Below are positions 1 to 64,000 of a stretch of 64,000 bases of DNA, in pieces; position 1 is the stretch's first letter, and the number at the start of each line of letters is the position of its first letter. The position numbers and the translations under genes are program-made. Origin of the DNA: an uncultured Clostridia bacterium (GTDB lineage: Bacteria; Bacillota; Clostridia; Christensenellales; UBA3700); assembly GCA_947175555.1 (NCBI GenBank), contig CAMWNK010000001.1, positions 28,547-92,546 of the forward strand. Reading direction: 5' to 3'. The notes under the pieces are model-generated. The model was not told where the DNA came from, did no database searches, and saw nothing but the letters and a program-made list of their open reading frames with translations.

Positions 1-2
1 GC

Positions 3-1253
3 GGGAATAAGAAAGATCCCAACGTCATAGAGGTTATCGACGAGGCTTGCGACGAGTGTCCTATCGGAGGTATTTACGTTACGCCCGCGTGCAGGGGATG
101 TCTCAATCATATGTGTTATCACGTCTGCCCGCGCAACGCTATCACCGTCGTCAATAATAAGCCTATTATAGATAAGGATAAGTGCGTGGAGTGCGGCAGA
201 TGCGTACAGGCTTGTCCTTACAATGCAATTATTCATCAGCAGCGTCCCTGTATGATGAGCTGCAAGGTCAAGGCGATAAGCATGAACGAGGATAAGAAAG
301 CGCGTATAGACTTTTCTAAGTGCATTATGTGCGGCGCATGCGTATATCAATGTCCCTTCGGCGCAATACAGGATAAGTCTTACATACTCGATTGTATCGA
401 TTTGCTTAAGAAATCGGAGGGCGGTACCAAGTACAAGGTGCACGCGGTAATTGCTCCCGCGATAGTCAGTCAGTTCAAGTACGCCGCTATAGAGCAGGTA
501 ATTACGGGTATCAAGATGCTCGGCTTCCATCAGGTTACCGAGGCTGCTCTCGGCGCGGACATAGTGCTGTATCACGAGGCAGAGGAGTTTAAGGAAAAGG
601 GCGTTATGACCACGTCATGCTGTCCCTCTTTTGTCATGTTCGTGGAGAAGAACTTCCCCGAGCTGAGACAATATATCTCATCTTCCAATTCTCCCATGGT
701 AGAGGCGGCTAAGCTGATAAAGCGTACCGATCCTACCGCAAAAGTCGTCTTTATCGGACCTTGCACGAGTAAGAAGATGGAGTTTAGGATGCCCAAGACG
801 GAAGGCGCAGTCGACTGCGTCATATCCTTTGAGGAGTTGCAGGCGTTCCTCGATGCGCGCGACGTAGACGTCGCATCGCTTGACGGCACTCCGCTCGATA
901 ACGCGTCGTACTACGGCAGGATATTCGCAAAGTCGTGCGGTATAGCGCAAGGCATCAAGGCGGTGGGAGAATCGATGGGCGTTACCGACATCAATCCCAT
1001 AGCTATGAGCGGTATAGACCAATGCCGCGTCAATTTACTCAAGCTGAAGATGGGCAAGGCTGCCGAGAACTTCTTTGAGGGTATGGCTTGCGACGGCGGA
1101 TGTATCAACGGCGCACTGTGCCTGCATCACGGCATGAAGAATATGATCGACGTAGACAAGTACGGTCAGTCTGCTAAGGAGAAGAATATCGAGGGCTCCG
1201 TCAAGCTGTATAAGATGAGTTTGCAGGCGGAAGAGGACAGGAATTCGCATTAA
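3..1253 (+). CDS. [FeFe] hydrogenase catalytic subunit (HydA-like) with ferredoxin-type 4Fe-4S domains; 5' end cut by window edge
   Basis: Frame is open from nt 3 (..ACRGCLNH precedes the first ATG at 111). Two CxxCxxCxxxCP motifs (CVECGRCVQACP, CIMCGACVYQCP), then the three H-cluster signatures TSCCP, GPCTSKK and EGMACDGGCINGA. Confidence 0.8.
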   Translation, partial: GNKKDPNVIEVIDEACDECPIGGIYVTPACRGCLNHMCYHVCPRNAITVVNNKPIIDKDKCVECGRCVQACPYNAIIHQQRPCMMSCKVKAISMNEDKKARIDFSKCIMCGACVYQCPFGAIQDKSYILDCIDLLKKSEGGTKYKVHAVIAPAIVSQFKYAAIEQVITGIKMLGFHQVTEAALGADIVLYHEAEEFKEKGVMTTSCCPSFVMFVEKNFPELRQYISSSNSPMVEAAKLIKRTDPTAKVVFIGPCTSKKMEFRMPKTEGAVDCVISFEELQAFLDARDVDVASLDGTPLDNASYYGRIFAKSCGIAQGIKAVGESMGVTDINPIAMSGIDQCRVNLLKLKMGKAAENFFEGMACDGGCINGALCLHHGMKNMIDVDKYGQSAKEKNIEGSVKLYKMSLQAEEDRNSH

Positions 1254-1394
1254 AAACCTTATAAAAGGTTGCTAATTGTAATAAGTATATTATACAATAA
1301 GACGCGACTTCGCGCCTTATTGCGCGTTAAGTAACGCGGCGCAAAGAGTGCGCATATATATCACGGATAACATCGGGCATAAAGGAATAGGTAA

Positions 1395-2927
1395 ATGAAA
1401 CTTTTGCATAAACTGAAAGAAGCGTTAGTCAGCGTTGCGCCTGTATCGGCGATAGTGCTGATACTATTGTTTTCTTTCGGTATCGATAAGTCCGTAATAA
1501 TCAATTTCGTCATAGGATTTATAATGATAGTCGCGGGTATTACGCTCTTTTCTTTGGGCGTAGATATATCCATGATTACCATAGGCGAAAATATCGGTTC
1601 TAAACTAATTAATAAAGAAAAACTTAAGCTGGGCAAGAGCAGCGCGGCGCGTCAGCTTATAATCGTCATGATTATCAGCTTGATACTCGGCATAGCAGTT
1701 ACCGTTGCAGAGCCCGATTTATGGGTGCTTGCAGGTCAGCTCGAAGCGGTGTTCGGCAATAAACTTTTACTTGTTTTCCCCGTTGCGATAGGCGTAGGAT
1801 TTTTCCTTATTATTTCCGTTCTTCGCGGCGTATTCGGATTCAAGCTCAACTATCTTTTGCTTGGCTCATATGCGTTAGTATTTATCTTGGCTATCGTTCT
1901 TCAGGTGGTCAATCCCGAGTTTTTGGCAGTAGCGTTCGATAGCGGCGGCGTAACCACAGGTCCTATTACCGTGCCTTTCGTAATGGCTTTCGGTATAGGT
2001 ATAGCCTCGGTGCGAGGCGACAACAAGGCGGAAGATAACTTCGGTATAGTCGCGCTGTGTTCCGTAGGTCCGTTGATAGCAGTCATGCTGCTTGGACTGT
2101 TTTTCCCCGGCGGAGAGATGATTATCGAAAGCTCGGGCGGAGCGTTCGGTCCCGTGCTACTTGGCTGTCTTAAAGAGGTGTCTATAGCTATCGCGCCTGT
2201 AGTTGCGGTATTTTTGGTATTCCAGTTTGCAAAGTTGAGACTGCCTAAGAAAAAGGTCGCCGTAATATTGTCGGGCTTGCTTTACGTATATTTGGGACTG
2301 ATAGTATTTCTTACGGGCGTTAAGTACGGATTTTCCGAGGCGGGCAGCGTGCTCGGACACACAATAGCCAATTCCGCATGTTCGTGGCTGTTGATGCCGC
2401 TCGGCGTGGTAGTGGGATTCTTCATAGTCTTTGCAGAGCCTGCCGTCCACGTGCTTACCAAGCAGGTAGAGGAGATGACTACCGGCACGATTAAGCGCAA
2501 GAGCGTCATGCTCGCGCTCATGTTCGGTATGGCGGTAGCTTTGCTCATAGGCATTATCAGGTCTATGTACGGAGTATCCATATGGTGGTTTATTGCCCCC
2601 GGTTACGCTATCGCGCTTGCGCTCACCTTTGCCGTGCCTAAGGTATTTACGGCAATAGCGTTCGACAGCGGCGGCGTTGCCAGCGGACCTATGGCGTCAA
2701 CATTTATTCTGCCGCTTGTGATAGGCGTTGCCGATGCGCTCGGACGCAATGTGCTCACCGATGCTTTCGGTACGGTTGCGCTCATAGCCATGACGCCCCT
2801 TCTTACGATACAGATATTGGGCTTAGTAGGCGTTATCAAGTCTCGCAGAGCTGCACGCAAAGCTCCCGTGCAGACTAACAAGGCTATCGAAGGTCTTGAT
2901 TTGGAAATAATAGAGTTCGACGAGTAA
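1395..2927 (+). CDS. DUF1538-family polytopic membrane protein
   Basis: 510 aa and highly hydrophobic, with an internal duplication. The repeated motif AFDSGGVTTGPITVPF / AFDSGGVASGPMASTF is as I recall for DUF1538. It is followed by P-II-like genes, the usual context for this family. Confidence 0.7.
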   Translation: MKLLHKLKEALVSVAPVSAIVLILLFSFGIDKSVIINFVIGFIMIVAGITLFSLGVDISMITIGENIGSKLINKEKLKLGKSSAARQLIIVMIISLILGIAVTVAEPDLWVLAGQLEAVFGNKLLLVFPVAIGVGFFLIISVLRGVFGFKLNYLLLGSYALVFILAIVLQVVNPEFLAVAFDSGGVTTGPITVPFVMAFGIGIASVRGDNKAEDNFGIVALCSVGPLIAVMLLGLFFPGGEMIIESSGGAFGPVLLGCLKEVSIAIAPVVAVFLVFQFAKLRLPKKKVAVILSGLLYVYLGLIVFLTGVKYGFSEAGSVLGHTIANSACSWLLMPLGVVVGFFIVFAEPAVHVLTKQVEEMTTGTIKRKSVMLALMFGMAVALLIGIIRSMYGVSIWWFIAPGYAIALALTFAVPKVFTAIAFDSGGVASGPMASTFILPLVIGVADALGRNVLTDAFGTVALIAMTPLLTIQILGLVGVIKSRRAARKAPVQTNKAIEGLDLEIIEFDE

Positions 2928-2937
2928 GGAGAGAGGT

Positions 2938-3279
2938 ATGGCTAAACGCGGAGAATATAAATTGCTTATATCCATACTCAACAGAGGTATGGGCAGCGAG
3001 ATGGAGAAGTTGCTTTCCGCTCGCGGCGTGTATTGCAGCGCGGTTGCGATGGGTACGGGTACGGCAGGCGGCGAGATACTTCAGTGGTTGGGACTCGCTT
3101 CTAAGGATAAAGACGTCGCAATGGCGCTCATACGCGGAGATTTGGCAGAGGAAGTCATGCGTATGGCAGAGGATATATTTTCGCTTACCGTCAGCGGCAG
3201 CGGCATAGTATTCACCGTTCCTCTCGCGTCTATAGTGGGACGCAAGAGCATTGATATGATTGAAGGCAGGAGGGCATAA
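2938..3279 (+). CDS. P-II-like (nitrogen regulatory protein P-II superfamily) small protein
   Basis: 113 aa; starts 11 nt after the DUF1538 gene with RBS GGAGAG. The beta-alpha-beta pattern (KLLISILNRG..., IVFTVPLASIVG) is typical of DUF1538-associated P-II-like proteins. Confidence 0.6.
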   Translation: MAKRGEYKLLISILNRGMGSEMEKLLSARGVYCSAVAMGTGTAGGEILQWLGLASKDKDVAMALIRGDLAEEVMRMAEDIFSLTVSGSGIVFTVPLASIVGRKSIDMIEGRRA

Positions 3280-3281
3280 TT

Positions 3282-3701
3282 ATGGATAACAGCGATATCG
3301 TTTACGAGCTGATAGTAACTGTTGTGGACAGAGGTTTTTCCGAGCGCGTTATGGACGCCGCCAAGAGCAAAGGCGCAAGAGGCGGCACGGTATTGCACGC
3401 AAGAGGTACAGGCAGTAAGGAAGCTATGCAGTTCTTTAATATCACCGTCCAGCAGGAGAAGGACATTATCATTATCGTTGCTCCCAAGGATATCCGCAGC
3501 GATATCATGCGCGAGATTGCCATAGCCAATTCCCTTGAAGGCGGTCAGGGCACGGGTATTACTTTCTCGTTGCCTGTAGACAGCATAGTCGGCTTGCGCA
3601 AGAATAGCAACAACGCCGCGCCTGCAGCTACTCTGACAGAAGAGGCGGATAAGCCTACCGAGCAGTCGGATAAGACTGCCGATGAAGAGAATAAGGCTTA
3701 A
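3282..3701 (+). CDS. P-II-like small protein with Ala/Glu/Lys-rich C-terminal tail
   Basis: Paralogous pattern to the preceding ORF (ELIVTVVDRGFSERVMDAAKSKGARGGTVLHARG ... ITFSLPVDSIVG). Starts 3 nt after the previous stop. Confidence 0.6.
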   Translation: MDNSDIVYELIVTVVDRGFSERVMDAAKSKGARGGTVLHARGTGSKEAMQFFNITVQQEKDIIIIVAPKDIRSDIMREIAIANSLEGGQGTGITFSLPVDSIVGLRKNSNNAAPAATLTEEADKPTEQSDKTADEENKA

Positions 3702-3731
3702 TAAATTTTTTGATTAACAATACACGTTATG

Positions 3732-3760
3732 GCGGAGACTTATAATCTCCGCTTTTTATT
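3732..3760 (+). terminator. Rho-independent terminator after the DUF1538/P-II operon
   Basis: GCGGAGA-cttataa-TCTCCGC stem-loop followed by TTTTTATTT. Confidence 0.65.
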
Positions 3761-3805
3761 TGGTTAAATTCGGCTTTGCCGATTGTATGGCGCGCGTACC
3801 CACTA

Positions 3806-3833
3806 TTGACATCTTTTGCCAATGAATTATAAT
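3806..3833 (+). promoter_or_regulatory. Sigma-A type promoter
   Basis: TTGACA (3806-3811), 16-nt spacer, TATAAT (3828-3833), about 60 nt upstream of the 3893 ATG. Confidence 0.5.
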
Positions 3834-3892
3834 GGTTATAGAGCAGCATATCGATATCGTGCGATGTTTTAGCATTGATAGCAGGTGATTGT

Positions 3893-4504
3893 ATGAAAAA
3901 GAAGTCGGTTTTAATAATTATAGTCGTAGCCGTGCTTGCAGCCGCAATCATTGCGGGCTCGGTTGTGATACATCTGTATCGCACGGGATATTTCGGCATG
4001 AATTCGCCGTCTGTGGATTGCAGTTACGATGAGGTGAAATCGGCTGTGCAATGTCCGCCGCTCATATCCAAGGACGCGCTTTTGTCCTGTTATCCCGATT
4101 ACAATCTAAAGGTTACGTTATACGCGGACGGATTGTTTAATACAAAATCTCTTTTGCGCGGCAAGCAGAGAGCTGTTATGTATGGCATAAGCGTGGGAGA
4201 TATAGATATTTACTGTTGGGACAGGGCGTGTGGCAATTTGCACCTTGGCGGAGAGTTTGGATTGGGAGTTGCCGGCGGCGATATGCTCGCTATGGCTAAA
4301 AGCACGGGTGAGTATACTTCTTGGGGCGGTGAGATATTCTATATCGCAGATAACGGCGGAGAGGGATACTATGATAAATATATATATTTCGCCGATTATA
4401 CAGATTCTTTAGGTAGGACGTACCGCTACGCCGTTGCGGGATCAAATGAATCGGAGCATATTGTTACGATACAGATGTGCAAGACGCTGTTGACGCTTGA
4501 TTGA
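3893..4504 (+). CDS. Hypothetical N-terminally membrane-anchored protein
   Basis: ORF track starts at TTG 3875, but ATG 3893 follows RBS AGGTGA. The N-terminus MKKKSVLIIIVVAVLAAAIIAGSVVI is a signal/anchor helix. No recognisable family. Confidence 0.5.
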   Translation: MKKKSVLIIIVVAVLAAAIIAGSVVIHLYRTGYFGMNSPSVDCSYDEVKSAVQCPPLISKDALLSCYPDYNLKVTLYADGLFNTKSLLRGKQRAVMYGISVGDIDIYCWDRACGNLHLGGEFGLGVAGGDMLAMAKSTGEYTSWGGEIFYIADNGGEGYYDKYIYFADYTDSLGRTYRYAVAGSNESEHIVTIQMCKTLLTLD

Positions 4505-4532
4505 CGAATTAATTAAGACAGTATCGCCTTAT

Positions 4533-4569
4533 GACGCGCTTGTTGCACGCAGGCGCGTCGTTTTTTTTA
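4533..4569 (+). terminator. Rho-independent terminator
   Basis: GACGCGC...GCGCGTC stem followed by G + T8 (4561-4568). Confidence 0.65.
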
Positions 4570-4705
4570 CAAATAAATATATAAGAATAGGAATTTATCG
4601 CTATATAAGAGCTCATTCGAGTTGCAATAATATTTGCTTTATTGCTAAGCAAATTATATTAATTAAAATTTAGTGAAAAAGCGAGCAATTAGTTTCCAAA
4701 AATAC

Positions 4706-4734
4706 TTTACTTCTTTAGCACAATAAAGTATAAT
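4706..4734 (+). promoter_or_regulatory. Candidate promoter of the yerC-like/his operon
   Basis: TTTACT (4706-4711), 17-nt spacer, TATAAT (4729-4734), 24 nt upstream of the TTG start at 4758. Confidence 0.4.
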
Positions 4735-4757
4735 GATTTAACAAAGAGGTGATTTAA

Positions 4758-5036
4758 TTGGAAAATATCGAGCGTCTTAAAGAAGACTTATACGACATAC
4801 TCGTATCCGTGGGCAACGCAGAGGACTGCAGATTGTTGCTTGAGGACCTTTGCACCAATAAAGAAGTAGAGCAGATGGCTCAGCGCGCTTATGCCGCTAA
4901 GCTATTTCTCGAGGGTAAGACTTACGCGCAGATAACGGAAGAGATAGACATTTCTTCCGCCACGCTCAGCCGCGTATCGCGCTGTATCAATTACGGCGGT
5001 GGCGGCTATGCCAAGTTTGTAAAGAGGGATATATGA
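4758..5036 (+). CDS. YerC/YecD-family TrpR-like DNA-binding protein
   Basis: 92 aa, TTG start after RBS AGAGGTGA. Pattern ..CTNKEVEQMAQRAYAAKLFLEGKTYAQITEEIDISSATLSRVSRCINYGGGGY parallels B. subtilis YerC (..SLSQRFEVAKML..RTY..I...TGASTATISRVNRSLNYG..GY) as I recall it. The stop overlaps the hisZ start. Confidence 0.75.
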   Translation: MENIERLKEDLYDILVSVGNAEDCRLLLEDLCTNKEVEQMAQRAYAAKLFLEGKTYAQITEEIDISSATLSRVSRCINYGGGGYAKFVKRDI

Positions 5037-6109
5037 CGTATAGCGAAGAGAGATTGCCGCTCGCGCTCGGCGAGTTGTATGCCTCCTACGGATACCGTAA
5101 GTACCGTATGAGACGCTTTGAGGAGTATGCCCTGTACGTTGACAATATGGACTTCCTCGCAGATAAGAACGTGATTACGTTCGGCGGCGCGGACGGCAAG
5201 CTGCTTGCGCTTCGTCCCGACGTTACGCTGTCTATAATCAACAATACCAAGGCGGATTGCGACTGCGGCGAAAAGCTGTATTATAACGAGGCTGTATTCA
5301 GACTGTCGGGCGACGACGGATATGCGGAAATCAGACAGACGGGCGTCGAGGTCATTGGTAAGGTGGATATACTTGCCATGGCTGAGATAGTCGAGCTGAT
5401 AATCAAGAGCCTTGCCATGCTCAGCGACAGCTACGCTCTGGATGTATCGCATAGCGGGCTGATACACGGCATAGTATCGTCTCTGCCCGTAGACTCCAAG
5501 TGCAAGGCAAAAATATATGACGAGATAGCCCGTAAGGGCGTGCACAATCTCCGCGCGATTGTTCGCAGCGAGGGATTGCCGGAGGAGACGGCGGCGTCTT
5601 TATCCGCGCTATGCGCGCTCAGTGGCGCGCCTAAAGATGTATTGCCCGCGCTCAAGGATATTGCAGTAGGAGATGAAGCGGTTGGCGCGCTCAATCAGCT
5701 CACACGTCTTTGCGAGTTGCTTGATAAGCGAGGTCTCGGCGATAAGATAAGGCTTGACTTTTCCGTAGTCAATCATCTCGATTATTATAACGGCATTATT
5801 TACAACGGCTTTATACGCGAGTATCCCAAGGCGGTGATAGTGGGCGGTCAGTACGATAAGCTGCCCGAGAAGCTGGGTAAGAGAGCGCAGGCTATCGGCT
5901 TTGCCGTTAATCTCGAGGCAACGCCGTATGCGGCGGCTCCGCCTGTCGATATCGCTCTTGTATACGGCGAGGACGACGATGTTAGTAAGGTTATGGAGCG
6001 CGCCGACGAGTTGCGCGCGCAGGGGAAGAGCGTATACGTCGGCATGAGCGCGCCCAAGTGCAGGATAGGCACGGTCTTAGCTTTCGGCAAGGAGGAAGAC
6101 CTATGTTGA
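5033..6109 (+). CDS. hisZ: ATP phosphoribosyltransferase regulatory subunit
   Basis: HisRS-like paralog (LRPDVTLSI motif) directly upstream of, and overlapping, a short-form hisG. Position in the his operon. Confidence 0.85.
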   Translation: MTYSEERLPLALGELYASYGYRKYRMRRFEEYALYVDNMDFLADKNVITFGGADGKLLALRPDVTLSIINNTKADCDCGEKLYYNEAVFRLSGDDGYAEIRQTGVEVIGKVDILAMAEIVELIIKSLAMLSDSYALDVSHSGLIHGIVSSLPVDSKCKAKIYDEIARKGVHNLRAIVRSEGLPEETAASLSALCALSGAPKDVLPALKDIAVGDEAVGALNQLTRLCELLDKRGLGDKIRLDFSVVNHLDYYNGIIYNGFIREYPKAVIVGGQYDKLPEKLGKRAQAIGFAVNLEATPYAAAPPVDIALVYGEDDDVSKVMERADELRAQGKSVYVGMSAPKCRIGTVLAFGKEEDLC

Positions 6110-6720
6110 ATATAGCTTTGCCCAAGGGCAGATTGGGAGAGAAGGTATACGCGTTGCTCAGCAGTATAGGATATGACTGCAAGGAATGGAATCCCGACAA
6201 CCGTAAGCTCGTATTTTCCGACGAGGAAAAGGGCGTGAGTTATTTTTGGGTTAAGCCGTCCGACGTAGCCATATACGTCGAGTTGGGCGCAGCCGATCTG
6301 GGCGTTGTGGGCAAGGACATCTTGCTGGAGTATTCTCCCGACGTATATGAGCTGAGCGACCTTAAAATGGGCAAGTGTCGTATGGCGGTTGCTGCCAAGA
6401 AGGACTTTATCGACGATATGGAAAGACCTCTTAGGGTGGCTACAAAATTCACTCATATAGCACGCGGCTATTACGCGTCGCTCGGCAGAGAAATACGAGT
6501 TATTAAACTTAACGGCTCCATCGAGCTTGCGCCTATTCTCGGACTGTCCGACGTAATCGTGGATATAGTGGAGACGGGTACTACTCTTAAGGAAAATAAT
6601 CTTGAGGTAAAAGAGGAGATAGTGCCTATCAGCACGCGACTTATAGCCAATAAGGCTGCCTATAGATTTAAGAAAGAGGGCATTGACAGACTTATGTCTT
6701 TATTGGAGACTAAACTATGA
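6103..6720 (+). CDS. hisG: ATP phosphoribosyltransferase, short form
   Basis: ATG at 6103 follows RBS AAGGAGG. N-terminus MLNIALPKGRLGEKV is typical of HisG. About 205 aa, the short HisZ-dependent form. The track ORF start at 6058 is probably upstream read-through of the frame. Confidence 0.9.
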   Translation: MLNIALPKGRLGEKVYALLSSIGYDCKEWNPDNRKLVFSDEEKGVSYFWVKPSDVAIYVELGAADLGVVGKDILLEYSPDVYELSDLKMGKCRMAVAAKKDFIDDMERPLRVATKFTHIARGYYASLGREIRVIKLNGSIELAPILGLSDVIVDIVETGTTLKENNLEVKEEIVPISTRLIANKAAYRFKKEGIDRLMSLLETKL

Positions 6721-7985
6721 TAGATATAATTGACGCACTCGAGGCTAAGCGTCGCGGAATATTCAACAGGAGCGCGGAGGTAGACATAGGCATTACCTCG
6801 CGTGTTGCGGATATAATTGCGGACGTAAGGCAACGCGGAGACGTCGCGCTTGCCGAGTACACACGTCTGTACGATAAATGCGATTATGACGGCAAGCCCG
6901 TATCCAAGGAAGAGATAGACGCGGCATATGCGCGCTGCGATAGCGCTATGATAGATATATTGCGCGAGGCTCACGCCAATATTGCGGCATTCCACTCCCG
7001 TCAGCTTGGCGGCGGCTTTGAAATGAATGGTGAGGACGGCATCGTACTGGGGCAGAAGGCAACTCCGCTTGCTCGCGTAGGTATTTACGTTCCGGGCGGC
7101 ACAGCCAGTTATCCGTCCACCGTGCTTATGAACGCCACTCCCGCTAAAATTGCAGGCGTAGGCGAGATAATTATGGTTACGCCTGCGGGCAGAATTAAAG
7201 ACGAGATACTTATCGCAGCCGATATTGCGGGCGTTGATAAGATATATAAGGTGGGCGGCGCGCAGGCGATAGCCGCGCTTGCTTACGGCACTGAGAGCAT
7301 AGCCGCAGTAGATAAGATTACAGGTCCCGGCAATATTTATGTCGCGACGGCAAAGCGTCTTGTATTCGGACAGGTAGACATAGATATGATAGCAGGTCCC
7401 AGCGAGGTGCTTATTGTTGCGGACTCTTCTGCCGATGCCGATTGCGTCGCAGCCGATATGCTCTCGCAGGCAGAGCATGACAGACTTGCCTCGTCCGTGC
7501 TCGTAACCGACGACAGAGACCTTGCCGCTCGAGTAGCAGTCAACGTGGAGAGACGACTTGCATCTTTGCCCAGAGCGGAAATTGCGGCAGCGTCTATATC
7601 GGACAACGGCAAGATAATCGTATGCGACAGCATTGACGAAGCTATAGACATCGCCAATGCTATTGCGCCCGAGCACCTCGAGCTATATACGCGCTTTCCC
7701 TTTGACGACCTCAAGAAAGTGCGTAACGCAGGCTCGATATTTTTGGGCGGCAATACGCCCGAGCCTGTCGGGGATTATTTTGCAGGTCCCAATCACACAC
7801 TTCCTACAGGCGGCAGCGCGCGGTTTTCTTCTCCGCTTTCGGCAGAGGACTTTATCAAGCGTTCGTCTTATATTTATTACACGGATAAGGCGCTTGAGCG
7901 CTCTAAGGATAAGATAATCGCCTTTGCGACGTCTGAAGGACTGACTGCTCACGCCGAGAGCGTGGCTGCGAGGTTTAAGAAATGA
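6717..7985 (+). CDS. hisD: Histidinol dehydrogenase
   Basis: 422 aa; GPGNIYVATAKRLVFGQVDIDMIAGPSEVLIVAD and QAEHD motifs; 4-nt overlap with hisG. Confidence 0.95.
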   Translation: MIDIIDALEAKRRGIFNRSAEVDIGITSRVADIIADVRQRGDVALAEYTRLYDKCDYDGKPVSKEEIDAAYARCDSAMIDILREAHANIAAFHSRQLGGGFEMNGEDGIVLGQKATPLARVGIYVPGGTASYPSTVLMNATPAKIAGVGEIIMVTPAGRIKDEILIAADIAGVDKIYKVGGAQAIAALAYGTESIAAVDKITGPGNIYVATAKRLVFGQVDIDMIAGPSEVLIVADSSADADCVAADMLSQAEHDRLASSVLVTDDRDLAARVAVNVERRLASLPRAEIAAASISDNGKIIVCDSIDEAIDIANAIAPEHLELYTRFPFDDLKKVRNAGSIFLGGNTPEPVGDYFAGPNHTLPTGGSARFSSPLSAEDFIKRSSYIYYTDKALERSKDKIIAFATSEGLTAHAESVAARFKK

Positions 7986-9046
7986 GCAGATTCTCAAGCA
8001 GTTATCTTCAATCTCTTACGCCTTACACCCCCGGGGAACAGCCGAGGGATAAGAGCTATGTCAAGCTCAATACCAACGAGTCGCCTTTTCCGCCGTCTCC
8101 GCTTGCAATGGCTGCGGTCAACGAAGCGCAGTTGTCCGACTTGCGTCTCTATTCCGATCCGTCGGCGGACGAGCTTACTTGCGAGATAGCGCGCTGTTAC
8201 GGTGTGGATAAGGACAATATTATAGTTACCAACGGCTCGGACGAGGCGCTTGCATTCTGTTATCTTGCCTTTTGCGACAGGGATAGAGGCATAGCTTTTG
8301 CGGACGTAACGTACGGATTTTATCCCGTCTATGCCGCGCTATTCAACGTCCCTGTCAAGGTGATACCGCTTGATAGCGATTACAAAGTAAACGCTACGGA
8401 TTATCTCAATCTCGATTGCAATATACTTATCGCCAATCCCAACGCGCAGACGGGCATAGCCATAAGCGCGGAAGAGATAGAAGAGATAGTCTTATCCAAT
8501 CGAGACAGGGTAGTCATTATAGACGAGGCGTATGCCGACTTTTCACAAGTAAGCTGCGTGCCTCTTGCACTTAAGTATGACAACGTCGTAGTAGTGCGCA
8601 CTATGTCCAAGTCCCGTTCGCTTGCGGGCGCGAGGATAGGCTACGCTATCGCGTCTAAGCAGCTTGCTTGCGACTTGCGCACCGTCAAGTTTTCATTCAA
8701 TCCTTACAATCTCGGCAGACTGCCCATCATCCTCGGCGCGGCAGCGTTGAGGGATAAGGCATACTTCGACGATTGCGTCGCAAAGATTAAGGATAATAGG
8801 GCGTATCTTACGCGCAGTCTGCAAGATAGGGGCTTTTACGTCCTGCCTTCTTCCGCTAATTTCGTGCTTGCGCGCAGCGGTGCGATAGGCGGCAGGCAAT
8901 TATATCTCGCGCTTAAGGACAGAGGAGTGCTTGTCAGGCACCTTTCGGATAAGCGCATTGAGGACTTTATAAGAATAACCGTAGGCGACAGGGCTGAGTG
9001 CGATGCTTTGCTCGCCGCGATAGACACAGTTACGGAGGTATTATGA
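7982..9046 (+). CDS. hisC: Histidinol-phosphate aminotransferase
   Basis: KLNTNESPFPPSP near the N-terminus; PLP-lysine motif MSKSRSLAGARIGY. Confidence 0.9.
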   Translation: MSRFSSSYLQSLTPYTPGEQPRDKSYVKLNTNESPFPPSPLAMAAVNEAQLSDLRLYSDPSADELTCEIARCYGVDKDNIIVTNGSDEALAFCYLAFCDRDRGIAFADVTYGFYPVYAALFNVPVKVIPLDSDYKVNATDYLNLDCNILIANPNAQTGIAISAEEIEEIVLSNRDRVVIIDEAYADFSQVSCVPLALKYDNVVVVRTMSKSRSLAGARIGYAIASKQLACDLRTVKFSFNPYNLGRLPIILGAAALRDKAYFDDCVAKIKDNRAYLTRSLQDRGFYVLPSSANFVLARSGAIGGRQLYLALKDRGVLVRHLSDKRIEDFIRITVGDRAECDALLAAIDTVTEVL

Positions 9047-9630
9047 GAATAGCGGAAATCAAGCGTACCACGTCCGAGACAGACATCTCAATCAAGCTGA
9101 ATTTGGACGGCAGCGGCAAGTACAACATTTCATCGGGCAGCGGATTTTTGGACCACATGCTGCAATTGCTGGCAGTTCACGGCAGACTTGACCTTGATAT
9201 CGACTGCAAAGGCGATACGCATGTAGATATGCACCACAGCGCGGAAGATATCGGCATTGCGCTGGGCGACGCTCTTGCCAAGGCGCTCGGCGACAAGGCG
9301 GGCATATGCCGCTATGCAGATATCCTTCTTCCTATGGACGAGGCGCTGATAATGTGCGCTTTGGATGTGAGCGGCAGGAGCTATCTCAATTACGACGTCG
9401 TTACTTATACCGATAAAGTAGGCGACTTCGATTGCGAGCTTGTCAAGGAATTTATGCTTGCTCTCGTGCGTCGCTCGGGTATCACGTTGCACTTTAAGAT
9501 GTTTGCGGGCGAGAATTCTCATCACATTATAGAGGCGGTATTCAAGTCGCTTGGCAGGACGTTGCGCGCCGCTGTATCGACGGATATATCGCTCGGCGGC
9601 GCGATACCGTCCAGTAAGGGAGTGCTGTAA
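9043..9630 (+). CDS. hisB: Imidazoleglycerol-phosphate dehydratase
   Basis: ATG at 9043 (ATGA overlap with the hisC stop, RBS GGAGG). RTTSETDISIKLNLDGSG and DMHHSAEDIGIALG motifs. The track start at 8998 lies inside hisC. Confidence 0.9.
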   Translation: MRIAEIKRTTSETDISIKLNLDGSGKYNISSGSGFLDHMLQLLAVHGRLDLDIDCKGDTHVDMHHSAEDIGIALGDALAKALGDKAGICRYADILLPMDEALIMCALDVSGRSYLNYDVVTYTDKVGDFDCELVKEFMLALVRRSGITLHFKMFAGENSHHIIEAVFKSLGRTLRAAVSTDISLGGAIPSSKGVL

Positions 9631-10238
9631 TGATAGGCATCGTAGACTACGGCGTCGGCAATCTCTATTCACTCGGCAGCTCGCTGTCCGCACTGTCGTT
9701 GGAGCATACCGTCAGCGGAGATTGCGACGTGCTGAGCGCGTGCGATAGAATTATTCTCCCCGGGGTAGGCGCTTTCGCCGATGCGTCGAAGAAGCTGAAT
9801 GAGGCGGGACTTGATAAATTTTTACTGCAACAGGCAGCAGACGGCAAGCCGCTCATGGGCATATGCTTGGGTATGCAACTTCTCTTTGACGTAAGCTACG
9901 AGTTCGGCACGTATAAAGGTCTGGGATTGATAAGCGGCAGCGTATGTCCGCTGCTCGGCGATTTACCAGGCGGTCTGAAAGTCCCGCATATGGGTTGGAA
10001 CAGTCTCAATATAATGAGGGACGACAGCTTGCTGAAGTACGTTAAGCAAGGCGAATATATGTATTTTGTACACTCGTTTTACGCTAAAGATTGCGACGCG
10101 GACGTGATAGCTACGACGCACTACGGCATACCCGTTACAGCTGTCGTAAGACGCGGCAACGTCATGGGCGCGCAGTTTCATCCCGAGAAGAGCGGCGCCG
10201 CGGGACTTGCGATACTCAAGGCATTTTCGGAGATTTGA
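9630..10238 (+). CDS. hisH: Imidazole glycerol phosphate synthase, glutamine amidotransferase subunit
   Basis: MIGIVDYGVGNLYSL; catalytic Cys in GICLGMQLLF; FHPEKS. Confidence 0.95.
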   Translation: MIGIVDYGVGNLYSLGSSLSALSLEHTVSGDCDVLSACDRIILPGVGAFADASKKLNEAGLDKFLLQQAADGKPLMGICLGMQLLFDVSYEFGTYKGLGLISGSVCPLLGDLPGGLKVPHMGWNSLNIMRDDSLLKYVKQGEYMYFVHSFYAKDCDADVIATTHYGIPVTAVVRRGNVMGAQFHPEKSGAAGLAILKAFSEI

Positions 10239-10239
10239 T

Positions 10240-10962
10240 ATGAAGATTATTCCTGCAATAGACATAATAGATGGTTGCGCCGTAAGACTTACGCAAGGCG
10301 ATTATTCACGCATGAAGCGTTATTCCGATTCTCCCGTCTCGGTTGCTCGAGATATGGCGGATTGCGGCTCTAAGTATCTGCATGTGGTAGACTTGGACGG
10401 CGCAAGGAGCGGCAAGGCGGATAATGCTTCGGTCATAGCGGAGATTGTAAGGCTCAATGCTCTTAATGTGGAGATAGGCGGAGGTATCAGGAGCGAGGAG
10501 AGCATACTGAGGTATCTCGACGCGGGCGCAAGCAGAGTAATACTCGGTACTGTTGCCGTCTCTGACTATGACTTTACACTTGATATGCGTCGCAAGTACG
10601 GCGATAAGATAGCCGTAGGCGTGGATGCAAGAGAGGGCATAGTAGCGGTGCACGGATGGGAAAGCGACTCGGGAGTAGACGCTTACGACTTTTGCAGACA
10701 ACTTGCCTCAGACGGGATATGCGACGTGATATTTACGGATATTTCCAAGGACGGGGCAATGTCGGGCACCAATCTTGACGCTTACCGCACGCTTGCAAGT
10801 ATCGACGGGCTTAAAGTTACCGCATCGGGCGGTATCTGCTCGTTGGCAGAGCTCAAGGCGTTGCAGGATATAGGCGTGGACGGCGCGATATTGGGCAAAG
10901 CGTTATACGAGGGAAAGCTGAATCTTCGCGCGGTAGAGGAGGCATTTTGCAATGCTGGCTAA
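10240..10962 (+). CDS. hisA: ProFAR isomerase
   Basis: MKIIPAIDIIDGCAVRLTQGDY at ATG 10240, 2 nt after the hisH stop. The track start at 10207 overlaps hisH. Confidence 0.9.
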   Translation: MKIIPAIDIIDGCAVRLTQGDYSRMKRYSDSPVSVARDMADCGSKYLHVVDLDGARSGKADNASVIAEIVRLNALNVEIGGGIRSEESILRYLDAGASRVILGTVAVSDYDFTLDMRRKYGDKIAVGVDAREGIVAVHGWESDSGVDAYDFCRQLASDGICDVIFTDISKDGAMSGTNLDAYRTLASIDGLKVTASGGICSLAELKALQDIGVDGAILGKALYEGKLNLRAVEEAFCNAG

Positions 10963-11710
10963 GAGGATTATCCCCTGTCTCGATATCAAGGACGGCAGGG
11001 TAGTTAAAGGCGTTAATTTTGCAGGGCTGAAAGACGTGCGCGATCCGGTAGAGCTTGCTTCGTTCTATAACGGCAGCGGAGCCGACGAGCTCGTCTTTTA
11101 CGACATTACCGCATCCAGCGAGGGACGAAGACTGTTTACGGATATATTGGAGAGAGTTGCCTCGAGCATATTCATTCCTCTCACCGTAGGCGGCGGAATC
11201 AACGACGTGAGCGACTTCGAGCGGGTGCTCAAGTGCGGCGCGGACAAAGTAAGCGTCAATTCCGGCGCGATAGCAGATCCCTCTCTTATAGGCAGGGCGG
11301 CGCGTATATACGGCAGTCAGTGCGTGGTGCTTTCTATGGACGTAAAGCGCGTAGGGGGAGAATACAGATTATTCAGCCGCGGCGGCAGAGTTGATACGGG
11401 TATAGACGCCATGCAATGGGCAGAGCAAGGCGTGTCCGAGGGCGCGGGCGAGATAGTGCTTAACTCAATAGATACCGACGGCGTCAAGCGCGGCTTTGAC
11501 ATCCCTATGCTTACGGAGCTGTGCAGCAGGGTGAAGGTGCCCGTAATAGCATCGGGCGGCGCAGGCTCGGCGCAGGATTTTGTAGAGCTGTTCAACAAGG
11601 TCGAGGGCGTCGACGCGGGACTTGCGGCATCGATTTTTCATTACGGAGAAGTAGATATTCACGAGCTCAAGCGGTTGCTTTCCGATAGCGGCGTACCCGT
11701 GAGAATATAA
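10952..11710 (+). CDS. hisF: Imidazole glycerol phosphate synthase, cyclase subunit
   Basis: LAKRIIPCLDIKDGRVVKGVNF, and SGGAG near the C-terminus. Confidence 0.95.
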   Translation: MLAKRIIPCLDIKDGRVVKGVNFAGLKDVRDPVELASFYNGSGADELVFYDITASSEGRRLFTDILERVASSIFIPLTVGGGINDVSDFERVLKCGADKVSVNSGAIADPSLIGRAARIYGSQCVVLSMDVKRVGGEYRLFSRGGRVDTGIDAMQWAEQGVSEGAGEIVLNSIDTDGVKRGFDIPMLTELCSRVKVPVIASGGAGSAQDFVELFNKVEGVDAGLAASIFHYGEVDIHELKRLLSDSGVPVRI

Positions 11711-11727
11711 TCAGTAAGAGGTGAAGT

Positions 11728-12375
11728 ATGATAGATATCAATACGCTTAAGTTTGACGACAGAGGACTCATTCCCGTAGTCGTTCAAGATTATTACAGCA
11801 AGAAGGTGCTTACTCTTGCGTATATGAGTAAGGAGAGCTTGCGCATATCCGAGAGCGAGGGCAAGACGTGCTTTTTCAGCCGTTCGCGCAATAAGTTGTG
11901 GCGCAAAGGCGAGAGCAGCGGCAATTATCAACACATAGTATCCATGACCGCCGATTGCGACGGCGACGCCTTGGTCGTGGAAGTAATCAAGGACGGTCCC
12001 GCGTGCCATAAGGGCACCGACAGTTGCTTTGAAGATACGTTGTACGTCAATCCCGAGTATAAGCCCTTTTCGCTCGAGGGACTTTACGGCGTAATCAAGG
12101 GGCGCAAAACCAATCCCAAGCAAGGCTCTTATACGACTTATCTTTTTGAAAAGGGCGTGGATAAGATACTCAAGAAAGTGGGCGAAGAGTGCACCGAGGT
12201 AATAATAGGCGCTAAGTCGGGCAGTAAGGAAGAGACGGTGTTCGAGATAGGCGACCTTACGTATCACGTATTCGTACTGATGGCGGAGATGGGTATCGAG
12301 ATAAAGGACGTCGTGGACGAGCTGGCAAAGCGTCATGTCGTGGACGTTAAAGTAAAGCAGGAGCGCATGCAATAA
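11728..12375 (+). CDS. hisIE: Bifunctional phosphoribosyl-AMP cyclohydrolase / phosphoribosyl-ATP pyrophosphatase
   Basis: N-terminal HisI block (LIPVVVQDYYSKKVLTLAYMSKESL, C..C cluster) and C-terminal HisE block (GSYTTYLFEKGVDKILKKVGEECTEVIIGAK). Confidence 0.9.
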   Translation: MIDINTLKFDDRGLIPVVVQDYYSKKVLTLAYMSKESLRISESEGKTCFFSRSRNKLWRKGESSGNYQHIVSMTADCDGDALVVEVIKDGPACHKGTDSCFEDTLYVNPEYKPFSLEGLYGVIKGRKTNPKQGSYTTYLFEKGVDKILKKVGEECTEVIIGAKSGSKEETVFEIGDLTYHVFVLMAEMGIEIKDVVDELAKRHVVDVKVKQERMQ

Positions 12376-12447
12376 GCTAAGCGGAATTTACGCGCGCTGT
12401 TTAGTAATCATTAGACGGCGCGTGATAAAAAACACGCGATGTCGTAG

Positions 12448-12678
12448 CTATTTCAGCCTATCTTCTATACCCAGCAGATAGTCTGCGCTCTCTTGGAAAT
12501 ATAGCGCGATTTTTGCAAGCGTTTCGTAATCGGGCTCGCGCGAGCCGTTTTCCCAACAACTTATCGAGCGCTGGTCGACGGACAGTATCTTTCCCAATTC
12601 CGACTGCTTGAGATTCCTTTCTTTTCTCAGTTCTTTCAACCTTTGAGCGAATTTAATCATAATCGAATGATACGCCAA
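12448..12678 (-). CDS. XRE-family helix-turn-helix transcriptional regulator
   Basis: 76 aa; FAQRLKELRKERNLKQSELGKILSVDQRSISCWENG is a canonical Cro/C1 HTH. Confidence 0.8.
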   Translation of the reverse strand: MAYHSIMIKFAQRLKELRKERNLKQSELGKILSVDQRSISCWENGSREPDYETLAKIALYFQESADYLLGIEDRLK

Positions 12679-12892
12679 ACTGTAGTAAAATTATCCCTAT
12701 ACTACATATCGCGGTATGCGGTTTTGTTTTATTATATCTCGTTTTTTATAGCTTATCGGCCTTGCGCTAAAGTATAACAATATATTACATAGCTTATAAA
12801 CAGCCTCACTTGACACGCATTGCATAGCAATGATAAAATATTTAAGCCGTAAGCCGCCCGGTTGTACGACGGATAATCGGCACGAGGTTGAC

Positions 12893-15739
12893 ATGGGTAT
12901 TTTCGGCAGACTTTTCCCTGATAAGAATGAGAGAGAACTTAAAAAGATAGAGAAGATAGCTTCTCAAGTCGAGGCGCTTTCGGACAAGTACAAGTATATG
13001 ACGGATGAGCAGTTGCGCGCCTGCACCGACGAGTTCAGACAGCGTTATGCCGCGGGCGAGACGCTCGATAACTTGCTTCCCGATGCATTCGCGGCGGTGA
13101 GGGAGGCTGCGGACAGAGTGCTGGGTATGCGCCATTTCCGCGTTCAGATTATAGGCGGTATTGCGCTGCATCAGGGCAGGATAGCGGAGATGAGCACTGG
13201 TGAAGGTAAGACGCTGGTCGCAACGCTTCCCGTATACCTCAACGCTTTGACTGGTAAGGGCGTCCATGTAGTTACCGTCAACGAGTATCTTGCCGCGCGC
13301 GACGCGGAGTGGATGGGTAAAGTATACAACTTCCTCGGCATGAGCGTAGGCGTCAACCGCAGTAATATGCAGCCCGATGCCAAGAGGGCGGTATTTGCCT
13401 GCGACATCGTATATACTACCAACAACGAGCTGGGCTTCGATTATCTGCGCGATAACATGGTCTATGATATTAAAGACAGAGTGCTTCGCGGCTTGGAATT
13501 TGCCATTGTCGACGAGGTAGACAGCATACTCATAGACGAGGCGCGCACTCCGCTCATAATCAGTGGCAGGGGCGAGGAGTCGAGCGACAATTACCGTCGC
13601 GCCGACGCATTCGTCAGACAGCTTAAGAGCGTGGAATACGTCTGTCCCGCTTGCGGAGAGAATCTCGGCAACGATACTACTACGAGGAATAAGGAAGAAG
13701 AGATTATCTGTCCCGAGTGCGGCGCAGTGTGCGAGAACGTGGGCGATTATGAGATAATCGAGAAGAATAAGAGCGTATATATCAACGAGCGCGGTACGGA
13801 AAAGGCTGAGAAGTTTTTCAATATAGACGACCTCAGCGAGTACTCCAATAGAGAAATCAAGCACTATATCGACAACGCGCTCAAGGCGCACGCGATAATG
13901 AAGAAGGAAGTCAACTACCTCGTGGTCGACGGACAGGTCATCATCATTGATGAGTATACCGGCAGACAGATGGTAGGCAGACGCTTCAGCAACGGACTGC
14001 ATCAGGCTATCGAGGCAAAAGAGGGCGTTGAAATCAAGACGGAGAATAAGACTCTTGCCACCATCACGCTTCAAAACTTTTTCAGACTTTATCATAAGCT
14101 ATCGGGCATGACGGGTACCGCCAAGACGGAAGAGGACGAATTCGAGAAGATTTATAATCTGGACGTCATGGTAATTCCCACCAATAAGCCCGTCGTCAGA
14201 CGAGACGAGCAGGACAGGCTATACGTTACAGAGAAGGCTAAGATTAAGGCTATCGTAAAAGATATTAAAGATTGCCATGAGCGCAATCAGCCTGTTTTGG
14301 TCGGTACCGTAAGCGTGGAAAAGAGCGAGCAGCTGTCGGCGGTATTGAGACGCGAGGGTATACGCAGTCATAACGTGCTCAATGCAAAGTACCACGATAA
14401 AGAAGCAGATATCATTGCTCAGGCGGGTAGGCTCGGCGCCGTTACCATAGCCACCAACATGGCAGGTAGAGGTACTGATATCATGCTGGGCGGCAATCCC
14501 GAATACACCGCAAAGGCGGCTATGGCTAAGAAGGGGTATGCCCATGAGATTATAGAGGCATGCACCGCGCTCACTCCGTCGGAAGATCCCGAGGTCAAGA
14601 GCGCAAAGGAAGTGTATGACAAGCTCTACGCTCAATACCTTGCAGATACCAAGGCGGAAAAGGAGCAGGTAGCCGCTCTCGGCGGATTGAGAATTATAGG
14701 CACAGAAAGACACGACTCGCGCCGTATAGACAATCAGCTGCGCGGACGTAGCGGTAGACAGGGCGACAACGGTTCGTCCGCTTTCTATCTTTCCTGCGAG
14801 GACGATATGTTCAAGCGTTTTGCGGGCTCCAACTTTTTCTCGCTCGTATCAAGGCTTGCCGTCAATGAGGACGAGCCTATCGTCGCGGGTATCATGAGCA
14901 GGCAGATAGCTTATATCCAGTCGGTGGTAGAGGACAGGCATTTCTCCGCGCGTAAGCGTCTGATAGCTTACGACGACGTGCTCAACTATCAAAGAGAGAT
15001 AATATACGGCAAGCGCAACGAGGTGCTTGAGTCGAGCGATATTCACAGACAGGTGCTCAAGATGTGTTACGACGTTGCCGAAGAGATTTGCGAGCGGCAC
15101 GTGGACTTTAAGAGCGATCACCGCTCGTGGGATTACGTCGCCTTTAACCGCGAACTTGACGAATATCTCTTTACCAAGGACAGCAATATCATGTCGCCCG
15201 AGGTAGTGTACGCCAATTCTTCTTTGCAAGAGATAATCAATTATGTATATCACAAGTGTGAGGAGCAGTACGATCAAGTTACGCGCCTTAACGAAGAAAA
15301 CTTCGAGGGAGCGGGCATGAAGTTCGACCTCTCCGATGCGGAAAAGAGATTTACCTTGCAGGCTATCGACGTCAACTGGCGCGCTTATATCGACGAGGTG
15401 GACGACGTAAGGCAGAGTATCGAGCTTGTAGCTTACGGACATCAGGACCCCGTGCTCGAGTACAAGCGCGAGACGTACGATATGTTCAACTCTATGGTGG
15501 CAGAGATTAAGAAGGATACCGTCAAAGCGCTTGTAAGACGCGTATTCATCAACGACCGCATTTTGGAAAATCTCAAGAAAGAGCAGCGCATCGTCTATTC
15601 CGACGCTAAGTCGGCATCGGCAGGCGAGAGCAAGAAAGCTCCCAAGCCCGCTCCCGTGCGTAAGGAAAAGGAAGTCGGCAGGAACGAGCCCTGCCCGTGC
15701 GGCAGCGGCAAGAAGTATAAGAACTGCTGCGGAAAATAA
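12893..15739 (+). CDS. secA: Preprotein translocase ATPase SecA
   Basis: ATG 12893 after GAGG. MGIFGRLF.., Walker A MSTGEGKTLVATLP, DEVDSILIDEARTPLIISG, and C-terminal zinc finger CPCGSGKKYKNCCG. The track start at 12830 adds 21 non-conserved residues. Confidence 0.95.
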   Translation: MGIFGRLFPDKNERELKKIEKIASQVEALSDKYKYMTDEQLRACTDEFRQRYAAGETLDNLLPDAFAAVREAADRVLGMRHFRVQIIGGIALHQGRIAEMSTGEGKTLVATLPVYLNALTGKGVHVVTVNEYLAARDAEWMGKVYNFLGMSVGVNRSNMQPDAKRAVFACDIVYTTNNELGFDYLRDNMVYDIKDRVLRGLEFAIVDEVDSILIDEARTPLIISGRGEESSDNYRRADAFVRQLKSVEYVCPACGENLGNDTTTRNKEEEIICPECGAVCENVGDYEIIEKNKSVYINERGTEKAEKFFNIDDLSEYSNREIKHYIDNALKAHAIMKKEVNYLVVDGQVIIIDEYTGRQMVGRRFSNGLHQAIEAKEGVEIKTENKTLATITLQNFFRLYHKLSGMTGTAKTEEDEFEKIYNLDVMVIPTNKPVVRRDEQDRLYVTEKAKIKAIVKDIKDCHERNQPVLVGTVSVEKSEQLSAVLRREGIRSHNVLNAKYHDKEADIIAQAGRLGAVTIATNMAGRGTDIMLGGNPEYTAKAAMAKKGYAHEIIEACTALTPSEDPEVKSAKEVYDKLYAQYLADTKAEKEQVAALGGLRIIGTERHDSRRIDNQLRGRSGRQGDNGSSAFYLSCEDDMFKRFAGSNFFSLVSRLAVNEDEPIVAGIMSRQIAYIQSVVEDRHFSARKRLIAYDDVLNYQREIIYGKRNEVLESSDIHRQVLKMCYDVAEEICERHVDFKSDHRSWDYVAFNRELDEYLFTKDSNIMSPEVVYANSSLQEIINYVYHKCEEQYDQVTRLNEENFEGAGMKFDLSDAEKRFTLQAIDVNWRAYIDEVDDVRQSIELVAYGHQDPVLEYKRETYDMFNSMVAEIKKDTVKALVRRVFINDRILENLKKEQRIVYSDAKSASAGESKKAPKPAPVRKEKEVGRNEPCPCGSGKKYKNCCGK

Positions 15740-15797
15740 ATTTTGCGACTAAAGCGCCGCATTTAATGGGGCGGCAAAATAATAGGTTAACGGCTTT

Positions 15798-15829
15798 GTC
15801 CGCAGGCTTTGGTGTCTGCGGACTTTTTT
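15798..15829 (+). terminator. Rho-independent terminator after secA
   Basis: GTCCGCAG-gctttggtgt-CTGCGGAC followed by T6. Confidence 0.65.
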
Positions 15830-15964
15830 ACTCAAACGCCCAAGCACGGATATAGATATGTAAGCAGACATCATAATTCGTCGATTTAAGTTAATAAATT
15901 ATTTGATATTGCGCCTTGCCCTGTGATAGAATTCCTAATGCCAGGTCATCTGCGGAGGTTAAGA

Positions 15965-16981
15965 ATGAAAGCTAAAAAGACTTTACCTATAATAATGTTT
16001 TGCCTTGGCGCGGCAGCATTGATTTTTGCTTTATATTTTACGTTGCAGCCATTGTTCAGATCTCGTATCAGTCCTTATGAGGTAGATATCAGTGAGAAGG
16101 TTACTCTTGAGCAAGACTCGGAGGGCGACTGGGTATTTAGCGGCAAGCTAAGGAATAACACGGATACGGATCAGACTATGATAATTCTTTCTATTGAGGT
16201 TAAGGATGATAACGGTGACGAGGGCATTATTTATATAATCGGCGACGATTATATGGAAGATTTTGAGGATAGCGTCACGCTCGCCACAGGCGAGGAGTTT
16301 GATCTTGCGGGCTATTACTTTGAGGGCGACTATAATGCGTCTTATAAGATTAAGGAAGTCAATGTTGTGCTGGAAGGCTTCCTTAACCTCAAGCTGTATG
16401 CAGGCGGCGAGGGCAGGAAGGTAGCTATGTTTATGGGATACGTGCTTGCGGTGATGTTTATCGTTATAGGCGTATCCAATTTAAGGTATAATCGTAAGGT
16501 AGCTGCCCATTGGAACTCTATGACGGAATACGCTGCCGGCGCAGAGATGTCGGGTACGTTTATGATAGGATACGTAGGCGAGGGCAAGATTAGCGCAAAG
16601 TCATTCGGCAAGACGCTGCTTTCTTCGCTCGGCGCGGCAATCAGCGCGATGTTCGTAGGCGCGGGCGCGTACAAGAATTATATGGCGGGCTCTAAGTCGG
16701 AGATGATAGTTACTGGCGAGGGCATATATTTCGGCAAGCCTTCCAATAAGCCCGAAGTCAATGTGGAAAATATGCGCTTTGTTACCAAGCAAGACTTGGC
16801 GGCTTATTCAATCAAGCAGGGCAAGAAACAGGTAGATTTGTTTATAGGAGGCGGCAAGAAGATATCTGTTACTGCTATTGATAACGCTTTGGATATGGAG
16901 CAAGTTGCGGCTGAGTTTAATAAGTTGATAGTTACCGATACCGCTAATGCGGCACAGGAAGATACTCTTACGGAGAATTAA
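15965..16981 (+). CDS. Hypothetical membrane protein
   Basis: ATG 15965 after GGAGG. N-terminal TM helix (LPIIMFCLGAAALIFALYF), an acidic extracellular-looking domain, and further TM segments. No recognisable family. Confidence 0.5.
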   Translation: MKAKKTLPIIMFCLGAAALIFALYFTLQPLFRSRISPYEVDISEKVTLEQDSEGDWVFSGKLRNNTDTDQTMIILSIEVKDDNGDEGIIYIIGDDYMEDFEDSVTLATGEEFDLAGYYFEGDYNASYKIKEVNVVLEGFLNLKLYAGGEGRKVAMFMGYVLAVMFIVIGVSNLRYNRKVAAHWNSMTEYAAGAEMSGTFMIGYVGEGKISAKSFGKTLLSSLGAAISAMFVGAGAYKNYMAGSKSEMIVTGEGIYFGKPSNKPEVNVENMRFVTKQDLAAYSIKQGKKQVDLFIGGGKKISVTAIDNALDMEQVAAEFNKLIVTDTANAAQEDTLTEN

Positions 16982-16982
16982 T

Positions 16983-18092
16983 ATGATAATTGTAGACGAG
17001 CAGAAGTATAAGCTCGAGCAGATCAACGCCATGCTCGGCGAGCTGAAAGGCGCGCTCGATCTCGACGCCTTGCGTGCTCGCAAAGCAGAGCTTGAGCAAT
17101 TGCAGAATGCTCCCGATTTCTGGAACGACCTTGCTATAGCGCAGGAAGTCAATAAAGAGCTTGCAAGAGTAGACGGCAAGCTCGACAGATACGTGAGGCT
17201 TACGCGTCGCGCCGACGATTGCGCGGCTCTCATCGCTCTGCTCGAGGAGGACGGCGACGAGGAGAGCAAGGCGGAACTCGATAGCGAACTCAAGAGTTTG
17301 GAGGACGACTCCCAGACGTTAAGGCTGGAGACTTTGCTCAAAGGCAAGTACGATTCCAATAATGCAATCATCACTTTGCACGCAGGCGCAGGCGGCACGG
17401 AAGCTCAGGACTGGGCGAGTATGCTGTACCGTATGTACAGCCGTTATGCAGAGCGCGAGGGCTATAAGGTCGAGATGCTCGACTATCTTGCAGGCGATGA
17501 GGCAGGCATCAAGAGCGTTACCGTCAAGGTCAACGGCGACAACGCTTACGGATATCTCAAGGCGGAGAAGGGAGTGCACAGACTGGTGCGTATTTCCCCT
17601 TTCGATGCCAACGCCCGCCGTCATACGTCGTTTGCATCCGTAGAGGTCATGCCCGAGGTCGAGAGCGACAATGACATCAAGATTAATCCCGACGAGCTTA
17701 AGATAGATACCTATCGCAGCGGCGGCGCGGGCGGTCAGCACGTCAATAAGACGGACAGCGCGGTGCGTATCACTCACTTGCCTACAGGAATCGTCGTGCA
17801 GTGTCAAAACGAGCGTTCGCAGATTCAGAACAGGGAGCAGGCTATGAAGATGCTCACGTCCAAGCTCATCGAGCGTAGGGAGAGAGAGCAGGCGGAGGCG
17901 GAGTCCGCGCTCAAGGGCGACCTCAAGAAAATAGAATGGGGCTCGCAGATACGCTCGTATGTGTTCTGTCCTTACACTATGGTCAAGGACCACCGTACGG
18001 GATATGAGACAAGCAACGTCAATGCAGTTATGGACGGCGATATCGGCGGATTTATCAACGACTATCTCAAGAAATCGCAGGGAGAGAGATGA
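16983..18092 (+). CDS. prfB: Peptide chain release factor 2
   Basis: SPF tripeptide (RISPFDANARRHTSF) and GGQ (SGGAGGQHVNKTDSAVRITH). A single uninterrupted frame from ATG 16983. Confidence 0.9.
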   Translation: MIIVDEQKYKLEQINAMLGELKGALDLDALRARKAELEQLQNAPDFWNDLAIAQEVNKELARVDGKLDRYVRLTRRADDCAALIALLEEDGDEESKAELDSELKSLEDDSQTLRLETLLKGKYDSNNAIITLHAGAGGTEAQDWASMLYRMYSRYAEREGYKVEMLDYLAGDEAGIKSVTVKVNGDNAYGYLKAEKGVHRLVRISPFDANARRHTSFASVEVMPEVESDNDIKINPDELKIDTYRSGGAGGQHVNKTDSAVRITHLPTGIVVQCQNERSQIQNREQAMKMLTSKLIERREREQAEAESALKGDLKKIEWGSQIRSYVFCPYTMVKDHRTGYETSNVNAVMDGDIGGFINDYLKKSQGER

Positions 18093-19153
18093 GCGCGTAT
18101 AGCGAACTTGCCCGCGTTAAGATAGAGAAACTGCGCGGACGCGACGATATACTCACGTTGGGCATAGAGAGCAGCTGCGACGAGACCGCTTGCGCTATCT
18201 TGCGCGGCAGAGAGGTGCTGTCCTCGGTAATTGCCTCGCAGATAGATATACATAAGCGTTTCGGCGGAGTAGTCCCCGAGATAGCATCTCGCAATCACGT
18301 TACGGCTATTGACGGCGTTGTGCGCTCTGCGCTTGATAAGGCGGGAGTCTCGCTTGAGGATATCGAAGTTATCGGAGTAACTTACGGCGCGGGACTTCTC
18401 GGAGCATTGCTCGTGGGAGTGTCTTATGCCAAGGCATTGGCGTATTCTTTGGGCATTCCGCTTATGGCGGTCAATCACATTAAGGGACACGTGGCGGTCA
18501 ATTATATTGCCGATAAGCTCCTTACTCCACCTTACGTATGCCTTATAGCCAGCGGCGGACATACCGCGGTAGCCTACGTTAAGGATTGGGACGAGCTGGA
18601 GATACTGGGCAGTACGCAGGACGATGCGTGCGGCGAAGCCTTCGATAAGATAGCGCGCGTGCTCGGATTGAGTTACCCCGGCGGTCCCGCGGTAGAGCAA
18701 CTTGCTTTATCGGGCAAGCCTGTCGTCAAGTTGCCCCGTCCGTTTAAGGGTATAGATACTCTCGACTTTTCTTTCAGCGGAATCAAGACCGCGCTGATTA
18801 ATTACGTTCACAATGCGTCCGTTAAGGGCGAGGAAATCAACAGGGCGGATATTGCGTGTTCTTTTCAAGAGCTCGTTACCGATATCATGGCGGACAACGC
18901 CGTACGCGCGGCAAAGATAAAGGGTTGCGATAGGCTCGTCATCGCAGGCGGCGTGGGAGCCAACGGCGTGCTCCGCAATAAAGTTGAGCTGAGAGCCAAG
19001 CGAGAGGGGCTTAGCGTATACTATCCTCCGATAGGCTTGTGTACCGACAACGGCGTCATGATTGCGGCGCAGGCGCAGTGCATGATTAAGGCGGGCAGAG
19101 ACTGCTCCGATTACGACCTCGACGCCGACGCTTCTCTTACGCCCGAGGATTGA
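18089..19153 (+). CDS. tsaD: tRNA N6-adenosine threonylcarbamoyltransferase
   Basis: LGIESSCDETACAIL, and HIKGH metal-binding region. ATGA overlap with the prfB stop. Confidence 0.9.
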   Translation: MSAYSELARVKIEKLRGRDDILTLGIESSCDETACAILRGREVLSSVIASQIDIHKRFGGVVPEIASRNHVTAIDGVVRSALDKAGVSLEDIEVIGVTYGAGLLGALLVGVSYAKALAYSLGIPLMAVNHIKGHVAVNYIADKLLTPPYVCLIASGGHTAVAYVKDWDELEILGSTQDDACGEAFDKIARVLGLSYPGGPAVEQLALSGKPVVKLPRPFKGIDTLDFSFSGIKTALINYVHNASVKGEEINRADIACSFQELVTDIMADNAVRAAKIKGCDRLVIAGGVGANGVLRNKVELRAKREGLSVYYPPIGLCTDNGVMIAAQAQCMIKAGRDCSDYDLDADASLTPED

Positions 19154-19231
19154 GGCAAGCCGCGTTATATTGCAGCGATTTATTCAAGGAATTTCAAGCG
19201 GATATATTTAAGAAAAAAGTACGCTAATTTG

Positions 19232-19260
19232 TTGACTTAACTTATAATAGTTGATAAAAT
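19232..19260 (+). promoter_or_regulatory. Promoter of the rpsL-rpsG-fusA-tuf operon
   Basis: TTGACT (19232-19237), 17-nt spacer, TAAAAT (19255-19260); about 145-nt leader before rpsL. Confidence 0.55.
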
Positions 19261-19404
19261 GTGTTTACTATGTGGGATTATCCCGCATATTATTTGTGTT
19301 GCAAGACGGCGCCTTAAGTGGTGTGTAGGCGCTTTCGACATAAATGGAGATGCCTTAGGGTTGAAAGGTAACTCATCCGATTAATACTGTAAGGAGGTAA
19401 GATA

Positions 19405-19785
19405 ATGCCCACAATTAACCAGTTGATTAGGCACGGACGCGAGAAGCAGGTTAAGAAGTCCAAGGCACCCTTGATGGACAAGAACCCTCAGAAGAGAGGC
19501 GTATGTCTGTCTGTTACCACGACTTCGCCTAAGAAGCCTAACTCCGCTATGCGTAAGATTGCGCGTGTTAAGCTCGTTAACGGCATGGAAGGTACGGTGT
19601 ATATCCCCGGTATCGGACATAATCTGCAAGAGCACAGCGTAGTATTGATCCGCGGCGGCAGGGTAAGGGATTTGCCCGGTGTGAGATATCACATTATTCG
19701 CGGTACGTTGGACGCGGCAGGCGTTGCCAAGCGTATGCAGGCAAGGTCTAAGTACGGCGCCAAGAAGCCTAAGACTACAAAGTAA
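19405..19785 (+). CDS. rpsL: 30S ribosomal protein S12
   Basis: [23 protein letters not shown]; RBS AAGGAGG. Confidence 0.97.
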
Positions 19786-19827
19786 TAGTTAGTCGGATGT
19801 AAGAACAATCTATAAGGAGGTAATAAT

Positions 19828-20298
19828 ATGCCCAGAAGAGGTAACGTGCCCAAAAGAGACGTTTTGCCCGATCCCGTGTACGGCAGCAAGGTATTGACTA
19901 AGTTTGTCAATCAGATTATGTACGACGGCAAGAGAGGTACGGCGCAAGAGATCGTCTACGGCGCATTTGATATAATCAGTCAGAAGACTGGCAAGGACGC
20001 GATGGAGGTATTCAATCAGGCTTTGGATAACGTTAAGCCCGTATTGGAAGTCAAAGCGCGCAGGGTCGGAGGCTCCACCTATCAGGTTCCTATGGAGATC
20101 AGACCGGAAAGAAGGCAGACGCTCGCTATCAGATGGCTTGTAATGTTCGCTCGCAAGAGAGGCGAAAAGACCATGATGGAGAGAGTCGCGGCAGAGCTTA
20201 TGGACGCCTTTAACAATACAGGCAATTCCATCAAGCGTAAAGAAGACATGCACAGAATGGCAGAGGCGAACAAGGCGTTCGCGCACTACCGTTGGTAA
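19828..20298 (+). CDS. rpsG: 30S ribosomal protein S7
   Basis: MPRRG...KR...PDP.Y.S..V.KF.N..M.DGK; ends ..AFAHYRW. Confidence 0.97.
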
Positions 20299-20315
20299 TT
20301 GAGAGGTAACCGTAT

Positions 20316-22400
20316 ATGGCAAGAGAATTTGCTTTGGACAAGGTTCGCAATATAGGTATTATGGCGCACATCGACGCGGGTAAGACCACGACGAGCGAAA
20401 GAATACTTTATTACACCGGACTTGTTCATAAGATAGGAGAGGTCCACGAGGGACAAGCTACCATGGACTGGATGGAGCAGGAAGCGGAGAGAGGTATCAC
20501 CATTACTTCCGCTGCTACCACCACTCAGTGGGACGGTCATCGTATCAACCTCATCGATACTCCCGGACACGTTGACTTTACCGTAGAGGTCGAGCGCAGC
20601 TTGCGCATACTCGACGGAGCGGTCGCGCTGTTCTGCGCTAAGGGCGGAGTTCAGCCTCAGTCCGAGAACGTATGGAGACAGGCTACCAAGTACGGCGTGC
20701 CCCGTATAGCATTCGTCAATAAGATGGACAGAGAGGGCGCGGATTTCTTCAACTGCGTGGAGATGATGAAGGAGAGGCTGGGCGCCAACGCCGTGCCTAT
20801 CGTTTTGCCTTTGGGCAACGCTGATACCTTTATGGGTTATGTCGACGTCATCGAGCAGAACGCGGTAGTATACGATCTTGACAAGGACGGAAAGACCTTT
20901 GAAATCAAAGAGATTCCCGCCGACATGGTCGAGGCTACCGAGAAGGCGAGAGAGGCATTGCTCGACGCCGTATCCATGTATGACGACGACCTCATGATGA
21001 AGATGCTTGAGGGCGAGGAAATCCCCGTAGAGGAGATTAAGGCGGCTCTGCGCAAGGGCGTTATCGATATGAAGATTACTCCCGTGCTCTGCGGCAGCGC
21101 GTACAAGAATAAGGGCGTGCAGGCATTGCTCGACGCGGTCGTAGCTTATCTGCCTTCGCCTTTGGATATCCCTCCCGTTAAAGGTACGGACCCCGACGAT
21201 AAGGATAAGGTAATGGAGCGTCTTTCCGACGATTCGGCGCCTTTCTCCGGTCTTGCATTCAAGGTAATGACCGATCCTTTCGTAGGTAAGCTGACGTTCT
21301 TCCGTATCTATTCGGGTACGCTTACGGCAGGCTCTTACGTTCTCAACAGCGGTAAGAACAAGAGGGAGCGCGTAGGACGTCTTGTCAGAATGCACTCCAA
21401 TACCCGTAACGAAATCAGCGAGGCTTATGCCGGCGACATCGTAGCGATAATAGGACTTAAGGACACCACTACAGGCGATACGCTGTGCGCTTCTGACGCG
21501 CCTATCGTACTTGAGAGCATGGAGTTCCCCGAGCCCGTTATATCGGTTGCTATCGAGCCCAAGAGTAAGGCGGATCAGGAAAAGATGTCCATGGGACTTA
21601 TCAAACTTGCCGAAGAAGATCCTACCTTCAAGACCTACACCAATAAAGAGACCGGTCAGACCATCATATCCGGTATGGGCGAGCTTCACCTCGATATCAT
21701 AGTCGACAGACTTAAGAGAGAATTCAGGGTTGAGTGCAACGTAGGCGATCCTCAGGTTGCTTATCGCGAGACCGTCAAGAAGAGCGTTCAGGTCGAAGGT
21801 AAATTTGTCAGACAGAGCGGCGGTAAAGGTCAGTACGGACACTGTATCATATCCCTTGCGCCCAACGAGGCGGGAGCAGGTATCACGGTTACCGATAAGA
21901 CCGTCGGCGGCAGCATTCCCAAGGAATATATCCCCGCAGTCGAGGCAGGTATCAGAGAGGCTGCTCACAGCGGCGTGCTCGCAGGCTATGAGATGGTTGA
22001 CTTCCACGTTGACATACTCGACGGTAGCTACCACGAAGTCGACTCGTCCGAAATGGCGTTTAAGATTGCAGGCTCCATGGCTCTTAAGGAGGGTGCGGCT
22101 AAGGCCAATTCCGTCCTGCTCGAGCCTATAATGACTGTCGGTGTAGAGACTCCCGATATGTATCTCGGCGACGTAATGGGCACCATTACTTCTCGCAGAG
22201 GCGCTATCAAGTCCATGAATATGCACAACGGCGTACAGACTATCGATGCCGAGGTTCCTCTTGCAGAGATGTTCGGATATGCTACCACGCTCCGTTCTTG
22301 CTCGCAAGGACGCGCCAGCTTCACAATGTTCCCCAGCCATTACGCTGAGGTACCCAAGAGCGTTGCCGATGAAATTATCAGCGTCGGCAAAAAGAAATAA
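20316..22400 (+). CDS. fusA: Elongation factor G
   Basis: [39 protein letters not shown]. Confidence 0.97.
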
Positions 22401-22448
22401 ATAGACAACAATATACGTTAAAATATCAATTAGGAGGATTTAACGATT

Positions 22449-23651
22449 ATGGCTAAGGCTAAATTTGAAAGAAACAAACCGCACGTCAACATTGGTACCA
22501 TCGGACACGTTGACCACGGTAAGACCACCCTCACCGCAGCTATCACTATGTACAGCGCGGGCAAGGGCTTCGCTCAGAAAATGAGATACGACGAAATCGA
22601 CAAGGCTCCCGAGGAGAAGGCAAGAGGTATTACGATTAATACCGCTCACGTCGAGTACGAGACCGCCAGCAGGCACTATGCTCACGTTGACTGCCCCGGA
22701 CACGCCGACTACGTTAAGAACATGATTACCGGTGCTGCTCAGATGGACGGCGCTGTACTCGTAGTTGCATCCACCGACGGTCCCATGCCTCAGACGAGAG
22801 AGCACATCCTGCTCGCACGTCAGGTTGGCGTTCCTTACATCATCGTATTCATGAACAAGACCGATCAAGTAGACGATCCCGAGTTGCTCGAGCTCGTTGA
22901 GATGGAAGTAAGAGAGTTGCTTTCCGAGTACGGATTCCCCGGCGACGATACCCCTATCGTTAAGGGTAGCGCGCTCAAGGCTCTCGAGGCTGCTTCCAAC
23001 GGTAAGTTCGACGATCCTGCATGCGCTTGCATTCAGGAGTTGCTCGATGCTATCGACGCTTATATCCCCGCTCCCGAGCGCGACACCGACAAGCCTTTCC
23101 TTATGCCTGTCGAGGACGTGTTCACGATTACCGGCCGCGGCACCGTTGCTACCGGCAGAATCGAGAGAGGCGCTGTAAAGGTTGGCGACAAGGTTCAGAT
23201 AGTCGGTATCAAGCCCACTGCAGAGACCACCGTTACCGGCGTAGAGATGTTCCGCAAGTTGCTTGACGAGGCTTTCGCAGGCGACAACGTCGGTACGCTT
23301 TTGCGCGGTATCGACCGTAAGGGTATCGAGAGAGGACAGGTTCTTGCCAAGCCCGGCAGCATCAACCCTCACACCGATTTCCACTCGCAGGTATACGTTT
23401 TGACCAAGGAAGAAGGCGGACGTCATACTCCTTTCTTCAACGGCTATCGTCCTCAGTTCTATTTTAGAACTACAGACGTTACCGGTTCTATCGCTCTTCC
23501 CGAGGGCGTTGAGATGGTTATGCCCGGCGACAACATCGAGATGAACATCTCCCTTATCACTCCTATCGCTATCGAAGAAGGTCTTCGTTTCGCTATCCGC
23601 GAGGGCGGCAGGACGGTAGGTTCCGGCGTTGTTTCCAAGATATTGAAGTAA
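22449..23651 (+). CDS. tuf: Elongation factor Tu
   Basis: [36 protein letters not shown]. Confidence 0.98.
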
Positions 23652-23685
23652 TGCCGAATAACTAATCGCGAATAATTCACGGTTG

Positions 23686-23710
23686 GGCTCCGGAGCAATC
23701 CGGAGCCTTT
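23686..23710 (+). terminator. Terminator after tuf
   Basis: GGCTCCGGA-gcaa-TCCGGAGCC, then TTTG. Confidence 0.6.
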
Positions 23711-23746
23711 GTCATTAATTATAATATTTTTATTGTCTTAATTCGT

Positions 23747-23775
23747 TTGACATAGCAAGATGTCGGTGATATAAT
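23747..23775 (+). promoter_or_regulatory. Consensus promoter of the rpmG-secE-nusG cluster
   Basis: TTGACA (23747-23752), 17-nt spacer ending in TGa (extended -10), TATAAT (23770-23775). Confidence 0.65.
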
Positions 23776-23824
23776 AATTGAGCACTCAATACAGGGGTGT
23801 AATTTTTTTGGAGGGCTTTATACT

Positions 23825-23974
23825 GTGAGAACAAGGATTACTATGGCTTGTACAGAGTGTAAGCAACGCAACTACGATAGTTATAAAAATAAAAAGAATA
23901 CGCCCGACCGTGTCGAGATGAAGAAATATTGCAAGTTCTGCAAAAAGCACACGATGCATAAAGAGACCAAATAA
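23825..23974 (+). CDS. rpmG: 50S ribosomal protein L33 (not in the ORF track; under 60 aa)
   Basis: GTG start 9 nt after GGAGGG. Translation [49 protein letters not shown] matches the L33 pattern (..ITL.CTECK.RNY.T.KNKKN.PDR.E.KKYC..C.KHT.HKETK). Confidence 0.85.
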
Positions 23975-23991
23975 TTCGCGTAGGGGGCTTT

Positions 23992-24330
23992 ATGGGCAAA
24001 AAGAATAACAGGTTAACTAACGGCGAGCAGTTGATGTCCAACTCTCCCTTGCGTGATGCCGAACTTTCCTCTACCGAGAAGGGCGGCGGCAAGCCTGTCG
24101 ACACCAAGAAGAAGAAAAAGAAGAGCGATAAGCCCGGCATATTCAAGCGGATAGGCAAGTTTTTTGCGGATATGTTCAGAGAGCTTAAGGCCGTCGATTG
24201 GCCCAAAGCTAAGCGCGTGTTCACCGAGCTTGGCGTAGTGCTACTCGTGGTAGTTATTTTCTTGGTTATAATCACAGCATTCGATGCCGCGTTTGCGCAG
24301 CTGCTTAGGTTGCTCATCGGCGCGAATTAA
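23992..24330 (+). CDS. secE: Preprotein translocase subunit SecE (with Lys-rich N-terminal extension)
   Basis: C-terminal FFADMFRELKAVDWPKAKRVFTELGVVLLVVVIFLVIITAFDAAF is the SecE TM signature. Position between rpmG and nusG. Confidence 0.85.
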   Translation: MGKKNNRLTNGEQLMSNSPLRDAELSSTEKGGGKPVDTKKKKKKSDKPGIFKRIGKFFADMFRELKAVDWPKAKRVFTELGVVLLVVVIFLVIITAFDAAFAQLLRLLIGAN

Positions 24331-24341
24331 GGAGGTAAGTT

Positions 24342-24875
24342 ATGGAAGAGAAGAACGAGCCTCAGTGGTATGTAATATACGCGCTGTTCGGATACGATAA
24401 TATAGTTAAAGACAATATATTGCAGATGGTGGAGACCAACGGCTTGCAGAATTATATATTCGACGTCGTAGTCCCCGAGGAAGAAGAGGTAGTGGAGCGC
24501 AACGGCAAGAAGAAGTTCGTTATGCGCAAGAAGTATCCCAACTACGTCTTTATCAAGATGATCTACACCAAGCAGATATGGTATATGGTCAAGCAGACTC
24601 GCGGCGTTAAGGATTTCTGTAGCGGCTTCGACGGCAGACCTTTGCCCATGACGGCAGAAGAGGTCAAGAGAGCGCAGCTTGAGCAGGTCAAGATAGAGGA
24701 CCTCTCTATCGCTATAGGCGACAACGTTACTATCATTAGCGGACCGCTCAAAGACTTTATCGGCGAGATCAAGGAGATCAAGGAAGAGCTTCGCAAGGTC
24801 AAAGTATGCGTATCCATGTTCGGACGCGAGACCAGCGTAGACCTCGACTACAATCAGGTCGAGAAGATTAATTAA
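24342..24875 (+). CDS. nusG: Transcription termination/antitermination factor NusG
   Basis: QWYVIYALFGYDN NGN start and KOW motif IGDNVTIISGPLKDFIGEIKEI. Confidence 0.93.
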   Translation: MEEKNEPQWYVIYALFGYDNIVKDNILQMVETNGLQNYIFDVVVPEEEEVVERNGKKKFVMRKKYPNYVFIKMIYTKQIWYMVKQTRGVKDFCSGFDGRPLPMTAEEVKRAQLEQVKIEDLSIAIGDNVTIISGPLKDFIGEIKEIKEELRKVKVCVSMFGRETSVDLDYNQVEKIN

Positions 24876-24949
24876 GTTACACACATTTGGGAGGGGCGTA
24901 AATACAGCGGATACGTCCCGTTATTACCACGATTGCCAAGGAGGTATAT

Positions 24950-25375
24950 ATGGCAAAGAAGATTAATGCAATAGTTAAGTTGCAGCTGCCCGCAGGCAAG
25001 GCGACTCCCGGACCCCCTGTCGGTTCTACACTCGGACCGCACGGTATCAACATCCCCGGATTCACCAAGGAATTCAACGAGAAGACGAGAGGACAAGAAG
25101 GACTTATCATCCCTGTTGTCATGACCATCTTCGCAGACAGGTCGTTTGAGTTTAAGCTCAAGACGCCTCCCGTCCCCGTACTCATCAAGAAGGCTTTGGG
25201 ACTTGAGAGCGCGTCCGCAGTTCCTAACAAGACCAAGGTCGGCACGCTGACCAAGGCTCAGGTTAAGGAAATCGCTCAGACCAAGCTGCCCGACCTCAAT
25301 GCTACTTCGCTCGAGAGCGCAGAGAGCATGGTCAGAGGCACCGCCCGCAGCATGGGCATCCTCGTTGAGGAATAA
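24950..25375 (+). CDS. rplK: 50S ribosomal protein L11
   Basis: [26 protein letters not shown]. Confidence 0.97.
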
Positions 25376-25389
25376 TAGGAGGCAGCGAT

Positions 25390-26076
25390 ATGAAGAGAGG
25401 TAAGAGATATATTCAGGCGGCGGCTCAGGTCGAGACCGGTAAGGTATACGATGCGAGCGAGGCTATGGCTAAAGTAGTCGAGACCGCTACGGCTAAGTTT
25501 GACGAGTCCGTAGAGTTGCACATCAAGCTGGGCGTTGACAGCCGTCATGCCGACCAGCAGGTCAGAGGCGTAGTTGTGCTTCCCCACGGTACCGGTAAGA
25601 GCGTCAAGGTGCTCGTTATCGCAAAGGGAGCTAAGGCAGACGAGGCAGAGGCTGCAGGCGCAGACTTTGTCGGCGGCGAGGAAATCGTCAATAAGATTAA
25701 GAACGAGAATTGGTTCGACTTCGACGTATGCGTTACCACTCCCGATATGATGGGACTTGTCGGTAGAATAGGTAAGGTACTCGGTCCTAAGGGACTTATG
25801 CCTAACCCTAAGTCAGGCACGGTTACTATGGACGTTACCAAGGCTGTCAAGGAGATTAAGGCAGGTAAGGTCGAGTACAGACTTGACAAGACCAACATCA
25901 TCCACGTGGCTATAGGCAAGAAGTCTTTCGGCACGGATAAGCTCATCGACAACTTCAACGTAGTATACGACGCTGTACTTAAGGCTAAGCCCGCGGCTGC
26001 CAAGGGACAGTACGTCAAGAGCGTTACGCTTACGTCCACAATGGGCCCCGGCGTAAAGGTTGCTGTCAAGGCGTAA
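25390..26076 (+). CDS. rplA: 50S ribosomal protein L1
   Basis: KRGKRY......Y....A...V......KFDESVE; [11 protein letters not shown]. Confidence 0.97.
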
Positions 26077-26096
26077 CCTTTTTGCGACGTAAACGC

Positions 26097-26126
26097 TTGA
26101 CAGATAATATATAAAAATTATATATT
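26097..26126 (+). promoter_or_regulatory. Promoter of rplJ-rplL
   Basis: TTGACA (26097-26102), 18-nt spacer, TATATT (26121-26126). Confidence 0.5.
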
Positions 26127-26267
26127 ATATTCACAACTCAATAATTTCGCCTAAGACAGCAAGTGCTTATAGCTTAATATCTTGCCGAGGAAAATGAGGT
26201 AACATGTTTACTATTCCCTTGCGCGTCTTAGCGCGAGGGATATTTTTTATCAATACAGGAGGTAACA
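26127..26267 (+). promoter_or_regulatory. rplJ 5' leader (L10-leader-type autoregulatory element) ending in an attenuator hairpin
   Basis: About 140-nt untranslated leader. Intrinsic terminator-like hairpin TCCCTTGCGC-gtctta-GCGCGAGGGA at 26215-26240 followed by T6 (26243-26248), immediately before the rplJ RBS. This is as expected for the attenuation-type L10 leader of Firmicutes. Assignment is by position and structure only. Confidence 0.5.
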
Positions 26268-26756
26268 ATGTCTTTAACCAGAGAACAGAAAGCGGTTCAG
26301 ATAGACGAGATAGTTTCGCTGACTAAGGAGTGCAAGAGCTTTGTTATCGTTAGCTACAAGGGTATTAACGTGGCGGACGATACGGTTATGCGCGCTAAGT
26401 TTAGAGAAAGCGGCGTAACGTATAAAGTCCTCAAGAACCGTCTTATCAAGAAGGCTTTAGACCAGCTCGGAATTACAGGATACGATGCCGCGCTTACGGA
26501 TTCTACCGCAGTGGCGTTTTCCATGACGGACGCTTTGGCAGGTCCCAAGGTAATTGCGGAAATGTCCAAGACGGTCAAAGTGCTTGAAGTTAAATGTGGC
26601 AGAATGGACGGCGACTATCTTGACGCCGCTCAGGTACAGGCTCTCGCGCAGATTCCTTCCAAGGAAGTGCTCGTTGCCAAATTGCTCGGTTTGTTGCTCA
26701 GCCCTCTTACGGGATTGGCTGTTGCGCTTAACGAGGTCGCTAAAAAGAACGCGTAA
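26268..26756 (+). CDS. rplJ: 50S ribosomal protein L10
   Basis: Position before rplL; ..VIVSYKGINVADDTVMRAKFRESGVTYKVLKNRL. Confidence 0.95.
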   Translation: MSLTREQKAVQIDEIVSLTKECKSFVIVSYKGINVADDTVMRAKFRESGVTYKVLKNRLIKKALDQLGITGYDAALTDSTAVAFSMTDALAGPKVIAEMSKTVKVLEVKCGRMDGDYLDAAQVQALAQIPSKEVLVAKLLGLLLSPLTGLAVALNEVAKKNA

Positions 26757-26794
26757 AAACTATAAATCAATAATATTATTCGGAGGAATTAAAA

Positions 26795-27166
26795 ATGGCA
26801 GATATAGCAAAATTGTTAGAGGAAATCAAGGGTATGACCGTGCTCGAGCTTAACGATCTCGTTAAGGCTATCGAGACTGAGTTCGGCGTAAGCGCTGCGG
26901 CTATGGCAGTTGCTGCTCCTGCTGCTGGCGGAGCTGCTGCGGCTGAGGAAGAGAAGACTGAGTTCGACGTTATCCTCAAGGCGTTCGGCGCTAACAAGCT
27001 CGCGGTTATCAAGACCGTTAGAGAGATCACAGGTCTCGGACTTGCCGACGCTAAGGCGTTGGTTGAGAGCGCTCCTAAGGCTATCAAGGAAGGCATCGCT
27101 AAAGATGCTGCCGACGAAATCGCTAAGAAGCTCACCGAGGCAGGCGCAGAAGTCGAAGTTAAGTAA
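26795..27166 (+). CDS. rplL: 50S ribosomal protein L7/L12
   Basis: Ala-rich hinge [26 protein letters not shown], then [24 protein letters not shown]. Confidence 0.97.
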
Positions 27167-27248
27167 TTGCAGGATTACTGATCGCGTATTAATGCGCGGC
27201 TTAGCGGCGCGGGATTTCCCGCGCCGTTATTGCATATTTAAGATAAAC

Positions 27249-27287
27249 GACAGCGGCATTTGTGTTATGCCGCTGTCGTTTCGCTTT
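27249..27287. terminator. Bidirectional terminator between rplL and the convergent DUF378 gene
   Basis: 11-bp stem GACAGCGGCAT-ttgtgtt-ATGCCGCTGTC with T-rich tails on both strands. A second GC hairpin lies at 27206-27225. Confidence 0.6.
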
Positions 27288-27321
27288 ATGCGTATACAAA
27301 AGTAAGAAGTTATAACCGTTA

Positions 27322-27576
27322 TTAGTTGCTTTCCTTCTTATGCTTACGCATCATAGCCGTCTCGGGCGCATTAATACGTGCTGCGCTGAACTTGTTGAAT
27401 ATGAGATAGAACAAAGCCCACAGTCCCGCAACGCCTACTATGGCATATATTATTCTCGCGCCTATATACGAAGAGGTGGAGAATATCCAGTTAACTATAT
27501 TGAAGTCGAATATACCGACGGACAACCAGTTAATTGCGCCCACGATTATCAATATCAGAGATATTACGGTAATCAT
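27322..27576 (-). CDS. DUF378-family small membrane protein
   Basis: 84 aa; LILIIVGAINWLSVGIFDFNIVNWIF matches the DUF378 G.NWG.VG.F.F..V pattern as I recall it. Confidence 0.7.
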   Translation of the reverse strand: MITVISLILIIVGAINWLSVGIFDFNIVNWIFSTSSYIGARIIYAIVGVAGLWALFYLIFNKFSAARINAPETAMMRKHKKESN

Positions 27577-27663
27577 ATATTCCTCCTTATAAGGTTTCTT
27601 GAATTATTGTAAGCAAACTGCGCGTTATTATTCTGCGCGCTTTGCTGCTCGAGCGGCAATCGC

Positions 27664-27692
27664 TTGATATATTCTTGCCGATTTTATATAAT
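27664..27692 (+). promoter_or_regulatory. Promoter placed for a leaderless transcript of the 27699 gene
   Basis: TTGATA (27664-27669), 17-nt spacer, TATAAT (27687-27692). ATG 27699 lies 6 nt after the -10, with no Shine-Dalgarno. Confidence 0.45.
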
Positions 27693-27698
27693 AAGCGT

Positions 27699-28499
27699 AT
27701 GGCAAGCAGAGCTAAACGCAAGGGCAAGGATCCCGTCGCTAACAAGAATTATAAAGAGCAGGCAGTCGCTATCGAGAGGGAGCGCGCTATTAAGCGCAAT
27801 CGCAAGCTATACGCAATAGTGTGCGGATTGTTGCTTTTAGCGGTCATCATAGTAATGATGCCGTTCAATACGGCAGGTATTGTCAATATCAGCGTGAGCG
27901 GCAAAATGACGTTTGGCATCAGTGATAGCGTCAATGATTACGATGTGGACGTCAATGTTCCGCTCAATGCCGTAGAGATAATATTCGGTCCTGTTAGGAC
28001 AACTAAGCCGATGCCTTATATAGCGATGAAGATACTCGACTCTATCAACTCCGATTATGATAGAGACGAGGTCAATAACGATCCTACGCTGACGCTTTCA
28101 TCATTGGGCATGGCGCCGACTTATGACGAGATGCTTAACAATGCCGTCGCGCCTATATATGCGCTTAGCTGTATTATTGTACTATCGTTGATTGCCCTTA
28201 TCGTTTTGATTGCCGTCAGTATGAGCGGCAAGTGCGGAATGTTGCCGCCGTTGATTTGCGCGGCGATATACGTCGTGCTTGCAATCGTGCAGCTGGGCGT
28301 GGGCATATATGCCTCTAATATTGCTTTCCCCGCGTCAGACGACTTTACAATCAAGCTCGTAACAGGCGCGCAGACATACGTCAATTTCTTCTTCGGCGGG
28401 GCTATATGCGTCGCTACTACTGTGTTTGGATTAAAGCGCAGATCAATCAACCGCGAGTATGGTATAACTTTGCGCGGAGGTAAGAGCGGTGAAGTGTAA
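27699..28499 (+). CDS. Hypothetical multi-pass membrane protein
   Basis: Basic N-terminus MASRAKRKGK, then at least 4 hydrophobic helices. The track start at 27642 precedes the promoter-like element. No recognisable family. Confidence 0.45.
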   Translation: MASRAKRKGKDPVANKNYKEQAVAIERERAIKRNRKLYAIVCGLLLLAVIIVMMPFNTAGIVNISVSGKMTFGISDSVNDYDVDVNVPLNAVEIIFGPVRTTKPMPYIAMKILDSINSDYDRDEVNNDPTLTLSSLGMAPTYDEMLNNAVAPIYALSCIIVLSLIALIVLIAVSMSGKCGMLPPLICAAIYVVLAIVQLGVGIYASNIAFPASDDFTIKLVTGAQTYVNFFFGGAICVATTVFGLKRRSINREYGITLRGGKSGEV

Positions 28500-29208
28500 G
28501 AATTGCGGAGCCGAGATTGACAAGAAGGCTAAGGTGTGCCCCTCATGCAACGCTAAGGTAGAGAAGGTAGGCTACTTTAACTTTATCAAAAGGCGGGAGC
28601 AGCGTTACGAGGAGACTCAGCAACTGCTTGCAAAGTCTTACGTCAGCGACGAGCAGCTGTCCTCGGCAGAAGTCAAGAGCCACGGCGGGATTAAAGCCGT
28701 ATATGTAGGCGAATGCAAGAAACTTATGCGTATAGCCGCGCTTAAGATAGCATTGTTTGCGTTTATTATGGCAGGCAGTATCGCAGTAATTATAATTAGG
28801 CAGTACACTTCGCTTATGTCGTCCGTATCGGATACGTGGACTACGGTGATTTTATTGATAGCGTTTATAGCTATATTTGGGATGCTCGCTCTTTTATACG
28901 ATACAGCTTATTATCTTGTGCGTTGTATACGTCTCAATAAGCAGGGCGAGGGCGTAGCCAAGATTAACTTCGGCAAGCCTCCCGTTGCTATCAGCGCAGG
29001 CAAGCTGTATAATATCGCATTGGATTTTAATTGTCCTAAGTGCGCTAATCCTACGTCTATGCATATTGAGCAGGTTGACGATATGTTTGTCGCAGTATGC
29101 GACTACGACCGTACCCATATGCTTAAGATAGAGGTGGAGGAAATACTCGAAAATATCCGCCCTACGCAATACTCGTCGGACGAAAATATTGACGGCTCAG
29201 CCGAATAA
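28489..29208 (+). CDS. Zinc-ribbon membrane protein (hypothetical)
   Basis: GTG start 8 nt after GGAGG. N-terminal CxxC-x13-CxxC (KCKNCGAE..CPSCNA), two TM helices, and a second Cys pair (CPKC...C). No recognisable family. Confidence 0.5.
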   Translation: MKCKNCGAEIDKKAKVCPSCNAKVEKVGYFNFIKRREQRYEETQQLLAKSYVSDEQLSSAEVKSHGGIKAVYVGECKKLMRIAALKIALFAFIMAGSIAVIIIRQYTSLMSSVSDTWTTVILLIAFIAIFGMLALLYDTAYYLVRCIRLNKQGEGVAKINFGKPPVAISAGKLYNIALDFNCPKCANPTSMHIEQVDDMFVAVCDYDRTHMLKIEVEEILENIRPTQYSSDENIDGSAE

Positions 29209-29321
29209 AGCTGCAGCTAATCAGCAGATACTTGTAAATAAACCGCACTTCGTAACGGTGTATTTCATAGGGAATTTGGGAAACACTAAATTTAAATATG
29301 AATACACCTTAAAGGCATGTC

Positions 29322-29360
29322 AAAAAGAATGGAGATTGATTATCAGTCTCCATTCTTTTT
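29322..29360. terminator. Bidirectional rho-independent terminator
   Basis: A5-GAATGGAGA-ttgattatcag-TCTCCATTC-T5. Confidence 0.6.
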
Positions 29361-29391
29361 ATTGTTATACTAATTGTGCTAATCGACTGTA

Positions 29392-29589
29392 TTACACACA
29401 AGATTGATAAGCATTAAAATAGCGATAAAATGAGGATGTTTTCATTTTGGATAACGATAATGCTTCAGCTAATCCTATTTTGTGTTGCAAGTATTGTTCC
29501 GCGATCTCGGGGAAATTATCCGGACAAGGTAAACATCCTTGGGGATTAAATAAATCGAAAAATTGAATAAAACAGTAATTTCGTAACAA
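29392..29589 (-). pseudogene. Possible remnant of the C-terminal HTH of a small serine recombinase (resolvase/invertase)
   Basis: ..PDNFPEIAEQYLQHKIGLAEALSLSKMKTSSFYRYFNAY resembles resolvase/Hin C-termini (..LP.NF.E....W..G.I....A...L......STFYR; Hin ends ..GVSTLYRYFPA) recalled from memory. I could not find a catalytic N-terminal domain upstream on that strand. Confidence 0.3.
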
Positions 29590-29681
29590 AGGGTAGCGAA
29601 AGACCTCGTTGTCCTTTGATTTTTTACGAACAGTACGCTAATAATAGAATATAGAAAACAGGAAAAGAGAAGTCAGAACTC

Positions 29682-29710
29682 TTGCAATCAAAAAGCTTTT
29701 GTGCTATAAT
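29682..29710 (+). promoter_or_regulatory. Near-consensus promoter heading the island cargo operon
   Basis: TTGCAA (29682-29687), exactly 17-nt spacer, TATAAT (29705-29710); about 250 nt upstream of the 29964 ATG. Confidence 0.6.
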
Positions 29711-29963
29711 TAATTATGTCGAATTATAATCTAATTCGTAGAAATGTGTTATTGTGGGATAACTATGTTATTATTCCGATAGCAAGTTCTTTTGGCGAAA
29801 TCGTTTGAAGTTGTTCGTAGCTTGGGGCTCGGTAAATCGGACGATGGATATAATTTTCTTGGTAGCGTAAATGCACAATTTTGCGTGAAATAGGAATTGA
29901 TATTATTAACCAAAAAATTGGTTGATGTTGCACTTGAAATAGTGTCTAAAGAGAAATTTTTAT

Positions 29964-30779
29964 ATGAAAAACAAAACTAAAAAATCTAAAAAGAGTAGGA
30001 ATAAAAAGAACGGCGCACGGTTGTCTATTTGGGTGTGGGTTTTTATAGCCGTTACGGTATTGGTTTTTTTATATTGCATAGCTAGCAACATAATTAATCA
30101 TTTAGAAGGAGTGTCAAATACCCTTCAAATAGTTTTTGGGTTAAGTGATTTCGCGAATACGGCCATAGGAGCATTGCTGGGTTTCGGGGCTTCACTACTG
30201 TTGGACAAATATTTGATAGCTGTTAACAAGGAAAAGGTTATAGATAATATTGTTGCTGAAATGACGCGTATGTGTCTATATATTTCAGAAATGTTTGACC
30301 CGTATATTAGACTCCAAGATAACAATGGAAATGAGATTATTAAATTTAGTGATACTTTGCAGGGAGCACTTGATAGTTTAACAAATAAGGCTAATAGCGA
30401 TCAATATAAGCCTGAATTTAAAATATTAAAGAATAGGGTAATTAATCATCGTTATAAAATTTTTTTACCAATTTGGGATTCGGTATTGCAAAATGGAGAC
30501 TTGCTAAGGTTTAAAGATAGAGAGTATTTTGAATGTTTGATAAACATATATACTCGGCTTAATAAATTTAGAGCACAAATTGATGCTTTTGATGCCTCCT
30601 TTGAAAATAAGGAGTTGTTTGAATATTTGGTCGAATTATATTCGGATGTTCAAAGTTTATACAAATATATTAAATTACAAAAAGCTCACTTGATTTTTTT
30701 ATGTGGGTATTTGAAAGGAGAGAGGGTAAGTCAATTAAAAACAGATTTCATGTCTCGTTTTGAATTGGATGTCCGTTGA
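29964..30779 (+). CDS. Hypothetical 2-TM membrane protein with helical cytoplasmic domain (partner of the STAND NTPase)
   Basis: Lys-rich N-terminus (MKNKTKKSKKSRNKKNG). TM1 is LSIWVWVFIAVTVLVFLYCIA and TM2 is AIGALLGFGASLLL, followed by about 190 aa rich in predicted helices. No family recognised. The 3' end overlaps or abuts the next gene. Confidence 0.6.
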   Translation: MKNKTKKSKKSRNKKNGARLSIWVWVFIAVTVLVFLYCIASNIINHLEGVSNTLQIVFGLSDFANTAIGALLGFGASLLLDKYLIAVNKEKVIDNIVAEMTRMCLYISEMFDPYIRLQDNNGNEIIKFSDTLQGALDSLTNKANSDQYKPEFKILKNRVINHRYKIFLPIWDSVLQNGDLLRFKDREYFECLINIYTRLNKFRAQIDAFDASFENKELFEYLVELYSDVQSLYKYIKLQKAHLIFLCGYLKGERVSQLKTDFMSRFELDVR

Positions 30780-33700
30780 TTTTATGACACAAAAGCCTCA
30801 AATATATGATAGTAGGATAGTTGATCCTGATCAATACGATGTGGTAGAGCCTACCATGCCATTGTCGTATTGCAAATTTTATTATCAAGTTGATCTTCCC
30901 GATAATTTTTTGAATCATGAATATGTTGATAAAATTATTAGTGATATCAAATTGGGTGTCAACGCAATTGTATTATATGGCATGGGTGGGATTGGAAAGT
31001 CTACTTTATTAAGAAAAGTTATTGATGATTGCGGAGTTTCTAAAATTGCTTATTTTGATCTTAGAAATAAGCGTGATTTTTGTTCTACAGCTCGTGATAT
31101 TTTGCAAGATTTATTTCAATATAGAGTAGAAAATGATAAAAATTTAATGAATGAACTTCTAAGCAAGATCAAAGAGAACAATATTTTAATTATTTTTGAT
31201 AACTTAGAGTCGATAATGGATGAGGGTGGAAACTCTGGTAAAATGTTACCAGATTTTTATGAATATCAACAGCTTGCTGAAGCCGTTATAAATATAACCA
31301 CAAGCTCAACTATAATCTTTTCCGGTAGAGATAAGTTGAAACTAAGTTCCAGATCTGATAAATATAATGAGTATGCTTTAACAGGATTTGATGAGCAAAA
31401 AGCGAAGGCATTTCTTGCTAAGTATAATTTAGCAGGAACTGATAAAGAGTGGGCGCTGTTTGTAGAAATTTATAAAGGCAATCCGCTATCCCTAAAAATT
31501 ATAGCTGAAGAAATTCGATCCAATTATCATTCAAGCCTATTAGAGTTTCTTGCTGATCCTAATATGCCGCGAGAACTTACTGATTTACTTGAAGAACAAT
31601 TTAATAGGTTTAGTCTTATAGAGAAAAATATTCTATTTATATTGGCGGTTGAAAGAGAACCTATTTCGTATAAGAATATCAACGCAATGCTTGTTAAAAT
31701 TAATCGTTTCAATGATGAAACAAGGAATGCAATTGTTAGTATTTCAAATAGATGTTTTATTGAAGGCAGAGGCACAAATTTAGATTATAGTAGATTTTAT
31801 TTGCAACCCGTTATTATGGAGTTCTTAACGCAAAAATTGTTGGGCATTGTTTTCAACGAAATTGTTGAAAACAATCCAGATTTTCTAATGAGAGTTCCTA
31901 TGTTAGATACGGTAGCGAGGGACTATATTGTTAAGACACAAAAAATAGTAATTATAGAACCGTTGTGCAATGCGCTTCTGCAAGAATATGGGCAAAATTC
32001 AAGTGTAAAGATGCTTGCAAATATGAATAGCACTATTCCAACAGATAAAAATTACGCATGTGGAAACATTATAAACATTTTGACTTCTATTTTAGATACG
32101 ATAAGAGATATAGACTTTTCAGATAAATATATTATTAATGCTGATTTTCGTTATAATGATTTTTGCGACTGCAAATTTGTTGGTGCTACATTTTTAAATG
32201 TACTTTTTAGACAAACATTTGGTAATTTAATTGACGTTAAGTACTCGCATGACGATCAGTTATTAATAGGAGGGACAACTGATTATAGTATTAATATATG
32301 GTCAGCAAAAGATTTAAGCCTTCTTCATAGATTGCCGTATCATTCGGATTGGGTTCGTTCGGTAGATACTAATGAAAAATACATTGCTAGCGCAAGCAAC
32401 GATGAAACTCTTTCTATTATAGATTATAAAACATGTCAATTGCTTAATACATTTAGCGTGAGCGGGAGAGTAAGGAAAGTAAGATTTAATCCTTTTGATG
32501 ATAATATTCTTTTTTCATCCGGAGATGATTTAAAAATACATATCTGGGATATCTCTGCTGGTAAAGAGTTAAGAGAGCCATTAATAGGGCACGAAGCGGT
32601 TGTTGGTGATTTCGATGTTATTAAAACTAGGGGTAAAACATGTATTGTAAGCTGTTCTGATGATGGTACATTGCGTTTGTGGAATTTAGATTTAAACACA
32701 AGTGAGATACTTTTAAGGTTGGACACAGAAATTAGAACGGTAGTGTATGATGGATTTGAGAATTTGTATATTGGTTGTTCTAATGGAAACATATGGGCTT
32801 ATTCTTTAATAGACAAAATCATTAAAGGAGAATACAAAGAACATCACGGTACCATATGGGGCTTAGATTACGATGAAAAAAACAATAGATTGGTGTCATG
32901 CTCTGCCGACAAAACTGTAATTGTTTGGGAATGCACGAAAGAATCTATAACTATGTTAAAGGTTTTGAATGCGCATTCTTGTACTGTATGGAGTGCTCAT
33001 TTTAATGGAAACGGGGATTATATAGTTTCTACTGGAGATGATGGAGAAGTAAAAGTTTGGGATACTAAAACCTTTAATCCGATTTATTGCATTAAGGGAT
33101 ATACTAATCTTTTGAGAAATTTAACTATAAATAAAACCAATAACAATGTTTTTGTCTGTGGTGATGATATGCTTATTAGAGAATTCGCTAGCGATAATTT
33201 CCTTTATCGAAAGCGGGTTTATAAGGGGCATATTAATCGAGTTAGACACGTCGATATATCTTCAGATGGCCAATATATGCTTTCATGTGGAGATGATGGT
33301 TGTGTTATATTATGGAACTTATTTACTAAGAAACATATTAAATTCTTTGGTCATAAAGAAAGGGTGTGGACGGTTTGCTTTTTAAATAATAATCAATTTG
33401 CCAGTGCTGGAGAGGAGAATGACATTTATTTGTGGGACAAGTCTTCGCCTGATGCCCCAATTGGATATTTAAAAGGTCATTCAAATTGGATATGGGACAT
33501 ATCGTTTGATGAAACAACTAATAAACTAATAAGTGCTGGAGAAGACGGTACTTGTCGAGTTTGGGATTTAACAACAGGCGCGGTAACGGTTTTAAGCGGT
33601 CATACGAAATGGCTTTTTGCAGCTAATATAAGTCCCAATAAAAGAATGGTGGTTACTGCAAGTGCGGATGGAACAGCAAATGTTTATGATGTATTTACTG

Positions 33701-34086
33701 GAGAAATTTTATATAAGCTAGTTGGACATCGTGAATGGGTATGGAGTGCGATATTTTTGTCTGATACACTTATTGCAACGGGTGGAAAAGAAGGGGCAAT
33801 TAAAATCTGGTGTCTTAATGGGAACAGGCATGCGGAATGTGTGAAGAGCATAGATGCTCATGATTCTTGGGTTGTTTCTCTTGCATACATGCAAAATTCT
33901 TCAGCGTTCTACTCTGCTTCGGCTGATTCAACAGTTAAAGTATGGGATGTGCGATCTTTCAATCAAATTACATGTTTGCATATTGATAAGCCATATGAAA
34001 ATATTGATATTACCGATGCGAAAGGTTTAAATGAAACAGAATTAAGCTCCTTGTTAAGTTTGGGAGCATTAATAAAAAACATATAA
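30760..34086 (+). CDS. STAND-class P-loop NTPase: NB-ARC-like NTPase + pentapeptide repeats + ~14 WD40 repeats
   Basis: Walker A LYGMGGIGKSTLL (nt ~30979), Walker B NILIIFDNLES, and a GxPLxL-like motif YKGNPLSLKIIAE. Pentapeptide periodicity in INADFRYNDFCDCKFVGATFLNVLFRQTF. I count about 14 WD40 units (e.g. GHSNWIWDISFDETTNKLISAGEDGTCRVWD). The start is ambiguous: TTG 30760, ATG 30769 or ATG 30784. Confidence 0.85.
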   Translation: MNWMSVDFMTQKPQIYDSRIVDPDQYDVVEPTMPLSYCKFYYQVDLPDNFLNHEYVDKIISDIKLGVNAIVLYGMGGIGKSTLLRKVIDDCGVSKIAYFDLRNKRDFCSTARDILQDLFQYRVENDKNLMNELLSKIKENNILIIFDNLESIMDEGGNSGKMLPDFYEYQQLAEAVINITTSSTIIFSGRDKLKLSSRSDKYNEYALTGFDEQKAKAFLAKYNLAGTDKEWALFVEIYKGNPLSLKIIAEEIRSNYHSSLLEFLADPNMPRELTDLLEEQFNRFSLIEKNILFILAVEREPISYKNINAMLVKINRFNDETRNAIVSISNRCFIEGRGTNLDYSRFYLQPVIMEFLTQKLLGIVFNEIVENNPDFLMRVPMLDTVARDYIVKTQKIVIIEPLCNALLQEYGQNSSVKMLANMNSTIPTDKNYACGNIINILTSILDTIRDIDFSDKYIINADFRYNDFCDCKFVGATFLNVLFRQTFGNLIDVKYSHDDQLLIGGTTDYSINIWSAKDLSLLHRLPYHSDWVRSVDTNEKYIASASNDETLSIIDYKTCQLLNTFSVSGRVRKVRFNPFDDNILFSSGDDLKIHIWDISAGKELREPLIGHEAVVGDFDVIKTRGKTCIVSCSDDGTLRLWNLDLNTSEILLRLDTEIRTVVYDGFENLYIGCSNGNIWAYSLIDKIIKGEYKEHHGTIWGLDYDEKNNRLVSCSADKTVIVWECTKESITMLKVLNAHSCTVWSAHFNGNGDYIVSTGDDGEVKVWDTKTFNPIYCIKGYTNLLRNLTINKTNNNVFVCGDDMLIREFASDNFLYRKRVYKGHINRVRHVDISSDGQYMLSCGDDGCVILWNLFTKKHIKFFGHKERVWTVCFLNNNQFASAGEENDIYLWDKSSPDAPIGYLKGHSNWIWDISFDETTNKLISAGEDGTCRVWDLTTGAVTVLSGHTKWLFAANISPNKRMVVTASADGTANVYDVFTGEILYKLVGHREWVWSAIFLSDTLIATGGKEGAIKIWCLNGNRHAECVKSIDAHDSWVVSLAYMQNSSAFYSASADSTVKVWDVRSFNQITCLHIDKPYENIDITDAKGLNETELSSLLSLGALIKNI

Positions 34087-34096
34087 GGAGTAAAAC

Positions 34097-35053
34097 ATGA
34101 AAATTTTTGTACTTGGCGGTTCTAATTTTATAGGATGGAGATTGGTTCAATATCTTGGTAATACTGGTAATGAAGTTACGGTTTACAATCGAGGAAATCA
34201 TGAGCGCATTTATCCCAAAAATGTAATACATGTTATAGGGGACAGAACCGACACAGCCAAATTGTTAAAACTTGCTGAAAACAATTATGATGTCGTGTAT
34301 GATATGTGTGCATTTACCGGCGCGCAAATTAAGCCTACAATAGAATGTTTTAAGAATAAAGTTGGTAGGTATGTTTTTATTAGTTCCGCCGCAGCATATC
34401 TAGATAATCAGATTCTTCCGATAAAAGAAGATGCCATGTGTGGAGAACATCCGCAGTGGGGAAAATATGGTAATGGAAAATATGAATGTGAGCTCTTGTT
34501 AAAAGAAGCTTATAATGAATATAATTTCCCGATTACTATTGTCCGCCCTTCATATGTCTACGGAATCGGAAACCCCATCGATAGGGAAACGCTATTATTT
34601 GACCGTATCTCGAAAAGCTTGCCAATATTTATACCTTATAGCGGATACGGCGTTATTCAACTTGGTAATGTTGATGATTTATGCAATGCGTTATATTTGA
34701 TTGCGTGTTCCAATAAAGGGAAAGGCGAATCATATAACATTTCTGGAGAGGAGTACGTAACGCTAAATGGACTTGTTCGCATTATTGAAGATATAGTGGG
34801 TAAAAAGACTAATATTTATCACGTATTACCTGAAAAATATGGTTTTGCGCAACGTGAAATATTCCCTTTTGAAAATAATACATATTTTACGAGTATCCAA
34901 AAGTTCAAAAATGATTTTGACTGGAAACCCACTATAGGTTTATTAGAAGGATTAAAGCAAGCTTATTTGCATTGGTGCAAAGCACCCATAAAAACAAATT
35001 ATACAAACGAAGAAAAATTAGCGCAAATCCTTAAAGGGAATGGAACATTATGA
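34097..35053 (+). CDS. NAD(P)-dependent epimerase/dehydratase (extended SDR)
   Basis: RBS AAGGAG. Rossmann motif MKIFVLGGSNFIGWRL, catalytic YxxxK (YGNGKYECE), 318 aa. Confidence 0.8.
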   Translation: MKIFVLGGSNFIGWRLVQYLGNTGNEVTVYNRGNHERIYPKNVIHVIGDRTDTAKLLKLAENNYDVVYDMCAFTGAQIKPTIECFKNKVGRYVFISSAAAYLDNQILPIKEDAMCGEHPQWGKYGNGKYECELLLKEAYNEYNFPITIVRPSYVYGIGNPIDRETLLFDRISKSLPIFIPYSGYGVIQLGNVDDLCNALYLIACSNKGKGESYNISGEEYVTLNGLVRIIEDIVGKKTNIYHVLPEKYGFAQREIFPFENNTYFTSIQKFKNDFDWKPTIGLLEGLKQAYLHWCKAPIKTNYTNEEKLAQILKGNGTL

Positions 35054-36168
35054 GTTATTCGACAAAATGTATTCAGGAAAAAATACAACTTCTGTGTTAT
35101 GGTTTGAGAACAAATGGGTTAGTAGAACAAATCTATGATATTCAGAATCCATACGATTTAACACGGACGGGAAATGTTGGACTTCAGTTGCTTATTGGAG
35201 ATAATAATCTTGTGGCGAATGTTCCTGTGTTTAATAAATTTACGCAGTTTTCGCCATTTAAATTAGATAATTGTGATGGTTACTTGATGGTTGAAAATGA
35301 AAAATCGGGCGAAAAGTTTCCATTTCAAATTATTCAAACACCTCGATGGTACAAAAATCCAGTTAGAAATGGACATGCTGCGGGTCAATATGTGTTGAGA
35401 GAGGGGACAGGCACATTAATTTGTTCTATAACAGATTCCTGCGGTTATGTTGCGAAAAATATGCAATGTAGATTTTGCGCAATTGGCAAGAATTCCGACA
35501 ACTGGGATGAATCTTACGCTAATCGCAAACAAAATATTTTACAAGCTATTAGATATGCCATAGAAGACGACCAAGAAGTTGAAACGTCCATTAATTTAAC
35601 AGGCGGAAATACTTATGCTGATGATAGAGGTGCGGCAAGATATAACGAATTTATTAGCGAAATTAGAAAGTTTTCCTCCGTACCTATATGTATTGAATTG
35701 TCGCCACCAAAAACAAACGACTCTATTTTAAAGCTTAAATTAGCAGGCGCAAATGCAGTTATGATGAATATCGAAGTTTGGGATGAACAGATTCGAGCGA
35801 TGCTCATGCCGGGTAAATCACAAATTTTGAGAGATAGGTATATTGAGGCATGGAAATATGCAGTCGAAATATTTGGTGTCGGGAACGTAAGTTCCGTATT
35901 GATTATTGGACTAGAAAGCAAAGAATCGGCAAAAAATGCTATTGACGAAATGATAGCATGTGGTGTTATTCCATCAATAATGCCTTTTAGACCAAATGAT
36001 GGTGCAGTCTTAGAAAATTTTCCTATTACTAATCCAGAATTGGTTTTCGAATTAACGGAATATACAGCAAAAAAAATTAGAGATTCAAACATTAACGTTG
36101 TTGCTCTGCCGGGCTGCATTGGGTGTGGCGCATGTGCTACGGAATTAGATTTTCTAAACATAAAGTGA
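35050..36168 (+). CDS. Radical-SAM-like enzyme with atypical cluster motif
   Basis: Cys motif C131-x8-C140-x2-C143 (SCGYVAKNMQCRFCAIG) preceded by C125. GGN/GGE-like INLTGGNTY. C-terminal CIGCGAC (CxxCxxC). About 120-aa N-terminal domain of unknown type. ATGA overlap with the upstream gene. Confidence 0.6.
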   Translation: MSYSTKCIQEKIQLLCYGLRTNGLVEQIYDIQNPYDLTRTGNVGLQLLIGDNNLVANVPVFNKFTQFSPFKLDNCDGYLMVENEKSGEKFPFQIIQTPRWYKNPVRNGHAAGQYVLREGTGTLICSITDSCGYVAKNMQCRFCAIGKNSDNWDESYANRKQNILQAIRYAIEDDQEVETSINLTGGNTYADDRGAARYNEFISEIRKFSSVPICIELSPPKTNDSILKLKLAGANAVMMNIEVWDEQIRAMLMPGKSQILRDRYIEAWKYAVEIFGVGNVSSVLIIGLESKESAKNAIDEMIACGVIPSIMPFRPNDGAVLENFPITNPELVFELTEYTAKKIRDSNINVVALPGCIGCGACATELDFLNIK

Positions 36169-36178
36169 GGTTAATAAT

Positions 36179-37006
36179 ATGAAAAACGAAAATGCAACAT
36201 GGAATAATTTTTTGGCATTGACTTGGGATAAATACTTGCCTCCCATTAGACCATATACGGATGAATGTGAAATTTTCAAAAGCTATGTCCATAATTTTAT
36301 TATAGAGCATAATGCAATTCCTCAAATACTTATTTTGGGCTCAACTCCCGAATTGAGAGATTTGGTTTATGAGTTTGGTATTATTCCTACAGTTGTTGAT
36401 TTTGCAAAAGATAATTATGAAGGTATGAGCTTGCTTTGTAAGAATAAGGGACAGGATAACTTTATTGAAAGCAATTGGTTAGAGTTAGCTCCTAAAAATT
36501 GTGCCAAGAAATTCGATTTCATCTTAAGTGAAGCAGCTTTTAACGTTTTGAGTAGGGATAGCGCAAAACGTCTATATGCAATTTGCAAAGAATTGCTAAA
36601 TGAACATGGAAAAATAATCGCTAAACAGTGGGTTAGACTCTCCAATAAAAGGCCTAGCTTAGAAAATTTATTAGAGGACTATCGAAATAGTAATAGCACT
36701 ATGGGCATGTATTCACATATATGTATTCCGTTGATGCTATGTTTCTACGATTATTCAATCGAGAGAATCACATTAAGAGATTTAGAGAAAAATGTTCGTA
36801 AATTATATGAAACAAAATTAATCACGCAAAATGAATGGGAAACTATTAATTTACACGATTATCAAAATGTAGACTTGGAGTTGTACATCCCTTTATTGCA
36901 GCAGTTTTTATCTGATATGAACGAGTGTTTTAATTTAATAAATTTACATGTGGTAGACAAAGGATTTGCCCAGTTTCATCCTATTTTTGTGTTTGAGAGG
37001 GTGTAG
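36179..37006 (+). CDS. Methyltransferase-fold protein (weak, degenerate SAM motif)
   Basis: ILILGSTPELRDL / VVDFAKDNY / FDFILSEAAFNVL are spaced like class-I methyltransferase motifs I, post-I and II, but the glycine-rich loop is degenerate. Assignment is tentative. Confidence 0.4.
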   Translation: MKNENATWNNFLALTWDKYLPPIRPYTDECEIFKSYVHNFIIEHNAIPQILILGSTPELRDLVYEFGIIPTVVDFAKDNYEGMSLLCKNKGQDNFIESNWLELAPKNCAKKFDFILSEAAFNVLSRDSAKRLYAICKELLNEHGKIIAKQWVRLSNKRPSLENLLEDYRNSNSTMGMYSHICIPLMLCFYDYSIERITLRDLEKNVRKLYETKLITQNEWETINLHDYQNVDLELYIPLLQQFLSDMNECFNLINLHVVDKGFAQFHPIFVFERV

Positions 37007-37009
37007 TAA

Positions 37010-38155
37010 ATGGAACTTGATGTTGTTAATCTAAGACGAGAATTTCATATGATACCTGAAGTTGGGTTCAAAGAATTTCAAACAAGCAAATTGATTTGTT
37101 CAATTTTAACGAACAATAATATTCAATATCAAAGTGGAATAGCAGGTACTGGAGTAATAGTTAAATTTGGCGAAGGTCATCCACATATTGCATTTCGTAC
37201 GGAAATTGATGCACTACCAATTCAAGAATTAAATGAGGTGTCGTATAAATCTAAAATCAATGGTTTTATGCATGCTTGTGGGCATGATTGCCATATAGCC
37301 GCCCTGATTGATACGGTGATAAAAGTAAAGGCACTTTTTGATGAAAAAATTATTAAAAAGGGTGCGGTAAGTTTTATTTTTCAACCGAGTGAAGAGGCTA
37401 AGAATGATTCTGGATTTTCGGGTGGTCAAATTATTTCAGAACTGCCGGCATTACAAGATGTAGATAATTTCTTTGCTGCTCATGTAGAAAGCACATTAGA
37501 CTTTGGAAAAATATTTATTAGAGGTGGGGCTTTAACCGCCGCAATTGATAGGTTTGATATTAGTATTATTGGTAAAGCTGGACACGGTGCTTATCCGCAT
37601 AATGCAGTTGATCCAATTTGGTTATCAAGCAATGTTATGCAAGCCATTAATTCTTTAAAATCAAGAACTGTAAATACGGCAAACCCATCGGTCATTTCTA
37701 TATGTTCAATTAACGGTGGAACCTCATGGAATTCCATTCCAAACGAGGTTGCTTTAACTGGGACTATTAGAACATTTAATCAAAATGATAGGGAAAAAAT
37801 TCACAAGGATATTGGGTCTTGTTTGCAAATAGCTAAGGCTTTAGGCGGGAATTATCAATTGAAGATTTCGCAAGGACATCCAAGTGTAATCAATTCTGAT
37901 GAAGAGTGCGAAGTAGTTCGGTCTGCAGTTAAAAAAGTATTAGGCGACTCAGCAATATCAATAATTGATTTTCAGATGGGTGGCGATGATTTTTCATATT
38001 ATGCAACAAAAAAGCCGTCCTGCTATTTTTATGTTGGGGCGAAAAAAGACCAGATTTCTCGGCAACACCATAGCGGCAATTTCGATATAAACGAGAAGGC
38101 TATTGAGAATATTGTTAATATTTTTATAGAAATTATAAAGGAAAAATTACTGTGA
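37010..38155 (+). CDS. M20D-family amidohydrolase (aminoacylase/hippurate hydrolase-like)
   Basis: RREFHMIPEVGFKEFQTS and GFMHACGHDCHIAAL are hallmark M20D motifs; 381 aa. Confidence 0.8.
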   Translation: MELDVVNLRREFHMIPEVGFKEFQTSKLICSILTNNNIQYQSGIAGTGVIVKFGEGHPHIAFRTEIDALPIQELNEVSYKSKINGFMHACGHDCHIAALIDTVIKVKALFDEKIIKKGAVSFIFQPSEEAKNDSGFSGGQIISELPALQDVDNFFAAHVESTLDFGKIFIRGGALTAAIDRFDISIIGKAGHGAYPHNAVDPIWLSSNVMQAINSLKSRTVNTANPSVISICSINGGTSWNSIPNEVALTGTIRTFNQNDREKIHKDIGSCLQIAKALGGNYQLKISQGHPSVINSDEECEVVRSAVKKVLGDSAISIIDFQMGGDDFSYYATKKPSCYFYVGAKKDQISRQHHSGNFDINEKAIENIVNIFIEIIKEKLL

Positions 38156-39186
38156 AAAAAAATCCTATCATAGATGGGCATATTGATTTAGCGTGGAATT
38201 GGTTGGCTCTAAATAGACTTTTTGAGGATTCTGTCGAATTAAAGGGCACTAAAGATACAGAAGAAATAAAACAATATGAAGGCATAGCTTCAGTTGGATT
38301 TCCAGAAATAAAACAAGGAAATATTCGAATTATTTTTGGAACTATTTGGGTGGAAACAATTAATAGTTTGCACCCCTCATTGGGTCCAAAATACAATACG
38401 GCAGAGGAGTCGATTGCTTTAGCAAAAAAACAATATGATTATTATTTAGATTTATGTAAAAAAAATGAAGATATTTGTTTAATAAAAGATTATCAAACAG
38501 TATCTCGCGTTCTTTTCGGCGATGAATCTCATTTGGGAATAGTTCCAATCATTGAAGGGGCTGATTTTATACATAATTTGAATGATTTGAATTACTGGCT
38601 GGATTTATTAGGAATAAAAATAATTGCCCCAGTATGGCAGAAGAATCAATTTGGTGGCTGTTCTGAATTGGGTGGAGGAATTACTGCCGAAGGAAAAAAA
38701 TTTATAAGCAATTTAACAAAGCTCAATTGTGTAATTGATATTGCTCATATGTCTCAACAAACAGCGGATACTGTTTTAAATGAATCAGACACAGTAATTG
38801 TTAATACGCATACTGCTTGCAAACATTTTGTAAACGATGCGCGATTAATTACCGATAGTCAAATTAGAAAGATAAATGAACACAATGGTGTTATTGGTTT
38901 AATGACTTGGGCTAGTAAATTGTCAAATCGTTCGAGTGTTTCTTTAACTGATTTTATAAAGCAAATTGAACACATAGCCAACATAACGGGCACAATAGAT
39001 AATATTGCAATAGGCAGTAGTATGGATGGTGGATATGGAAGAGACAATCTTCCACATGGCATGGACAATATAGGTTCTTTAAATAAAATTGGAGATACAA
39101 TGTTGTCTTACGGTTTTAAAGATAGCGATATCGAGTCGGTGCTATATAAAAACTGGCAAAGAGTATTGCAATATGCTTATAAATGA
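38152..39186 (+). CDS. M19-family (renal-type) dipeptidase
   Basis: IIDGHIDLAWN (cf. DGHNDLP), DIAHMSQQT, and NTHTACKHFVNDARLITDSQIRKINEHNGVIGL (cf. SHS....c.h.RN..D). 4-nt overlap with the M20D gene. Confidence 0.75.
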   Translation: MKKNPIIDGHIDLAWNWLALNRLFEDSVELKGTKDTEEIKQYEGIASVGFPEIKQGNIRIIFGTIWVETINSLHPSLGPKYNTAEESIALAKKQYDYYLDLCKKNEDICLIKDYQTVSRVLFGDESHLGIVPIIEGADFIHNLNDLNYWLDLLGIKIIAPVWQKNQFGGCSELGGGITAEGKKFISNLTKLNCVIDIAHMSQQTADTVLNESDTVIVNTHTACKHFVNDARLITDSQIRKINEHNGVIGLMTWASKLSNRSSVSLTDFIKQIEHIANITGTIDNIAIGSSMDGGYGRDNLPHGMDNIGSLNKIGDTMLSYGFKDSDIESVLYKNWQRVLQYAYK

Positions 39187-39199
39187 GGTGTTTTGCTCA

Positions 39200-39826
39200 A
39201 TGGAAAGAAAAAAAATAATTAATAGATATAAGCGCGCCGAGGTTTATGATATTTATAATAAGCGTGATTGTCCGTTTTGCTTTATCATGACAAAAATTGA
39301 CATCACCAATATAGTTAAGTATTGCAAAAAACATAAACATTATTATGCAACTATTGCGTGGGCATTAATGATGGCAACAAATGATATGTTCGAGATGCGA
39401 ATCAGATATGAAGATGGCGAATTTTACGAATATGATCTAATGCATCCTGAATTTATGTTGCCTTTTGAAAATGGGATAGCGGGTTGTCTTGGCTGTGAAA
39501 TGAAAAAAAATTATGTAGAATTCATCCAAGAATATGATAAGCAAAAAAGCATATTTGAAAATCTACAAGAGAATATTTATTGTCAAGATAATGGCACAAT
39601 TTGGATAAGCTGTGAACCGTGGATGGAATTGAGTTCTATAATTCCCCCATTTGATAAAAAAATTGATTTTCAACGTTTTATATGGGATAAAATAAAAAAA
39701 GAAAAAGGTCATTATACTGTTAATATACTAATAATGTTTCATCACGGCTACTTAGATGGCCAACATGTGGCACAATTTTTAGACAAGTTTAAGCATTACG
39801 AGGCGGAGTTTAGGAAATATAATTAA
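39200..39826 (+). CDS. CAT-family (chloramphenicol-acetyltransferase-like) acyltransferase
   Basis: ATG 39200 after RBS TGAGGTG; the track start at 39089 lies inside the dipeptidase gene. About 208 aa. Catalytic region IMFHHGYLDGQHVAQFLDKF parallels CAT QVHHAVCDGFHVGRMLNEL. Confidence 0.7.
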   Translation: MERKKIINRYKRAEVYDIYNKRDCPFCFIMTKIDITNIVKYCKKHKHYYATIAWALMMATNDMFEMRIRYEDGEFYEYDLMHPEFMLPFENGIAGCLGCEMKKNYVEFIQEYDKQKSIFENLQENIYCQDNGTIWISCEPWMELSSIIPPFDKKIDFQRFIWDKIKKEKGHYTVNILIMFHHGYLDGQHVAQFLDKFKHYEAEFRKYN

Positions 39827-39971
39827 TGGATAAAATTATAGTCAGAATTCAGTATTAGTTTTTTATCCAGATAAACGAATACGTAATATTAAAAATTGTA
39901 TGGCATCTACCTTACAGAATAACTTTTATTAGGAGACTTATTATAAGATATTTAATTAAATGAGAGAAATA

Positions 39972-39999
39972 AGGAACTTGCAAAATGCAACTTCCTTTT
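39972..39999 (+). terminator. Terminator closing the cargo operon
   Basis: AGGAACTTGCA-aaa-TGCAACTTCCT (one C/C mismatch) followed by TTTT. A second long-loop hairpin, TGGATAAAA...TTTTATCCA, lies just after the CAT stop. Confidence 0.5.
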
Positions 40000-40030
40000 G
40001 TGTGAATGAAATTGCTTGTCTTTGGGAAGA

Positions 40031-40059
40031 TTGCAAATATTCATAATAAGTGATATACT
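40031..40059 (+). promoter_or_regulatory. Promoter placed for a leaderless transcript of the polymerase-like gene
   Basis: TTGCAA (40031-40036), 17-nt spacer, TATACT (40054-40059). ATG 40066 lies 6 nt after the -10, with no SD. Confidence 0.45.
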
Positions 40060-40065
40060 CTAATC

Positions 40066-42624
40066 ATGCACAAAGGGTATCGAATAATTTCCGTTGAGGC
40101 GGCGGATATATATAAACACGAACAAGAATATGGCGTTGCTGTCGGGTATAAGTTGCCCGAAGTAAAGAGCGACGCCTATTTTTGGTTATTCAAAAATAAA
40201 TTGGATTATTCGTTAGATAGCATTGAGCTTGAAAAAGCATACACTCGAATTTGCCGTAAAAAGTTTTCCTTTGTGGACGGACACAATAATAGCTATACTC
40301 TCGCCGTTATCAATGTGAAATTTAATTTTACATATAAGCCCGAGGACGGTAAGCCCTTAAAAGTCAAACGATTGCGAGAATACTTTTATGCCAACGGCTT
40401 TAACGTAAACGGAGTTCACTACGTCAGATACAAGCGTAGTGCCGGAAGTTCGCGCGAAGGTACTTGTTTATTTATAGACGAGCGATTATATAAGTACATG
40501 ACGAAATGGAGTGAGTGCGGATTAAAATCACAATCCGATCTCGCTTCGTGGGAATCGTACAGAGCTTTGTCATTAAGCGGTATAAAAGGCACAATCGAAA
40601 TTCCTTTGGACGGAATATTGTTTGTGCCGGATTGTAAAAGCACGTTTACTGATGAAGTAGTTGCCGTAGAAATGCAAGGCGGTAAGCTGACCGCCCAAAC
40701 AAAGCAAACGCAAATCACAAACGATATTTGGGACGGAGAAAGCCTTTTAGACGAAAGTCTATTTGTGAAGCAATATGCGGATAAACATATGCTACTTCTG
40801 CGTAATAAGTTTTTCAAATCTTGCGGTTTTAAGACAAAACTTCAAAAGTGGATTAAAGATAAAGGCATTACGCTTGATGACTTGAAAGCTCGCGATTTTG
40901 TTACGCTTGCGACGGATATAAGTCAAATCGTAATGGTAACAACGCCCAATAGCTTGAAATATCTGAAATTTGTGGGCGCTCTAAGCGACAAAAATATTCG
41001 CAAATGGACTGAGAATGTAAACAGCACCTTCGGCGTGGTCAAATGGGATAAACGCACAAAGTATTTTGGCGGTAGATTGGTTCAAAGCAGTTATCAATTT
41101 TTGAACACTCTCGGGCTTACCGAGCAAGAGACCGCAGCATTATTACAGCCAAGCTTTGATTATATTTCATACGTTCGCAGAGATATAGACTTTATGCGCT
41201 TTCACTTTGCCGAAGCGTATGCAAAGGAAAGCGACGGCGAAGAAAAGCAAACGCCGGACGGTCTTGCCGAACGCGCCGACGTTATTTTCAAGCTTCTATA
41301 TGACAGTCCGTTTTTCGATCAAACGGCACTATATACGAATTTCAAAAACGATGTTGTAAGTAGTCTGAAAGAACAACTACGGCGCGGGCATATTCTCTTG
41401 AATGGCACTAACACTACGTTGCTCGGTAACGGTACGGAGCTATTAAAATATATTGCCGGTGAAGAAGTAACAAGCGAATTGAAGAACGATCAGATCCGAT
41501 GTGAAAGATTTGAGAACGGCGCGAAGCTGCTTTGCGCTCGCTCACCGCATATAACTATGGGCAATCTCTATCTTGTGGAAAACAATCTCAACGGAGCAAT
41601 ATGGGATTACTTTGATTTGGGCTAGAATATAGTTTGTGTCAACGCTATCAATGAAAATATACAGCAACGCTTGAATGGTTGTGACTACGATTCCGATACA
41701 ATGCTTATTACGGATGACAAGTTATTAGTTGAAGCGGCGGAGAAAAGGGATGATCTTTTCAAAGTTCCCGTTTGCAGTATATTGTCCGGTGGCAATGCAA
41801 ACGATGCTCTTTCGGAACTCGACCACAAGACAAGCGAAAATAAAATCGGTGAAATAGTCAATCTGTCGCAAAAACTTAACAGCCTTATTTGGGACAAGCT
41901 CAATAACGGCGCAAGCACGGCAGATATACTTCCTATTTATGAGGATGTTTGCAAGCTTGCTGTTCTTTCGGGATTGGGAATAGATAAAGCAAAGCGCGCC
42001 TACGATAATGTGAACGTCGGTGCAGAGCTTACGGCTCTACGCAAGAAATATTACGCTCCCGCACCTGTATTCTTTCAAGAGATAGATGAAGCATATAGAA
42101 ACAGAGAGAAGCAATACGCCTTTTATAACACGGCGATGGACTATATTTTTGAGGCAGTAAAGGCGTTTCACTTCCGCAAAGGTAAGGCGAAAGTAAAAGA
42201 CTATGAGCCTATCTCGCGGATATTCGGCAATAGAACGACCTCGGACAATGCAACCGATTACCGTCACCGCGACAAGATTATAGAGATTTGCGACGAGTAT
42301 AAAACGAGACTCGGTAGATTATATATGGCGCTTCGCTCGTCGGACGAAAAAGAACGCGAAGTCATCTACGAAAGAATACAGGACGAAAAAGCCGAAAGAG
42401 ACCGTAAAGTTTCAAGGTGGCTGACGAGCAAAAACGTGATGATCTTTGTGATACGGCATTATGAGAAAAACAGTCCGTCCGATTGGCGCATTTACGCGCC
42501 GCTTATAAATACACCGCTGTTTCAAAAAGAAATGTTTGCTTATCCGATGCCGGAGTTTTTTATTGTAGACGATCCCGACGGACAGTATTGTTTATACGGC
42601 AGAAATTTTACAAAAACAATGTAA
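40066..42624 (+). pseudogene. RdRP-like / double-psi-beta-barrel polymerase homolog interrupted by one in-frame TAG (41623-41625)
   Basis: Track ORFs 40066..41625 and 41671..42624 are in the same frame, and the 45 nt between them are also open. DxDxD motif NGCDYDSDTMLITDD, plus blocks YKRSAGSSREGTCLFI and LLCARSPHITMGNLYLV, resemble the eukaryotic-type RdRP (QDE-1/RDR) family as recalled from memory. Confidence 0.55.
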
Positions 42625-43054
42625 AAAGTGAAAGAGCCTAAAAAGTCAGTAAGTGAAGTGTGTGGCATTATCGAGCCTAATCGGGCATAAACCACTGTTT
42701 TCGACACTATCTTGTGGCAAAAGTCGCATAATGAAACCGCCAACATAAAACCAAGTAATCGGCGTAATAGGACGCGCACGAACAGAGCGCGAATATAGCT
42801 CGACTGTGGACAACGGTCGGGCTTTTATATTGCTTGGACAAAGCATAAACAAATCAATTTTCAAGGAGGAAAAAGCAAACAAAAAACAAGGTGTAGCCGT
42901 TAGCCTTAAAACAATGGCAATAGAAAATTGAATATTAGAAGTGAGGGCTTGGGATGTCGGTAATAGCGAGGAACGTATTTGGCTTGCCAAATACCGCCGA
43001 CAAGTCGGCGTCCTCGTTAGGGAGAGCCCTAAGACCCCAATAAACAGAATGAAC
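42625..43054 (+). other. Non-coding region likely to contain oriT of the element
   Basis: About 430 nt without a credible ORF, directly upstream of mobC and the relaxase gene. Contains inverted repeats (GCCGAC-aa-GTCGGC near 43005; TTAGGG-agag-CCCTAA near 43017-43032). Confidence 0.3.
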
Positions 43055-43068
43055 GAGGAGGAATAATT

Positions 43069-43398
43069 ATAGGGAACAGAACAAGACCCTTTGCTTATAC
43101 ATTCAGAGCGACGGATAAAGAAAGACAAATCATTGATGAGAAAATCAAGCAAAGCGGACTTACAATGACGGAGTTTGTAATACGCACAATTACGGATAAG
43201 CCTATTACCGTAGTCGAGAACGCAGGAGAAATTTTGACCGAACTAAAACGACAAGGCAATAATCTCAATCAGGCGGTGCGCAATTACTATTGCGACAACG
43301 ATACGAGAGCCGAGATTAATTTGTGCGTATCAAAACTGAAAGAACTCTACAAAAGTTTGATCGCCGCTATGGGTGGAACGAGTAATGCCGCTACTTAA
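43069..43398 (+). CDS. mobC: MobC-family relaxosome accessory protein (canonical start codon apparently lost)
   Basis: LKRQGNNLNQAVRNYY is the MobC signature. The conserved RHH-like N-terminus (RTRPFAYTFRATDKERQIIDEKIKQSGLTMTEFV) lies upstream of the first ATG (43165). The frame is open from 43033 with no ATG/GTG/TTG. RBS GAGGAGG (43055-43061) is followed at 7 nt by ATA (43069). Confidence 0.65.
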   Translation: MGNRTRPFAYTFRATDKERQIIDEKIKQSGLTMTEFVIRTITDKPITVVENAGEILTELKRQGNNLNQAVRNYYCDNDTRAEINLCVSKLKELYKSLIAAMGGTSNAAT

Positions 43399-44763
43399 AT
43401 GCAGTGCGGGAAAAGCGAAACCGCAAGCGGCTATCGGGTACATAACAAACCCGAAGAAAGCGGAAATAATCTCTGTGGGAAATCTTTTCGAAGATGAGGA
43501 TTACGCCAAGCAGTTTGAGACAACAGCGGCTATGTACGGAAAAGGAAAAGCCTTTAACGAGCGTAAGTATTATCATTTCAAGCTGTCGTGTGCAAGGCAA
43601 GATAACCTTACTCCGCAAGAAGCACATAAATTTGCGGAAAAAGTAGCGGAACGACTATTCCAAGATTATGAGTGTGTTTTAGTCACGCATACGGATACCG
43701 ACACCGTTCACAGTCACATAATCGTGAATGCTGTAAATCCACTTACGGGAAAGAAGTTGCAGTTCAGCCCCAAAGATTACGTCGCTATGAAAGACGAAGT
43801 AAATCGTTTGGGCAAGGAACACGGCTATACCGAAACAGATTTTCGTAAGCGCGGCAAGAACAGCCGTACTGCGGCCGAGCGAAAGATTATTCTAAACGGT
43901 GGCGTGTCTTGGAAAGAAGAATTGCGAGAAGTCATTGTAGAAGCCATAGAAAAATCCAAAGACGAGCAAGAGTTCAAGGACTATCTCAAAACGTGCTACG
44001 GTGTCGAAATAACGAGAAGCGGAAAGGATTTTTCTTATCTTCATCCGCAGAAGCAAAAGCCTATCCGAGGGGTAAAGCTCGGAACAAACTATACAAAAGC
44101 GAGGTATTAAGAAAATTTGGAGAACAAAATTACAGGAAAAAATCCACAGACAATAACGGACATAGAGGCGGTGTCGTTCGAGGACAATCTCCGGCACAAG
44201 AGTTGTGCGATCAGGTGGACTTACTAACGGCGGAGGCGCGGGAAGGGCTATTATACAAAGCCTTAGCTGTATCGAACGAGAAATGCAACAAATTAGTTTC
44301 GGAGCAGACTGCGCAAATAGAGGAACTGACGCGGCAAGTGAAGAACGTAAGATTGAGCGTGAACGAACTCGAATGGAATCTGAAAGGAGACAACGAGAAC
44401 TTGCTGAAAAGAATGCGGCAGCAGTCCGAGAGTATGCAGACGAACATGCAGGAGAATGTTCGGGAATTGCAGAGTCTGACGGAGCAGATACAAACCGAGG
44501 TAAGAACAGCTACGGCAAGGGCGACTGACGAAGCAAGTGTCAAATTCAATAAACGCATAGACGAAGCGGCGGATGAAGCCACGCAAAAGATAACCGAGAA
44601 CGCGAAAGAAATCACGGAGAAAGTTAAAGCAACCGAGCAGGAGATAGCCCGAGTAAAAGATGAAATTCACTATGAACGCGGCTTTCGTAAGTTCTTCTTT
44701 TGGGCAACACCGATATTACTTCTCGCGCAAACCGTAGTAAGTATGTTCTTGTTATTGCGCTGA
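43373..44763 (+). pseudogene. MobA/VirD2-family relaxase, split by a 1-nt deletion in an A-run (44095-44098)
   Basis: N-terminal relaxase domain with the His triad HTDTDTVHSHIIVNAV. The frame ends at 44110, but the -1 frame continues ..YKSEVLRKFGEQN.. into a long coiled-coil tail with a C-terminal TM (to 44763). ACAAAAGC would read through as ACAAAAAGC. Confidence 0.75.
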
Positions 44764-44868
44764 ATATAAAGTCGTATTAATATTAAAAAACGCTTGACTC
44801 TTACCGTCTATCCGAGTATAATGGAATAAAGTCGTACAAATACGACGCATATATTTAAGGAGGTAATC

Positions 44869-45156
44869 ATGGAAAAGAAAGACAGATCGGTTAAGGACAA
44901 GCGTTACGAAGAACGACACAAAGCTGAACGTAAAGCCAAGTGTATGGTTTGGGGAACGAGTGTACCGAGAGAAAAAGCCGAACAAATAAACGAGTTTTTG
45001 AAAAGATACGGCTATACAAAGGTACAACTGATAGAAGCAGGATACAACGCGCTCATTGAGCAGGCGGCTGAACATAATACCGACCTTGCGAAAATAATGG
45101 ACGGGTATGATGACTTTTTCGGTTTTGAGAAAGTCGATGAAAAGAAAACCGAATAA
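44869..45156 (+). CDS. Hypothetical small basic protein, possibly ribbon-helix-helix DNA binding
   Basis: RBS AAGGAGG. 95 aa. SVPREKAEQINEFLKRYGYTKVQLIEAGYNAL resembles CopG/Arc-type RHH; tentative. Confidence 0.35.
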   Translation: MEKKDRSVKDKRYEERHKAERKAKCMVWGTSVPREKAEQINEFLKRYGYTKVQLIEAGYNALIEQAAEHNTDLAKIMDGYDDFFGFEKVDEKKTE

Positions 45157-45263
45157 CTATAAAATCTTTTCGTATAAGGAGGAACACGCGATGGAGAGAG
45201 AACATAGTATTCAAAGCTATAAGGACGCGGAGTAATTCCGAGTTAACGTCCGAATAAGGATAC

Positions 45264-47079
<1,816 letters not shown>

Positions 47080-47355
47080 TACAACTATCCCCAAAACGGA
47101 AAAGTGGCATAGCTTTTCGCTATGCCACCATCCGAAGGGATTAAATAATCCCTACGAAACACACCCATAAGTGCGGCTTTCTCTATTTTATGCGCATAAT
47201 TTGAATGCAGACATAAATGTATCGGCGCATAATAAGAAGGGAAACAATCCTTATAAAGGACGGTTTCCCTTTCAATTAGCCGCTAATATGAGGCGAGAGA
47301 ATAAGTATTATTATAATTAAACTTTGTTCGCCGAATATTACGCTTGGCGGTTATA

Positions 47356-47595
47356 CTACTCACAAAACAGCAACGGTCTATCCATCGCCACGCATACGAT
47401 ATCGAGTATCCAGCAGATAAAGCTACCGGGGAATATCCACAGTATACCGAATAGCAGCGTGATTAAGTTATTCTTAACTACGCCTTTGGCAATTCTCACT
47501 ATTGCCCAAAAGATATCCAAGAAAGGTAAGCACAGTATTATCTTAACAATCTTGGGAAGTTCGTCTATAGACTTAAAGATGTCTTCGTTAGCCAT
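47356..47595 (-). CDS. Hypothetical small membrane protein (2 TM)
   Basis: 79 aa, RBS GGAGG on the minus strand, two hydrophobic helices. No family recognised. Confidence 0.5.
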   Translation of the reverse strand: MANEDIFKSIDELPKIVKIILCLPFLDIFWAIVRIAKGVVKNNLITLLFGILWIFPGSFICWILDIVCVAMDRPLLFCE

Positions 47596-47716
47596 AAAGT
47601 TGTACCTCCTGAATAATTACATTATATTACATTGAAATCTAAAAGTGTAGCATTAATTATATATTATTACAAAAGACAGGCACATACATGAAGAAATTGG
47701 CATTGTATGTATTAAT

Positions 47717-48979
47717 ATGACGGAAGATACATACCGCGGCGCGCTGATAGGCTGCCGCTTCGCCTATGCGGTGCAGGCCGTAGGCAACAATTTGACGCCC
47801 GTATTACTTACGGTTTTTGCTTCGCTGTACGGCGTATCGCTGGCTAAGCTCAGCTTAATAATAACTATCAATTTTATCGTGCAGATACCTGCCGACATGC
47901 TGTCGGTTAAGATATGCAACCGTCTCGGCTACAGAGCGGCTATGCTGATAGCGCAGTTTATTTCGCTTACGGGACTTATAATGATGAGCTTGTTGCCTAC
48001 GGCAACGGGCGGACACTTGGCGTCGCTGATAGTATCTTCCGCGCTTGTTTCTGTAGGCGGAGGACTTACGGAAGTCGTAGTATCTCCGCTTACTGACTCG
48101 CTGCCTACGGGCGCAAGCAAGAGTAAGCTCGCGCTGTTACATTCATCTTATTGCTGGGCGGCGTGCGCCGTTATTGCCGCGGCGTCGCTTACTTTAGCGG
48201 TAACAGGTTATTCGCGGTGGTATATTCTGCCGCTGTGCTTTACTGCTTTACCGATAATCAATATATTGGTATTCTCGATAGTCAAGATGCCGATGTGCGC
48301 TCAGCCTGCGCTTGTCTCGGATATCAGGCAGTGGGGCAAGGACAAGACTTTTTATATCCTTATAGCCGTCATGTTCTGCGCAGGCGCGGCGGAGGTTACC
48401 GTATCGCAATGGTCGTCGCTCTTTGCAGAGCAGGCGCTGAGTTTAGATAAGCAGCTTGGAGATATCCTCGGTCCGTGTGCCTTTGCCGCGTCGATGGGCA
48501 TAGGCAGACTGCTGATAAGCGTATCCGCAGGCGACGGCGGAAAAGTTATGACGCTTGCCGCGGCGGGCTGTGCGGTATGTTACGTAACAACGGCGTTAAT
48601 GCCGCTCAAGGCGATGTCGCTTGCCGCTTGCGCACTTTGCGGTCTTACCGTGAGCGTAATGAGCCCGTCAGCCTATTCGCTTGCGTCAAAAAGGCTTGCC
48701 GGAGGCAATATATTACTATTCGGGATACTGGCTATTGCCGCAGATATCGGTTGCAGTGCGGGACCTGCCATTACGGGACTGATATCCGATGCGGTAGATG
48801 GCAGCTCGCTCGGCGACATATGCGAGTCTTTGGGCTTTGGCACGCAAGAACTTGCCATGCGAGTAGGCATTGCGGCGGGAGCTATATTTCCTATAATTTT
48901 ATTAGTATTAAGTCGTGTGCTCGATAGACGTCAAAGAGCAGATTGCCCTTTGCGCAATATGTTATCGCATAACGCATAG
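47717..48979 (+). CDS. MFS-type transporter
   Basis: 420 aa with about 12 hydrophobic segments. Loop motif between TM2 and TM3 (ADMLSVKICNRLGYR) resembles the MFS D-R/K-x-G-R-R/K motif. Confidence 0.75.
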   Translation: MTEDTYRGALIGCRFAYAVQAVGNNLTPVLLTVFASLYGVSLAKLSLIITINFIVQIPADMLSVKICNRLGYRAAMLIAQFISLTGLIMMSLLPTATGGHLASLIVSSALVSVGGGLTEVVVSPLTDSLPTGASKSKLALLHSSYCWAACAVIAAASLTLAVTGYSRWYILPLCFTALPIINILVFSIVKMPMCAQPALVSDIRQWGKDKTFYILIAVMFCAGAAEVTVSQWSSLFAEQALSLDKQLGDILGPCAFAASMGIGRLLISVSAGDGGKVMTLAAAGCAVCYVTTALMPLKAMSLAACALCGLTVSVMSPSAYSLASKRLAGGNILLFGILAIAADIGCSAGPAITGLISDAVDGSSLGDICESLGFGTQELAMRVGIAAGAIFPIILLVLSRVLDRRQRADCPLRNMLSHNA

Positions 48980-49233
48980 CACAAAGTTACTGCTTATATC
49001 GCAAGTGAAATTTTTCTGCCTCGGATAATAATTTCCTTATAAAAGACAACGCTATAATTAATCGTTTATCAGTTAGCAATATTACTACGCTATATATAAT
49101 CTTAGTTTATTTAGTATAATTAAATAATATATAATATTATCCGTAAGGACGCTTATAAACATAATAATTTTACATCGGATTAAATCAAAAATTAAATAAG
49201 ACAAATCCTTAAATCTACTCGGGGAAATTCACT

Positions 49234-49923
49234 GTGCGCACTTTAGATGATACGGGCAAGCTACGCATATGCTCGGGCTATACAGTAGACAATTATTTAG
49301 ACGCAGATACAAGCGGTTACTTATTGCAAGCAATAGTCGATGTAATAGGCGTGGCGGCGAGAGACTTTCCGCAAGTCAAGAAGGCAATAAGGTGTGTAGG
49401 CATATCGGATAATATGGTTGCGCGTTGCAGGGCGGAGCTTGACTTAGTTGGCGCAGACGGGGATAAGATAGTAGCGCGTATCGGCATAACGAGAATGTCA
49501 GGCATGTGCTATCTTCCAAGGATTGAAGGCAGAGATAAAGCGAGTAAAATACTGTCGCGCTATTGCGGAATATACATGACAAGAAGTGTATTGGAGCATA
49601 TCGAGGAGTTTGAAGAGAAACTGAGGAGAAGTATATCGGCGGGCTGGATAAGCATAGGCTCGGGGGATATAAGACAAGCTATAGCGCACGAGGTGGGACA
49701 CGCAATAGATTATGCGTTAAGGCTGAGCGAGAGAGAAGAAATAATACAGATATATCTAAGCAATATCACGGCAATGGGCGTGTACGCTTCAAGCGATATA
49801 AGAGAGTATATAGCAGAGTGCTATGCCGAGTATGCTACGTTAGATACGCCTTGCGATATTGCCGTGCAAGTAGTAGAAACAATTCAAAAAATAATAAGCG
49901 ATTATGATCTTTATAAAAGATAA
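49234..49923 (+). CDS. Hypothetical protein with HExxH zinc-metallopeptidase motif
   Basis: GTG start. AIAHEVGHAIDY motif. No signal peptide. Family not recognised. Confidence 0.45.
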   Translation: MRTLDDTGKLRICSGYTVDNYLDADTSGYLLQAIVDVIGVAARDFPQVKKAIRCVGISDNMVARCRAELDLVGADGDKIVARIGITRMSGMCYLPRIEGRDKASKILSRYCGIYMTRSVLEHIEEFEEKLRRSISAGWISIGSGDIRQAIAHEVGHAIDYALRLSEREEIIQIYLSNITAMGVYASSDIREYIAECYAEYATLDTPCDIAVQVVETIQKIISDYDLYKR

Positions 49924-49930
49924 AAAGATA

Positions 49931-49952
49931 GACCTATTATTGTAATAGGTCC
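49931..49952. repeat. Left copy of a 22-bp perfect inverted repeat (itself a 9-bp-stem palindrome)
   Basis: GACCTATTATTGTAATAGGTCC is the exact reverse complement of 50078-50099. Confidence 0.9.
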
Positions 49953-50077
49953 TTAATATTTACTATATTATAATACTTTTACATACTATACGCAACATTA
50001 AATGCTATTCTTCGACCTAATATCAGCCTAATAATTTCTAAACGGTATATTTTACACCCTTTTTCAGTCGTCAAAGT

Positions 50078-50099
50078 GGACCTATTACAATAATAGGTC
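50078..50099. repeat. Right copy of the 22-bp perfect inverted repeat
   Basis: GGACCTATTACAATAATAGGTC. The local stem extends to 12 bp (50076-50102). It ends 44 nt before the ATG at 50144. Confidence 0.9.
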
Positions 50100-50143
50100 C
50101 ACCTGCAAAAGTAAAAAAATAATGTGCTTTTTAAGGTGTGTAA

Positions 50144-53100
50144 ATGACTGTAAAGAGGAATAAAACAGCAATATTATTAACAGCGATAATATGTATGGTA
50201 TTGCTTTGCTGTAGCGTATATTATGCCTGTTTTCGCGATAACGCTATTGCAATGACCGATACTACTAAAGATAACGTGGAGAACATCGTTGTGGACGAAA
50301 TATTCAAAGGCAAGGACAGCGTCAGCGGCGATAATTACTTTGACAGCTCAAGATTGAGGGCATTGTATTCCGCTATAGGCGGAGGCAGCGCCTTATCTCT
50401 GAGCGATATCAATACGCTTCTTTTAGGTAGCGGCGAGCTAACTTCAATGGATATACGCGATAATAATAAAGATATCGATCACCCTTTGGGACGCGATATA
50501 GTCGTGCAGTTCGGCGACTTTAAGTGGACGGTAACGCACGTTACTAAGGATAGGTCGGGCAATATTATCGCTACGCTATGGATTGCTAACTCTTCCGATA
50601 CGCTTTATTGGAACGAATGGGCAGACGATAAGTCAATGACTAATGCATATCCTTCATCCATGTACAGCAGCAGTTACATAAGAGCAGTAGGGCTAAATAG
50701 CGGCGGAAGCGGATACGTAGCAAGGAATGGGGCGACAACGCTTACTCCGGTGCCTAAAAGTGCAACACATAAATATGCACGATTCACTATGCCTACAGTG
50801 GCGGATTCGCTTACCGATTTTATAGTAACGCCTGCTGACGTTGCCTATCAAGAGAATGAGAACAGCACTTCGGTTGGGCGGACTTACACCCTATCTAACG
50901 AGGCATACGGCACTCCGAGCGGCACTGTCAACTGGAACATTTCCACTATGGATTACTCCTCCAAGACAGGCTATGCAGAGTGGAAGGACGATTATATATG
51001 GCTACCGTCATTGACAGAGACAGGATATGACACAACACGTGTCGGAATCTGGGGCTTATCAGATAATCAGCGCTCCAATGCAGTTTATACATGGCTGCGC
51101 TCAGGTAGCGAATACGGCGCTAATGGCGCTTATCAGCTGGAGTCGGACGGTAGTGGCAATACTCGTTATCTTCTAACGAGTGGTGCTGCCGCAGTCCGTC
51201 CCGCGTTGCACCTCAATTTGACAGCTGCGGACAGTGCCTCCGTATACGCGCCGCCGAGTGTGGTAGAGGTGGATTATGACGGCTCGACACAGAGCCTTCA
51301 GACGTTGATGTCCCAAAAAGGCACGCATTATCCCGCCATGATTTTTGATTCATCAACTCAGCTCAGCGGGCTTAACGCAGATACTTATAAGGCTAAAGTT
51401 ACTTTGCCTACTCCGTATAAGTGGGCGATAGATAACGGCTTAGGCGGCTTCACAACGGTAGCGGGTAGCACGGCGCAGACTATAGAGTGGGTAATTAAGC
51501 CAAGGCAGCTTACGCTTACGTGGTCGGGCATTTCAAGCTCGTACGTATGGCGAAATACTTTGCTTGCCGACTTGCAGAGGTATAAACCTGTAATAGGCAA
51601 CGGTATGGCTATAGATAACTTGGACGTGCAGCTCACCTATGACGGCAGCGCGAGCAATATAAAGTTGGACGTAGCGGGAGCGCATAAGATAAAGGCGGAT
51701 ATCGTAACCAATAATACGGCAAGCGGAGCAGCGGCATTGCTTGCGCAAAACTATACAATGCCCACCGCCAACCGTATGGAATATACTTATACCGTACAGA
51801 AGGCGTCTCAGCTTGCGCCGATATTGAGTATAGACTATGCCAATGAGGAACTTATCCCTACCAATCCTACAGTCAATGGGCAAAACAGATTGCCGTGGCT
51901 GGAGTATAAGGACAATAGCGGCAACTGGCAGCCTATAGTCAATATGCAGATACCCGAGAGTATCATGACAGGCGATGCGTACGACTTCAGATACAAAGTA
52001 CCTACAGCATATAGGGACTATATAGACGATAGCGGAGAGTATAGCCTGATAATCCCCAAGCGACAGACGGCAACGGACTTTACAATAGACTACGTACAAG
52101 AGACGCTATTTATAGACGGCGGATACAGCTATATAGTGGATAAGATAAAGCCGAGCGGAGGATATAATCAGCTAATTACATCCACAACTCTGCACTTGGA
52201 CCAACTGGGATATATAGAGACGCAGGGCAATACGGAGTATAAGGTATATTACTACAAGGACGCAACGGCGACAGAGTTTGCAAGCATTATTAAGGAGCTT
52301 ACAATCCCTGCAAGAAAGAACGCGCCTACTTTAAGCATTAACTACAAGACGGAAAAGACGGCACAGCCCGCCAACTCCAATATAAGGTATATCATCTCAG
52401 GCGGTAGCGAGATGAGGGGCAACGGCAACCTCATAGACCTCAACCCTGATACTACGACTAAGACGCTGCGCGCCTGGTATGCGGCGGATAACGGTACGTT
52501 CAAGTCGGGCGAGGTGGTGCTGAATATCCCTGCCCGTCCCGCACAGCCCGTGATAAACTATGACATAGCAACGGAGAGTTACATAGGCGGCAACGCGCCT
52601 ACGGCTGATATGGAGTACAGGGCGTCGACTTCTACGCTATGGGATGTAGTTAATGTAGCGTATAAGCCCATGCGCGGTACATATGTGTATAGGTTTATGG
52701 CTGTAGAAGAAGATCTCTCATTGGGAATAACGGGCGCGTTTGCATCTCTTGAAAGCGCGGTCGTAGACTACGGCAATAAGACCATAAGCGTAACTGTCAA
52801 GTGGACGGACGGCATAGGCGGAGCATTCGCGGCAGCGCATACCTACAACGGCAACGTAATCAAGCCTGTAGCGGAGTTTTATACAGGCACAAGCGGTACG
52901 GACAGAGTACCCGTCCCTTCGGGCGTGATAAGATACGCAATAGTGGATTCTACGGGACGCAGTGAAAACAATCCAACGGATGCAGAAGAGTACACGGTAA
53001 CGGTAAGTATAGTGGATTCTACAGGAGTACCCGATACAGGCTATAGCGTAAGCAACGATACGTTCACGTATAAGATTAATAAGTTGCAAGTCAAGACGCT

Positions 53101-54310
53101 TAGCTTGAGCGCAGCAGACAGGAACAAGATAATATACAACGGCAGTGATATAGACATTACGCAATATATCCCCGATTACAACGGCAGTTACGTCAATACG
53201 AGCAACGCCTTGCAACGCAACGTAAGCGCGACGGATTATACCGTGAGGATAAGACTTGCCAATAGCAACTACGAGTGGGACGACGGCAGAGCAGACGACT
53301 ATATTGATATCAAGTGGAACATCAACCCGTATGCAGTGCGCGTGATGTGGGACAATACTTCTTTTGTAGCAGACGGCAACGTGCACAGACCTACCGCGTC
53401 GATAGTCAACTTCGAGAATGGCAATATCAACTTCGAGTACAGCGGAGATACCAACGCGAGCAAGGTGCACAACGGCTACAGCGTAAGCGTTAGCATAGCT
53501 CGCACCGATCCCAACTATCTCAATTACAGCTTGTCCAATACTACGGTAGTATTCGATATAATCCTCGGCGCAGGTATGTCATCAGTGTTTATAGACTGGA
53601 CGGATAGCGCGGGTAATCCCTTTACAAACGGCGACAGTATGACGTTTAACGGCGCAGTGCAACACCCTGTAGTAACGGTAACGGACGGTGCAGGCAATGT
53701 AATAACAGACGCAAATGTAACGTATGCCGATGCAAACGGCAACGCGGTAAGCTCCAAGTGGACGGGTAGCTATAGCGTAAAGATAAGCATAGACACATCT
53801 AAGTACGCCATAGACGGAGCGTGCTCGGACGTATGCGAGTACGTAATAATAGTAGACGCTAACGGAAACGGTGATTACAAGATAATCTCAATAGAGGTAG
53901 GCGGAAATTATAAAAAGAATTATTCGACAGGCGACAGCTTCGATAGTTATGGTATGGTGGTCTACGGTATATATCCCGACGGCGAGAAGGTGGAGCTTAA
54001 CAATAGCGACTATACGTATTCTCCCGACGGAGCACTGAGCGAGGGCGACAATACCATTACTGTAAGCTACGGCGAGTTGAGCGCGACGTTCACCGTCAAG
54101 GCAGGGCAGCTCGTAGAGGGCGGAATATTGTCGCTGGACGGATATGTCAAGAAGCCTATTTTTATGGCATGCGTAGGGGCTATAGGCGGATTGATATTGA
54201 TATGTATTGTATTGGTATTCATATTGCTGAGTAGAGTACCTAAGAGAAAGAAGTCAGCAGACAATAGCGATATCGGCGATAGTGAATGCAACATAGTTGA
54301 TAGCGATTAA
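50144..54310 (+). CDS. Large cell-surface protein: N-terminal signal/anchor, DUF6273-like domain, tandem Ig-like modules, C-terminal TM anchor
   Basis: 1388 aa. N-terminal hydrophobic helix AILLTAIICMVLLCCSVYYA. Region ..YIWLPSLTETGY..WLRSGS..AAVRPALHLNL resembles DUF6273 (from memory). Repeated modules end in YTVTVSIVD / YTVRIRLAN / YSVSVSIAR / YSVKISIDT. C-terminal TM is FMACVGAIGGLILICIVLVFILL followed by a KRKK stop-transfer; no LPXTG. Confidence 0.7.
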   Translation: MTVKRNKTAILLTAIICMVLLCCSVYYACFRDNAIAMTDTTKDNVENIVVDEIFKGKDSVSGDNYFDSSRLRALYSAIGGGSALSLSDINTLLLGSGELTSMDIRDNNKDIDHPLGRDIVVQFGDFKWTVTHVTKDRSGNIIATLWIANSSDTLYWNEWADDKSMTNAYPSSMYSSSYIRAVGLNSGGSGYVARNGATTLTPVPKSATHKYARFTMPTVADSLTDFIVTPADVAYQENENSTSVGRTYTLSNEAYGTPSGTVNWNISTMDYSSKTGYAEWKDDYIWLPSLTETGYDTTRVGIWGLSDNQRSNAVYTWLRSGSEYGANGAYQLESDGSGNTRYLLTSGAAAVRPALHLNLTAADSASVYAPPSVVEVDYDGSTQSLQTLMSQKGTHYPAMIFDSSTQLSGLNADTYKAKVTLPTPYKWAIDNGLGGFTTVAGSTAQTIEWVIKPRQLTLTWSGISSSYVWRNTLLADLQRYKPVIGNGMAIDNLDVQLTYDGSASNIKLDVAGAHKIKADIVTNNTASGAAALLAQNYTMPTANRMEYTYTVQKASQLAPILSIDYANEELIPTNPTVNGQNRLPWLEYKDNSGNWQPIVNMQIPESIMTGDAYDFRYKVPTAYRDYIDDSGEYSLIIPKRQTATDFTIDYVQETLFIDGGYSYIVDKIKPSGGYNQLITSTTLHLDQLGYIETQGNTEYKVYYYKDATATEFASIIKELTIPARKNAPTLSINYKTEKTAQPANSNIRYIISGGSEMRGNGNLIDLNPDTTTKTLRAWYAADNGTFKSGEVVLNIPARPAQPVINYDIATESYIGGNAPTADMEYRASTSTLWDVVNVAYKPMRGTYVYRFMAVEEDLSLGITGAFASLESAVVDYGNKTISVTVKWTDGIGGAFAAAHTYNGNVIKPVAEFYTGTSGTDRVPVPSGVIRYAIVDSTGRSENNPTDAEEYTVTVSIVDSTGVPDTGYSVSNDTFTYKINKLQVKTLSLSAADRNKIIYNGSDIDITQYIPDYNGSYVNTSNALQRNVSATDYTVRIRLANSNYEWDDGRADDYIDIKWNINPYAVRVMWDNTSFVADGNVHRPTASIVNFENGNINFEYSGDTNASKVHNGYSVSVSIARTDPNYLNYSLSNTTVVFDIILGAGMSSVFIDWTDSAGNPFTNGDSMTFNGAVQHPVVTVTDGAGNVITDANVTYADANGNAVSSKWTGSYSVKISIDTSKYAIDGACSDVCEYVIIVDANGNGDYKIISIEVGGNYKKNYSTGDSFDSYGMVVYGIYPDGEKVELNNSDYTYSPDGALSEGDNTITVSYGELSATFTVKAGQLVEGGILSLDGYVKKPIFMACVGAIGGLILICIVLVFILLSRVPKRKKSADNSDIGDSECNIVDSD

Positions 54311-54614
54311 AGAAGTAAGTAAATGAATGCTAATCATGATACTGAGCATATGTATTGCGCAAAAACCACGCTTTTTGCAAGCTGTACCCTTCGTTATAAC
54401 TATATAATGTCGGTTGTCTCTTCAAGTAACCGCTAATAATCAATGGATATAAAACTAAACTTATATTAAAACTTTGTTAATTGAGTATTGCGTCTTACGG
54501 TTATTCTCTATGCCTCGCAGAGATAGCAAACAAAACGACGCTTTTAGTGGGCGGCACCTTGAAAATGCGAGAGCATTTTATGGATGGGAGCAAACGAGGG
54601 GAACCATGTAGCAA

Positions 54615-54641
54615 ATATGCGCAGGATAATCCTGCGCATAT
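54615..54641 (-). terminator. Strong hairpin downstream of the ABC-F gene (no clear U-tract)
   Basis: 12-bp perfect stem ATATGCGCAGGA-taa-TCCTGCGCATAT, 30 nt past the ABC-F stop. It lacks a T-run on either strand. Confidence 0.35.
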
Positions 54642-54670
54642 GTAAGCGTTAAATTGGTGCGCCTCATTAT

Positions 54671-56227
54671 CTATTTCTCCAAATCAAATATATCGTTGCA
54701 CAGTGCTTCGGCGTACTTTGGCTCGTGGCTGACGAGGATAAAAGCTCCGTCGTAGGCGTTAAGCGCCTCGGCGAGGGCTTCTTTAGAGAGCATATCGAGG
54801 TGATTGGTGGGCTCGTCGAGTATAAGCAGGTTGCTGGGCGTCTGCATGAGAGAGCACAGCTTGACGCGCACTTGTTCGCCGCCGCTGAGATTGCTAAGGG
54901 CCTTGGTAGCCATGTCGGAGCGTATGCCTACCTTGGCAAGCTGAGTACGCACGTCTTTTTGCGACATTTTGGGATGGCGCATATTCATATATGACATCGC
55001 GTTCATCTCGGGAGAGGGGAAGGCGAGGTCTTGCTCGATATAATTAATCTTGGTATTGATATTGTAAGAGAATTTTCCGCCGATGAGCGGCAGTTGTCTT
55101 ACAAGCGTCTTGAGTATGGTGGTCTTGCCCATGCCGTTGGTACCTCTCAGCCACAGCTTGGTTTCGCTGGTCATGGTGAAGCTGATAGGCGGTAAAATAG
55201 CCTTGCCGTCATAGCCTACGCTGAGGTTGTCGACGTCGAGTATGTGCTTAGTAACGAGCAGGGTGTAAGGAAAGCCGAAAGTAGGCTTTTCAAACGATAC
55301 GGGCTTAGTCATGACGGTTATCCTGTCCAGCATCTTTTTTCTGCTGTTAGCCATGCCGGCGGTGGAAGCGCGCGCCTTGTTGCGGGCGATGTAGTCTTCC
55401 ATCTTCTTAATCTCGCGCTGCTGTCGCTCGTAGCTCTCGGCGTACTGCTTGGCGTCGCTTTCGTGGCGGTCGGTGAACTTATCGTAATTGCCCCAATATT
55501 TCTTAATAGTCGCATTCTCGATGTTGACGGTTATTTTACATACCGCGTTGAGAAACGACGTATCGTGCGATACGAGCAGGAAGGTCCCCTTGAGGGCGTC
55601 GAGATACTTGGTCAGCCATGCGATTTGCTCAAGATCGAGGAAGTTGGTGGGCTCGTCCAGCAGCATTACATCAGGCTCGTCGAGCAGGAGCTTTGCAAGC
55701 ATGAGCTTAGCTCTCTGCCCGCCGCTTAGCTTGCCTACTTGCGTATTGTATCCGAAGTTATGCACGCCGAGCCCGCCCGCAACTTTCTTAATCCTTGCCT
55801 CCAATGCGTAAAAGTCCGCCTCGTCCAGTCTTGCCTGAAGCGAAGCGGAGCGGTTGATAAGAGTATCAAGTCTGTTCGCATCGATATCGGGATCGCTCAT
55901 CTGCTCGTACATAGCTTCGAGTCTGGCGGACATCTCGAAAAGCTGGGCAAAGCTGCCCTTGAGGTATTGCATCACCGTAAGAGAGCGGTCTATATCCGCG
56001 TGCTGGTCGAGGTATCCTATACGGATATTATTTTGCCACTTTACTTCGCCCGCGTCCTGCGGCAGTTGCCCTGTAAGGATTTTCATAAAAGTGGACTTGC
56101 CCGCGCCGTTAAGTCCCACAATGCCGATATGCTCGCCGTTGTTGACGGTGAGCTCTGCGTTGTCGAATAGGACTTTATCGTCAAAAACGTGTGTCAATGA
56201 CTTGATTGTGAGTATGCTCATACGCAA
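54671..56227 (-). CDS. ABC-F family ATPase (two ABC domains, no TM domain)
   Basis: Walker A GLNGAGKSTFMKIL and GTNGMGKTTILKTL. Signatures LSGGQRAKLML and LSGGEQVRVKL. Charged inter-domain linker. 518 aa. Confidence 0.85.
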   Translation of the reverse strand: MRMSILTIKSLTHVFDDKVLFDNAELTVNNGEHIGIVGLNGAGKSTFMKILTGQLPQDAGEVKWQNNIRIGYLDQHADIDRSLTVMQYLKGSFAQLFEMSARLEAMYEQMSDPDIDANRLDTLINRSASLQARLDEADFYALEARIKKVAGGLGVHNFGYNTQVGKLSGGQRAKLMLAKLLLDEPDVMLLDEPTNFLDLEQIAWLTKYLDALKGTFLLVSHDTSFLNAVCKITVNIENATIKKYWGNYDKFTDRHESDAKQYAESYERQQREIKKMEDYIARNKARASTAGMANSRKKMLDRITVMTKPVSFEKPTFGFPYTLLVTKHILDVDNLSVGYDGKAILPPISFTMTSETKLWLRGTNGMGKTTILKTLVRQLPLIGGKFSYNINTKINYIEQDLAFPSPEMNAMSYMNMRHPKMSQKDVRTQLAKVGIRSDMATKALSNLSGGEQVRVKLCSLMQTPSNLLILDEPTNHLDMLSKEALAEALNAYDGAFILVSHEPKYAEALCNDIFDLEK

Positions 56228-56453
56228 ATTGTATATATTAGCGGCAACTTTGTCAATTAAATGGTCAGTCGCGGCGCTAAAGTAACGGACAATGCAATGC
56301 TCAGTCGGTTTCTAAAATATTGCGCCATATTAGCGCAAAGCGTCTGCAATAGGGCTGCTTTCATTGCATTAATAGGCAAAAAATAATTGCCTATTACGCG
56401 TTAGCTCCCGCCCTAAGTAAGTCAAAATATAATAAAAAAACTCTCTGCAGGCA

Positions 56454-56482
56454 TTGAAAAGCCCCTAAGTATATGATATAAT
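56454..56482 (+). promoter_or_regulatory. Promoter of the glg operon
   Basis: TTGAAA (56454-56459), 17-nt spacer ending in TGa (extended -10), TATAAT (56477-56482). Confidence 0.55.
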
Positions 56483-56510
56483 TTTAAGTAGATAATTTTA
56501 GGAGTGCACG

Positions 56511-58445
56511 ATGGCTCACAAGGATACCGATTTACCTATATATCTGTTTCACGAAGGCAACAACTGCGAAAGCGATAAACTTTTCACTCCTGTGAGGGTA
56601 AGCGAGGGCAAAAAGAGCGGTTGGAGATTCCGTCTTTGGGCACCTTCGGCTCTCAGCGTGAGCGTTGTGGGCAACTTTAACTGTTGGGACAGAGAAGCCA
56701 ATCCCATGAACAGGATTAAGGGCAGCGGCGGCATTTGGGAGACATTCGTACCCGACCTTGAAGTATACGAGGTATACAAGTACAGCGTGGAGCAGGCGGA
56801 CGGCAAGTGCGTGCTCAAGGCAGATCCCTACGCACTGCACGCGGAGACGGCGCCTTATACCGCGTCTAAGCTGTATGAGAGCAATTATAAGTGGGGCGAT
56901 GCCAAGTGGCTGTCCGATAGAGAGGGCGTCAATATTTTTTCCGCTCCCGTAAATATATACGAGTTGCATCTCGGCTCATGGCGCAGACACTCCGACGGCA
57001 ATATCATGTCATACCGCGATATAGCGATTTCGCTGCGCGACTATATCAAAGAAATGGGCTATACTCACGTAGAGATTATGCCCGTTACGGAGTATCCTTA
57101 CGAGGGCTCTTGGGGATATCAGGTGAGCGGCATGTTCGCTCCCACCTCAAGATACGGTTCTCCCGATGATTTTCGCTTTTTCGTCGATACGCTGCATAAG
57201 GCGGGTATAGGAGTAATACTCGATTGGGTGGCGGCGCATTTCCCCAAGGACGAGCACGGTCTGTATCGCTTTGACGGTAAGGCGTTGTACGAGTACTCCG
57301 ATCCGCTCAAGGCCGAGCACAAAGAATGGGGTACCATGGTATTCGATTACGGCAGGGCGGAGATAAGGTCTTTCCTCATCTCGTCTGCGGATTTCTGGGT
57401 AAGGGAGTACCACGTAGACGGTATACGTATGGATGCGGTGGCGTCTATGCTGTATCTCGATTACGGTCGCAAGGAGTGGCGTCCCAACGCATTCGGCGGC
57501 AATTATAACTTAGAGGCGATAGATTTCTTAAAGCAACTCAATACCCTCATGCTCACAAGGCATAAGGGCTTGATGATGATAGCGGAAGAGTCTACCGCTT
57601 TTCCTATGGTAACCAAGCCTGCGGAGATAGGCGGACTGGGCTTTAATTTCAAGTGGAATATGGGCTGGATGAACGATATGCTGTGCTACGTATCCGCCGA
57701 TCCTTTCTTCAGAAAAGATATGCACGATAAGCTCACTTTTGCAATAAGCTACGCCTTTTCCGAAAATTATATTTTGCCTCTGTCTCATGACGAAGTGGTG
57801 CACGGCAAGCGTTCGCTGGTCAATAAGATGCAGGGCGGTTACGACGATAAGTTTGAGGCGCTCAAGACTTTTTACGCTTATATGATAGCTCACCCTGGCA
57901 AGAAATTGATGTTTATGGGCGGTGAGTTCGGTCAGTTCATAGAGTGGGATTACGCCAAGCAGTTGGATTGGTTCTTGCTTGATTATCCCCGTCATGCGCA
58001 GATGCGCGACTTTGTAAAAGAGCTCAATAAGTATTATCTCAAACATACCGAAATGTACGAGCAAGATTGCTCCTACGACGGCTTTAAGTGGGTAGTGGTG
58101 GATGACAATACACAAAATATTGCATCCTTTATCAGATACGACAGCAAGGGTAATTACACGCTTGCGGTGTTTAATTTCAGCCCCGTTACGCGCGAGAATT
58201 ATCTCATGGGCGTGCCCGAGGCGAGGGAATATAAGTGCGCGCTGAGCAGCGGCGACGCGGCTTTCGGAGGACTGGGTATACCTCAGGCGAGCGTCAAAGC
58301 AAGCGATAAGCCTATGCACTCTCATCCCTATAGCGTATCTCTTACAATCCCGGGCAACTCGGCAACTTACTTCGTTGGGGGTAAAAAATTGAATCTCAAG
58401 TCTGCAAAGACCAAGAAGATAGATAAGGATGGTGAAAAAAAATGA
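56511..58445 (+). CDS. glgB: 1,4-alpha-glucan branching enzyme
   Basis: [31 protein letters not shown] and AEESTAFP are GH13 branching-enzyme motifs. Confidence 0.93.
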
Positions 58446-59632
58446 ATTCCAGAAAAAAGGAATGCGTGGCAATGTTGCTTGCCGGCGGTCAGGGTACGAG
58501 GCTGTACTCTCTGACCAAAGACATAGCCAAGCCTGCGGTGTCCTTCGGAGGAAAGTACAGGATAATAGACTTTCCTTTGTCCAACTGTATCAACTCGGGA
58601 ATAGACACGATAGGCGTGCTCACTCAATATCAGCCCTTTGCGCTTAATCAGTACATAGGCAACGGTCAGCCGTGGGACCTCGACAGACTGAGCGGCGGCG
58701 TATTCGTATTGCCCCCTTACATGAAGAGTAAGAATTCCGATTGGTATAAAGGCACCGCCAACGCGATATATCAAAACATTGCTTTTATAGATAAATTCTC
58801 GCCCGAATACGTACTGGTGCTCTCGGGCGACCATATCTATAAGATGGATTATGCGGATATGCTCTCAGAGCACAAGCGCCGCGGAGCGGACTGTACGATA
58901 GCCGTAATAGACGTGTCTATCGAAGAGGCGTCCCGCTTCGGTATCATGAATACCAAAGAGGACGGGGAAATATACGAGTTCGAAGAAAAGCCCAAAAAGC
59001 CCAAGAGCACCAACGCGTCTATGGGCATATACGTGTTTAATTGGGATAAACTGCGCAAGTATCTCATCGAGGACGAGGCGGATTCTAAGTCGTCCAACGA
59101 CTTCGGTAAGAACATAATTCCCGACATGCTTGCCGACGGACAGAAATTGTATGCCTATAAATTCAGCGGATACTGGAAGGACGTGGGCACAATCAACAGT
59201 CTGTGGGAGGCTAATATGGACCTGCTCGACGAGGGCAGCGGACTCAACCTTGCCGACAACGGCTGGAAGATATATGCGCGCAATACCGCAGAGCCCCCTC
59301 ACTATACGGGCAGGGATGCGGTGATATCCAACTCGCTTATTACCGAAGGCTGCGAGATAGACGGCGACGTAGTCAATAGCGTCATCTCTACGGGCGCGGA
59401 AGTATGCCGCGGCGCGAAGGTAAGTCATAGCATTGTGATGCCCGGGGCAAAGGTGTGCGAGGGCGCGAGCGTAGCTTACGCGATAATCGGCGCGGGCGCA
59501 GTCATAGGAAGCGGAGCTAAAGTTGGCAAAGAGCAGTCGGGTAAGGACGGAAACTACGATATATCCGTAGTAGCTCCCAATTACACGGTAAAAGACGGCG
59601 GCGTAGTAGACGCGGGCGCGATGGTGGAGTAA
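58442..59632 (+). CDS. glgC: Glucose-1-phosphate adenylyltransferase
   Basis: [45 protein letters not shown]. Confidence 0.93.
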
Positions 59633-59643
59633 GAGGTGAGATT

Positions 59644-60756
59644 ATGAATAATATAATGGGTATAATATTCGCCAGCGATAACGAGTCTAAGCTCAACGAG
59701 CTTACTTTGCACCGCACCACGGCATCGTTGCCTTTCTGCGGCAGGTATAGATTTATAGACTTCGCGCTGTCTAACTTCGTCAATTCGCAGATTACCAATC
59801 TTGGTATAATCACTCGCAACAATTATTCCTCGCTCATGGACCACATAAGGATGGGTAGAGACTGGGATCTTAACAGGAAGAACGGCGGTATAGCCGTGTT
59901 CCCTCCCTACGTGTCCAACAGCGCGCGCAGCATGAACAGGGGCAAGATAGAGGCGTTGTACTCCATACTCGACTTTATCAAGCGCGGCAGCGAGGATTAC
60001 GTGGTGATTACCAACTCCAATATCGCAGCTAATATTGACTTCGACCACGTATTCGACGCGCACATTGCAAAGGGCGCCGACATAACTATGTTGACGTACA
60101 TGGCACAGCCCATATCGTCGCGCAAGGCGGCGGTCGTGAAGGATAATGACGGCAGAATAACTCAGATACGCGTTGTCCAGACACCTTCGTCCGTGCTTAC
60201 CGAGATGTCGCTTAACGTATATATGTTGCGTAAGGATTTGCTCGTAGACCTCGTAGTAGACAGCTACGAGAGGGGCTATACCGACCTTGAAAAGCATATT
60301 CTGCAACCGGGGTGCGATACGCTTAAGATTTTTGCCTATCCCACAGAGGGTTATGTAGGCGTTATCGACGACGTGAAGTCGTATTACGCCGAGAGCATGC
60401 GCGTGCTTGACACGGATTTGCGCAACGACTTATTTACGCGTAACGGCACTATCTTTACCAAGGTTAAAGACAGCGTGCCTACAAGATATCGCCCCGGCGC
60501 GGAAGTAAATAACTCGCTCATAGCAGACGGCTGCGACATAGGCGGAAAGGTAATCAATTCCGTACTGTTCCGCGGAGTTACCGTGGAGAAAGGCGCCGTC
60601 ATAGAAAACTCTATTGTCATGGAGGGCGGCAAAATATGCGAGGGCGCGCATATAAGTTATATTATAGCGGATAAGGACGTAACCGTAACGTCTAATAAGA
60701 CTATCGGCGGATACGAGACTTATCCAATGGTTATAGTTAAGAATAAGACTGTATAG
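59644..60756 (+). CDS. glgD: Glucose-1-phosphate adenylyltransferase, GlgD subunit
   Basis: GlgC paralog lacking the GGxGxRL motif (MGIIFASDNESKLNELTLHRTTASLPFCGRYRFIDFALSNFVNS). Position after glgC. Confidence 0.85.
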   Translation: MNNIMGIIFASDNESKLNELTLHRTTASLPFCGRYRFIDFALSNFVNSQITNLGIITRNNYSSLMDHIRMGRDWDLNRKNGGIAVFPPYVSNSARSMNRGKIEALYSILDFIKRGSEDYVVITNSNIAANIDFDHVFDAHIAKGADITMLTYMAQPISSRKAAVVKDNDGRITQIRVVQTPSSVLTEMSLNVYMLRKDLLVDLVVDSYERGYTDLEKHILQPGCDTLKIFAYPTEGYVGVIDDVKSYYAESMRVLDTDLRNDLFTRNGTIFTKVKDSVPTRYRPGAEVNNSLIADGCDIGGKVINSVLFRGVTVEKGAVIENSIVMEGGKICEGAHISYIIADKDVTVTSNKTIGGYETYPMVIVKNKTV

Positions 60757-60772
60757 CAAGGAGGTTGAAAAT

Positions 60773-62440
60773 ATGGCCGACACTGTTAAAGCTAAAAAGG
60801 TTAAGAATACGCCTAAAGTCGATACTGCGGTAAGCAAAGCTCCCGCCGAGGATATAGCCGAGCAGACTAAGATAGAGGCAGCGGATATAGTTGAGAAGAA
60901 AACTAAGTCCGCCGCGGCGAAGTCCGAGCCCGAGGCTAAGGTTCAGCCTAAGGAGAGTAAAGGCGCGTCCGCTAAGGCAGACAGCGTAAAAGAAGTCAAA
61001 GGAGAGGGCAAAAAGCGCAAGAAGATACTATTCGTCGCGTCCGAGGCTTTGCCTTACGTCAAGACGGGCGGTCTTGCCGATGTAGCCGCTTCGCTTCCCA
61101 AGGCGCTTAATTCCGCGGGCTATGATTGCAGGGTAATTATGCCGCTGTATTTCGATATCCCCGACGATTTTAAGCACACCATGAGATACCTCGGCAACGT
61201 ATATGTGCCGCTTGCATGGCGCAATCAGTATTGCGGAGTATTCACTCAGACATACGACGGCGTTACTTATTATTTCATCGATAATGAGTTTTACTTTAAG
61301 CGCCGCGGTCTGTACGGACATTACGACGACGGAGAGAGGTTTGCGTTCTTCTCTAAAGCTGTGCTCGAGAGCATGTCGGTAACAGACTTCTATCCCGACA
61401 TTATTCATGCCAATGACTGGCACACCGCGCTCACGCCTGTGTATCTCGACGTATTTTACAGGGGTATCCCTGCGCTCAATCACGTCAAGACGGTGTTCAC
61501 CATACACAACATACAGTTTCAGGGACAGTACGGCGACGGCATAATCGGAGATGTGCTCGGACTGCCTGCGGATAGGGCGAGCCTTGTCATGTACAAGGGC
61601 TGCGCCAACTACATGAAGGGCGCAATCGAGTGCTCCAACGTGGTTACCACCGTGTCGCCTACGTACGCTTGCGAGATACTCGATCCCTATTACGGCTATG
61701 AGATGGAAGATATACTGCGTCAGCGCAGCTATAAATTGCACGGCATAGTCAACGGCATCGACGTCAAGAGCAACGATCCTGCTAAGGATAAGGCTCTCTT
61801 TGTCAATTACGACCTCGAGCATTATTCTAAGAAGGCGGAGAACAAAGTTAATCTGCAACGTATGCTCGGGCTGCCCGAAAATCCCGATATAGCCATGATA
61901 GGCATGGTCGGCAGACTTACCGAGCAGAAGGGACTCGACTTAGTGGCGGGCGTGCTTGAGAATATCATGCAGATGCCTCTGCAACTGGTCGTGCTCGGTC
62001 AGGGCGATTGGCGTTACGAGGATATGTTCAAGCGCACGCAGAACGAGCATAACGCTAAGTTCAGATGCGTACTCGGCTTCTCCTCCGACCTTGCGTCCAA
62101 GATATACGGAGCTTCGGATATGTTCCTCATGCCGTCCAAGTTCGAGCCGTGCGGTCTCAGTCAGCTTATAGCCATGCGCTACGGCAGCGTGCCGATAGTG
62201 AGGGAGACGGGCGGACTTAAAGATACCGTGAAGGCGTACGATTGCACTACAGGCGAGGGCAACGGTCTTACCTTCTACTCTTACAACGCCTACGACATGC
62301 TGGACGCTATAAGGAGAGCGGTAGGGCTGTATTATGACTATAAGCAAGATTGGAGCAAAGTCGTAACCAGCGGCATGAAGGGCGATTATTCGTGGTCGTC
62401 CACAGCCAAGAGTTACGCAGATCTGTACGAGTCGCTGTAA
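60773..62440 (+). CDS. glgA: Glycogen synthase with ~83-aa Lys/Ala/Glu-rich N-terminal extension
   Basis: KILFVASEALPYVKTGGLADV starts at residue ~84, with no in-frame ATG/GTG/TTG nearer to it that I could see. RBS AAGGAGG precedes ATG 60773. Confidence 0.9.
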   Translation: MADTVKAKKVKNTPKVDTAVSKAPAEDIAEQTKIEAADIVEKKTKSAAAKSEPEAKVQPKESKGASAKADSVKEVKGEGKKRKKILFVASEALPYVKTGGLADVAASLPKALNSAGYDCRVIMPLYFDIPDDFKHTMRYLGNVYVPLAWRNQYCGVFTQTYDGVTYYFIDNEFYFKRRGLYGHYDDGERFAFFSKAVLESMSVTDFYPDIIHANDWHTALTPVYLDVFYRGIPALNHVKTVFTIHNIQFQGQYGDGIIGDVLGLPADRASLVMYKGCANYMKGAIECSNVVTTVSPTYACEILDPYYGYEMEDILRQRSYKLHGIVNGIDVKSNDPAKDKALFVNYDLEHYSKKAENKVNLQRMLGLPENPDIAMIGMVGRLTEQKGLDLVAGVLENIMQMPLQLVVLGQGDWRYEDMFKRTQNEHNAKFRCVLGFSSDLASKIYGASDMFLMPSKFEPCGLSQLIAMRYGSVPIVRETGGLKDTVKAYDCTTGEGNGLTFYSYNAYDMLDAIRRAVGLYYDYKQDWSKVVTSGMKGDYSWSSTAKSYADLYESL

Positions 62441-62511
62441 GCGGCTCACTGCGGGGGCTTTATATGAGCAAGAGGGAAAAATTAATTGTATAAAACCACT
62501 TGGAGCAGATA

Positions 62512-64000
62512 ATGGAAATCAAAGACAAACAGCAGTTGCAAAAACTAATCGAAAACAAGGCTACCGTCAACTTCGGTATATCTCTTAAAGAGGCCAATTC
62601 CAACCAGTTCTATAAATGCGTAAGCATGGCTGTAAGGGATTTACTTACCGAGCAGAGATACGAGTTCAAGAAGCAGGTGCGCAAGCAGCAGAGCAAACAG
62701 ATATATTATATGTCTATGGAGTTTTTGCTCGGTCGCTCGCTCAAGAATCACCTCTTCAACATGGGCATAACCGATGAGGTGAGCGAGATAGCCGCCTCTT
62801 ACGGCTGGAAGATGGACGATATATACGCTTGCGAGCCCGATGCGGGCTTGGGCAACGGCGGACTGGGCAGACTTGCCGCCGCATATATGGAGTCGCTCAC
62901 CAATCTTAATTATGCCGCCAACGGCTTTTCTATCAAGTATGATTACGGTATATTTAAGCAGAAGATAGCCGACGGCTGGCAGGTAGAGCTGCCTGACGAG
63001 TGGCTCGACGACGGCGCGGTATGGCTTACTCCTCGTAAAGAGGATACCTTTACAGTCCGTTTCGGCGGAAGGATTAACCAGAGATGGGAAGAGGGCAGGC
63101 TGTATATAGATTACGACGATTGCGACATCGTCGAGGCTATCCCTTATGACATGAACATCAGCGGCTATAACAGCTTTGCGGTCAATAAGCTGAGGCTTTG
63201 GACGGCAAGCGCGCCCAAGGTATTTGATATGCAACTCTTCTCGGAGGGACAGTACGTCAAGTCCACCGAGGCTCAGGCACTTGCGGAAAGCATATGCAGA
63301 GTGCTTTATCCCGCAGACCACCACGTCGAGGGCAAGATGCTTAGACTTAAGCAGCAGTACTTCTTTGTGTCTGCGTCCATACAGTCCATACTCAAGACGC
63401 ACATTGCTCAGTACGGCACGCTCGATAATCTCGGCGATAAGGTTGCTATCCATATCAACGATACTCACCCTACGCTGTGCATACCCGAGCTTACGAGATT
63501 GCTGCTCGACGAGTACGGCTACGACTGGGACAAGGCGTGGGATATCGTTACCAAGACCATATCTTACACCAACCACACCGTAATGGCGGAGGCCTTAGAG
63601 AAGTGGCCTGCCAATCTCTTTGAGAGGTTGCTGCCCCGTATATATCAGATAGTGTGCGAGATCAACAGCCGCTTCTGCAACGACTTGTGGAATCATTATC
63701 CCAACGATTGGAATAAGGTATCTTACAACGCTATCTTATCGCACAATCAAATCAAGATGGCCAATATGTGCCTTGCCGCGTCGCACACCATCAACGGCGT
63801 GTCCGAGTTGCACTCCGACATACTCAAGCGCGACGTATTCGACGACTATTATAAGATGTATCCCGATAAGTTTACCAATGTTACCAACGGCATAACTTAT
63901 CGCAGATGGCTGTGCCAGGCCAATCCCAGACTGGCGAGCTTTGTAAGAGACCTTATAGGCGACGGTTTCTTAAAGGATGCGGACGAGTTGAAGAAGCTCG
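62512..64000 (+). CDS. glgP: Glycogen/maltodextrin phosphorylase (3' end runs off the window; absent from the ORF track)
   Basis: ATG 62512. Translation MEIKDKQQLQKLIENKATVNFG..QIYYMSMEFLLGRSL..EPDAGLGNGGLGRLAAAYMESL is the GT35 phosphorylase signature. The frame is open to the window end. Confidence 0.9.
   Translation, partial: MEIKDKQQLQKLIENKATVNFGISLKEANSNQFYKCVSMAVRDLLTEQRYEFKKQVRKQQSKQIYYMSMEFLLGRSLKNHLFNMGITDEVSEIAASYGWKMDDIYACEPDAGLGNGGLGRLAAAYMESLTNLNYAANGFSIKYDYGIFKQKIADGWQVELPDEWLDDGAVWLTPRKEDTFTVRFGGRINQRWEEGRLYIDYDDCDIVEAIPYDMNISGYNSFAVNKLRLWTASAPKVFDMQLFSEGQYVKSTEAQALAESICRVLYPADHHVEGKMLRLKQQYFFVSASIQSILKTHIAQYGTLDNLGDKVAIHINDTHPTLCIPELTRLLLDEYGYDWDKAWDIVTKTISYTNHTVMAEALEKWPANLFERLLPRIYQIVCEINSRFCNDLWNHYPNDWNKVSYNAILSHNQIKMANMCLAASHTINGVSELHSDILKRDVFDDYYKMYPDKFTNVTNGITYRRWLCQANPRLASFVRDLIGDGFLKDADELKKL

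Follow-up and report, generated by a model that had tools for sequence, protein, structure and literature searches.

The window, which is the whole stretch of DNA analysed (64,000 nucleotides), contains an operon of eight intact open reading frames (ORFs), all on the + strand as judged by an ORF and junction check. The features of the operon and its edges are as follows.

29322-29360 and 29587-29618, + strand: two terminator-like hairpins (18-bp stem; 13-bp stem with T6), from the terminator scan and the sequence
29682-29710, + strand: candidate sigma-70-like promoter, TTGCAA-17-TATAAT, extended -10 TG present (10/12 matches with TG)
29711-29963, + strand: 5' leader of ~250 nt, between the promoter candidate and the gene for the membrane (TM) protein
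29964-30779, + strand: orphan TM protein, 271 aa
30760-34086, + strand: STAND NTPase, 1108 aa, TTG start, alternative ATG at 30784
30931-31518, + strand: NB-ARC NTPase module of STAND, residues 58-253 (29.8 bits, cutoff 23.5)
32098-32214, + strand: pentapeptide-like linker of STAND, ~six F-centred five-residue units, residues ~447-485, read from the sequence
32227-34083, + strand: WD40 beta-propeller region of STAND, residues ~490-1108 (WD40 1.4e-75, many double-propeller families)
34097-35053, + strand: extended SDR (NAD-dependent epimerase/dehydratase; Epimerase 3.4e-20)
35050-36168, + strand: variant radical SAM enzyme (rSAM; Radical_SAM 7e-10; NF045502 variant_rSAM 172.5 bits, cutoff 125)
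36179-37006, + strand: methyltransferase (MTase)-fold protein, divergent class I SAM-dependent fold
37010-38155, + strand: M20D amidohydrolase, aminoacylase type (Peptidase_M20 and M20_dimer; TIGR01891 306.8 bits)
38152-39186, + strand: M19 dipeptidase-family hydrolase, no signal peptide (Peptidase_M19 2.9e-50)
39200-39826, + strand: CAT-family acyltransferase, 208 aa (CAT 1.4e-14), HHGYLDG catalytic motif present
39971-40004, + strand: closing hairpin, 6+5 bp, then a short T-rich tail (-10.3 kcal/mol; weak intrinsic-terminator candidate)

In gene order the junctions measure -20 (or +4 from the ATG start), +10, -4, +10, +3, -4 and +13 nt, which reproduces the coordinates of the original prediction of eight same-strand ORFs joined by overlaps or gaps of at most 13 nt. 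Its family assignments were all supported by profile searches, and that of the MTase fold also by AlphaFold and Foldseek. The GC content is 0.32-0.35 at 29-40 kb, 0.46-0.52 upstream and 0.41-0.50 downstream. The hairpin pair at 29322-29618 would insulate the operon by ending upstream transcription ahead of its promoter. The promoter had been described as near-consensus. Its sequence is present, including the TG, but 63 promoter-like matches were found in the AT-rich stretch against 53.7 +/- 6.6 expected from shuffles; such matches are not enriched, and the site at 29682-29710 is therefore plausible, not proven. A search of Rfam gave no match in the 5' leader (29711-29963), the sole match in the window being an L10 leader. 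The leader of the ~90%-identical operon at locus L003 is not homologous to that of the window, and nucleotide homology starts only at 30051. A hairpin and T-run had also been reported after the last gene. The hairpin at 39971-39997 is real (z = -2.5), but its T-run is only TTTT, two bases of which pair in the minimum-energy fold, with GTGT next, and it was not among the calls of the terminator scan.

No family was found for the first gene product in profile searches, as originally reported. Two TM helices had been assigned to this protein. Hydropathy analysis showed a basic N-terminus and one strong TM helix (residues 22-40), but the second helix (FGLS..AIGALLGFGASLLL, residues ~58-83), conserved and Gly-rich in the ortholog alignment, is only moderately hydrophobic. 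The C-terminus has a conserved helical domain with YLPIWxxVLQxGDxLxFKD in the same alignment, and this domain is predicted to be cytoplasmic. Only 44 representatives of the family were found at E <= 1e-3 among 1.84 billion proteins. The TM gene is located 5' of the STAND gene in loci L003, L007, L025, L023 and L026-L035, and a 244-aa gene matched by position alone takes its place on the P0024 contig. The TM protein is a candidate membrane partner or effector of STAND.

The TTG start of STAND at 30760 gives a 20-nt overlap with the TM gene. The NACHT score of the protein is 25.9 bits, under its cutoff of 26.7. Walker A is GMGGIGKST, and Walker B is IIFDNLES, with D-N where D-D/E is usual; D-N is kept in the STAND clade of the window (L003, L007, L025, L026 and the L023 fragment). 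This replacement suggests that the NTPase cycle may be atypical. Of the pentapeptide repeats proposed for the linker, ~six F-centred units can be read and are kept in L023, but Pfam gave no match to this stretch and the PDB only a weak one (6fls, E = 0.19). The proposed ~14 WD40 repeats fit the length of the region, which would accommodate ~14 blades, i.e. two propellers, and in Pfam eight of the repeats reach significance on their own. Profile search of STAND detected no output domain of a known type, whether for DNA binding or another function. The description of STAND as effector-less has to be qualified: a TM partner is coupled to it in the window, and the variant at locus L024 has TM helices and a TIR domain.

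The rSAM cysteines C131-x8-C140-x2-C143 are invariant in 45 homologs, in agreement with the atypical spacing (CX8CX2C) noticed before. The enzyme has a second invariant triad at the C-terminus (C356-x2-C359-x2-C362) and an additional N-terminal alpha/beta domain of ~125 aa. Its TIGR04043 score of 171 bits is under the cutoff of 303.7, and it shares 27-30% identity with true MSMEG_0568 proteins. Sequence comparison places the rSAM in a group that is sister to the MSMEG_0568 (Nit1C) family. The barrel of its model (pLDDT 92.7) is closest to LipA, HydE, RlmN and BioB, and the enzyme shows a weak relationship to PylB and BioB. Profile searches detected no SPASM/twitch or RRE signature. In the MTase-fold protein, LILGSTPELRD replaces the GxGxG motif. 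Pfam gave no match to this protein, and a profile match to the MTase 3dtn was obtained with 1.7e-6. Foldseek with its AlphaFold model (pLDDT 94.6) retrieved small-molecule MTases (3iv6, 3dtn, CcbJ and PMT), and the closest relatives are small-molecule N-methyltransferases. Neither the rSAM nor the MTase model points to a substrate. The MTase gene is directly 3' of the rSAM gene in every locus. The MTase family has 52 members, whose longest contigs agree in length, one for one, with those of the rSAM matches, and we take this to mean that both sit on the same contigs.

The catalytic motifs of the other enzymes are well kept: the GGSxFIGW Rossmann motif and YxxxK catalytic pair of the SDR are invariant in seven orthologs, the M19 motifs (HxD, EGA, two His and GSSxDGG) in eight, and the metal-ligand motifs MHACGHD, QPxEE and HxEST of M20D are invariant as well. 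The closest structures to M20D are YxeP (2e-58), ILL2 (7e-57) and an N-acyl-glutamine aminoacylase, placing it closest to N-acyl-amino-acid hydrolases; M19 is closest to dipeptidases, GliJ among them. CAT scores under every equivalog cutoff. Its gene is an accessory one confined to the subtype of the window and L003, with no match in L007, L023, L024 or L025, and M20 is absent from the P0024 subtype. Peptidase with acyltransferase is not core to the system, and the prodrug/self-immunity logic read into the pair is weaker than claimed.

The TM-STAND-SDR-rSAM-MTase-(M20)-M19 block occurs in seven or more independent contexts that span rSAM identities from 94% to 44%, and its carriers are ICE-like or integrative elements of gut Clostridia. 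In the index of the sequence collection, one variant turns up in 191 blocks. The block lies beside LoaP and an LRR protein in L003, serine recombinases in L007, tubulin-domain genes in L025 and an integrase on the P0024 contig (without M20). IS elements flank it in L023, and in L026-L035 its neighbours are a T4SS coupling protein on one side and YqaJ, a RecD2-like helicase and YodL on the other. In another copy the STAND gene is split by an IS200-type transposase. L024 has no separate TM gene, and its genes run STAND-rSAM-MTase-M20-M19-SDR. The NB-ARC of L024 is of a different lineage, sharing 40-44% identity with cyanobacterial NB-ARCs and only ~28% with the window clade, and its STAND bears two fused TM helices together with a TIR domain. 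Neither half (TM/STAND or enzymes) was seen alone within the clade. The rSAM homologs of <= 43% identity have no STAND and are accompanied by a classical SDR or other dehydrogenase, and the neighbours of the wider rSAM family are an SDR, a GNAT together with ABC exporters, or a dehydrogenase alongside a methyltransferase. No exporter, transporter, ligase, NRPS or ATP-grasp gene was found in the conserved block, and no phage or viral contig was found with it. Many other gut bacteria carry this combination on mobile elements, so it is well supported that the eight genes are one conserved, undescribed and horizontally mobile system and not a chance neighbourhood. Functional coupling of STAND/TM with the enzymes is likewise well supported, being favoured by their co-occurrence elsewhere, the check that the original prediction had proposed.

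The STAND orthologs of L003, L007, L025 and L023 share 89, 46, 43 and 41% identity with the window protein, and the TM orthologs 78, 37, 32 and 27%. The identities of all genes drop together, in the same order across loci, and the TM protein and STAND diverge faster than the enzymes. The dN/dS values of 0.06-0.21 for all eight genes confirmed purifying selection and gave direct evidence for the claim that the cargo is under selection. That claim had relied on four lesions in the adjacent mobility genes. We saw three split genes there; the source is a MAG, in which assembly frameshifts are possible in these genes, and the contrast rests on such frameshifts. At the nucleotide level the window and L003 are homologous over 30051-39840 alone, i.e. 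up to the operon edges, and the operon GC is below that of the flanks in every locus. The block moves as one unit.

We tentatively propose, at a little under an even chance, that this mobile unit acts as an NLR-type conflict/immunity system with a small-molecule arm in gut Clostridia. It would be carried as cargo of ICEs and integrative elements. STAND would be tied to the membrane, through the translationally coupled TM protein in the window and through fused TM helices with TIR in L024, and would be coupled to a cytoplasmic small-molecule pathway centred on the variant rSAM and its obligate methyltransferase partner. Other members of the pathway would be the NAD(P)-dependent SDR and the M19 hydrolase, usually the M20D aminoacylase and, in the window subtype, CAT. 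The WD40 propellers may bind a protein or peptide cue, and nucleotide-dependent oligomerisation of STAND at the membrane would switch the system on. The enzymes would make, finish or deprotect a metabolite which serves as effector or as signal; radical chemistry, redox and methylation followed by amide-bond hydrolysis suggest that it is amino-acid- or peptide-like. The fused TM helices and TIR of L024 and the coupled TM protein of the window suggest that the system may have a membrane or TIR effector in addition to its enzymes. The conflict-system flavour comes from the TIR in one sensor lineage, the fastest-evolving sensor and TM partner, the carriage by MGEs and the tubulin/vWA neighbours. 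The integrity of the genes, their families, their conserved linkage, purifying selection and mobility are shown. We infer the role in defence, the trigger, the product chemistry and whether control runs from sensor to enzymes or the reverse, and STAND could equally sense a product or substrate of the pathway. Set against a conflict system are the lack of a PADLOC model match, the lack of a viral carrier and LoaP 5' of the L003 operon; the enzymes also have no recognisable adaptor domain for recruitment by a STAND oligomer.

An ordinary specialised-metabolite cluster (antimicrobial, signalling or surface-modifying) is a rather unlikely but real alternative. STAND/TM would then have no anti-phage/anti-MGE role and would serve the cluster as its own regulator, scaffold or membrane sensor, tuning production or providing self-protection. 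LoaP is typically found with secondary-metabolite and polysaccharide operons, and a LoaP antiterminator (134 bits, cutoff 125) is found directly upstream of the L003 operon, the closest relative (94% rSAM identity), so that such an operon fits equally well. Every enzyme is of small-molecule type, small-molecule neighbourhoods are found across the wider rSAM family and the defence-model search had no match. However, STAND lacks a known output domain, DNA-binding or otherwise, the conserved block is missing an exporter, ligase, NRPS and ATP-grasp, and it is consistently mobile-element cargo. TIR domains are typical of immunity and not of cluster regulation, and one is fused to the sensor in one variant.

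An operon for the catabolism, salvage or detoxification of some peptide-like or N-acylated gut compound, with STAND/TM as a substrate-sensing switch, is improbable. M19 and M20D are hydrolases common in catabolism, YxeP-type enzymes function in N-acetyl-amino-acid salvage, and the related MSMEG_0568 rSAM family sits in the Nit1C cluster linked to cyanide and nitrile assimilation. Against this, the block has no transporter, is of low GC and located on ICEs, has a TIR-fused sensor in one variant, and contains an rSAM with a methyltransferase, which we judge unusual in simple catabolism. It is quite improbable that the enzymes act on a protein or peptide rather than on a free metabolite, by RiPP-like maturation or by post-translational modification of the TM protein or STAND. 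The enzyme set does resemble the common RiPP toolkit of rSAM, methyltransferase and peptidases. Defence effectors matured by an rSAM, such as HXS, have been reported (PMC13128918), and Kaur et al. predicted an rSAM modifying a peptide effector in vWA-MoxR systems (PMC7159879). But no conserved small ORF was found, the eight genes filling 30051-39840; the rSAM has no SPASM/twitch or RRE and its closest relatives are small-molecule enzymes; the TM protein termini are not conserved; and M19 and M20D are of exopeptidase or aminoacylase types. The least probable reading, already an option in the original prediction, is hitch-hiking of a TM/STAND defence pair and an enzyme cassette as unrelated modules, both AT-rich cargo of a decaying mobile element with CAT and M20 gained or lost between loci; it is disfavoured by purifying selection, by the STAND-free distant rSAM relatives and by the neighbourhood data, which largely refute it, since overlapping or nearly abutting genes stay linked in seven or more contexts, with rSAM identities as low as 44%, and their linkage outlasts gene-order change and the swap to a non-orthologous STAND (L024), window-L003 homology stops at the operon edges and neither half is found alone in the clade.

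In keeping with the original statement that no such system had been described, PADLOC gave no meaningful model match for the eight proteins (only WD40 repeat similarity or marginal scores), and no precedent for STAND with this enzyme set was found in the literature searched. The tubulin/vWA neighbour genes had no PADLOC match. Tubulin and vWA genes of this kind have been described in GTPase-centric conflict systems (PMC7159879), and two of our loci adjoin such genes.

The eight genes stand on the plus strand of the window exactly as the original prediction listed them, and their junctions are tight, with overlaps of 20, 4 and 4 nt and gaps of 3-13 nt:

29964-30779, plus strand, orphan membrane (TM) protein, intact ORF
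30760-34086, plus strand, STAND (NB-ARC/WD40 NTPase), intact ORF
34097-35053, plus strand, SDR, intact ORF
35050-36168, plus strand, variant radical SAM enzyme (rSAM), intact ORF
36179-37006, plus strand, MTase-fold protein, intact ORF
37010-38155, plus strand, M20D, intact ORF
38152-39186, plus strand, M19, intact ORF
39200-39826, plus strand, CAT, intact ORF

Purifying selection maintains every part of this operon. In a comparison of the window with L003, a locus carrying a related copy, dN/dS is 0.06-0.21 for all eight genes, which bears out the earlier claim that the cargo is under selection. The only local rise, to an omega of 0.32, is at STAND codons 601-700. Diversifying selection on the sensor was considered; at the depth of the window-L003 comparison there was no evidence for it, and selection was purifying throughout.

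The AT-rich block extends over 29-40 kb with a GC content of 0.32-0.35, compared with about 0.50 upstream and 0.41-0.50 downstream. Its neighbours in the window are as follows:

26795-27166, rplL, among the ribosomal genes upstream of the AT-rich block
29322-29360 and 29587-29618, two strong terminator-like hairpins 5' of the candidate promoter
40066-41625 and 41671-42624, split gene without a family match (519+317 aa), downstream element
43373-44110 and 43909-44763, split MobA/VirD2 relaxase, downstream element
45425-46195 and 46189-47079, split large serine recombinase, downstream element, with the break at 46189-46195

The island thus lies just downstream of the conserved secE-nusG-rplKAJL region, where an ordinary L10 leader RNA (RF00557, 79 bits, 26132-26255) precedes rplJ-rplL. 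The interval from rplL to the island (27322-29208) has an intermediate GC content of about 0.46, between core genome and island, and holds a minus-strand gene for a DUF378 membrane protein, a multi-TM ORF of 285 aa and a zinc-ribbon/TM ORF of 239 aa; none of these three genes received a family assignment. A minus-strand ORF of 65 aa (29392-29589) lies upstream of the TM gene. On the 3' side, the remnants of a decayed mobilisable element occupy 40066-47079. A NikA-like gene belongs to this element and was called in loci L001 and L002 only. Four lesions had been claimed in the adjacent mobility genes; three are visible, and since the genome is a MAG their frameshifts could be assembly errors.

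The predicted promoter (TTGCAA-17-TATAAT, 29682-29710) is present, with an extended -10 TG, but it is plausible rather than demonstrated because promoter-like matches are not enriched in this AT-rich stretch (63 found, 53.7 expected). Similarly, the hairpin predicted after the last gene is real (39971-39997, -10.3 kcal/mol, z = -2.5) but its T-tail is short. The 250-nt 5' leader gave no Rfam match for a riboswitch or leader RNA and is not conserved in L003.

The original prediction asked whether the STAND/TM pair and the enzyme cassette occur together elsewhere. We examined contigs for rSAM family members spread over the identity range, and the combination was found among relatives whose rSAM is 94-44% identical to that of the window:

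Copies of the operon in other loci (rSAM identity to the window; gene content; neighbours)
L003: 94%; all eight genes; LoaP antiterminator upstream, LRR protein downstream
L007: 60%; TM-STAND-SDR-rSAM-MTase-M20-M19; beside two serine recombinases
L025: 58%; the same seven genes as L007; beside tubulin-domain genes
P0024 contig: 50%; L007 order without M20, a 244-aa gene in the TM position (matched by position only); integrase adjacent
L023: 48%; the same seven genes as L007, STAND split by an IS200-type Y1 transposase; IS66 and IS21 downstream
L024: 44%; STAND-rSAM-MTase-M20-M19-SDR, without a separate TM gene; divergent vWA and tubulin genes

A further variant, P0095, whose MTase is 58% identical to that of the window, occurs in 191 indexed blocks of the sequence collection, with mouse-gut metagenomes and Lachnospiraceae MAGs among its sources. 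Its order is always HTH-TM-STAND-SDR-rSAM-MTase-M20-M19. We read it as cargo of an ICE because a T4SS coupling-protein gene flanks it at one end and YqaJ, RecD2-like helicase and YodL genes at the other. An XRE-family HTH gene of 119-123 aa lies directly 5' of the TM gene in L026-L035 (e.g. L026:3268-3639), loci of this widespread ICE-borne subtype, and in L007 (4392-4751); its product may be a dedicated repressor. No intact equivalent was found upstream of the window operon.

At the nucleotide level the window and L003 are homologous only over 30051-39840, which is the operon itself, and in every locus the GC content of the operon is below that of its flanks. By tblastn, all genes diverge in the same order across the loci. 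The enzymes are about 90% identical in L003 and roughly 50-63% thereafter, whereas identity falls through 78, 37, 32 and 27% for the TM protein and through 89, 46, 43 and 41% for the STAND. The two non-enzymatic partners therefore evolve fastest. Taken together, these comparisons show that the eight genes are a single conserved mobile unit, with all parts intact and constrained, and very probably one functional system. The invariant enzymatic core consists of SDR, rSAM, MTase and M19.

Two loci carry altered sensors. In L023 (Clostridia MAG GCA_026000815.1), positions 5162-9003 encode a 307-aa NB-ARC fragment, a Y1 transposase of the IS200/IS605 type (6174-6593) and a 785-aa WD40 fragment. Because the STAND is split while the five enzyme genes are intact, this locus represents a natural sensor knock-out. 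The STAND of L024 (6010-9945) is a protein of 1311 aa in which two TM helices at the N-terminus and a TIR domain (TIR_2, 40.3 bits vs. cutoff 28) precede NB-ARC and WD40. In alignment, its NB-ARC is 40-44% identical to cyanobacterial NB-ARCs and about 28% to the window clade, and a neighbour-joining tree places it outside that clade. Two distinct membrane-associated NB-ARC/WD40 sensors have thus been joined to the cassette, and the sensor is membrane-associated in both STAND lineages. Large Tubulin_2-domain proteins are encoded beside the operon at L024:1-4761 and L025:10199-16396, and L024 also has a vWA protein; PADLOC gave no match for these tubulin/vWA neighbours.

The window STAND is of the NB-ARC type (PF00931, 29.8 bits vs. 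cutoff 23.5, residues 58-253); the NACHT model (PF05729) scored lower, at 25.9 bits, under its cutoff of 26.7. The Walker A motif, GMGGIGKST, is conserved among orthologs. The Walker B motif, IIFDNLES, keeps its aspartate while the second acidic residue is replaced (D-N), and it is conserved in the window-clade orthologs. WD40 (1.4e-75) accounts for residues ~490-1108, about 600 aa of propeller with 8 significant repeats. The pentapeptide repeats claimed earlier shrink to a short F-centred pentapeptide-like linker before WD40. In line with the claim that no effector is fused to the protein, residues 1-57 match no domain, and neither an effector nor an HTH or EAD was detected at the N-terminus; given the paired TM protein and the TIR variant, a membrane or TIR effector may exist in addition to the enzymes. 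A search with the STAND N-terminus against an index of 5.8 billion proteins missed the close orthologs and gave cyanobacterial NB-ARCs only, so orthologs were taken from the loci. Window-type STANDs form a distinct clade in Clostridia MAGs, always paired with the orphan TM protein and the enzyme cassette; outside this clade, their closest relatives are NB-ARC proteins of cyanobacteria (25-31% identity). In the TM protein, a basic N-terminus is followed by a strong TM helix, and both the Gly-rich second helix and the helical C-terminal domain are conserved. Only 44 relatives of it turned up when 1.84 billion representative proteins were scanned in full with HMMER, and tblastn found no homolog in plasmids or phages.

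The enzymes are of cytoplasmic small-molecule types. The rSAM matches Radical_SAM (PF04055, 39.7 bits vs. cutoff 29.5) and the variant rSAM model NF045502 (172.5 bits vs. cutoff 125, positions 8-353 of 357). Its atypical cysteine spacing was confirmed as an invariant CX8CX2C, and there is a second invariant motif, CX2CX2C, at the C-terminus. Like the MSMEG_0568 rSAM of Nit1C, it matches NF045502 and TIGR04043 over nearly their full length. The TIGR04043 score of 171.1 bits is well under the cutoff of 303.7, and identity to annotated members is 27-30%; the window rSAM is a sister of the MSMEG_0568 family. No gene for a Nit1C partner (nitrilase, GNAT, AIR-synthase-like protein, flavoprotein) lies beside it. 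Single-sequence PDB searches with the rSAM, the MTase-like protein and the STAND N-terminus were uninformative, and profile and structure searches were needed. The AlphaFold model of the rSAM (pLDDT 92.7) contains a standard rSAM barrel and an extra N-terminal domain. In Foldseek it superposes on LipA, HydE, RlmN and BioB (E ~1e-7), all generic rSAM barrels, with no substrate-specific match. An identity as viperin was not supported; PADLOC gave no viperin match, and Foldseek places viperin structures no higher than rank 37, with TM ~0.44. The rSAM family of the window is small: a search of 5.8 billion proteins gave 64 clusters at E <= 1e-10.

The fifth protein has a divergent class I SAM methyltransferase fold, as predicted (AlphaFold pLDDT 94.6). 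Foldseek ranks MTases and MTase-like folds first (E 1e-10 to 1e-8), and 3iv6, 3dtn and CcbJ are among its matches; a profile search found 3dtn at 1.7e-6 and also phosphoethanolamine N-methyltransferases. No Pfam model matched the window protein. An invariant LILGSTPE takes the place of the canonical GxGxG of motif I, and methyl transfer is predicted from the fold. The M20D and M19 assignments were upheld by TIGR01891 (306.8 bits vs. cutoff 153.75) and PF01244 (171.7 bits vs. cutoff 26), respectively. The M20D protein is closest to the YxeP and ILL2 aminoacylases and has invariant MHACGHD, QPxEE, HxEST and HHSxNF motifs. The M19 protein most resembles GliJ and the bacterial and renal dipeptidases, and none of its binuclear-metal ligands (HxD, EGA, two His and the Asp of GSSxDGG) varies. 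The SDR is of the extended epimerase/dehydratase type, with no close characterised relative. Catalytic and metal-ligand motifs of the SDR, M19 and M20 are unchanged in seven or eight orthologs. The last protein is a CAT-family acyltransferase with a CAT-fold Pfam domain (55 bits vs. 23.5) and the catalytic HHxxxDG motif. Its identity as a type A chloramphenicol resistance enzyme was rejected, since NF000491 scored 69 bits against a cutoff of 270 and all CatA-like models were below their cutoffs.

The linkage has a limit. rSAM homologs at 43% identity or less (for example in mouse-gut Bacilli, Woesearchaeota and Patescibacteria) lack a neighbouring STAND, TM protein, M19 or M20. Their neighbours are a classical adh_short SDR, or a 2-hydroxyacid dehydrogenase with a methyltransferase, or a GNAT with ABC exporters. 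In L010-L012, L015, L016 and L018 (38-43% identity; mouse-gut Bacilli and others) the rSAM adjoins a classical adh_short/FabG-like SDR, which suggests a conserved rSAM-dehydrogenase pair; in L010-L012 the pair is followed by AAA_18-type kinase, CoaE-like and CTP_transf_like genes. From these STAND-less neighbourhoods, we take the ancestral unit to be an rSAM with a dehydrogenase, often with a methyltransferase, as a small-molecule maker. The STAND-linked clade is then a derived mobile elaboration to which amide hydrolases were added. An rSAM profile search of genome and metagenome contigs found distant relatives only, all without STAND, and the same search of viral contigs found no match. Against plasmids and phages, tblastn returned only true MSMEG_0568 proteins, cyanobacterial NB-ARCs and one phage rSAM of 28% identity; this homolog (MT835476.1:82608-83627; 114-kb human-faeces bacteriophage, unannotated) covers 96% of the query with E = 1e-36.

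What this unit does can be weighed in several ways. The system would be an NLR-type conflict system whose rSAM/SDR/MTase/hydrolase set makes or deprotects a metabolite that serves as its output or its input. This reading is drawn from the TIR variant, the fast-evolving sensor and TM protein, the position as cargo of mobile elements and the tubulin/vWA neighbours. Against it, PADLOC gave only WD40 repeat similarity and marginal matches for the eight window proteins and eight neighbours from related loci, so the unit fits no known defence system; no viral contigs carry the block, and a LoaP antiterminator lies upstream in L003. In our estimate, an immune or conflict role that includes a metabolite arm has slightly less than an even chance. 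That the sensor gates metabolite production is rather doubtful. In its strongest form, an NLR-like STAND would directly gate the rSAM-centred pathway, and a small-molecule effector or alarm would be made or deprotected only when WD40 detects an invader; we consider this improbable, though worth stating. It would amount to inducible chemical immunity with a dedicated membrane partner, in a module swappable between STAND lineages, including TIR-bearing ones, and this extension is likewise unlikely. The prodrug/self-immunity logic proposed earlier for the peptidases and the acyltransferase is weakened, since CAT occurs in one subtype only and M20 is dispensable in another.

The LoaP protein of L003 (632-1192), directly 5' of the operon, is a bona fide NusG-paralog antiterminator (NF033641, 134.4 bits vs. 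cutoff 125). LoaP is typical of biosynthetic operons. The present operon is like LoaP-controlled Firmicutes operons in its length (~10 kb), its long 5' leader and the LoaP gene in L003; no LoaP gene lies next to the operon in the window or the other loci, and the leaders of the window and L003 are not homologous. If the operon were instead a regulated biosynthetic cluster, a STAND/WD40 protein as obligate pathway partner would be unusual in bacteria as a principle of regulation. The alternative that a biosynthetic cluster merely travels with a STAND/TM pair is hard to reconcile with a cassette joined to two different sensors. A RiPP pathway is rejected as the main explanation because the homology block contains no conserved precursor ORF and no spare coding space for one.

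Among known systems, Avs and bNACHT typically consist of one protein, which has an effector fused at its N-terminus and, in most cases, a TPR-like sensor. The window system is like them in combining sensor repeats with a STAND NTPase, in being cargo of mobile elements and in its fast-evolving sensor. It differs in that the candidate effectors, six enzymes and the TM protein, are separate genes, and PADLOC found no Avs or NLR match for the window proteins. It is closer to the Apaf-1/NB-ARC STANDs (the AP-ATPase clade and cyanobacterial NB-ARC/WD40 proteins) in having an NB-ARC above the Pfam cutoff followed by WD40, and 'Apaf1-like WD40' sensors are described among bacterial STANDs (PMC13581612). 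Unlike these, the window clade has an orphan TM partner and an enzyme cassette and no N-terminal effector.

The NTP-dependent multi-gene conflict systems of Kaur, Burroughs, Iyer and Aravind (2020; PMC7159879) also pair a STAND or other NTPase switch with effectors in adjacent stand-alone genes, and one case of a stand-alone rSAM effector is noted there. Term searches of that paper did not find the set of SDR, variant rSAM, MTase, M19 and M20D among the effectors, and no EAD or Death-like adaptor was detected in the window operon. Those systems belong to multicellular prokaryotes, whereas the present hosts are unicellular gut Clostridia. The tubulin/vWA neighbours in L024 and L025 resemble the firmicute tubulin/vWA GTPase-centric conflict systems of the same paper. 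The pVips and the Ophion rSAM system (bioRxiv 10.1101/2025.09.30.679545) share an rSAM in a probable conflict context and the concept of a small-molecule antiviral; the window rSAM, in contrast, is coupled to a STAND and has no PHP/PRTase or nucleotide kinase partners. No description of a STAND joined to an rSAM, a peptidase or such an enzyme set was found in the literature searched, including the 2026 STAND survey (PMC13581612), the Aravind-lab papers, Ophion and HXS, and no link of chemical defences (viperins, aminoglycosides) to an NLR-type sensor was found there.

The individual parts are of known kinds, and the architecture is a new form of multi-gene STAND conflict system that may be the first to have a metabolic arm of its own. 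With 7-8 genes in about 10 kb it is compact, and its natural variants differ in the presence of M20 and of CAT or have a TIR-fused or an IS-disrupted sensor. The operon would also point to an undescribed metabolite from the pair of variant rSAM and methyltransferase. Known bacterial STAND/NLR-like systems kill or arrest the cell via a fused effector (nuclease, protease, TIR or pore); a conserved coupling of STAND to chemistry would widen the output of NLR-like immunity to small molecules made on demand.

Follow-up and report, generated by a model that had tools for sequence, protein, structure and literature searches.

Background

Apaf-1 and the AP-ATPases are STAND NTPases in which an NB-ARC module is followed by a winged helix, a helical arm and two WD40 propellers, the latter comprising 15 blades (7 + 8) in Apaf-1. 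Among the STANDs associated with defence, both WD40 and FGE-sulfatase domains are recognised as sensor types (PMC13581612). In the context described for NLR-associated amyloid motifs a membrane protein is encoded upstream and an NB-ARC-WD40 protein downstream (bioRxiv 10.1101/2020.01.06.895854). Genes for the antiterminator LoaP adjoin secondary-metabolite or polysaccharide operons (PMC12691694).

In this work we have analyzed a STAND protein encoded in a stretch of 64,000 nucleotides (the window). It has the domain order of Apaf-1 and the AP-ATPases, carries no effector domain and lies between the gene for a two-pass membrane (2TM) protein and the genes for five enzymes. Literature searching found no description of this cassette, which is previously undescribed, and the combination of 2TM protein, STAND and five enzymes is rare. 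We tentatively favour the view that a mobile cassette has the STAND protein as its NTP-dependent sensor and switch, which acts in trans and likely in a conflict-type role.

Results

Architecture of the STAND protein

The STAND ORF is intact and has been called identically by NCBI on the MAG contig JAIDXL010000036.1. Its start codon is ambiguous (TTG 30760, ATG 30769 or ATG 30784), and with any of these the gene overlaps or adjoins the upstream 2TM stop codon at 30777-30779; from their sequence the two genes appear to be translationally coupled. The preliminary description of this DNA placed about 65 residues before the P-loop, which is correct from ATG 30784 (65 residues) and too low for the TTG start (73).

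The protein proceeds from a disordered N-terminus through NB-ARC, helical arm, pentapeptide-like units and WD40 blades to a C-terminal tail. Pfam NB-ARC matches residues 58-253 with 29.7 bits (gathering score 23.5), and NACHT reaches 25.8, under its cut-off of 26.7. The NTPase motif set is intact: the Walker A GMGGIGKS, the Walker B LIIFDNLES and GNPLSLKIIA, all read previously, occupy residues 74-81, 143-151 and 240-249, and in an alignment of 51 homologs the residues of both Walker motifs and of the sensor do not vary (G76, G77, G79, K80, D147, E150 and R190 are invariant). The AlphaFold2 model is confident (pLDDT 89.6, pTM 0.87) and its top structural matches are full-length Apaf-1 (3sfz), the best match in the PDB, and the human apoptosome (E ~4e-43, ~1180 aligned columns), which together with the Pfam score bears out the initial assignment as an Apaf-1-like NB-ARC-WD40 protein.

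The 5-residue periodicity noticed at the outset is real: approximately seven units (residues 446-487) are kept in all 51 aligned homologs, and the model has a short strand at each tenth residue, the run being too short to score against Pfam Pentapeptide (no match at E<=1). WD40/propeller families match residues 490-1080 with E-values to 1e-80. The expected number of about 14 blades agrees with 14 counted by sequence and with 55 AlphaFold2 strands across residues 490-1073, which fit 14 four-stranded blades. In the tail PYENIDITDAKGLNETELSSLLSLGA (residues 1078-1103) Y1079, I1084, G1089, L1098, L1101, G1102 and A1103 are almost invariant among the 51 homologs.

Table 1 Features of the cassette and of its STAND protein, in positions of the window
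Feature	Position	Strand	Basis or remark
Terminator-like hairpins preceding promoter-like site	29322-29360 and 29587-29618		
Promoter-like site TTGCAA-17-TATAAT, upstream TG, ahead of cassette	29682..29710	+	consensus scan only
2TM protein, 271 aa, first cassette gene	29964..30779	+	homolog directly upstream of STAND in every related locus
STAND NTPase, Apaf-1-like, without effector domain	30760..34086	+	1108 aa
STAND residues 1-45, disordered unconserved N-terminus; holds alternative starts, overlaps 2TM stop	30760..30894	+	pLDDT, ortholog identity
STAND residues 46-370, NB-ARC, helical domain 1 and winged helix	30895..31869	+	Pfam, 51 homologs
STAND Walker A	30979-31002	+	motif
STAND Walker B	31186-31212	+	motif
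STAND GNP	31477-31485	+	motif
STAND residues 371-445, helical arm, HD2 equivalent of Apaf-1	31870..32094	+	AlphaFold2 helices 388-425, 433-444; Apaf-1 structural match
STAND residues 446-487, ~7 pentapeptide-like units, mini beta-solenoid linker	32095..32220	+	periodicity; strands 447-449, 457-459, 467-469, 477-479
STAND residues 488-1066, 14 WD40 blades (sufficient for two propellers)	32221..33957	+	families, blade count, AlphaFold2
STAND residues 1067-1108, conserved tail, motif PYE..I....GL.......L..LGA	33958..34083	+	51-homolog alignment
NAD-dependent epimerase/dehydratase, extended SDR type	34097..35053	+	Pfam Epimerase 3.4e-20
Variant radical SAM enzyme, Cx8Cx2C at C131/C140/C143 and C-terminal CxxCxxC	35050..36168	+	NF045502 172.5 bits, cut-off 125
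275-aa protein, probably class I methyltransferase fold	36179..37006	+	41% identity to L019 ortholog
M20 amidohydrolase, aminoacylase type	37010..38155	+	TIGR01891 306.8 bits, cut-off 153.75
M19 dipeptidase-family hydrolase	38152..39186	+	Pfam Peptidase_M19 2.9e-50; PDB M19 dipeptidases
CatA-like O-acetyltransferase, accessory gene	39200..39826	+	in window and L002

Absence of an effector in cis

Residues 1-45 are disordered in the model (pLDDT <50), vary in length between orthologs and share 6-33% identity with them when the 89%-identical P0039 is left out. As the NB-ARC fold starts at approximately residue 46, no more than about 45 residues are truly additional at the N-terminus. Searches of Pfam, NCBIfam and PADLOC gave no match outside the NTPase and WD40 regions, Pfam and the AlphaFold2 model revealed no DNA-binding domain in the protein or its subclade, and a Pfam EAD or death-like domain, carried by some relatives, was not detected. 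The protein has no effector in cis, as first described, and neither an effector nor a DNA-binding domain was found at its N-terminus. The six nearest relatives (P0039-43 and P0047, 31-89% identity) likewise all lack an N-terminal domain, with the P-loop at residues 47-74; more than 80 residues precede the P-loop in 129 of the 150 best relatives. Judged by these alignments, the loss of the domain is specific to the protein's own clade.

Least probable of the readings weighed here is a decaying remnant, derived from an NB-ARC-WD40 protein that once bore an HTH or effector domain at its N-terminus and by now without function. Backbone genes of the same mobile element are split, and an IS element disrupts the ortholog of locus L023; against this, the ORF is intact over 3.3 kb with complete catalytic motifs, and the domainless architecture kept at 31-44% identity across lineages implies long purifying selection.

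The preliminary description had suggested that the protein signals through its short N-terminal segment, which is now doubtful. That the segment acts as a cryptic adaptor, or as an amyloid-like motif, to template or recruit the 2TM protein, as in the fungal and bacterial NLR-Bell/HeLo pairs, is highly improbable and already disfavoured: the gene order fits the context described for amyloid motifs and the genes appear translationally coupled, but the segment is disordered, variable in sequence and length and devoid of a detectable EAD or death-like domain, and it has no motif in common with the 2TM C-terminus (local alignments within the shuffle range in five of six pairs, the sixth at 27/500).

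Placement within a clade of transcriptional regulators, also raised earlier, applies in part, to sampled relatives and not to this protein. Among 64 sampled nearest NB-ARC relatives with an N-terminal domain, 29 (~45%) carry a DNA-binding one (XRE-HTH 16, SARP/BTAD 8, sigma-r4/LuxR 5), and the STAND protein and its own subclade carry none. These regulator-type domains agree with a possible, though less likely, explanation: an ordinary biosynthetic operon for a small molecule or the cell surface, in which the STAND-WD40 protein has no immunity role but acts as post-translational regulator, as sensor of product or precursor or as assembly scaffold, and the 2TM protein serves export, self-protection or membrane anchoring. 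The missing DNA-binding domain speaks against it. In limited literature searches no biosynthetic system is known to us that has an Apaf-1-like STAND without effector among its core components, which also weighs against this explanation.

The 2TM protein

The 2TM protein starts with a basic N-terminus, followed by TM helices at approximately residues 17-46 and 61-86 with the invariant TAIGALLGFGASL, and then a cytosolic helical domain with the invariant PIWDSVLQNGDLL.FKD..YF..L...YT. It matches no Pfam, NCBIfam or PADLOC family and no PDB fold at E<=1e-3, and is a member of a new family. Proteins of this family are also encoded upstream of unrelated STANDs (NACHT or degenerate-P-loop proteins with FGE-sulfatase sensors) that have other enzyme sets behind them, and may thus be partners of STANDs in general. 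Modules are typically reshuffled in this way in conflict systems, which argues against a purely biosynthetic role, as does the fact that a two-helix membrane protein is no transporter. Membrane coupling in cis exists within the clan, since 9 of 150 NB-ARC relatives have a fused N-terminal TM hairpin. 2TM homologs also head STAND-less cassettes (L006/L013, L008), and the 2TM phylogeny does not agree with cassette type; both observations were counted against the favoured explanation.

Enzymes and conserved gene neighbourhood

Neighbouring start and stop codons of the cassette overlap or almost abut. The SDR has UDP-glucose 4-epimerase and dTDP-glucose 4,6-dehydratase as its nearest PDB sequences, and the M20 enzyme is related to YxeP, ILR1-like hydrolases and N-acyl-glutamine aminoacylase. 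The 275-aa protein gives no family match of its own and its L019 ortholog matches Methyltransf_25 weakly. Membership of the radical SAM enzyme in TIGR04043 was excluded (score 171 versus 303.7). The promoter-like sites in total do not exceed the shuffle expectation, so the one ahead of the cassette is weak evidence.

The gene neighbourhood is conserved. Followed as far as each contig reaches, the order 2TM, STAND, SDR, radical SAM, ~273-aa protein, M20, M19 was found in L002-5, L014/15 (contig reaching only the C-terminal fragment of the 2TM gene), L016/17, L018 and L023. The CatA-like gene does not follow M19 in L016/L017, L018 and L023; L014/L015 and L019 end before the point where it would show. 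Outside L002 the STAND identity to the window's protein is 31-44%, and at this distance the upstream 2TM gene and the same enzymes nearby recur in at least six lineages. In every locus looked up the 2TM gene lies directly upstream of the STAND gene and the SDR gene adjoins the latter.

It is very doubtful that the neighbours are coincidental, i.e. that a self-contained STAND, perhaps a defence sensor with its effector lost or unlinked, hitch-hikes with a membrane gene of the backbone and with metabolic cargo to which it is unrelated. Cargo regions of mobile elements do pack unrelated genes closely, 2TM homologs exist without STANDs, and so do radical SAM relatives at 43% identity. Against this stand the recurrence in those lineages, including the rearranged L019, which still keeps the 2TM-STAND-SDR adjacency, the tight codon spacing, and the radical SAM homologs examined at >=48% identity, all of which lie within STAND cassettes. 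In addition, a block of 90% nucleotide identity to L002 covers exactly 30051-39840 of the window, eight genes, with none outside at the blastn threshold used, which indicates that the cassette moves as a unit.

Rarity, a patchy distribution and carriage by mobile elements disfavour an ordinary biosynthetic operon. GC content is 32-35% across 30-40 kb versus ~50% in the flanks, and a relaxase and a large serine recombinase lie beside this low-GC segment, in which the cassette is located within the element they mark; with the source label 'Clostridia bacterium' this upholds the early designation as a Firmicute island.

Other observations lean towards the biosynthetic alternative. A LoaP antiterminator (134.4 bits, cut-off 125), hallmark of biosynthetic operons, is encoded directly upstream of the L002 cassette, and divergent XRE-HTH genes flank the cassettes of L002, L006 and L008. 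The enzymes are the best-conserved part (51-66% identity), and in L023 they are intact while the STAND gene is broken by the IS element. No cassette protein matches a PADLOC model except for one WD40-driven match, and no recognised defence genes were seen nearby. Apart from the XRE-HTH genes, these points were counted against the favoured explanation. Within the STAND subclade (P0039 left out) propeller B shows 41-51% identity, above the NTPase module at 30-42%, and the pentapeptide-like linker 26-60%. The propellers are thus more conserved than the NTPase, unlike fast-evolving phage sensors, which was counted against a conflict role and suggests an invariant ligand, as the biosynthetic alternative would have it.

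Discussion

Signalling in trans to the neighbouring proteins, as originally proposed, is strongly suggested by the conserved 2TM gene upstream and enzymes nearby, while the disordered, variable N-terminus is an improbable route. Fixed between the 2TM protein and the same five enzymes, the STAND most likely signals to separate partner proteins, and the conserved gene order supports such action in trans. The cassette would consist of the 2TM protein, the effectorless Apaf-1-like STAND, the SDR, the variant radical SAM enzyme, the methyltransferase-like protein, M20 and M19, with or without the CatA-like acetyltransferase. In the sensor-switch model that we favour, a ligand on both WD40 propellers would release autoinhibition, and the NB-ARC module would exchange nucleotide and oligomerise in the manner of Apaf-1. 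The oligomer would act in trans, its most probable target being the cytosolic domain of the 2TM protein. The latter, whose TM2 resembles a glycine zipper, would be an effector or an anchor at the membrane. The switch may be coupled to the making, release or use of a small molecule of the five enzymes; from the M20, M19 and SDR enzyme types we propose an N-acyl-amino-acid, dipeptide-like or sugar-linked molecule. It could serve as a defence-like switch or control a small-molecule pathway. Overall, a role of conflict type is the most likely, defence or antagonism on a mobile element, and this is the weakest step of the model.

In comparison with Apaf-1 and the AP-ATPases the window's protein lacks a CARD, caspase, TIR, EAD or HTH N-terminal domain, has 14 blades and is embedded in a fixed operon with the 2TM protein and five enzymes. 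This group includes the 'bacterial Apaf-1 orthologues' of cyanobacteria, and cyanobacterial NB-ARC-WD40 proteins with the same pentapeptide-like linker and C-terminal tail are among its nearest sequence relatives outside the subclade; it resides in Clostridia-type mobile elements and not in multicellular cyanobacteria or actinobacteria. With Avs1-7 and bNACHT it shares the STAND NTPase superfamily and the sensor-NTPase logic, but no Avs or bNACHT PADLOC model matches it, it has no fused effector, its operon partners are a set of several enzymes, and its sensor is conserved, not variable.

The AfsR/SARP-NB-ARC, MalT/LAL and XRE-HTH-NB-ARC-WD40 regulators belong to the same NB-ARC clan and are likewise linked to biosynthetic-looking operons, whereas the window's protein and its subclade have no DNA-binding domain. 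As in LoaP-controlled operons, tailoring-type enzymes are encoded in one long operon on a single strand, and the L002 copy of the cassette lies directly downstream of a LoaP gene; the window has no LoaP gene, a PKS, NRPS or glycosyltransferase core is absent, and a STAND NTPase is no known feature of such operons. The two-gene layout and the very short N-terminus of the NB-ARC-WD40 protein are those of NLR and membrane-effector pairs (fungal HET-S/NWD2, bacterial BASS/Bell). In contrast to amyloid-motif NLR pairs, there is no common terminal motif, the STAND N-terminus is unconserved, and the partner belongs to a new family and is integral to the membrane.

Architecture of the STAND protein

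The reading frame of the STAND protein, the Apaf-1-like ATPase under study, runs uninterrupted through 1108 codons and is called identically by NCBI on a MAG contig [GenBank: JAIDXL010000036.1, assembly GCA_029058825.1]. Its start codon is ambiguous (TTG 30760, ATG 30769 or ATG 30784), all three candidates overlapping or abutting the upstream stop at 30777-30779. The motifs listed in the preliminary description were all found in the sequence at the places it had given (see table), and residues G76, G77, G79, K80, D147, E150 and R190 (the sensor-1 Arg) are invariant in 51 homologs. Residues 58-253 match the NB-ARC family (PF00931) at 29.7 bits, its gathering threshold being 23.5, and Walker A, Walker B, the sensor-1 Arg and the GxP motif are intact. 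At the expected position of the MHD motif lies a clan-conserved LQPV.ME (L348, Q349, V351, E354), a putative equivalence drawn by eye.

The AlphaFold2 model built on the 51 homologs is confident (mean pLDDT 89.6, pTM 0.87) and displays the Apaf-1-type order NBD-HD1-WHD-HD2 followed by two beta-propellers, as do the Foldseek matches. WD40 and propeller families cover residues 490-1080; the blades, put at about 14 in the preliminary description, number 14 when counted by sequence, and the model contains 55 strands between residues 490 and 1073. Over the whole length, the PDB entries that match best are those of full-length murine Apaf-1 (3sfz, 3shf) and of the human apoptosome (3j2t, 5juy), the alignments spanning some 1180 columns with E about 4e-43; as far as architecture goes, this justifies the label 'Apaf-1-like'. 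A PDB sequence search with the NTPase half gave no match. The protein belongs to the AP-ATPase/NB-ARC-WD40 kind.

The five-residue periodicity ahead of the propellers, described as a pentapeptide stretch, is real for about seven units, forms short strands every ten residues in the model and is conserved throughout the clan. Membership of the Pfam Pentapeptide family (PF00805) did not hold: its profile gave no match at E<=1, the run being too short to score, and the units amount to fewer than two coils, short of a multi-coil quadrilateral beta-helix. The run is pentapeptide-like and lies outside PF00805. At the other end, the C-terminal segment (window 33958-34083, residues 1067-1108) carries the motif PYE..I....GL.......L..LGA, which is among the most conserved features of the entire NB-ARC-WD40 clan, cyanobacterial members included.

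Coordinates of the cassette genes, the STAND protein motifs and the neighbouring genes (window positions unless given as residues)
Feature	Position	Strand	Remarks
2TM, 271-aa membrane protein	29964-30779	+	
STAND protein	30760-34086	+	
SDR epimerase/dehydratase	34097-35053	+	
Variant radical SAM enzyme (rSAM)	35050-36168	+	NF045502 (variant_rSAM) 172.5 vs 125, above cut-off; TIGR04043 (MSMEG_0568 equivalog) 171.1 bits vs 303.7, below
275-aa methyltransferase-like protein	36179-37006	+	
M20 aminoacylase-type hydrolase	37010-38155	+	relatives YxeP, ILR1-like
M19 dipeptidase	38152-39186	+	
CatA-like acetyltransferase	39200-39826	+	
Walker A	STAND residues 74-81		GMGGIGKS
Walker B	STAND residues 143-151		LIIFDNLES
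GNPLSLKIIA	STAND residues 240-249		GNP = 240-242
Five-residue units	STAND residues 446-487		about 7
C-terminal tail	STAND residues 1078-1103		PYENIDITDAKGLNETELSSLLSLGA
DUF378	27322-27576	-	
285-aa multi-TM protein	27642-28499		
239-aa zinc-ribbon TM protein	28489-29208		
Large backbone gene, split	40066-41625 + 41671-42624		single gene of at least 1138 aa in locus L002
MobA relaxase, split	43373-44110 + 43909-44763		
Large serine recombinase, split	45425-46195 + 46189-47079		

Lack of an effector in cis

Since the NB-ARC fold begins at about residue 46, at most 45 N-terminal residues are 'extra'. They are disordered in the model (pLDDT <50), have no family match in a Pfam search, and vary among orthologs in length and sequence (6-33% identity outside the 89%-identical relative P0039). 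On these grounds a cryptic N-terminal domain has been rejected, and the disordered segment without a Pfam match offers no CARD or other death-fold adaptor. The claim that the protein carries no effector is upheld: outside the NTPase and propellers no Pfam, NCBIfam or PADLOC match was obtained, and no caspase gene is present in the cassette.

It had also been proposed that the short N-terminal segment couples the protein to its partner. This idea found no support, the segment being disordered and unconserved and no terminal motif being common to the STAND and 2TM proteins. When 2TM C-termini were compared with STAND N-termini by Smith-Waterman local alignment in six ortholog pairs, 125, 500, 346, 27, 133 and 270 of the 500 shuffles per pair reached the observed score. 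With no consistent signal over shuffles, an amyloid or adaptor motif common to both termini, as in the NLR-amyloid pairs of BASS/Bell or HET-S type where effector and NLR have one in common, has been rejected on the basis of these six pairs.

Relatives of the STAND protein

An exhaustive HMMER search with STAND residues 1-487 retrieved 3279 relatives. The P-loop lies at residues 47-74 in all six closest ones (P0039 89%, P0040 41%, P0041 38%, P0042 35%, P0043 32% and P0047 31% identity), the full-length members of which are all about 1100 aa; beyond them stretches a plateau of about 30%-identical proteins, for which the available source names are cyanobacterial. Among the best 150 of the 3279 relatives the P-loop falls within 80 residues in 15, some apparently truncated, and longer N-termini are present in 129. 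Short N-termini in the six closest relatives and longer ones in 129 of the 150 indicate that loss of the N-terminal module is derived and clade-specific.

A Pfam scan of 64 of the 129 longer N-termini identified HTH_3 (16), BTAD of SARP type (8), Sigma-70 region 4_2 (3), GerE of LuxR type (2), EAD4 (3) and Trypsin_2 (2), and one each of EAD1, bDLD1, caspase, CHAT, TIR, protein kinase and receiver domain. A further feature, found in 9 of the best 150 relatives, is an N-terminal TM hairpin that is not homologous to the 2TM family. Judged by these domains, the clan is a mixture of predicted regulators and conflict-system proteins. Placement among transcriptional regulators had been named as an outcome that would speak against signalling in trans; the clan does hold many HTH/SARP relatives, but the STAND protein itself has no fused DNA-binding domain of the SARP, LAL or XRE-HTH-NB-ARC type.

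The cassette and its conservation

Eight closely spaced genes on one strand make up the cassette, and the STAND gene is the second of them. How often homologs lack effectors, and what lies beside them, had been raised in the preliminary description: the closest relatives have no N-terminal domain, and the contigs looked up carry the membrane protein and the enzymes. The contexts examined in the analysis cover about ten independent loci, and all related loci come from metagenomes or MAGs. The same gene set is found on contigs of the closest STANDs, i.e. L014/L015 (P0040), L016/L017 (P0041), L018 (P0042) and L002-L005 (89% type), and likewise in L023, reached via the rSAM gene. Within the limits of each contig, the order in all of these is small membrane protein, STAND, SDR, rSAM, ~273-aa protein, M20 and M19. 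Locus L019 (P0047), which is high in GC, is rearranged: its methyltransferase-like and M19 genes have moved upstream, and the membrane protein, STAND and SDR genes are still adjacent. The upstream small proteins of L016, L018, L019 and L023 and a fragment in L014 are homologs of the window 2TM protein, with the common motifs N[TS]A[IV]GA[LF]LGFG and PIW[DN]..(L/I).(Q/G).GD.L.(F/L)K...Y[FY].

In nucleotide sequence the window is 90% identical to L002 over exactly 30051-39840, with nothing outside at the blastn threshold used, which marks the cassette as a discrete transferable module. In loci beyond the L002 type, identity to the window is 51-66% for the enzymes (rSAM taken as the example), 41-51% for WD40 propeller B, 30-42% for the NTPase module and 23-29% for the 2TM protein of the same cassette type. 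The very well conserved enzymes, and propellers conserved more than the NTPase, would suit an accessory or regulator of a biosynthetic operon; the fast-evolving membrane partner points instead to a role in conflict or defence. In L023 (4278-14146, Clostridia MAG GCA_026000815.1) an IS200/IS605-type Y1 transposase interrupts the STAND gene, leaving fragments of 307 aa and 785 aa, and the 2TM gene and five enzyme genes are intact.

The rSAM cysteines form Cx8Cx2C (C131, C140, C143) rather than the canonical Cx3Cx2C, and a C-terminal CxxCxxC is also present. Relatives 43% identical to the rSAM occur on mouse-gut contigs (L020-L022:9232-12857) in a cluster without STAND that comprises SDR, rSAM, AAA_33 kinase, CoaE-like kinase and nucleotidyltransferase, with serine recombinase genes a few kb off. 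PDB sequence searches with the rSAM and with the 275-aa protein gave no matches. A viperin-like reading of the rSAM received no support from NCBIfam or PADLOC, and a RiPP reading of the cassette was set aside, there being no conserved small ORF and the block common with L002 starting inside the 2TM gene.

The 2TM protein family

The 2TM protein has no Pfam, NCBIfam or PADLOC match, and only 12 clusters of its family turned up among 5.8 billion proteins. In the AlphaFold2 model (pLDDT 75.5) a pair of TM helices precedes a helical domain that contains a hairpin, and a PDB fold search with this model found no match at E<=1e-3. The second helix, TM2 (TAIGALLGFGASL), is invariant across the family, suggesting a function for the membrane segment as such. 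Searching 258 proteins, STAND relatives included, with the 2TM profile (hmmsearch) recovered the 2TM family alone, and a Rosetta-stone fusion to an NB-ARC relative was thus not found.

Members of this new family are recurrent partners of STANDs. In L009 (387-8420) the gene after the 2TM homolog encodes a NACHT-like NTPase that carries an FGE-sulfatase domain, and genes for a HAD hydrolase, a 935-aa propeller protein and a ThiC-like enzyme come next. In L010 (267-8780) and L011 (770-6896) the 2TM homolog is followed by a STAND-like protein whose P-loop is degenerate and which has a GNP motif and an FGE-sulfatase domain, and then by AKR/UDP-sugar dehydrogenase, UDP-GlcNAc 2-epimerase and hexapeptide acetyltransferase. 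The second gene of L008 (7341-10452), behind a 39%-identical 2TM homolog, encodes a HAD-fusion protein. No recognisable STAND is present in L008, nor in L006 (729-7378) and L013 (3373-9962), the last two having 2TM homologs that are 54-55% identical; in L006 and L013 the second gene encodes a 326-aa protein with an acidic N-terminus and no NTPase, and GAPDH-like, 2-hydroxyacid dehydrogenase, RraA-like, RidA-like and SDR genes follow.

Identity of the window 2TM protein to its L006 homolog is 55%, far above that to copies of its own cassette type, and the modules must therefore have been shuffled; since the closer homologs lead STAND-free cassettes, the 2TM phylogeny is incongruent with cassette type. 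Such modular shuffling of sensors and enzyme sets would be expected of conflict systems, as would the sensors, WD40 and FGE-sulfatase domains being recognised sensor classes of defence-associated STANDs (PMC13581612).

Genomic context and distribution

The cassette has a GC content of 32-35%, the surrounding segment 41-45% and the genome about 50%. The segment lies downstream of secE-nusG-rplKAJL and encodes NikA-like and MobA relaxases and a large serine recombinase. Three backbone genes are each split into two ORFs (40066-42624, 43373-44763, 45425-47079), reflecting either a decaying element or MAG frameshift errors, and the eight cassette genes are intact. Identity of 79% between L016 and window positions 44769-45267 indicates that related elements carry the cassette. 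Three small membrane/zinc-ribbon genes (27322-29208), of intermediate GC (41-46%) and without a defence-model match, separate rplL from the cassette.

Scans of species-representative genomes with 2TM and rSAM profiles were both empty, these being pattern-based scans that can miss relatives; the metagenome scan added one further locus, L013. In tblastn against plasmids and phages the rSAM found only 27-28% identical sequences, the plasmid hits annotated as MSMEG_0568 family and the single phage record unannotated. Taxonomy of the related loci rests on MAG labels; for the product of the gene beside the STAND gene the source label reads 'Clostridia bacterium'. Carriage on mobile elements, rarity and patchy distribution, together with the L023 copy broken by an IS element, favour a conflict or defence role. 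The pattern scans for 2TM and rSAM found no relatives in viral contigs, which fits a biosynthetic role better, as does the lack of PADLOC matches.

Upstream of the cassette two terminator-like hairpins and a promoter-like site (29682-29710) were seen by consensus scan alone, and Rfam found nothing over 27000-40300, no leader or riboswitch included. L002 (154-1192), and also L003-L005, has a divergent XRE-HTH gene and a NusG paralog ahead of the cassette, both absent from the window copy. The paralog belongs to the LoaP family (NF033641, 134.4 bits vs 125) and is 23% identical to the window NusG; its adjacency holds for L002-L005 and not for the window, the other loci lying on short contigs. 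LoaP genes have been reported adjacent to secondary-metabolite or polysaccharide operons (PMC12691694), and LoaP upstream of one cassette copy adds to the case for a biosynthetic operon. In the 756-bp gap ahead of the window cassette lies a 65-aa ORF (29392-29589, minus strand) with an HTH-like stretch recognised by eye (LAEALSLSKMKTSSFYRYF) and no Pfam match at E<=0.05, perhaps what is left of the divergent regulator that accompanies the cassettes of L002, L006 and L008.

Proposed mode of action

The STAND protein combines an Apaf-1-like architecture and intact NTPase motifs with no effector in cis and conserved adjacency to the 2TM and enzyme genes. We propose that a ligand would bind the propellers, upon which the NB-ARC module would exchange nucleotide and oligomerise in the fashion of Apaf-1, and that the output would be delivered in trans. 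The best candidate receiver is the 2TM protein, because it is the sole neighbour adjacent in every arrangement, is common to other STAND types, and has a counterpart in the fused, non-homologous TM hairpin that NB-ARC clan relatives sometimes carry. Judging by the enzyme set, the small molecule handled may be an N-acyl amino acid, a dipeptide or a sugar-linked compound.

Quite possibly the STAND protein is the trans-acting switch of a conflict-type cassette, a reading that we hold tentatively. A role as accessory to a biosynthetic operon, or as its regulator, is somewhat less likely, and the remaining probability goes to minor rivals. Wider and more doubtful is the proposal that the window represents one member of an unrecognised mobile class of 'STAND-gated chemistry', in which a generic 2TM protein is combined with an interchangeable effectorless STAND sensor and an interchangeable enzyme set. 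The sensors would be NB-ARC-WD40 or NACHT-like with FGE-sulfatase, and the enzyme sets SDR/rSAM/MTase/M20/M19, WecB/WecC-like nucleotide-sugar or HAD/ThiC-like. The STAND would act as the sensor that turns on the making, conversion or release of a small molecule, i.e. inducible chemical defence or antagonism rather than cell killing by a fused nuclease, protease or NADase.

Comparison with known systems

PADLOC yielded nothing for the cassette or the other island proteins and has no counterpart of the system of 2TM, STAND, SDR, rSAM, MTase-like, M20 and M19; for the STAND protein it returned only a WD40-driven match to HEAT-ARM_XIII. Avs and bNACHT are defined by family models and a fused effector, neither of which applies to the STAND protein (NACHT Pfam score 25.8, below the 26.7 cut-off), and the defining features of SARP/LAL and pentapeptide families are likewise absent. 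Searches limited to open-access text found no description of the cassette, whether in Kaur et al. 2020 (PMC7159879), the 2026 STAND survey (PMC13581612) or other full texts. The 2TM family provides a marker by which cassettes that combine other sensors with other enzyme sets can be sought. The mobile elements that carry the system are those of gut-type Clostridia, in which, to our knowledge, STAND biology has hardly been studied. Bacterial Apaf-1-like STANDs are understood as single proteins in which the effector or adaptor is built in; the present subclade has as a whole given up that domain and is locked in an operon that also encodes a new membrane protein family and a conserved enzyme pathway. 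Should this link prove functional, it would provide a tractable bacterial NLR/Apaf-1-type switch signalling in trans, with an output that may be chemical instead of proteolytic or NAD-depleting.
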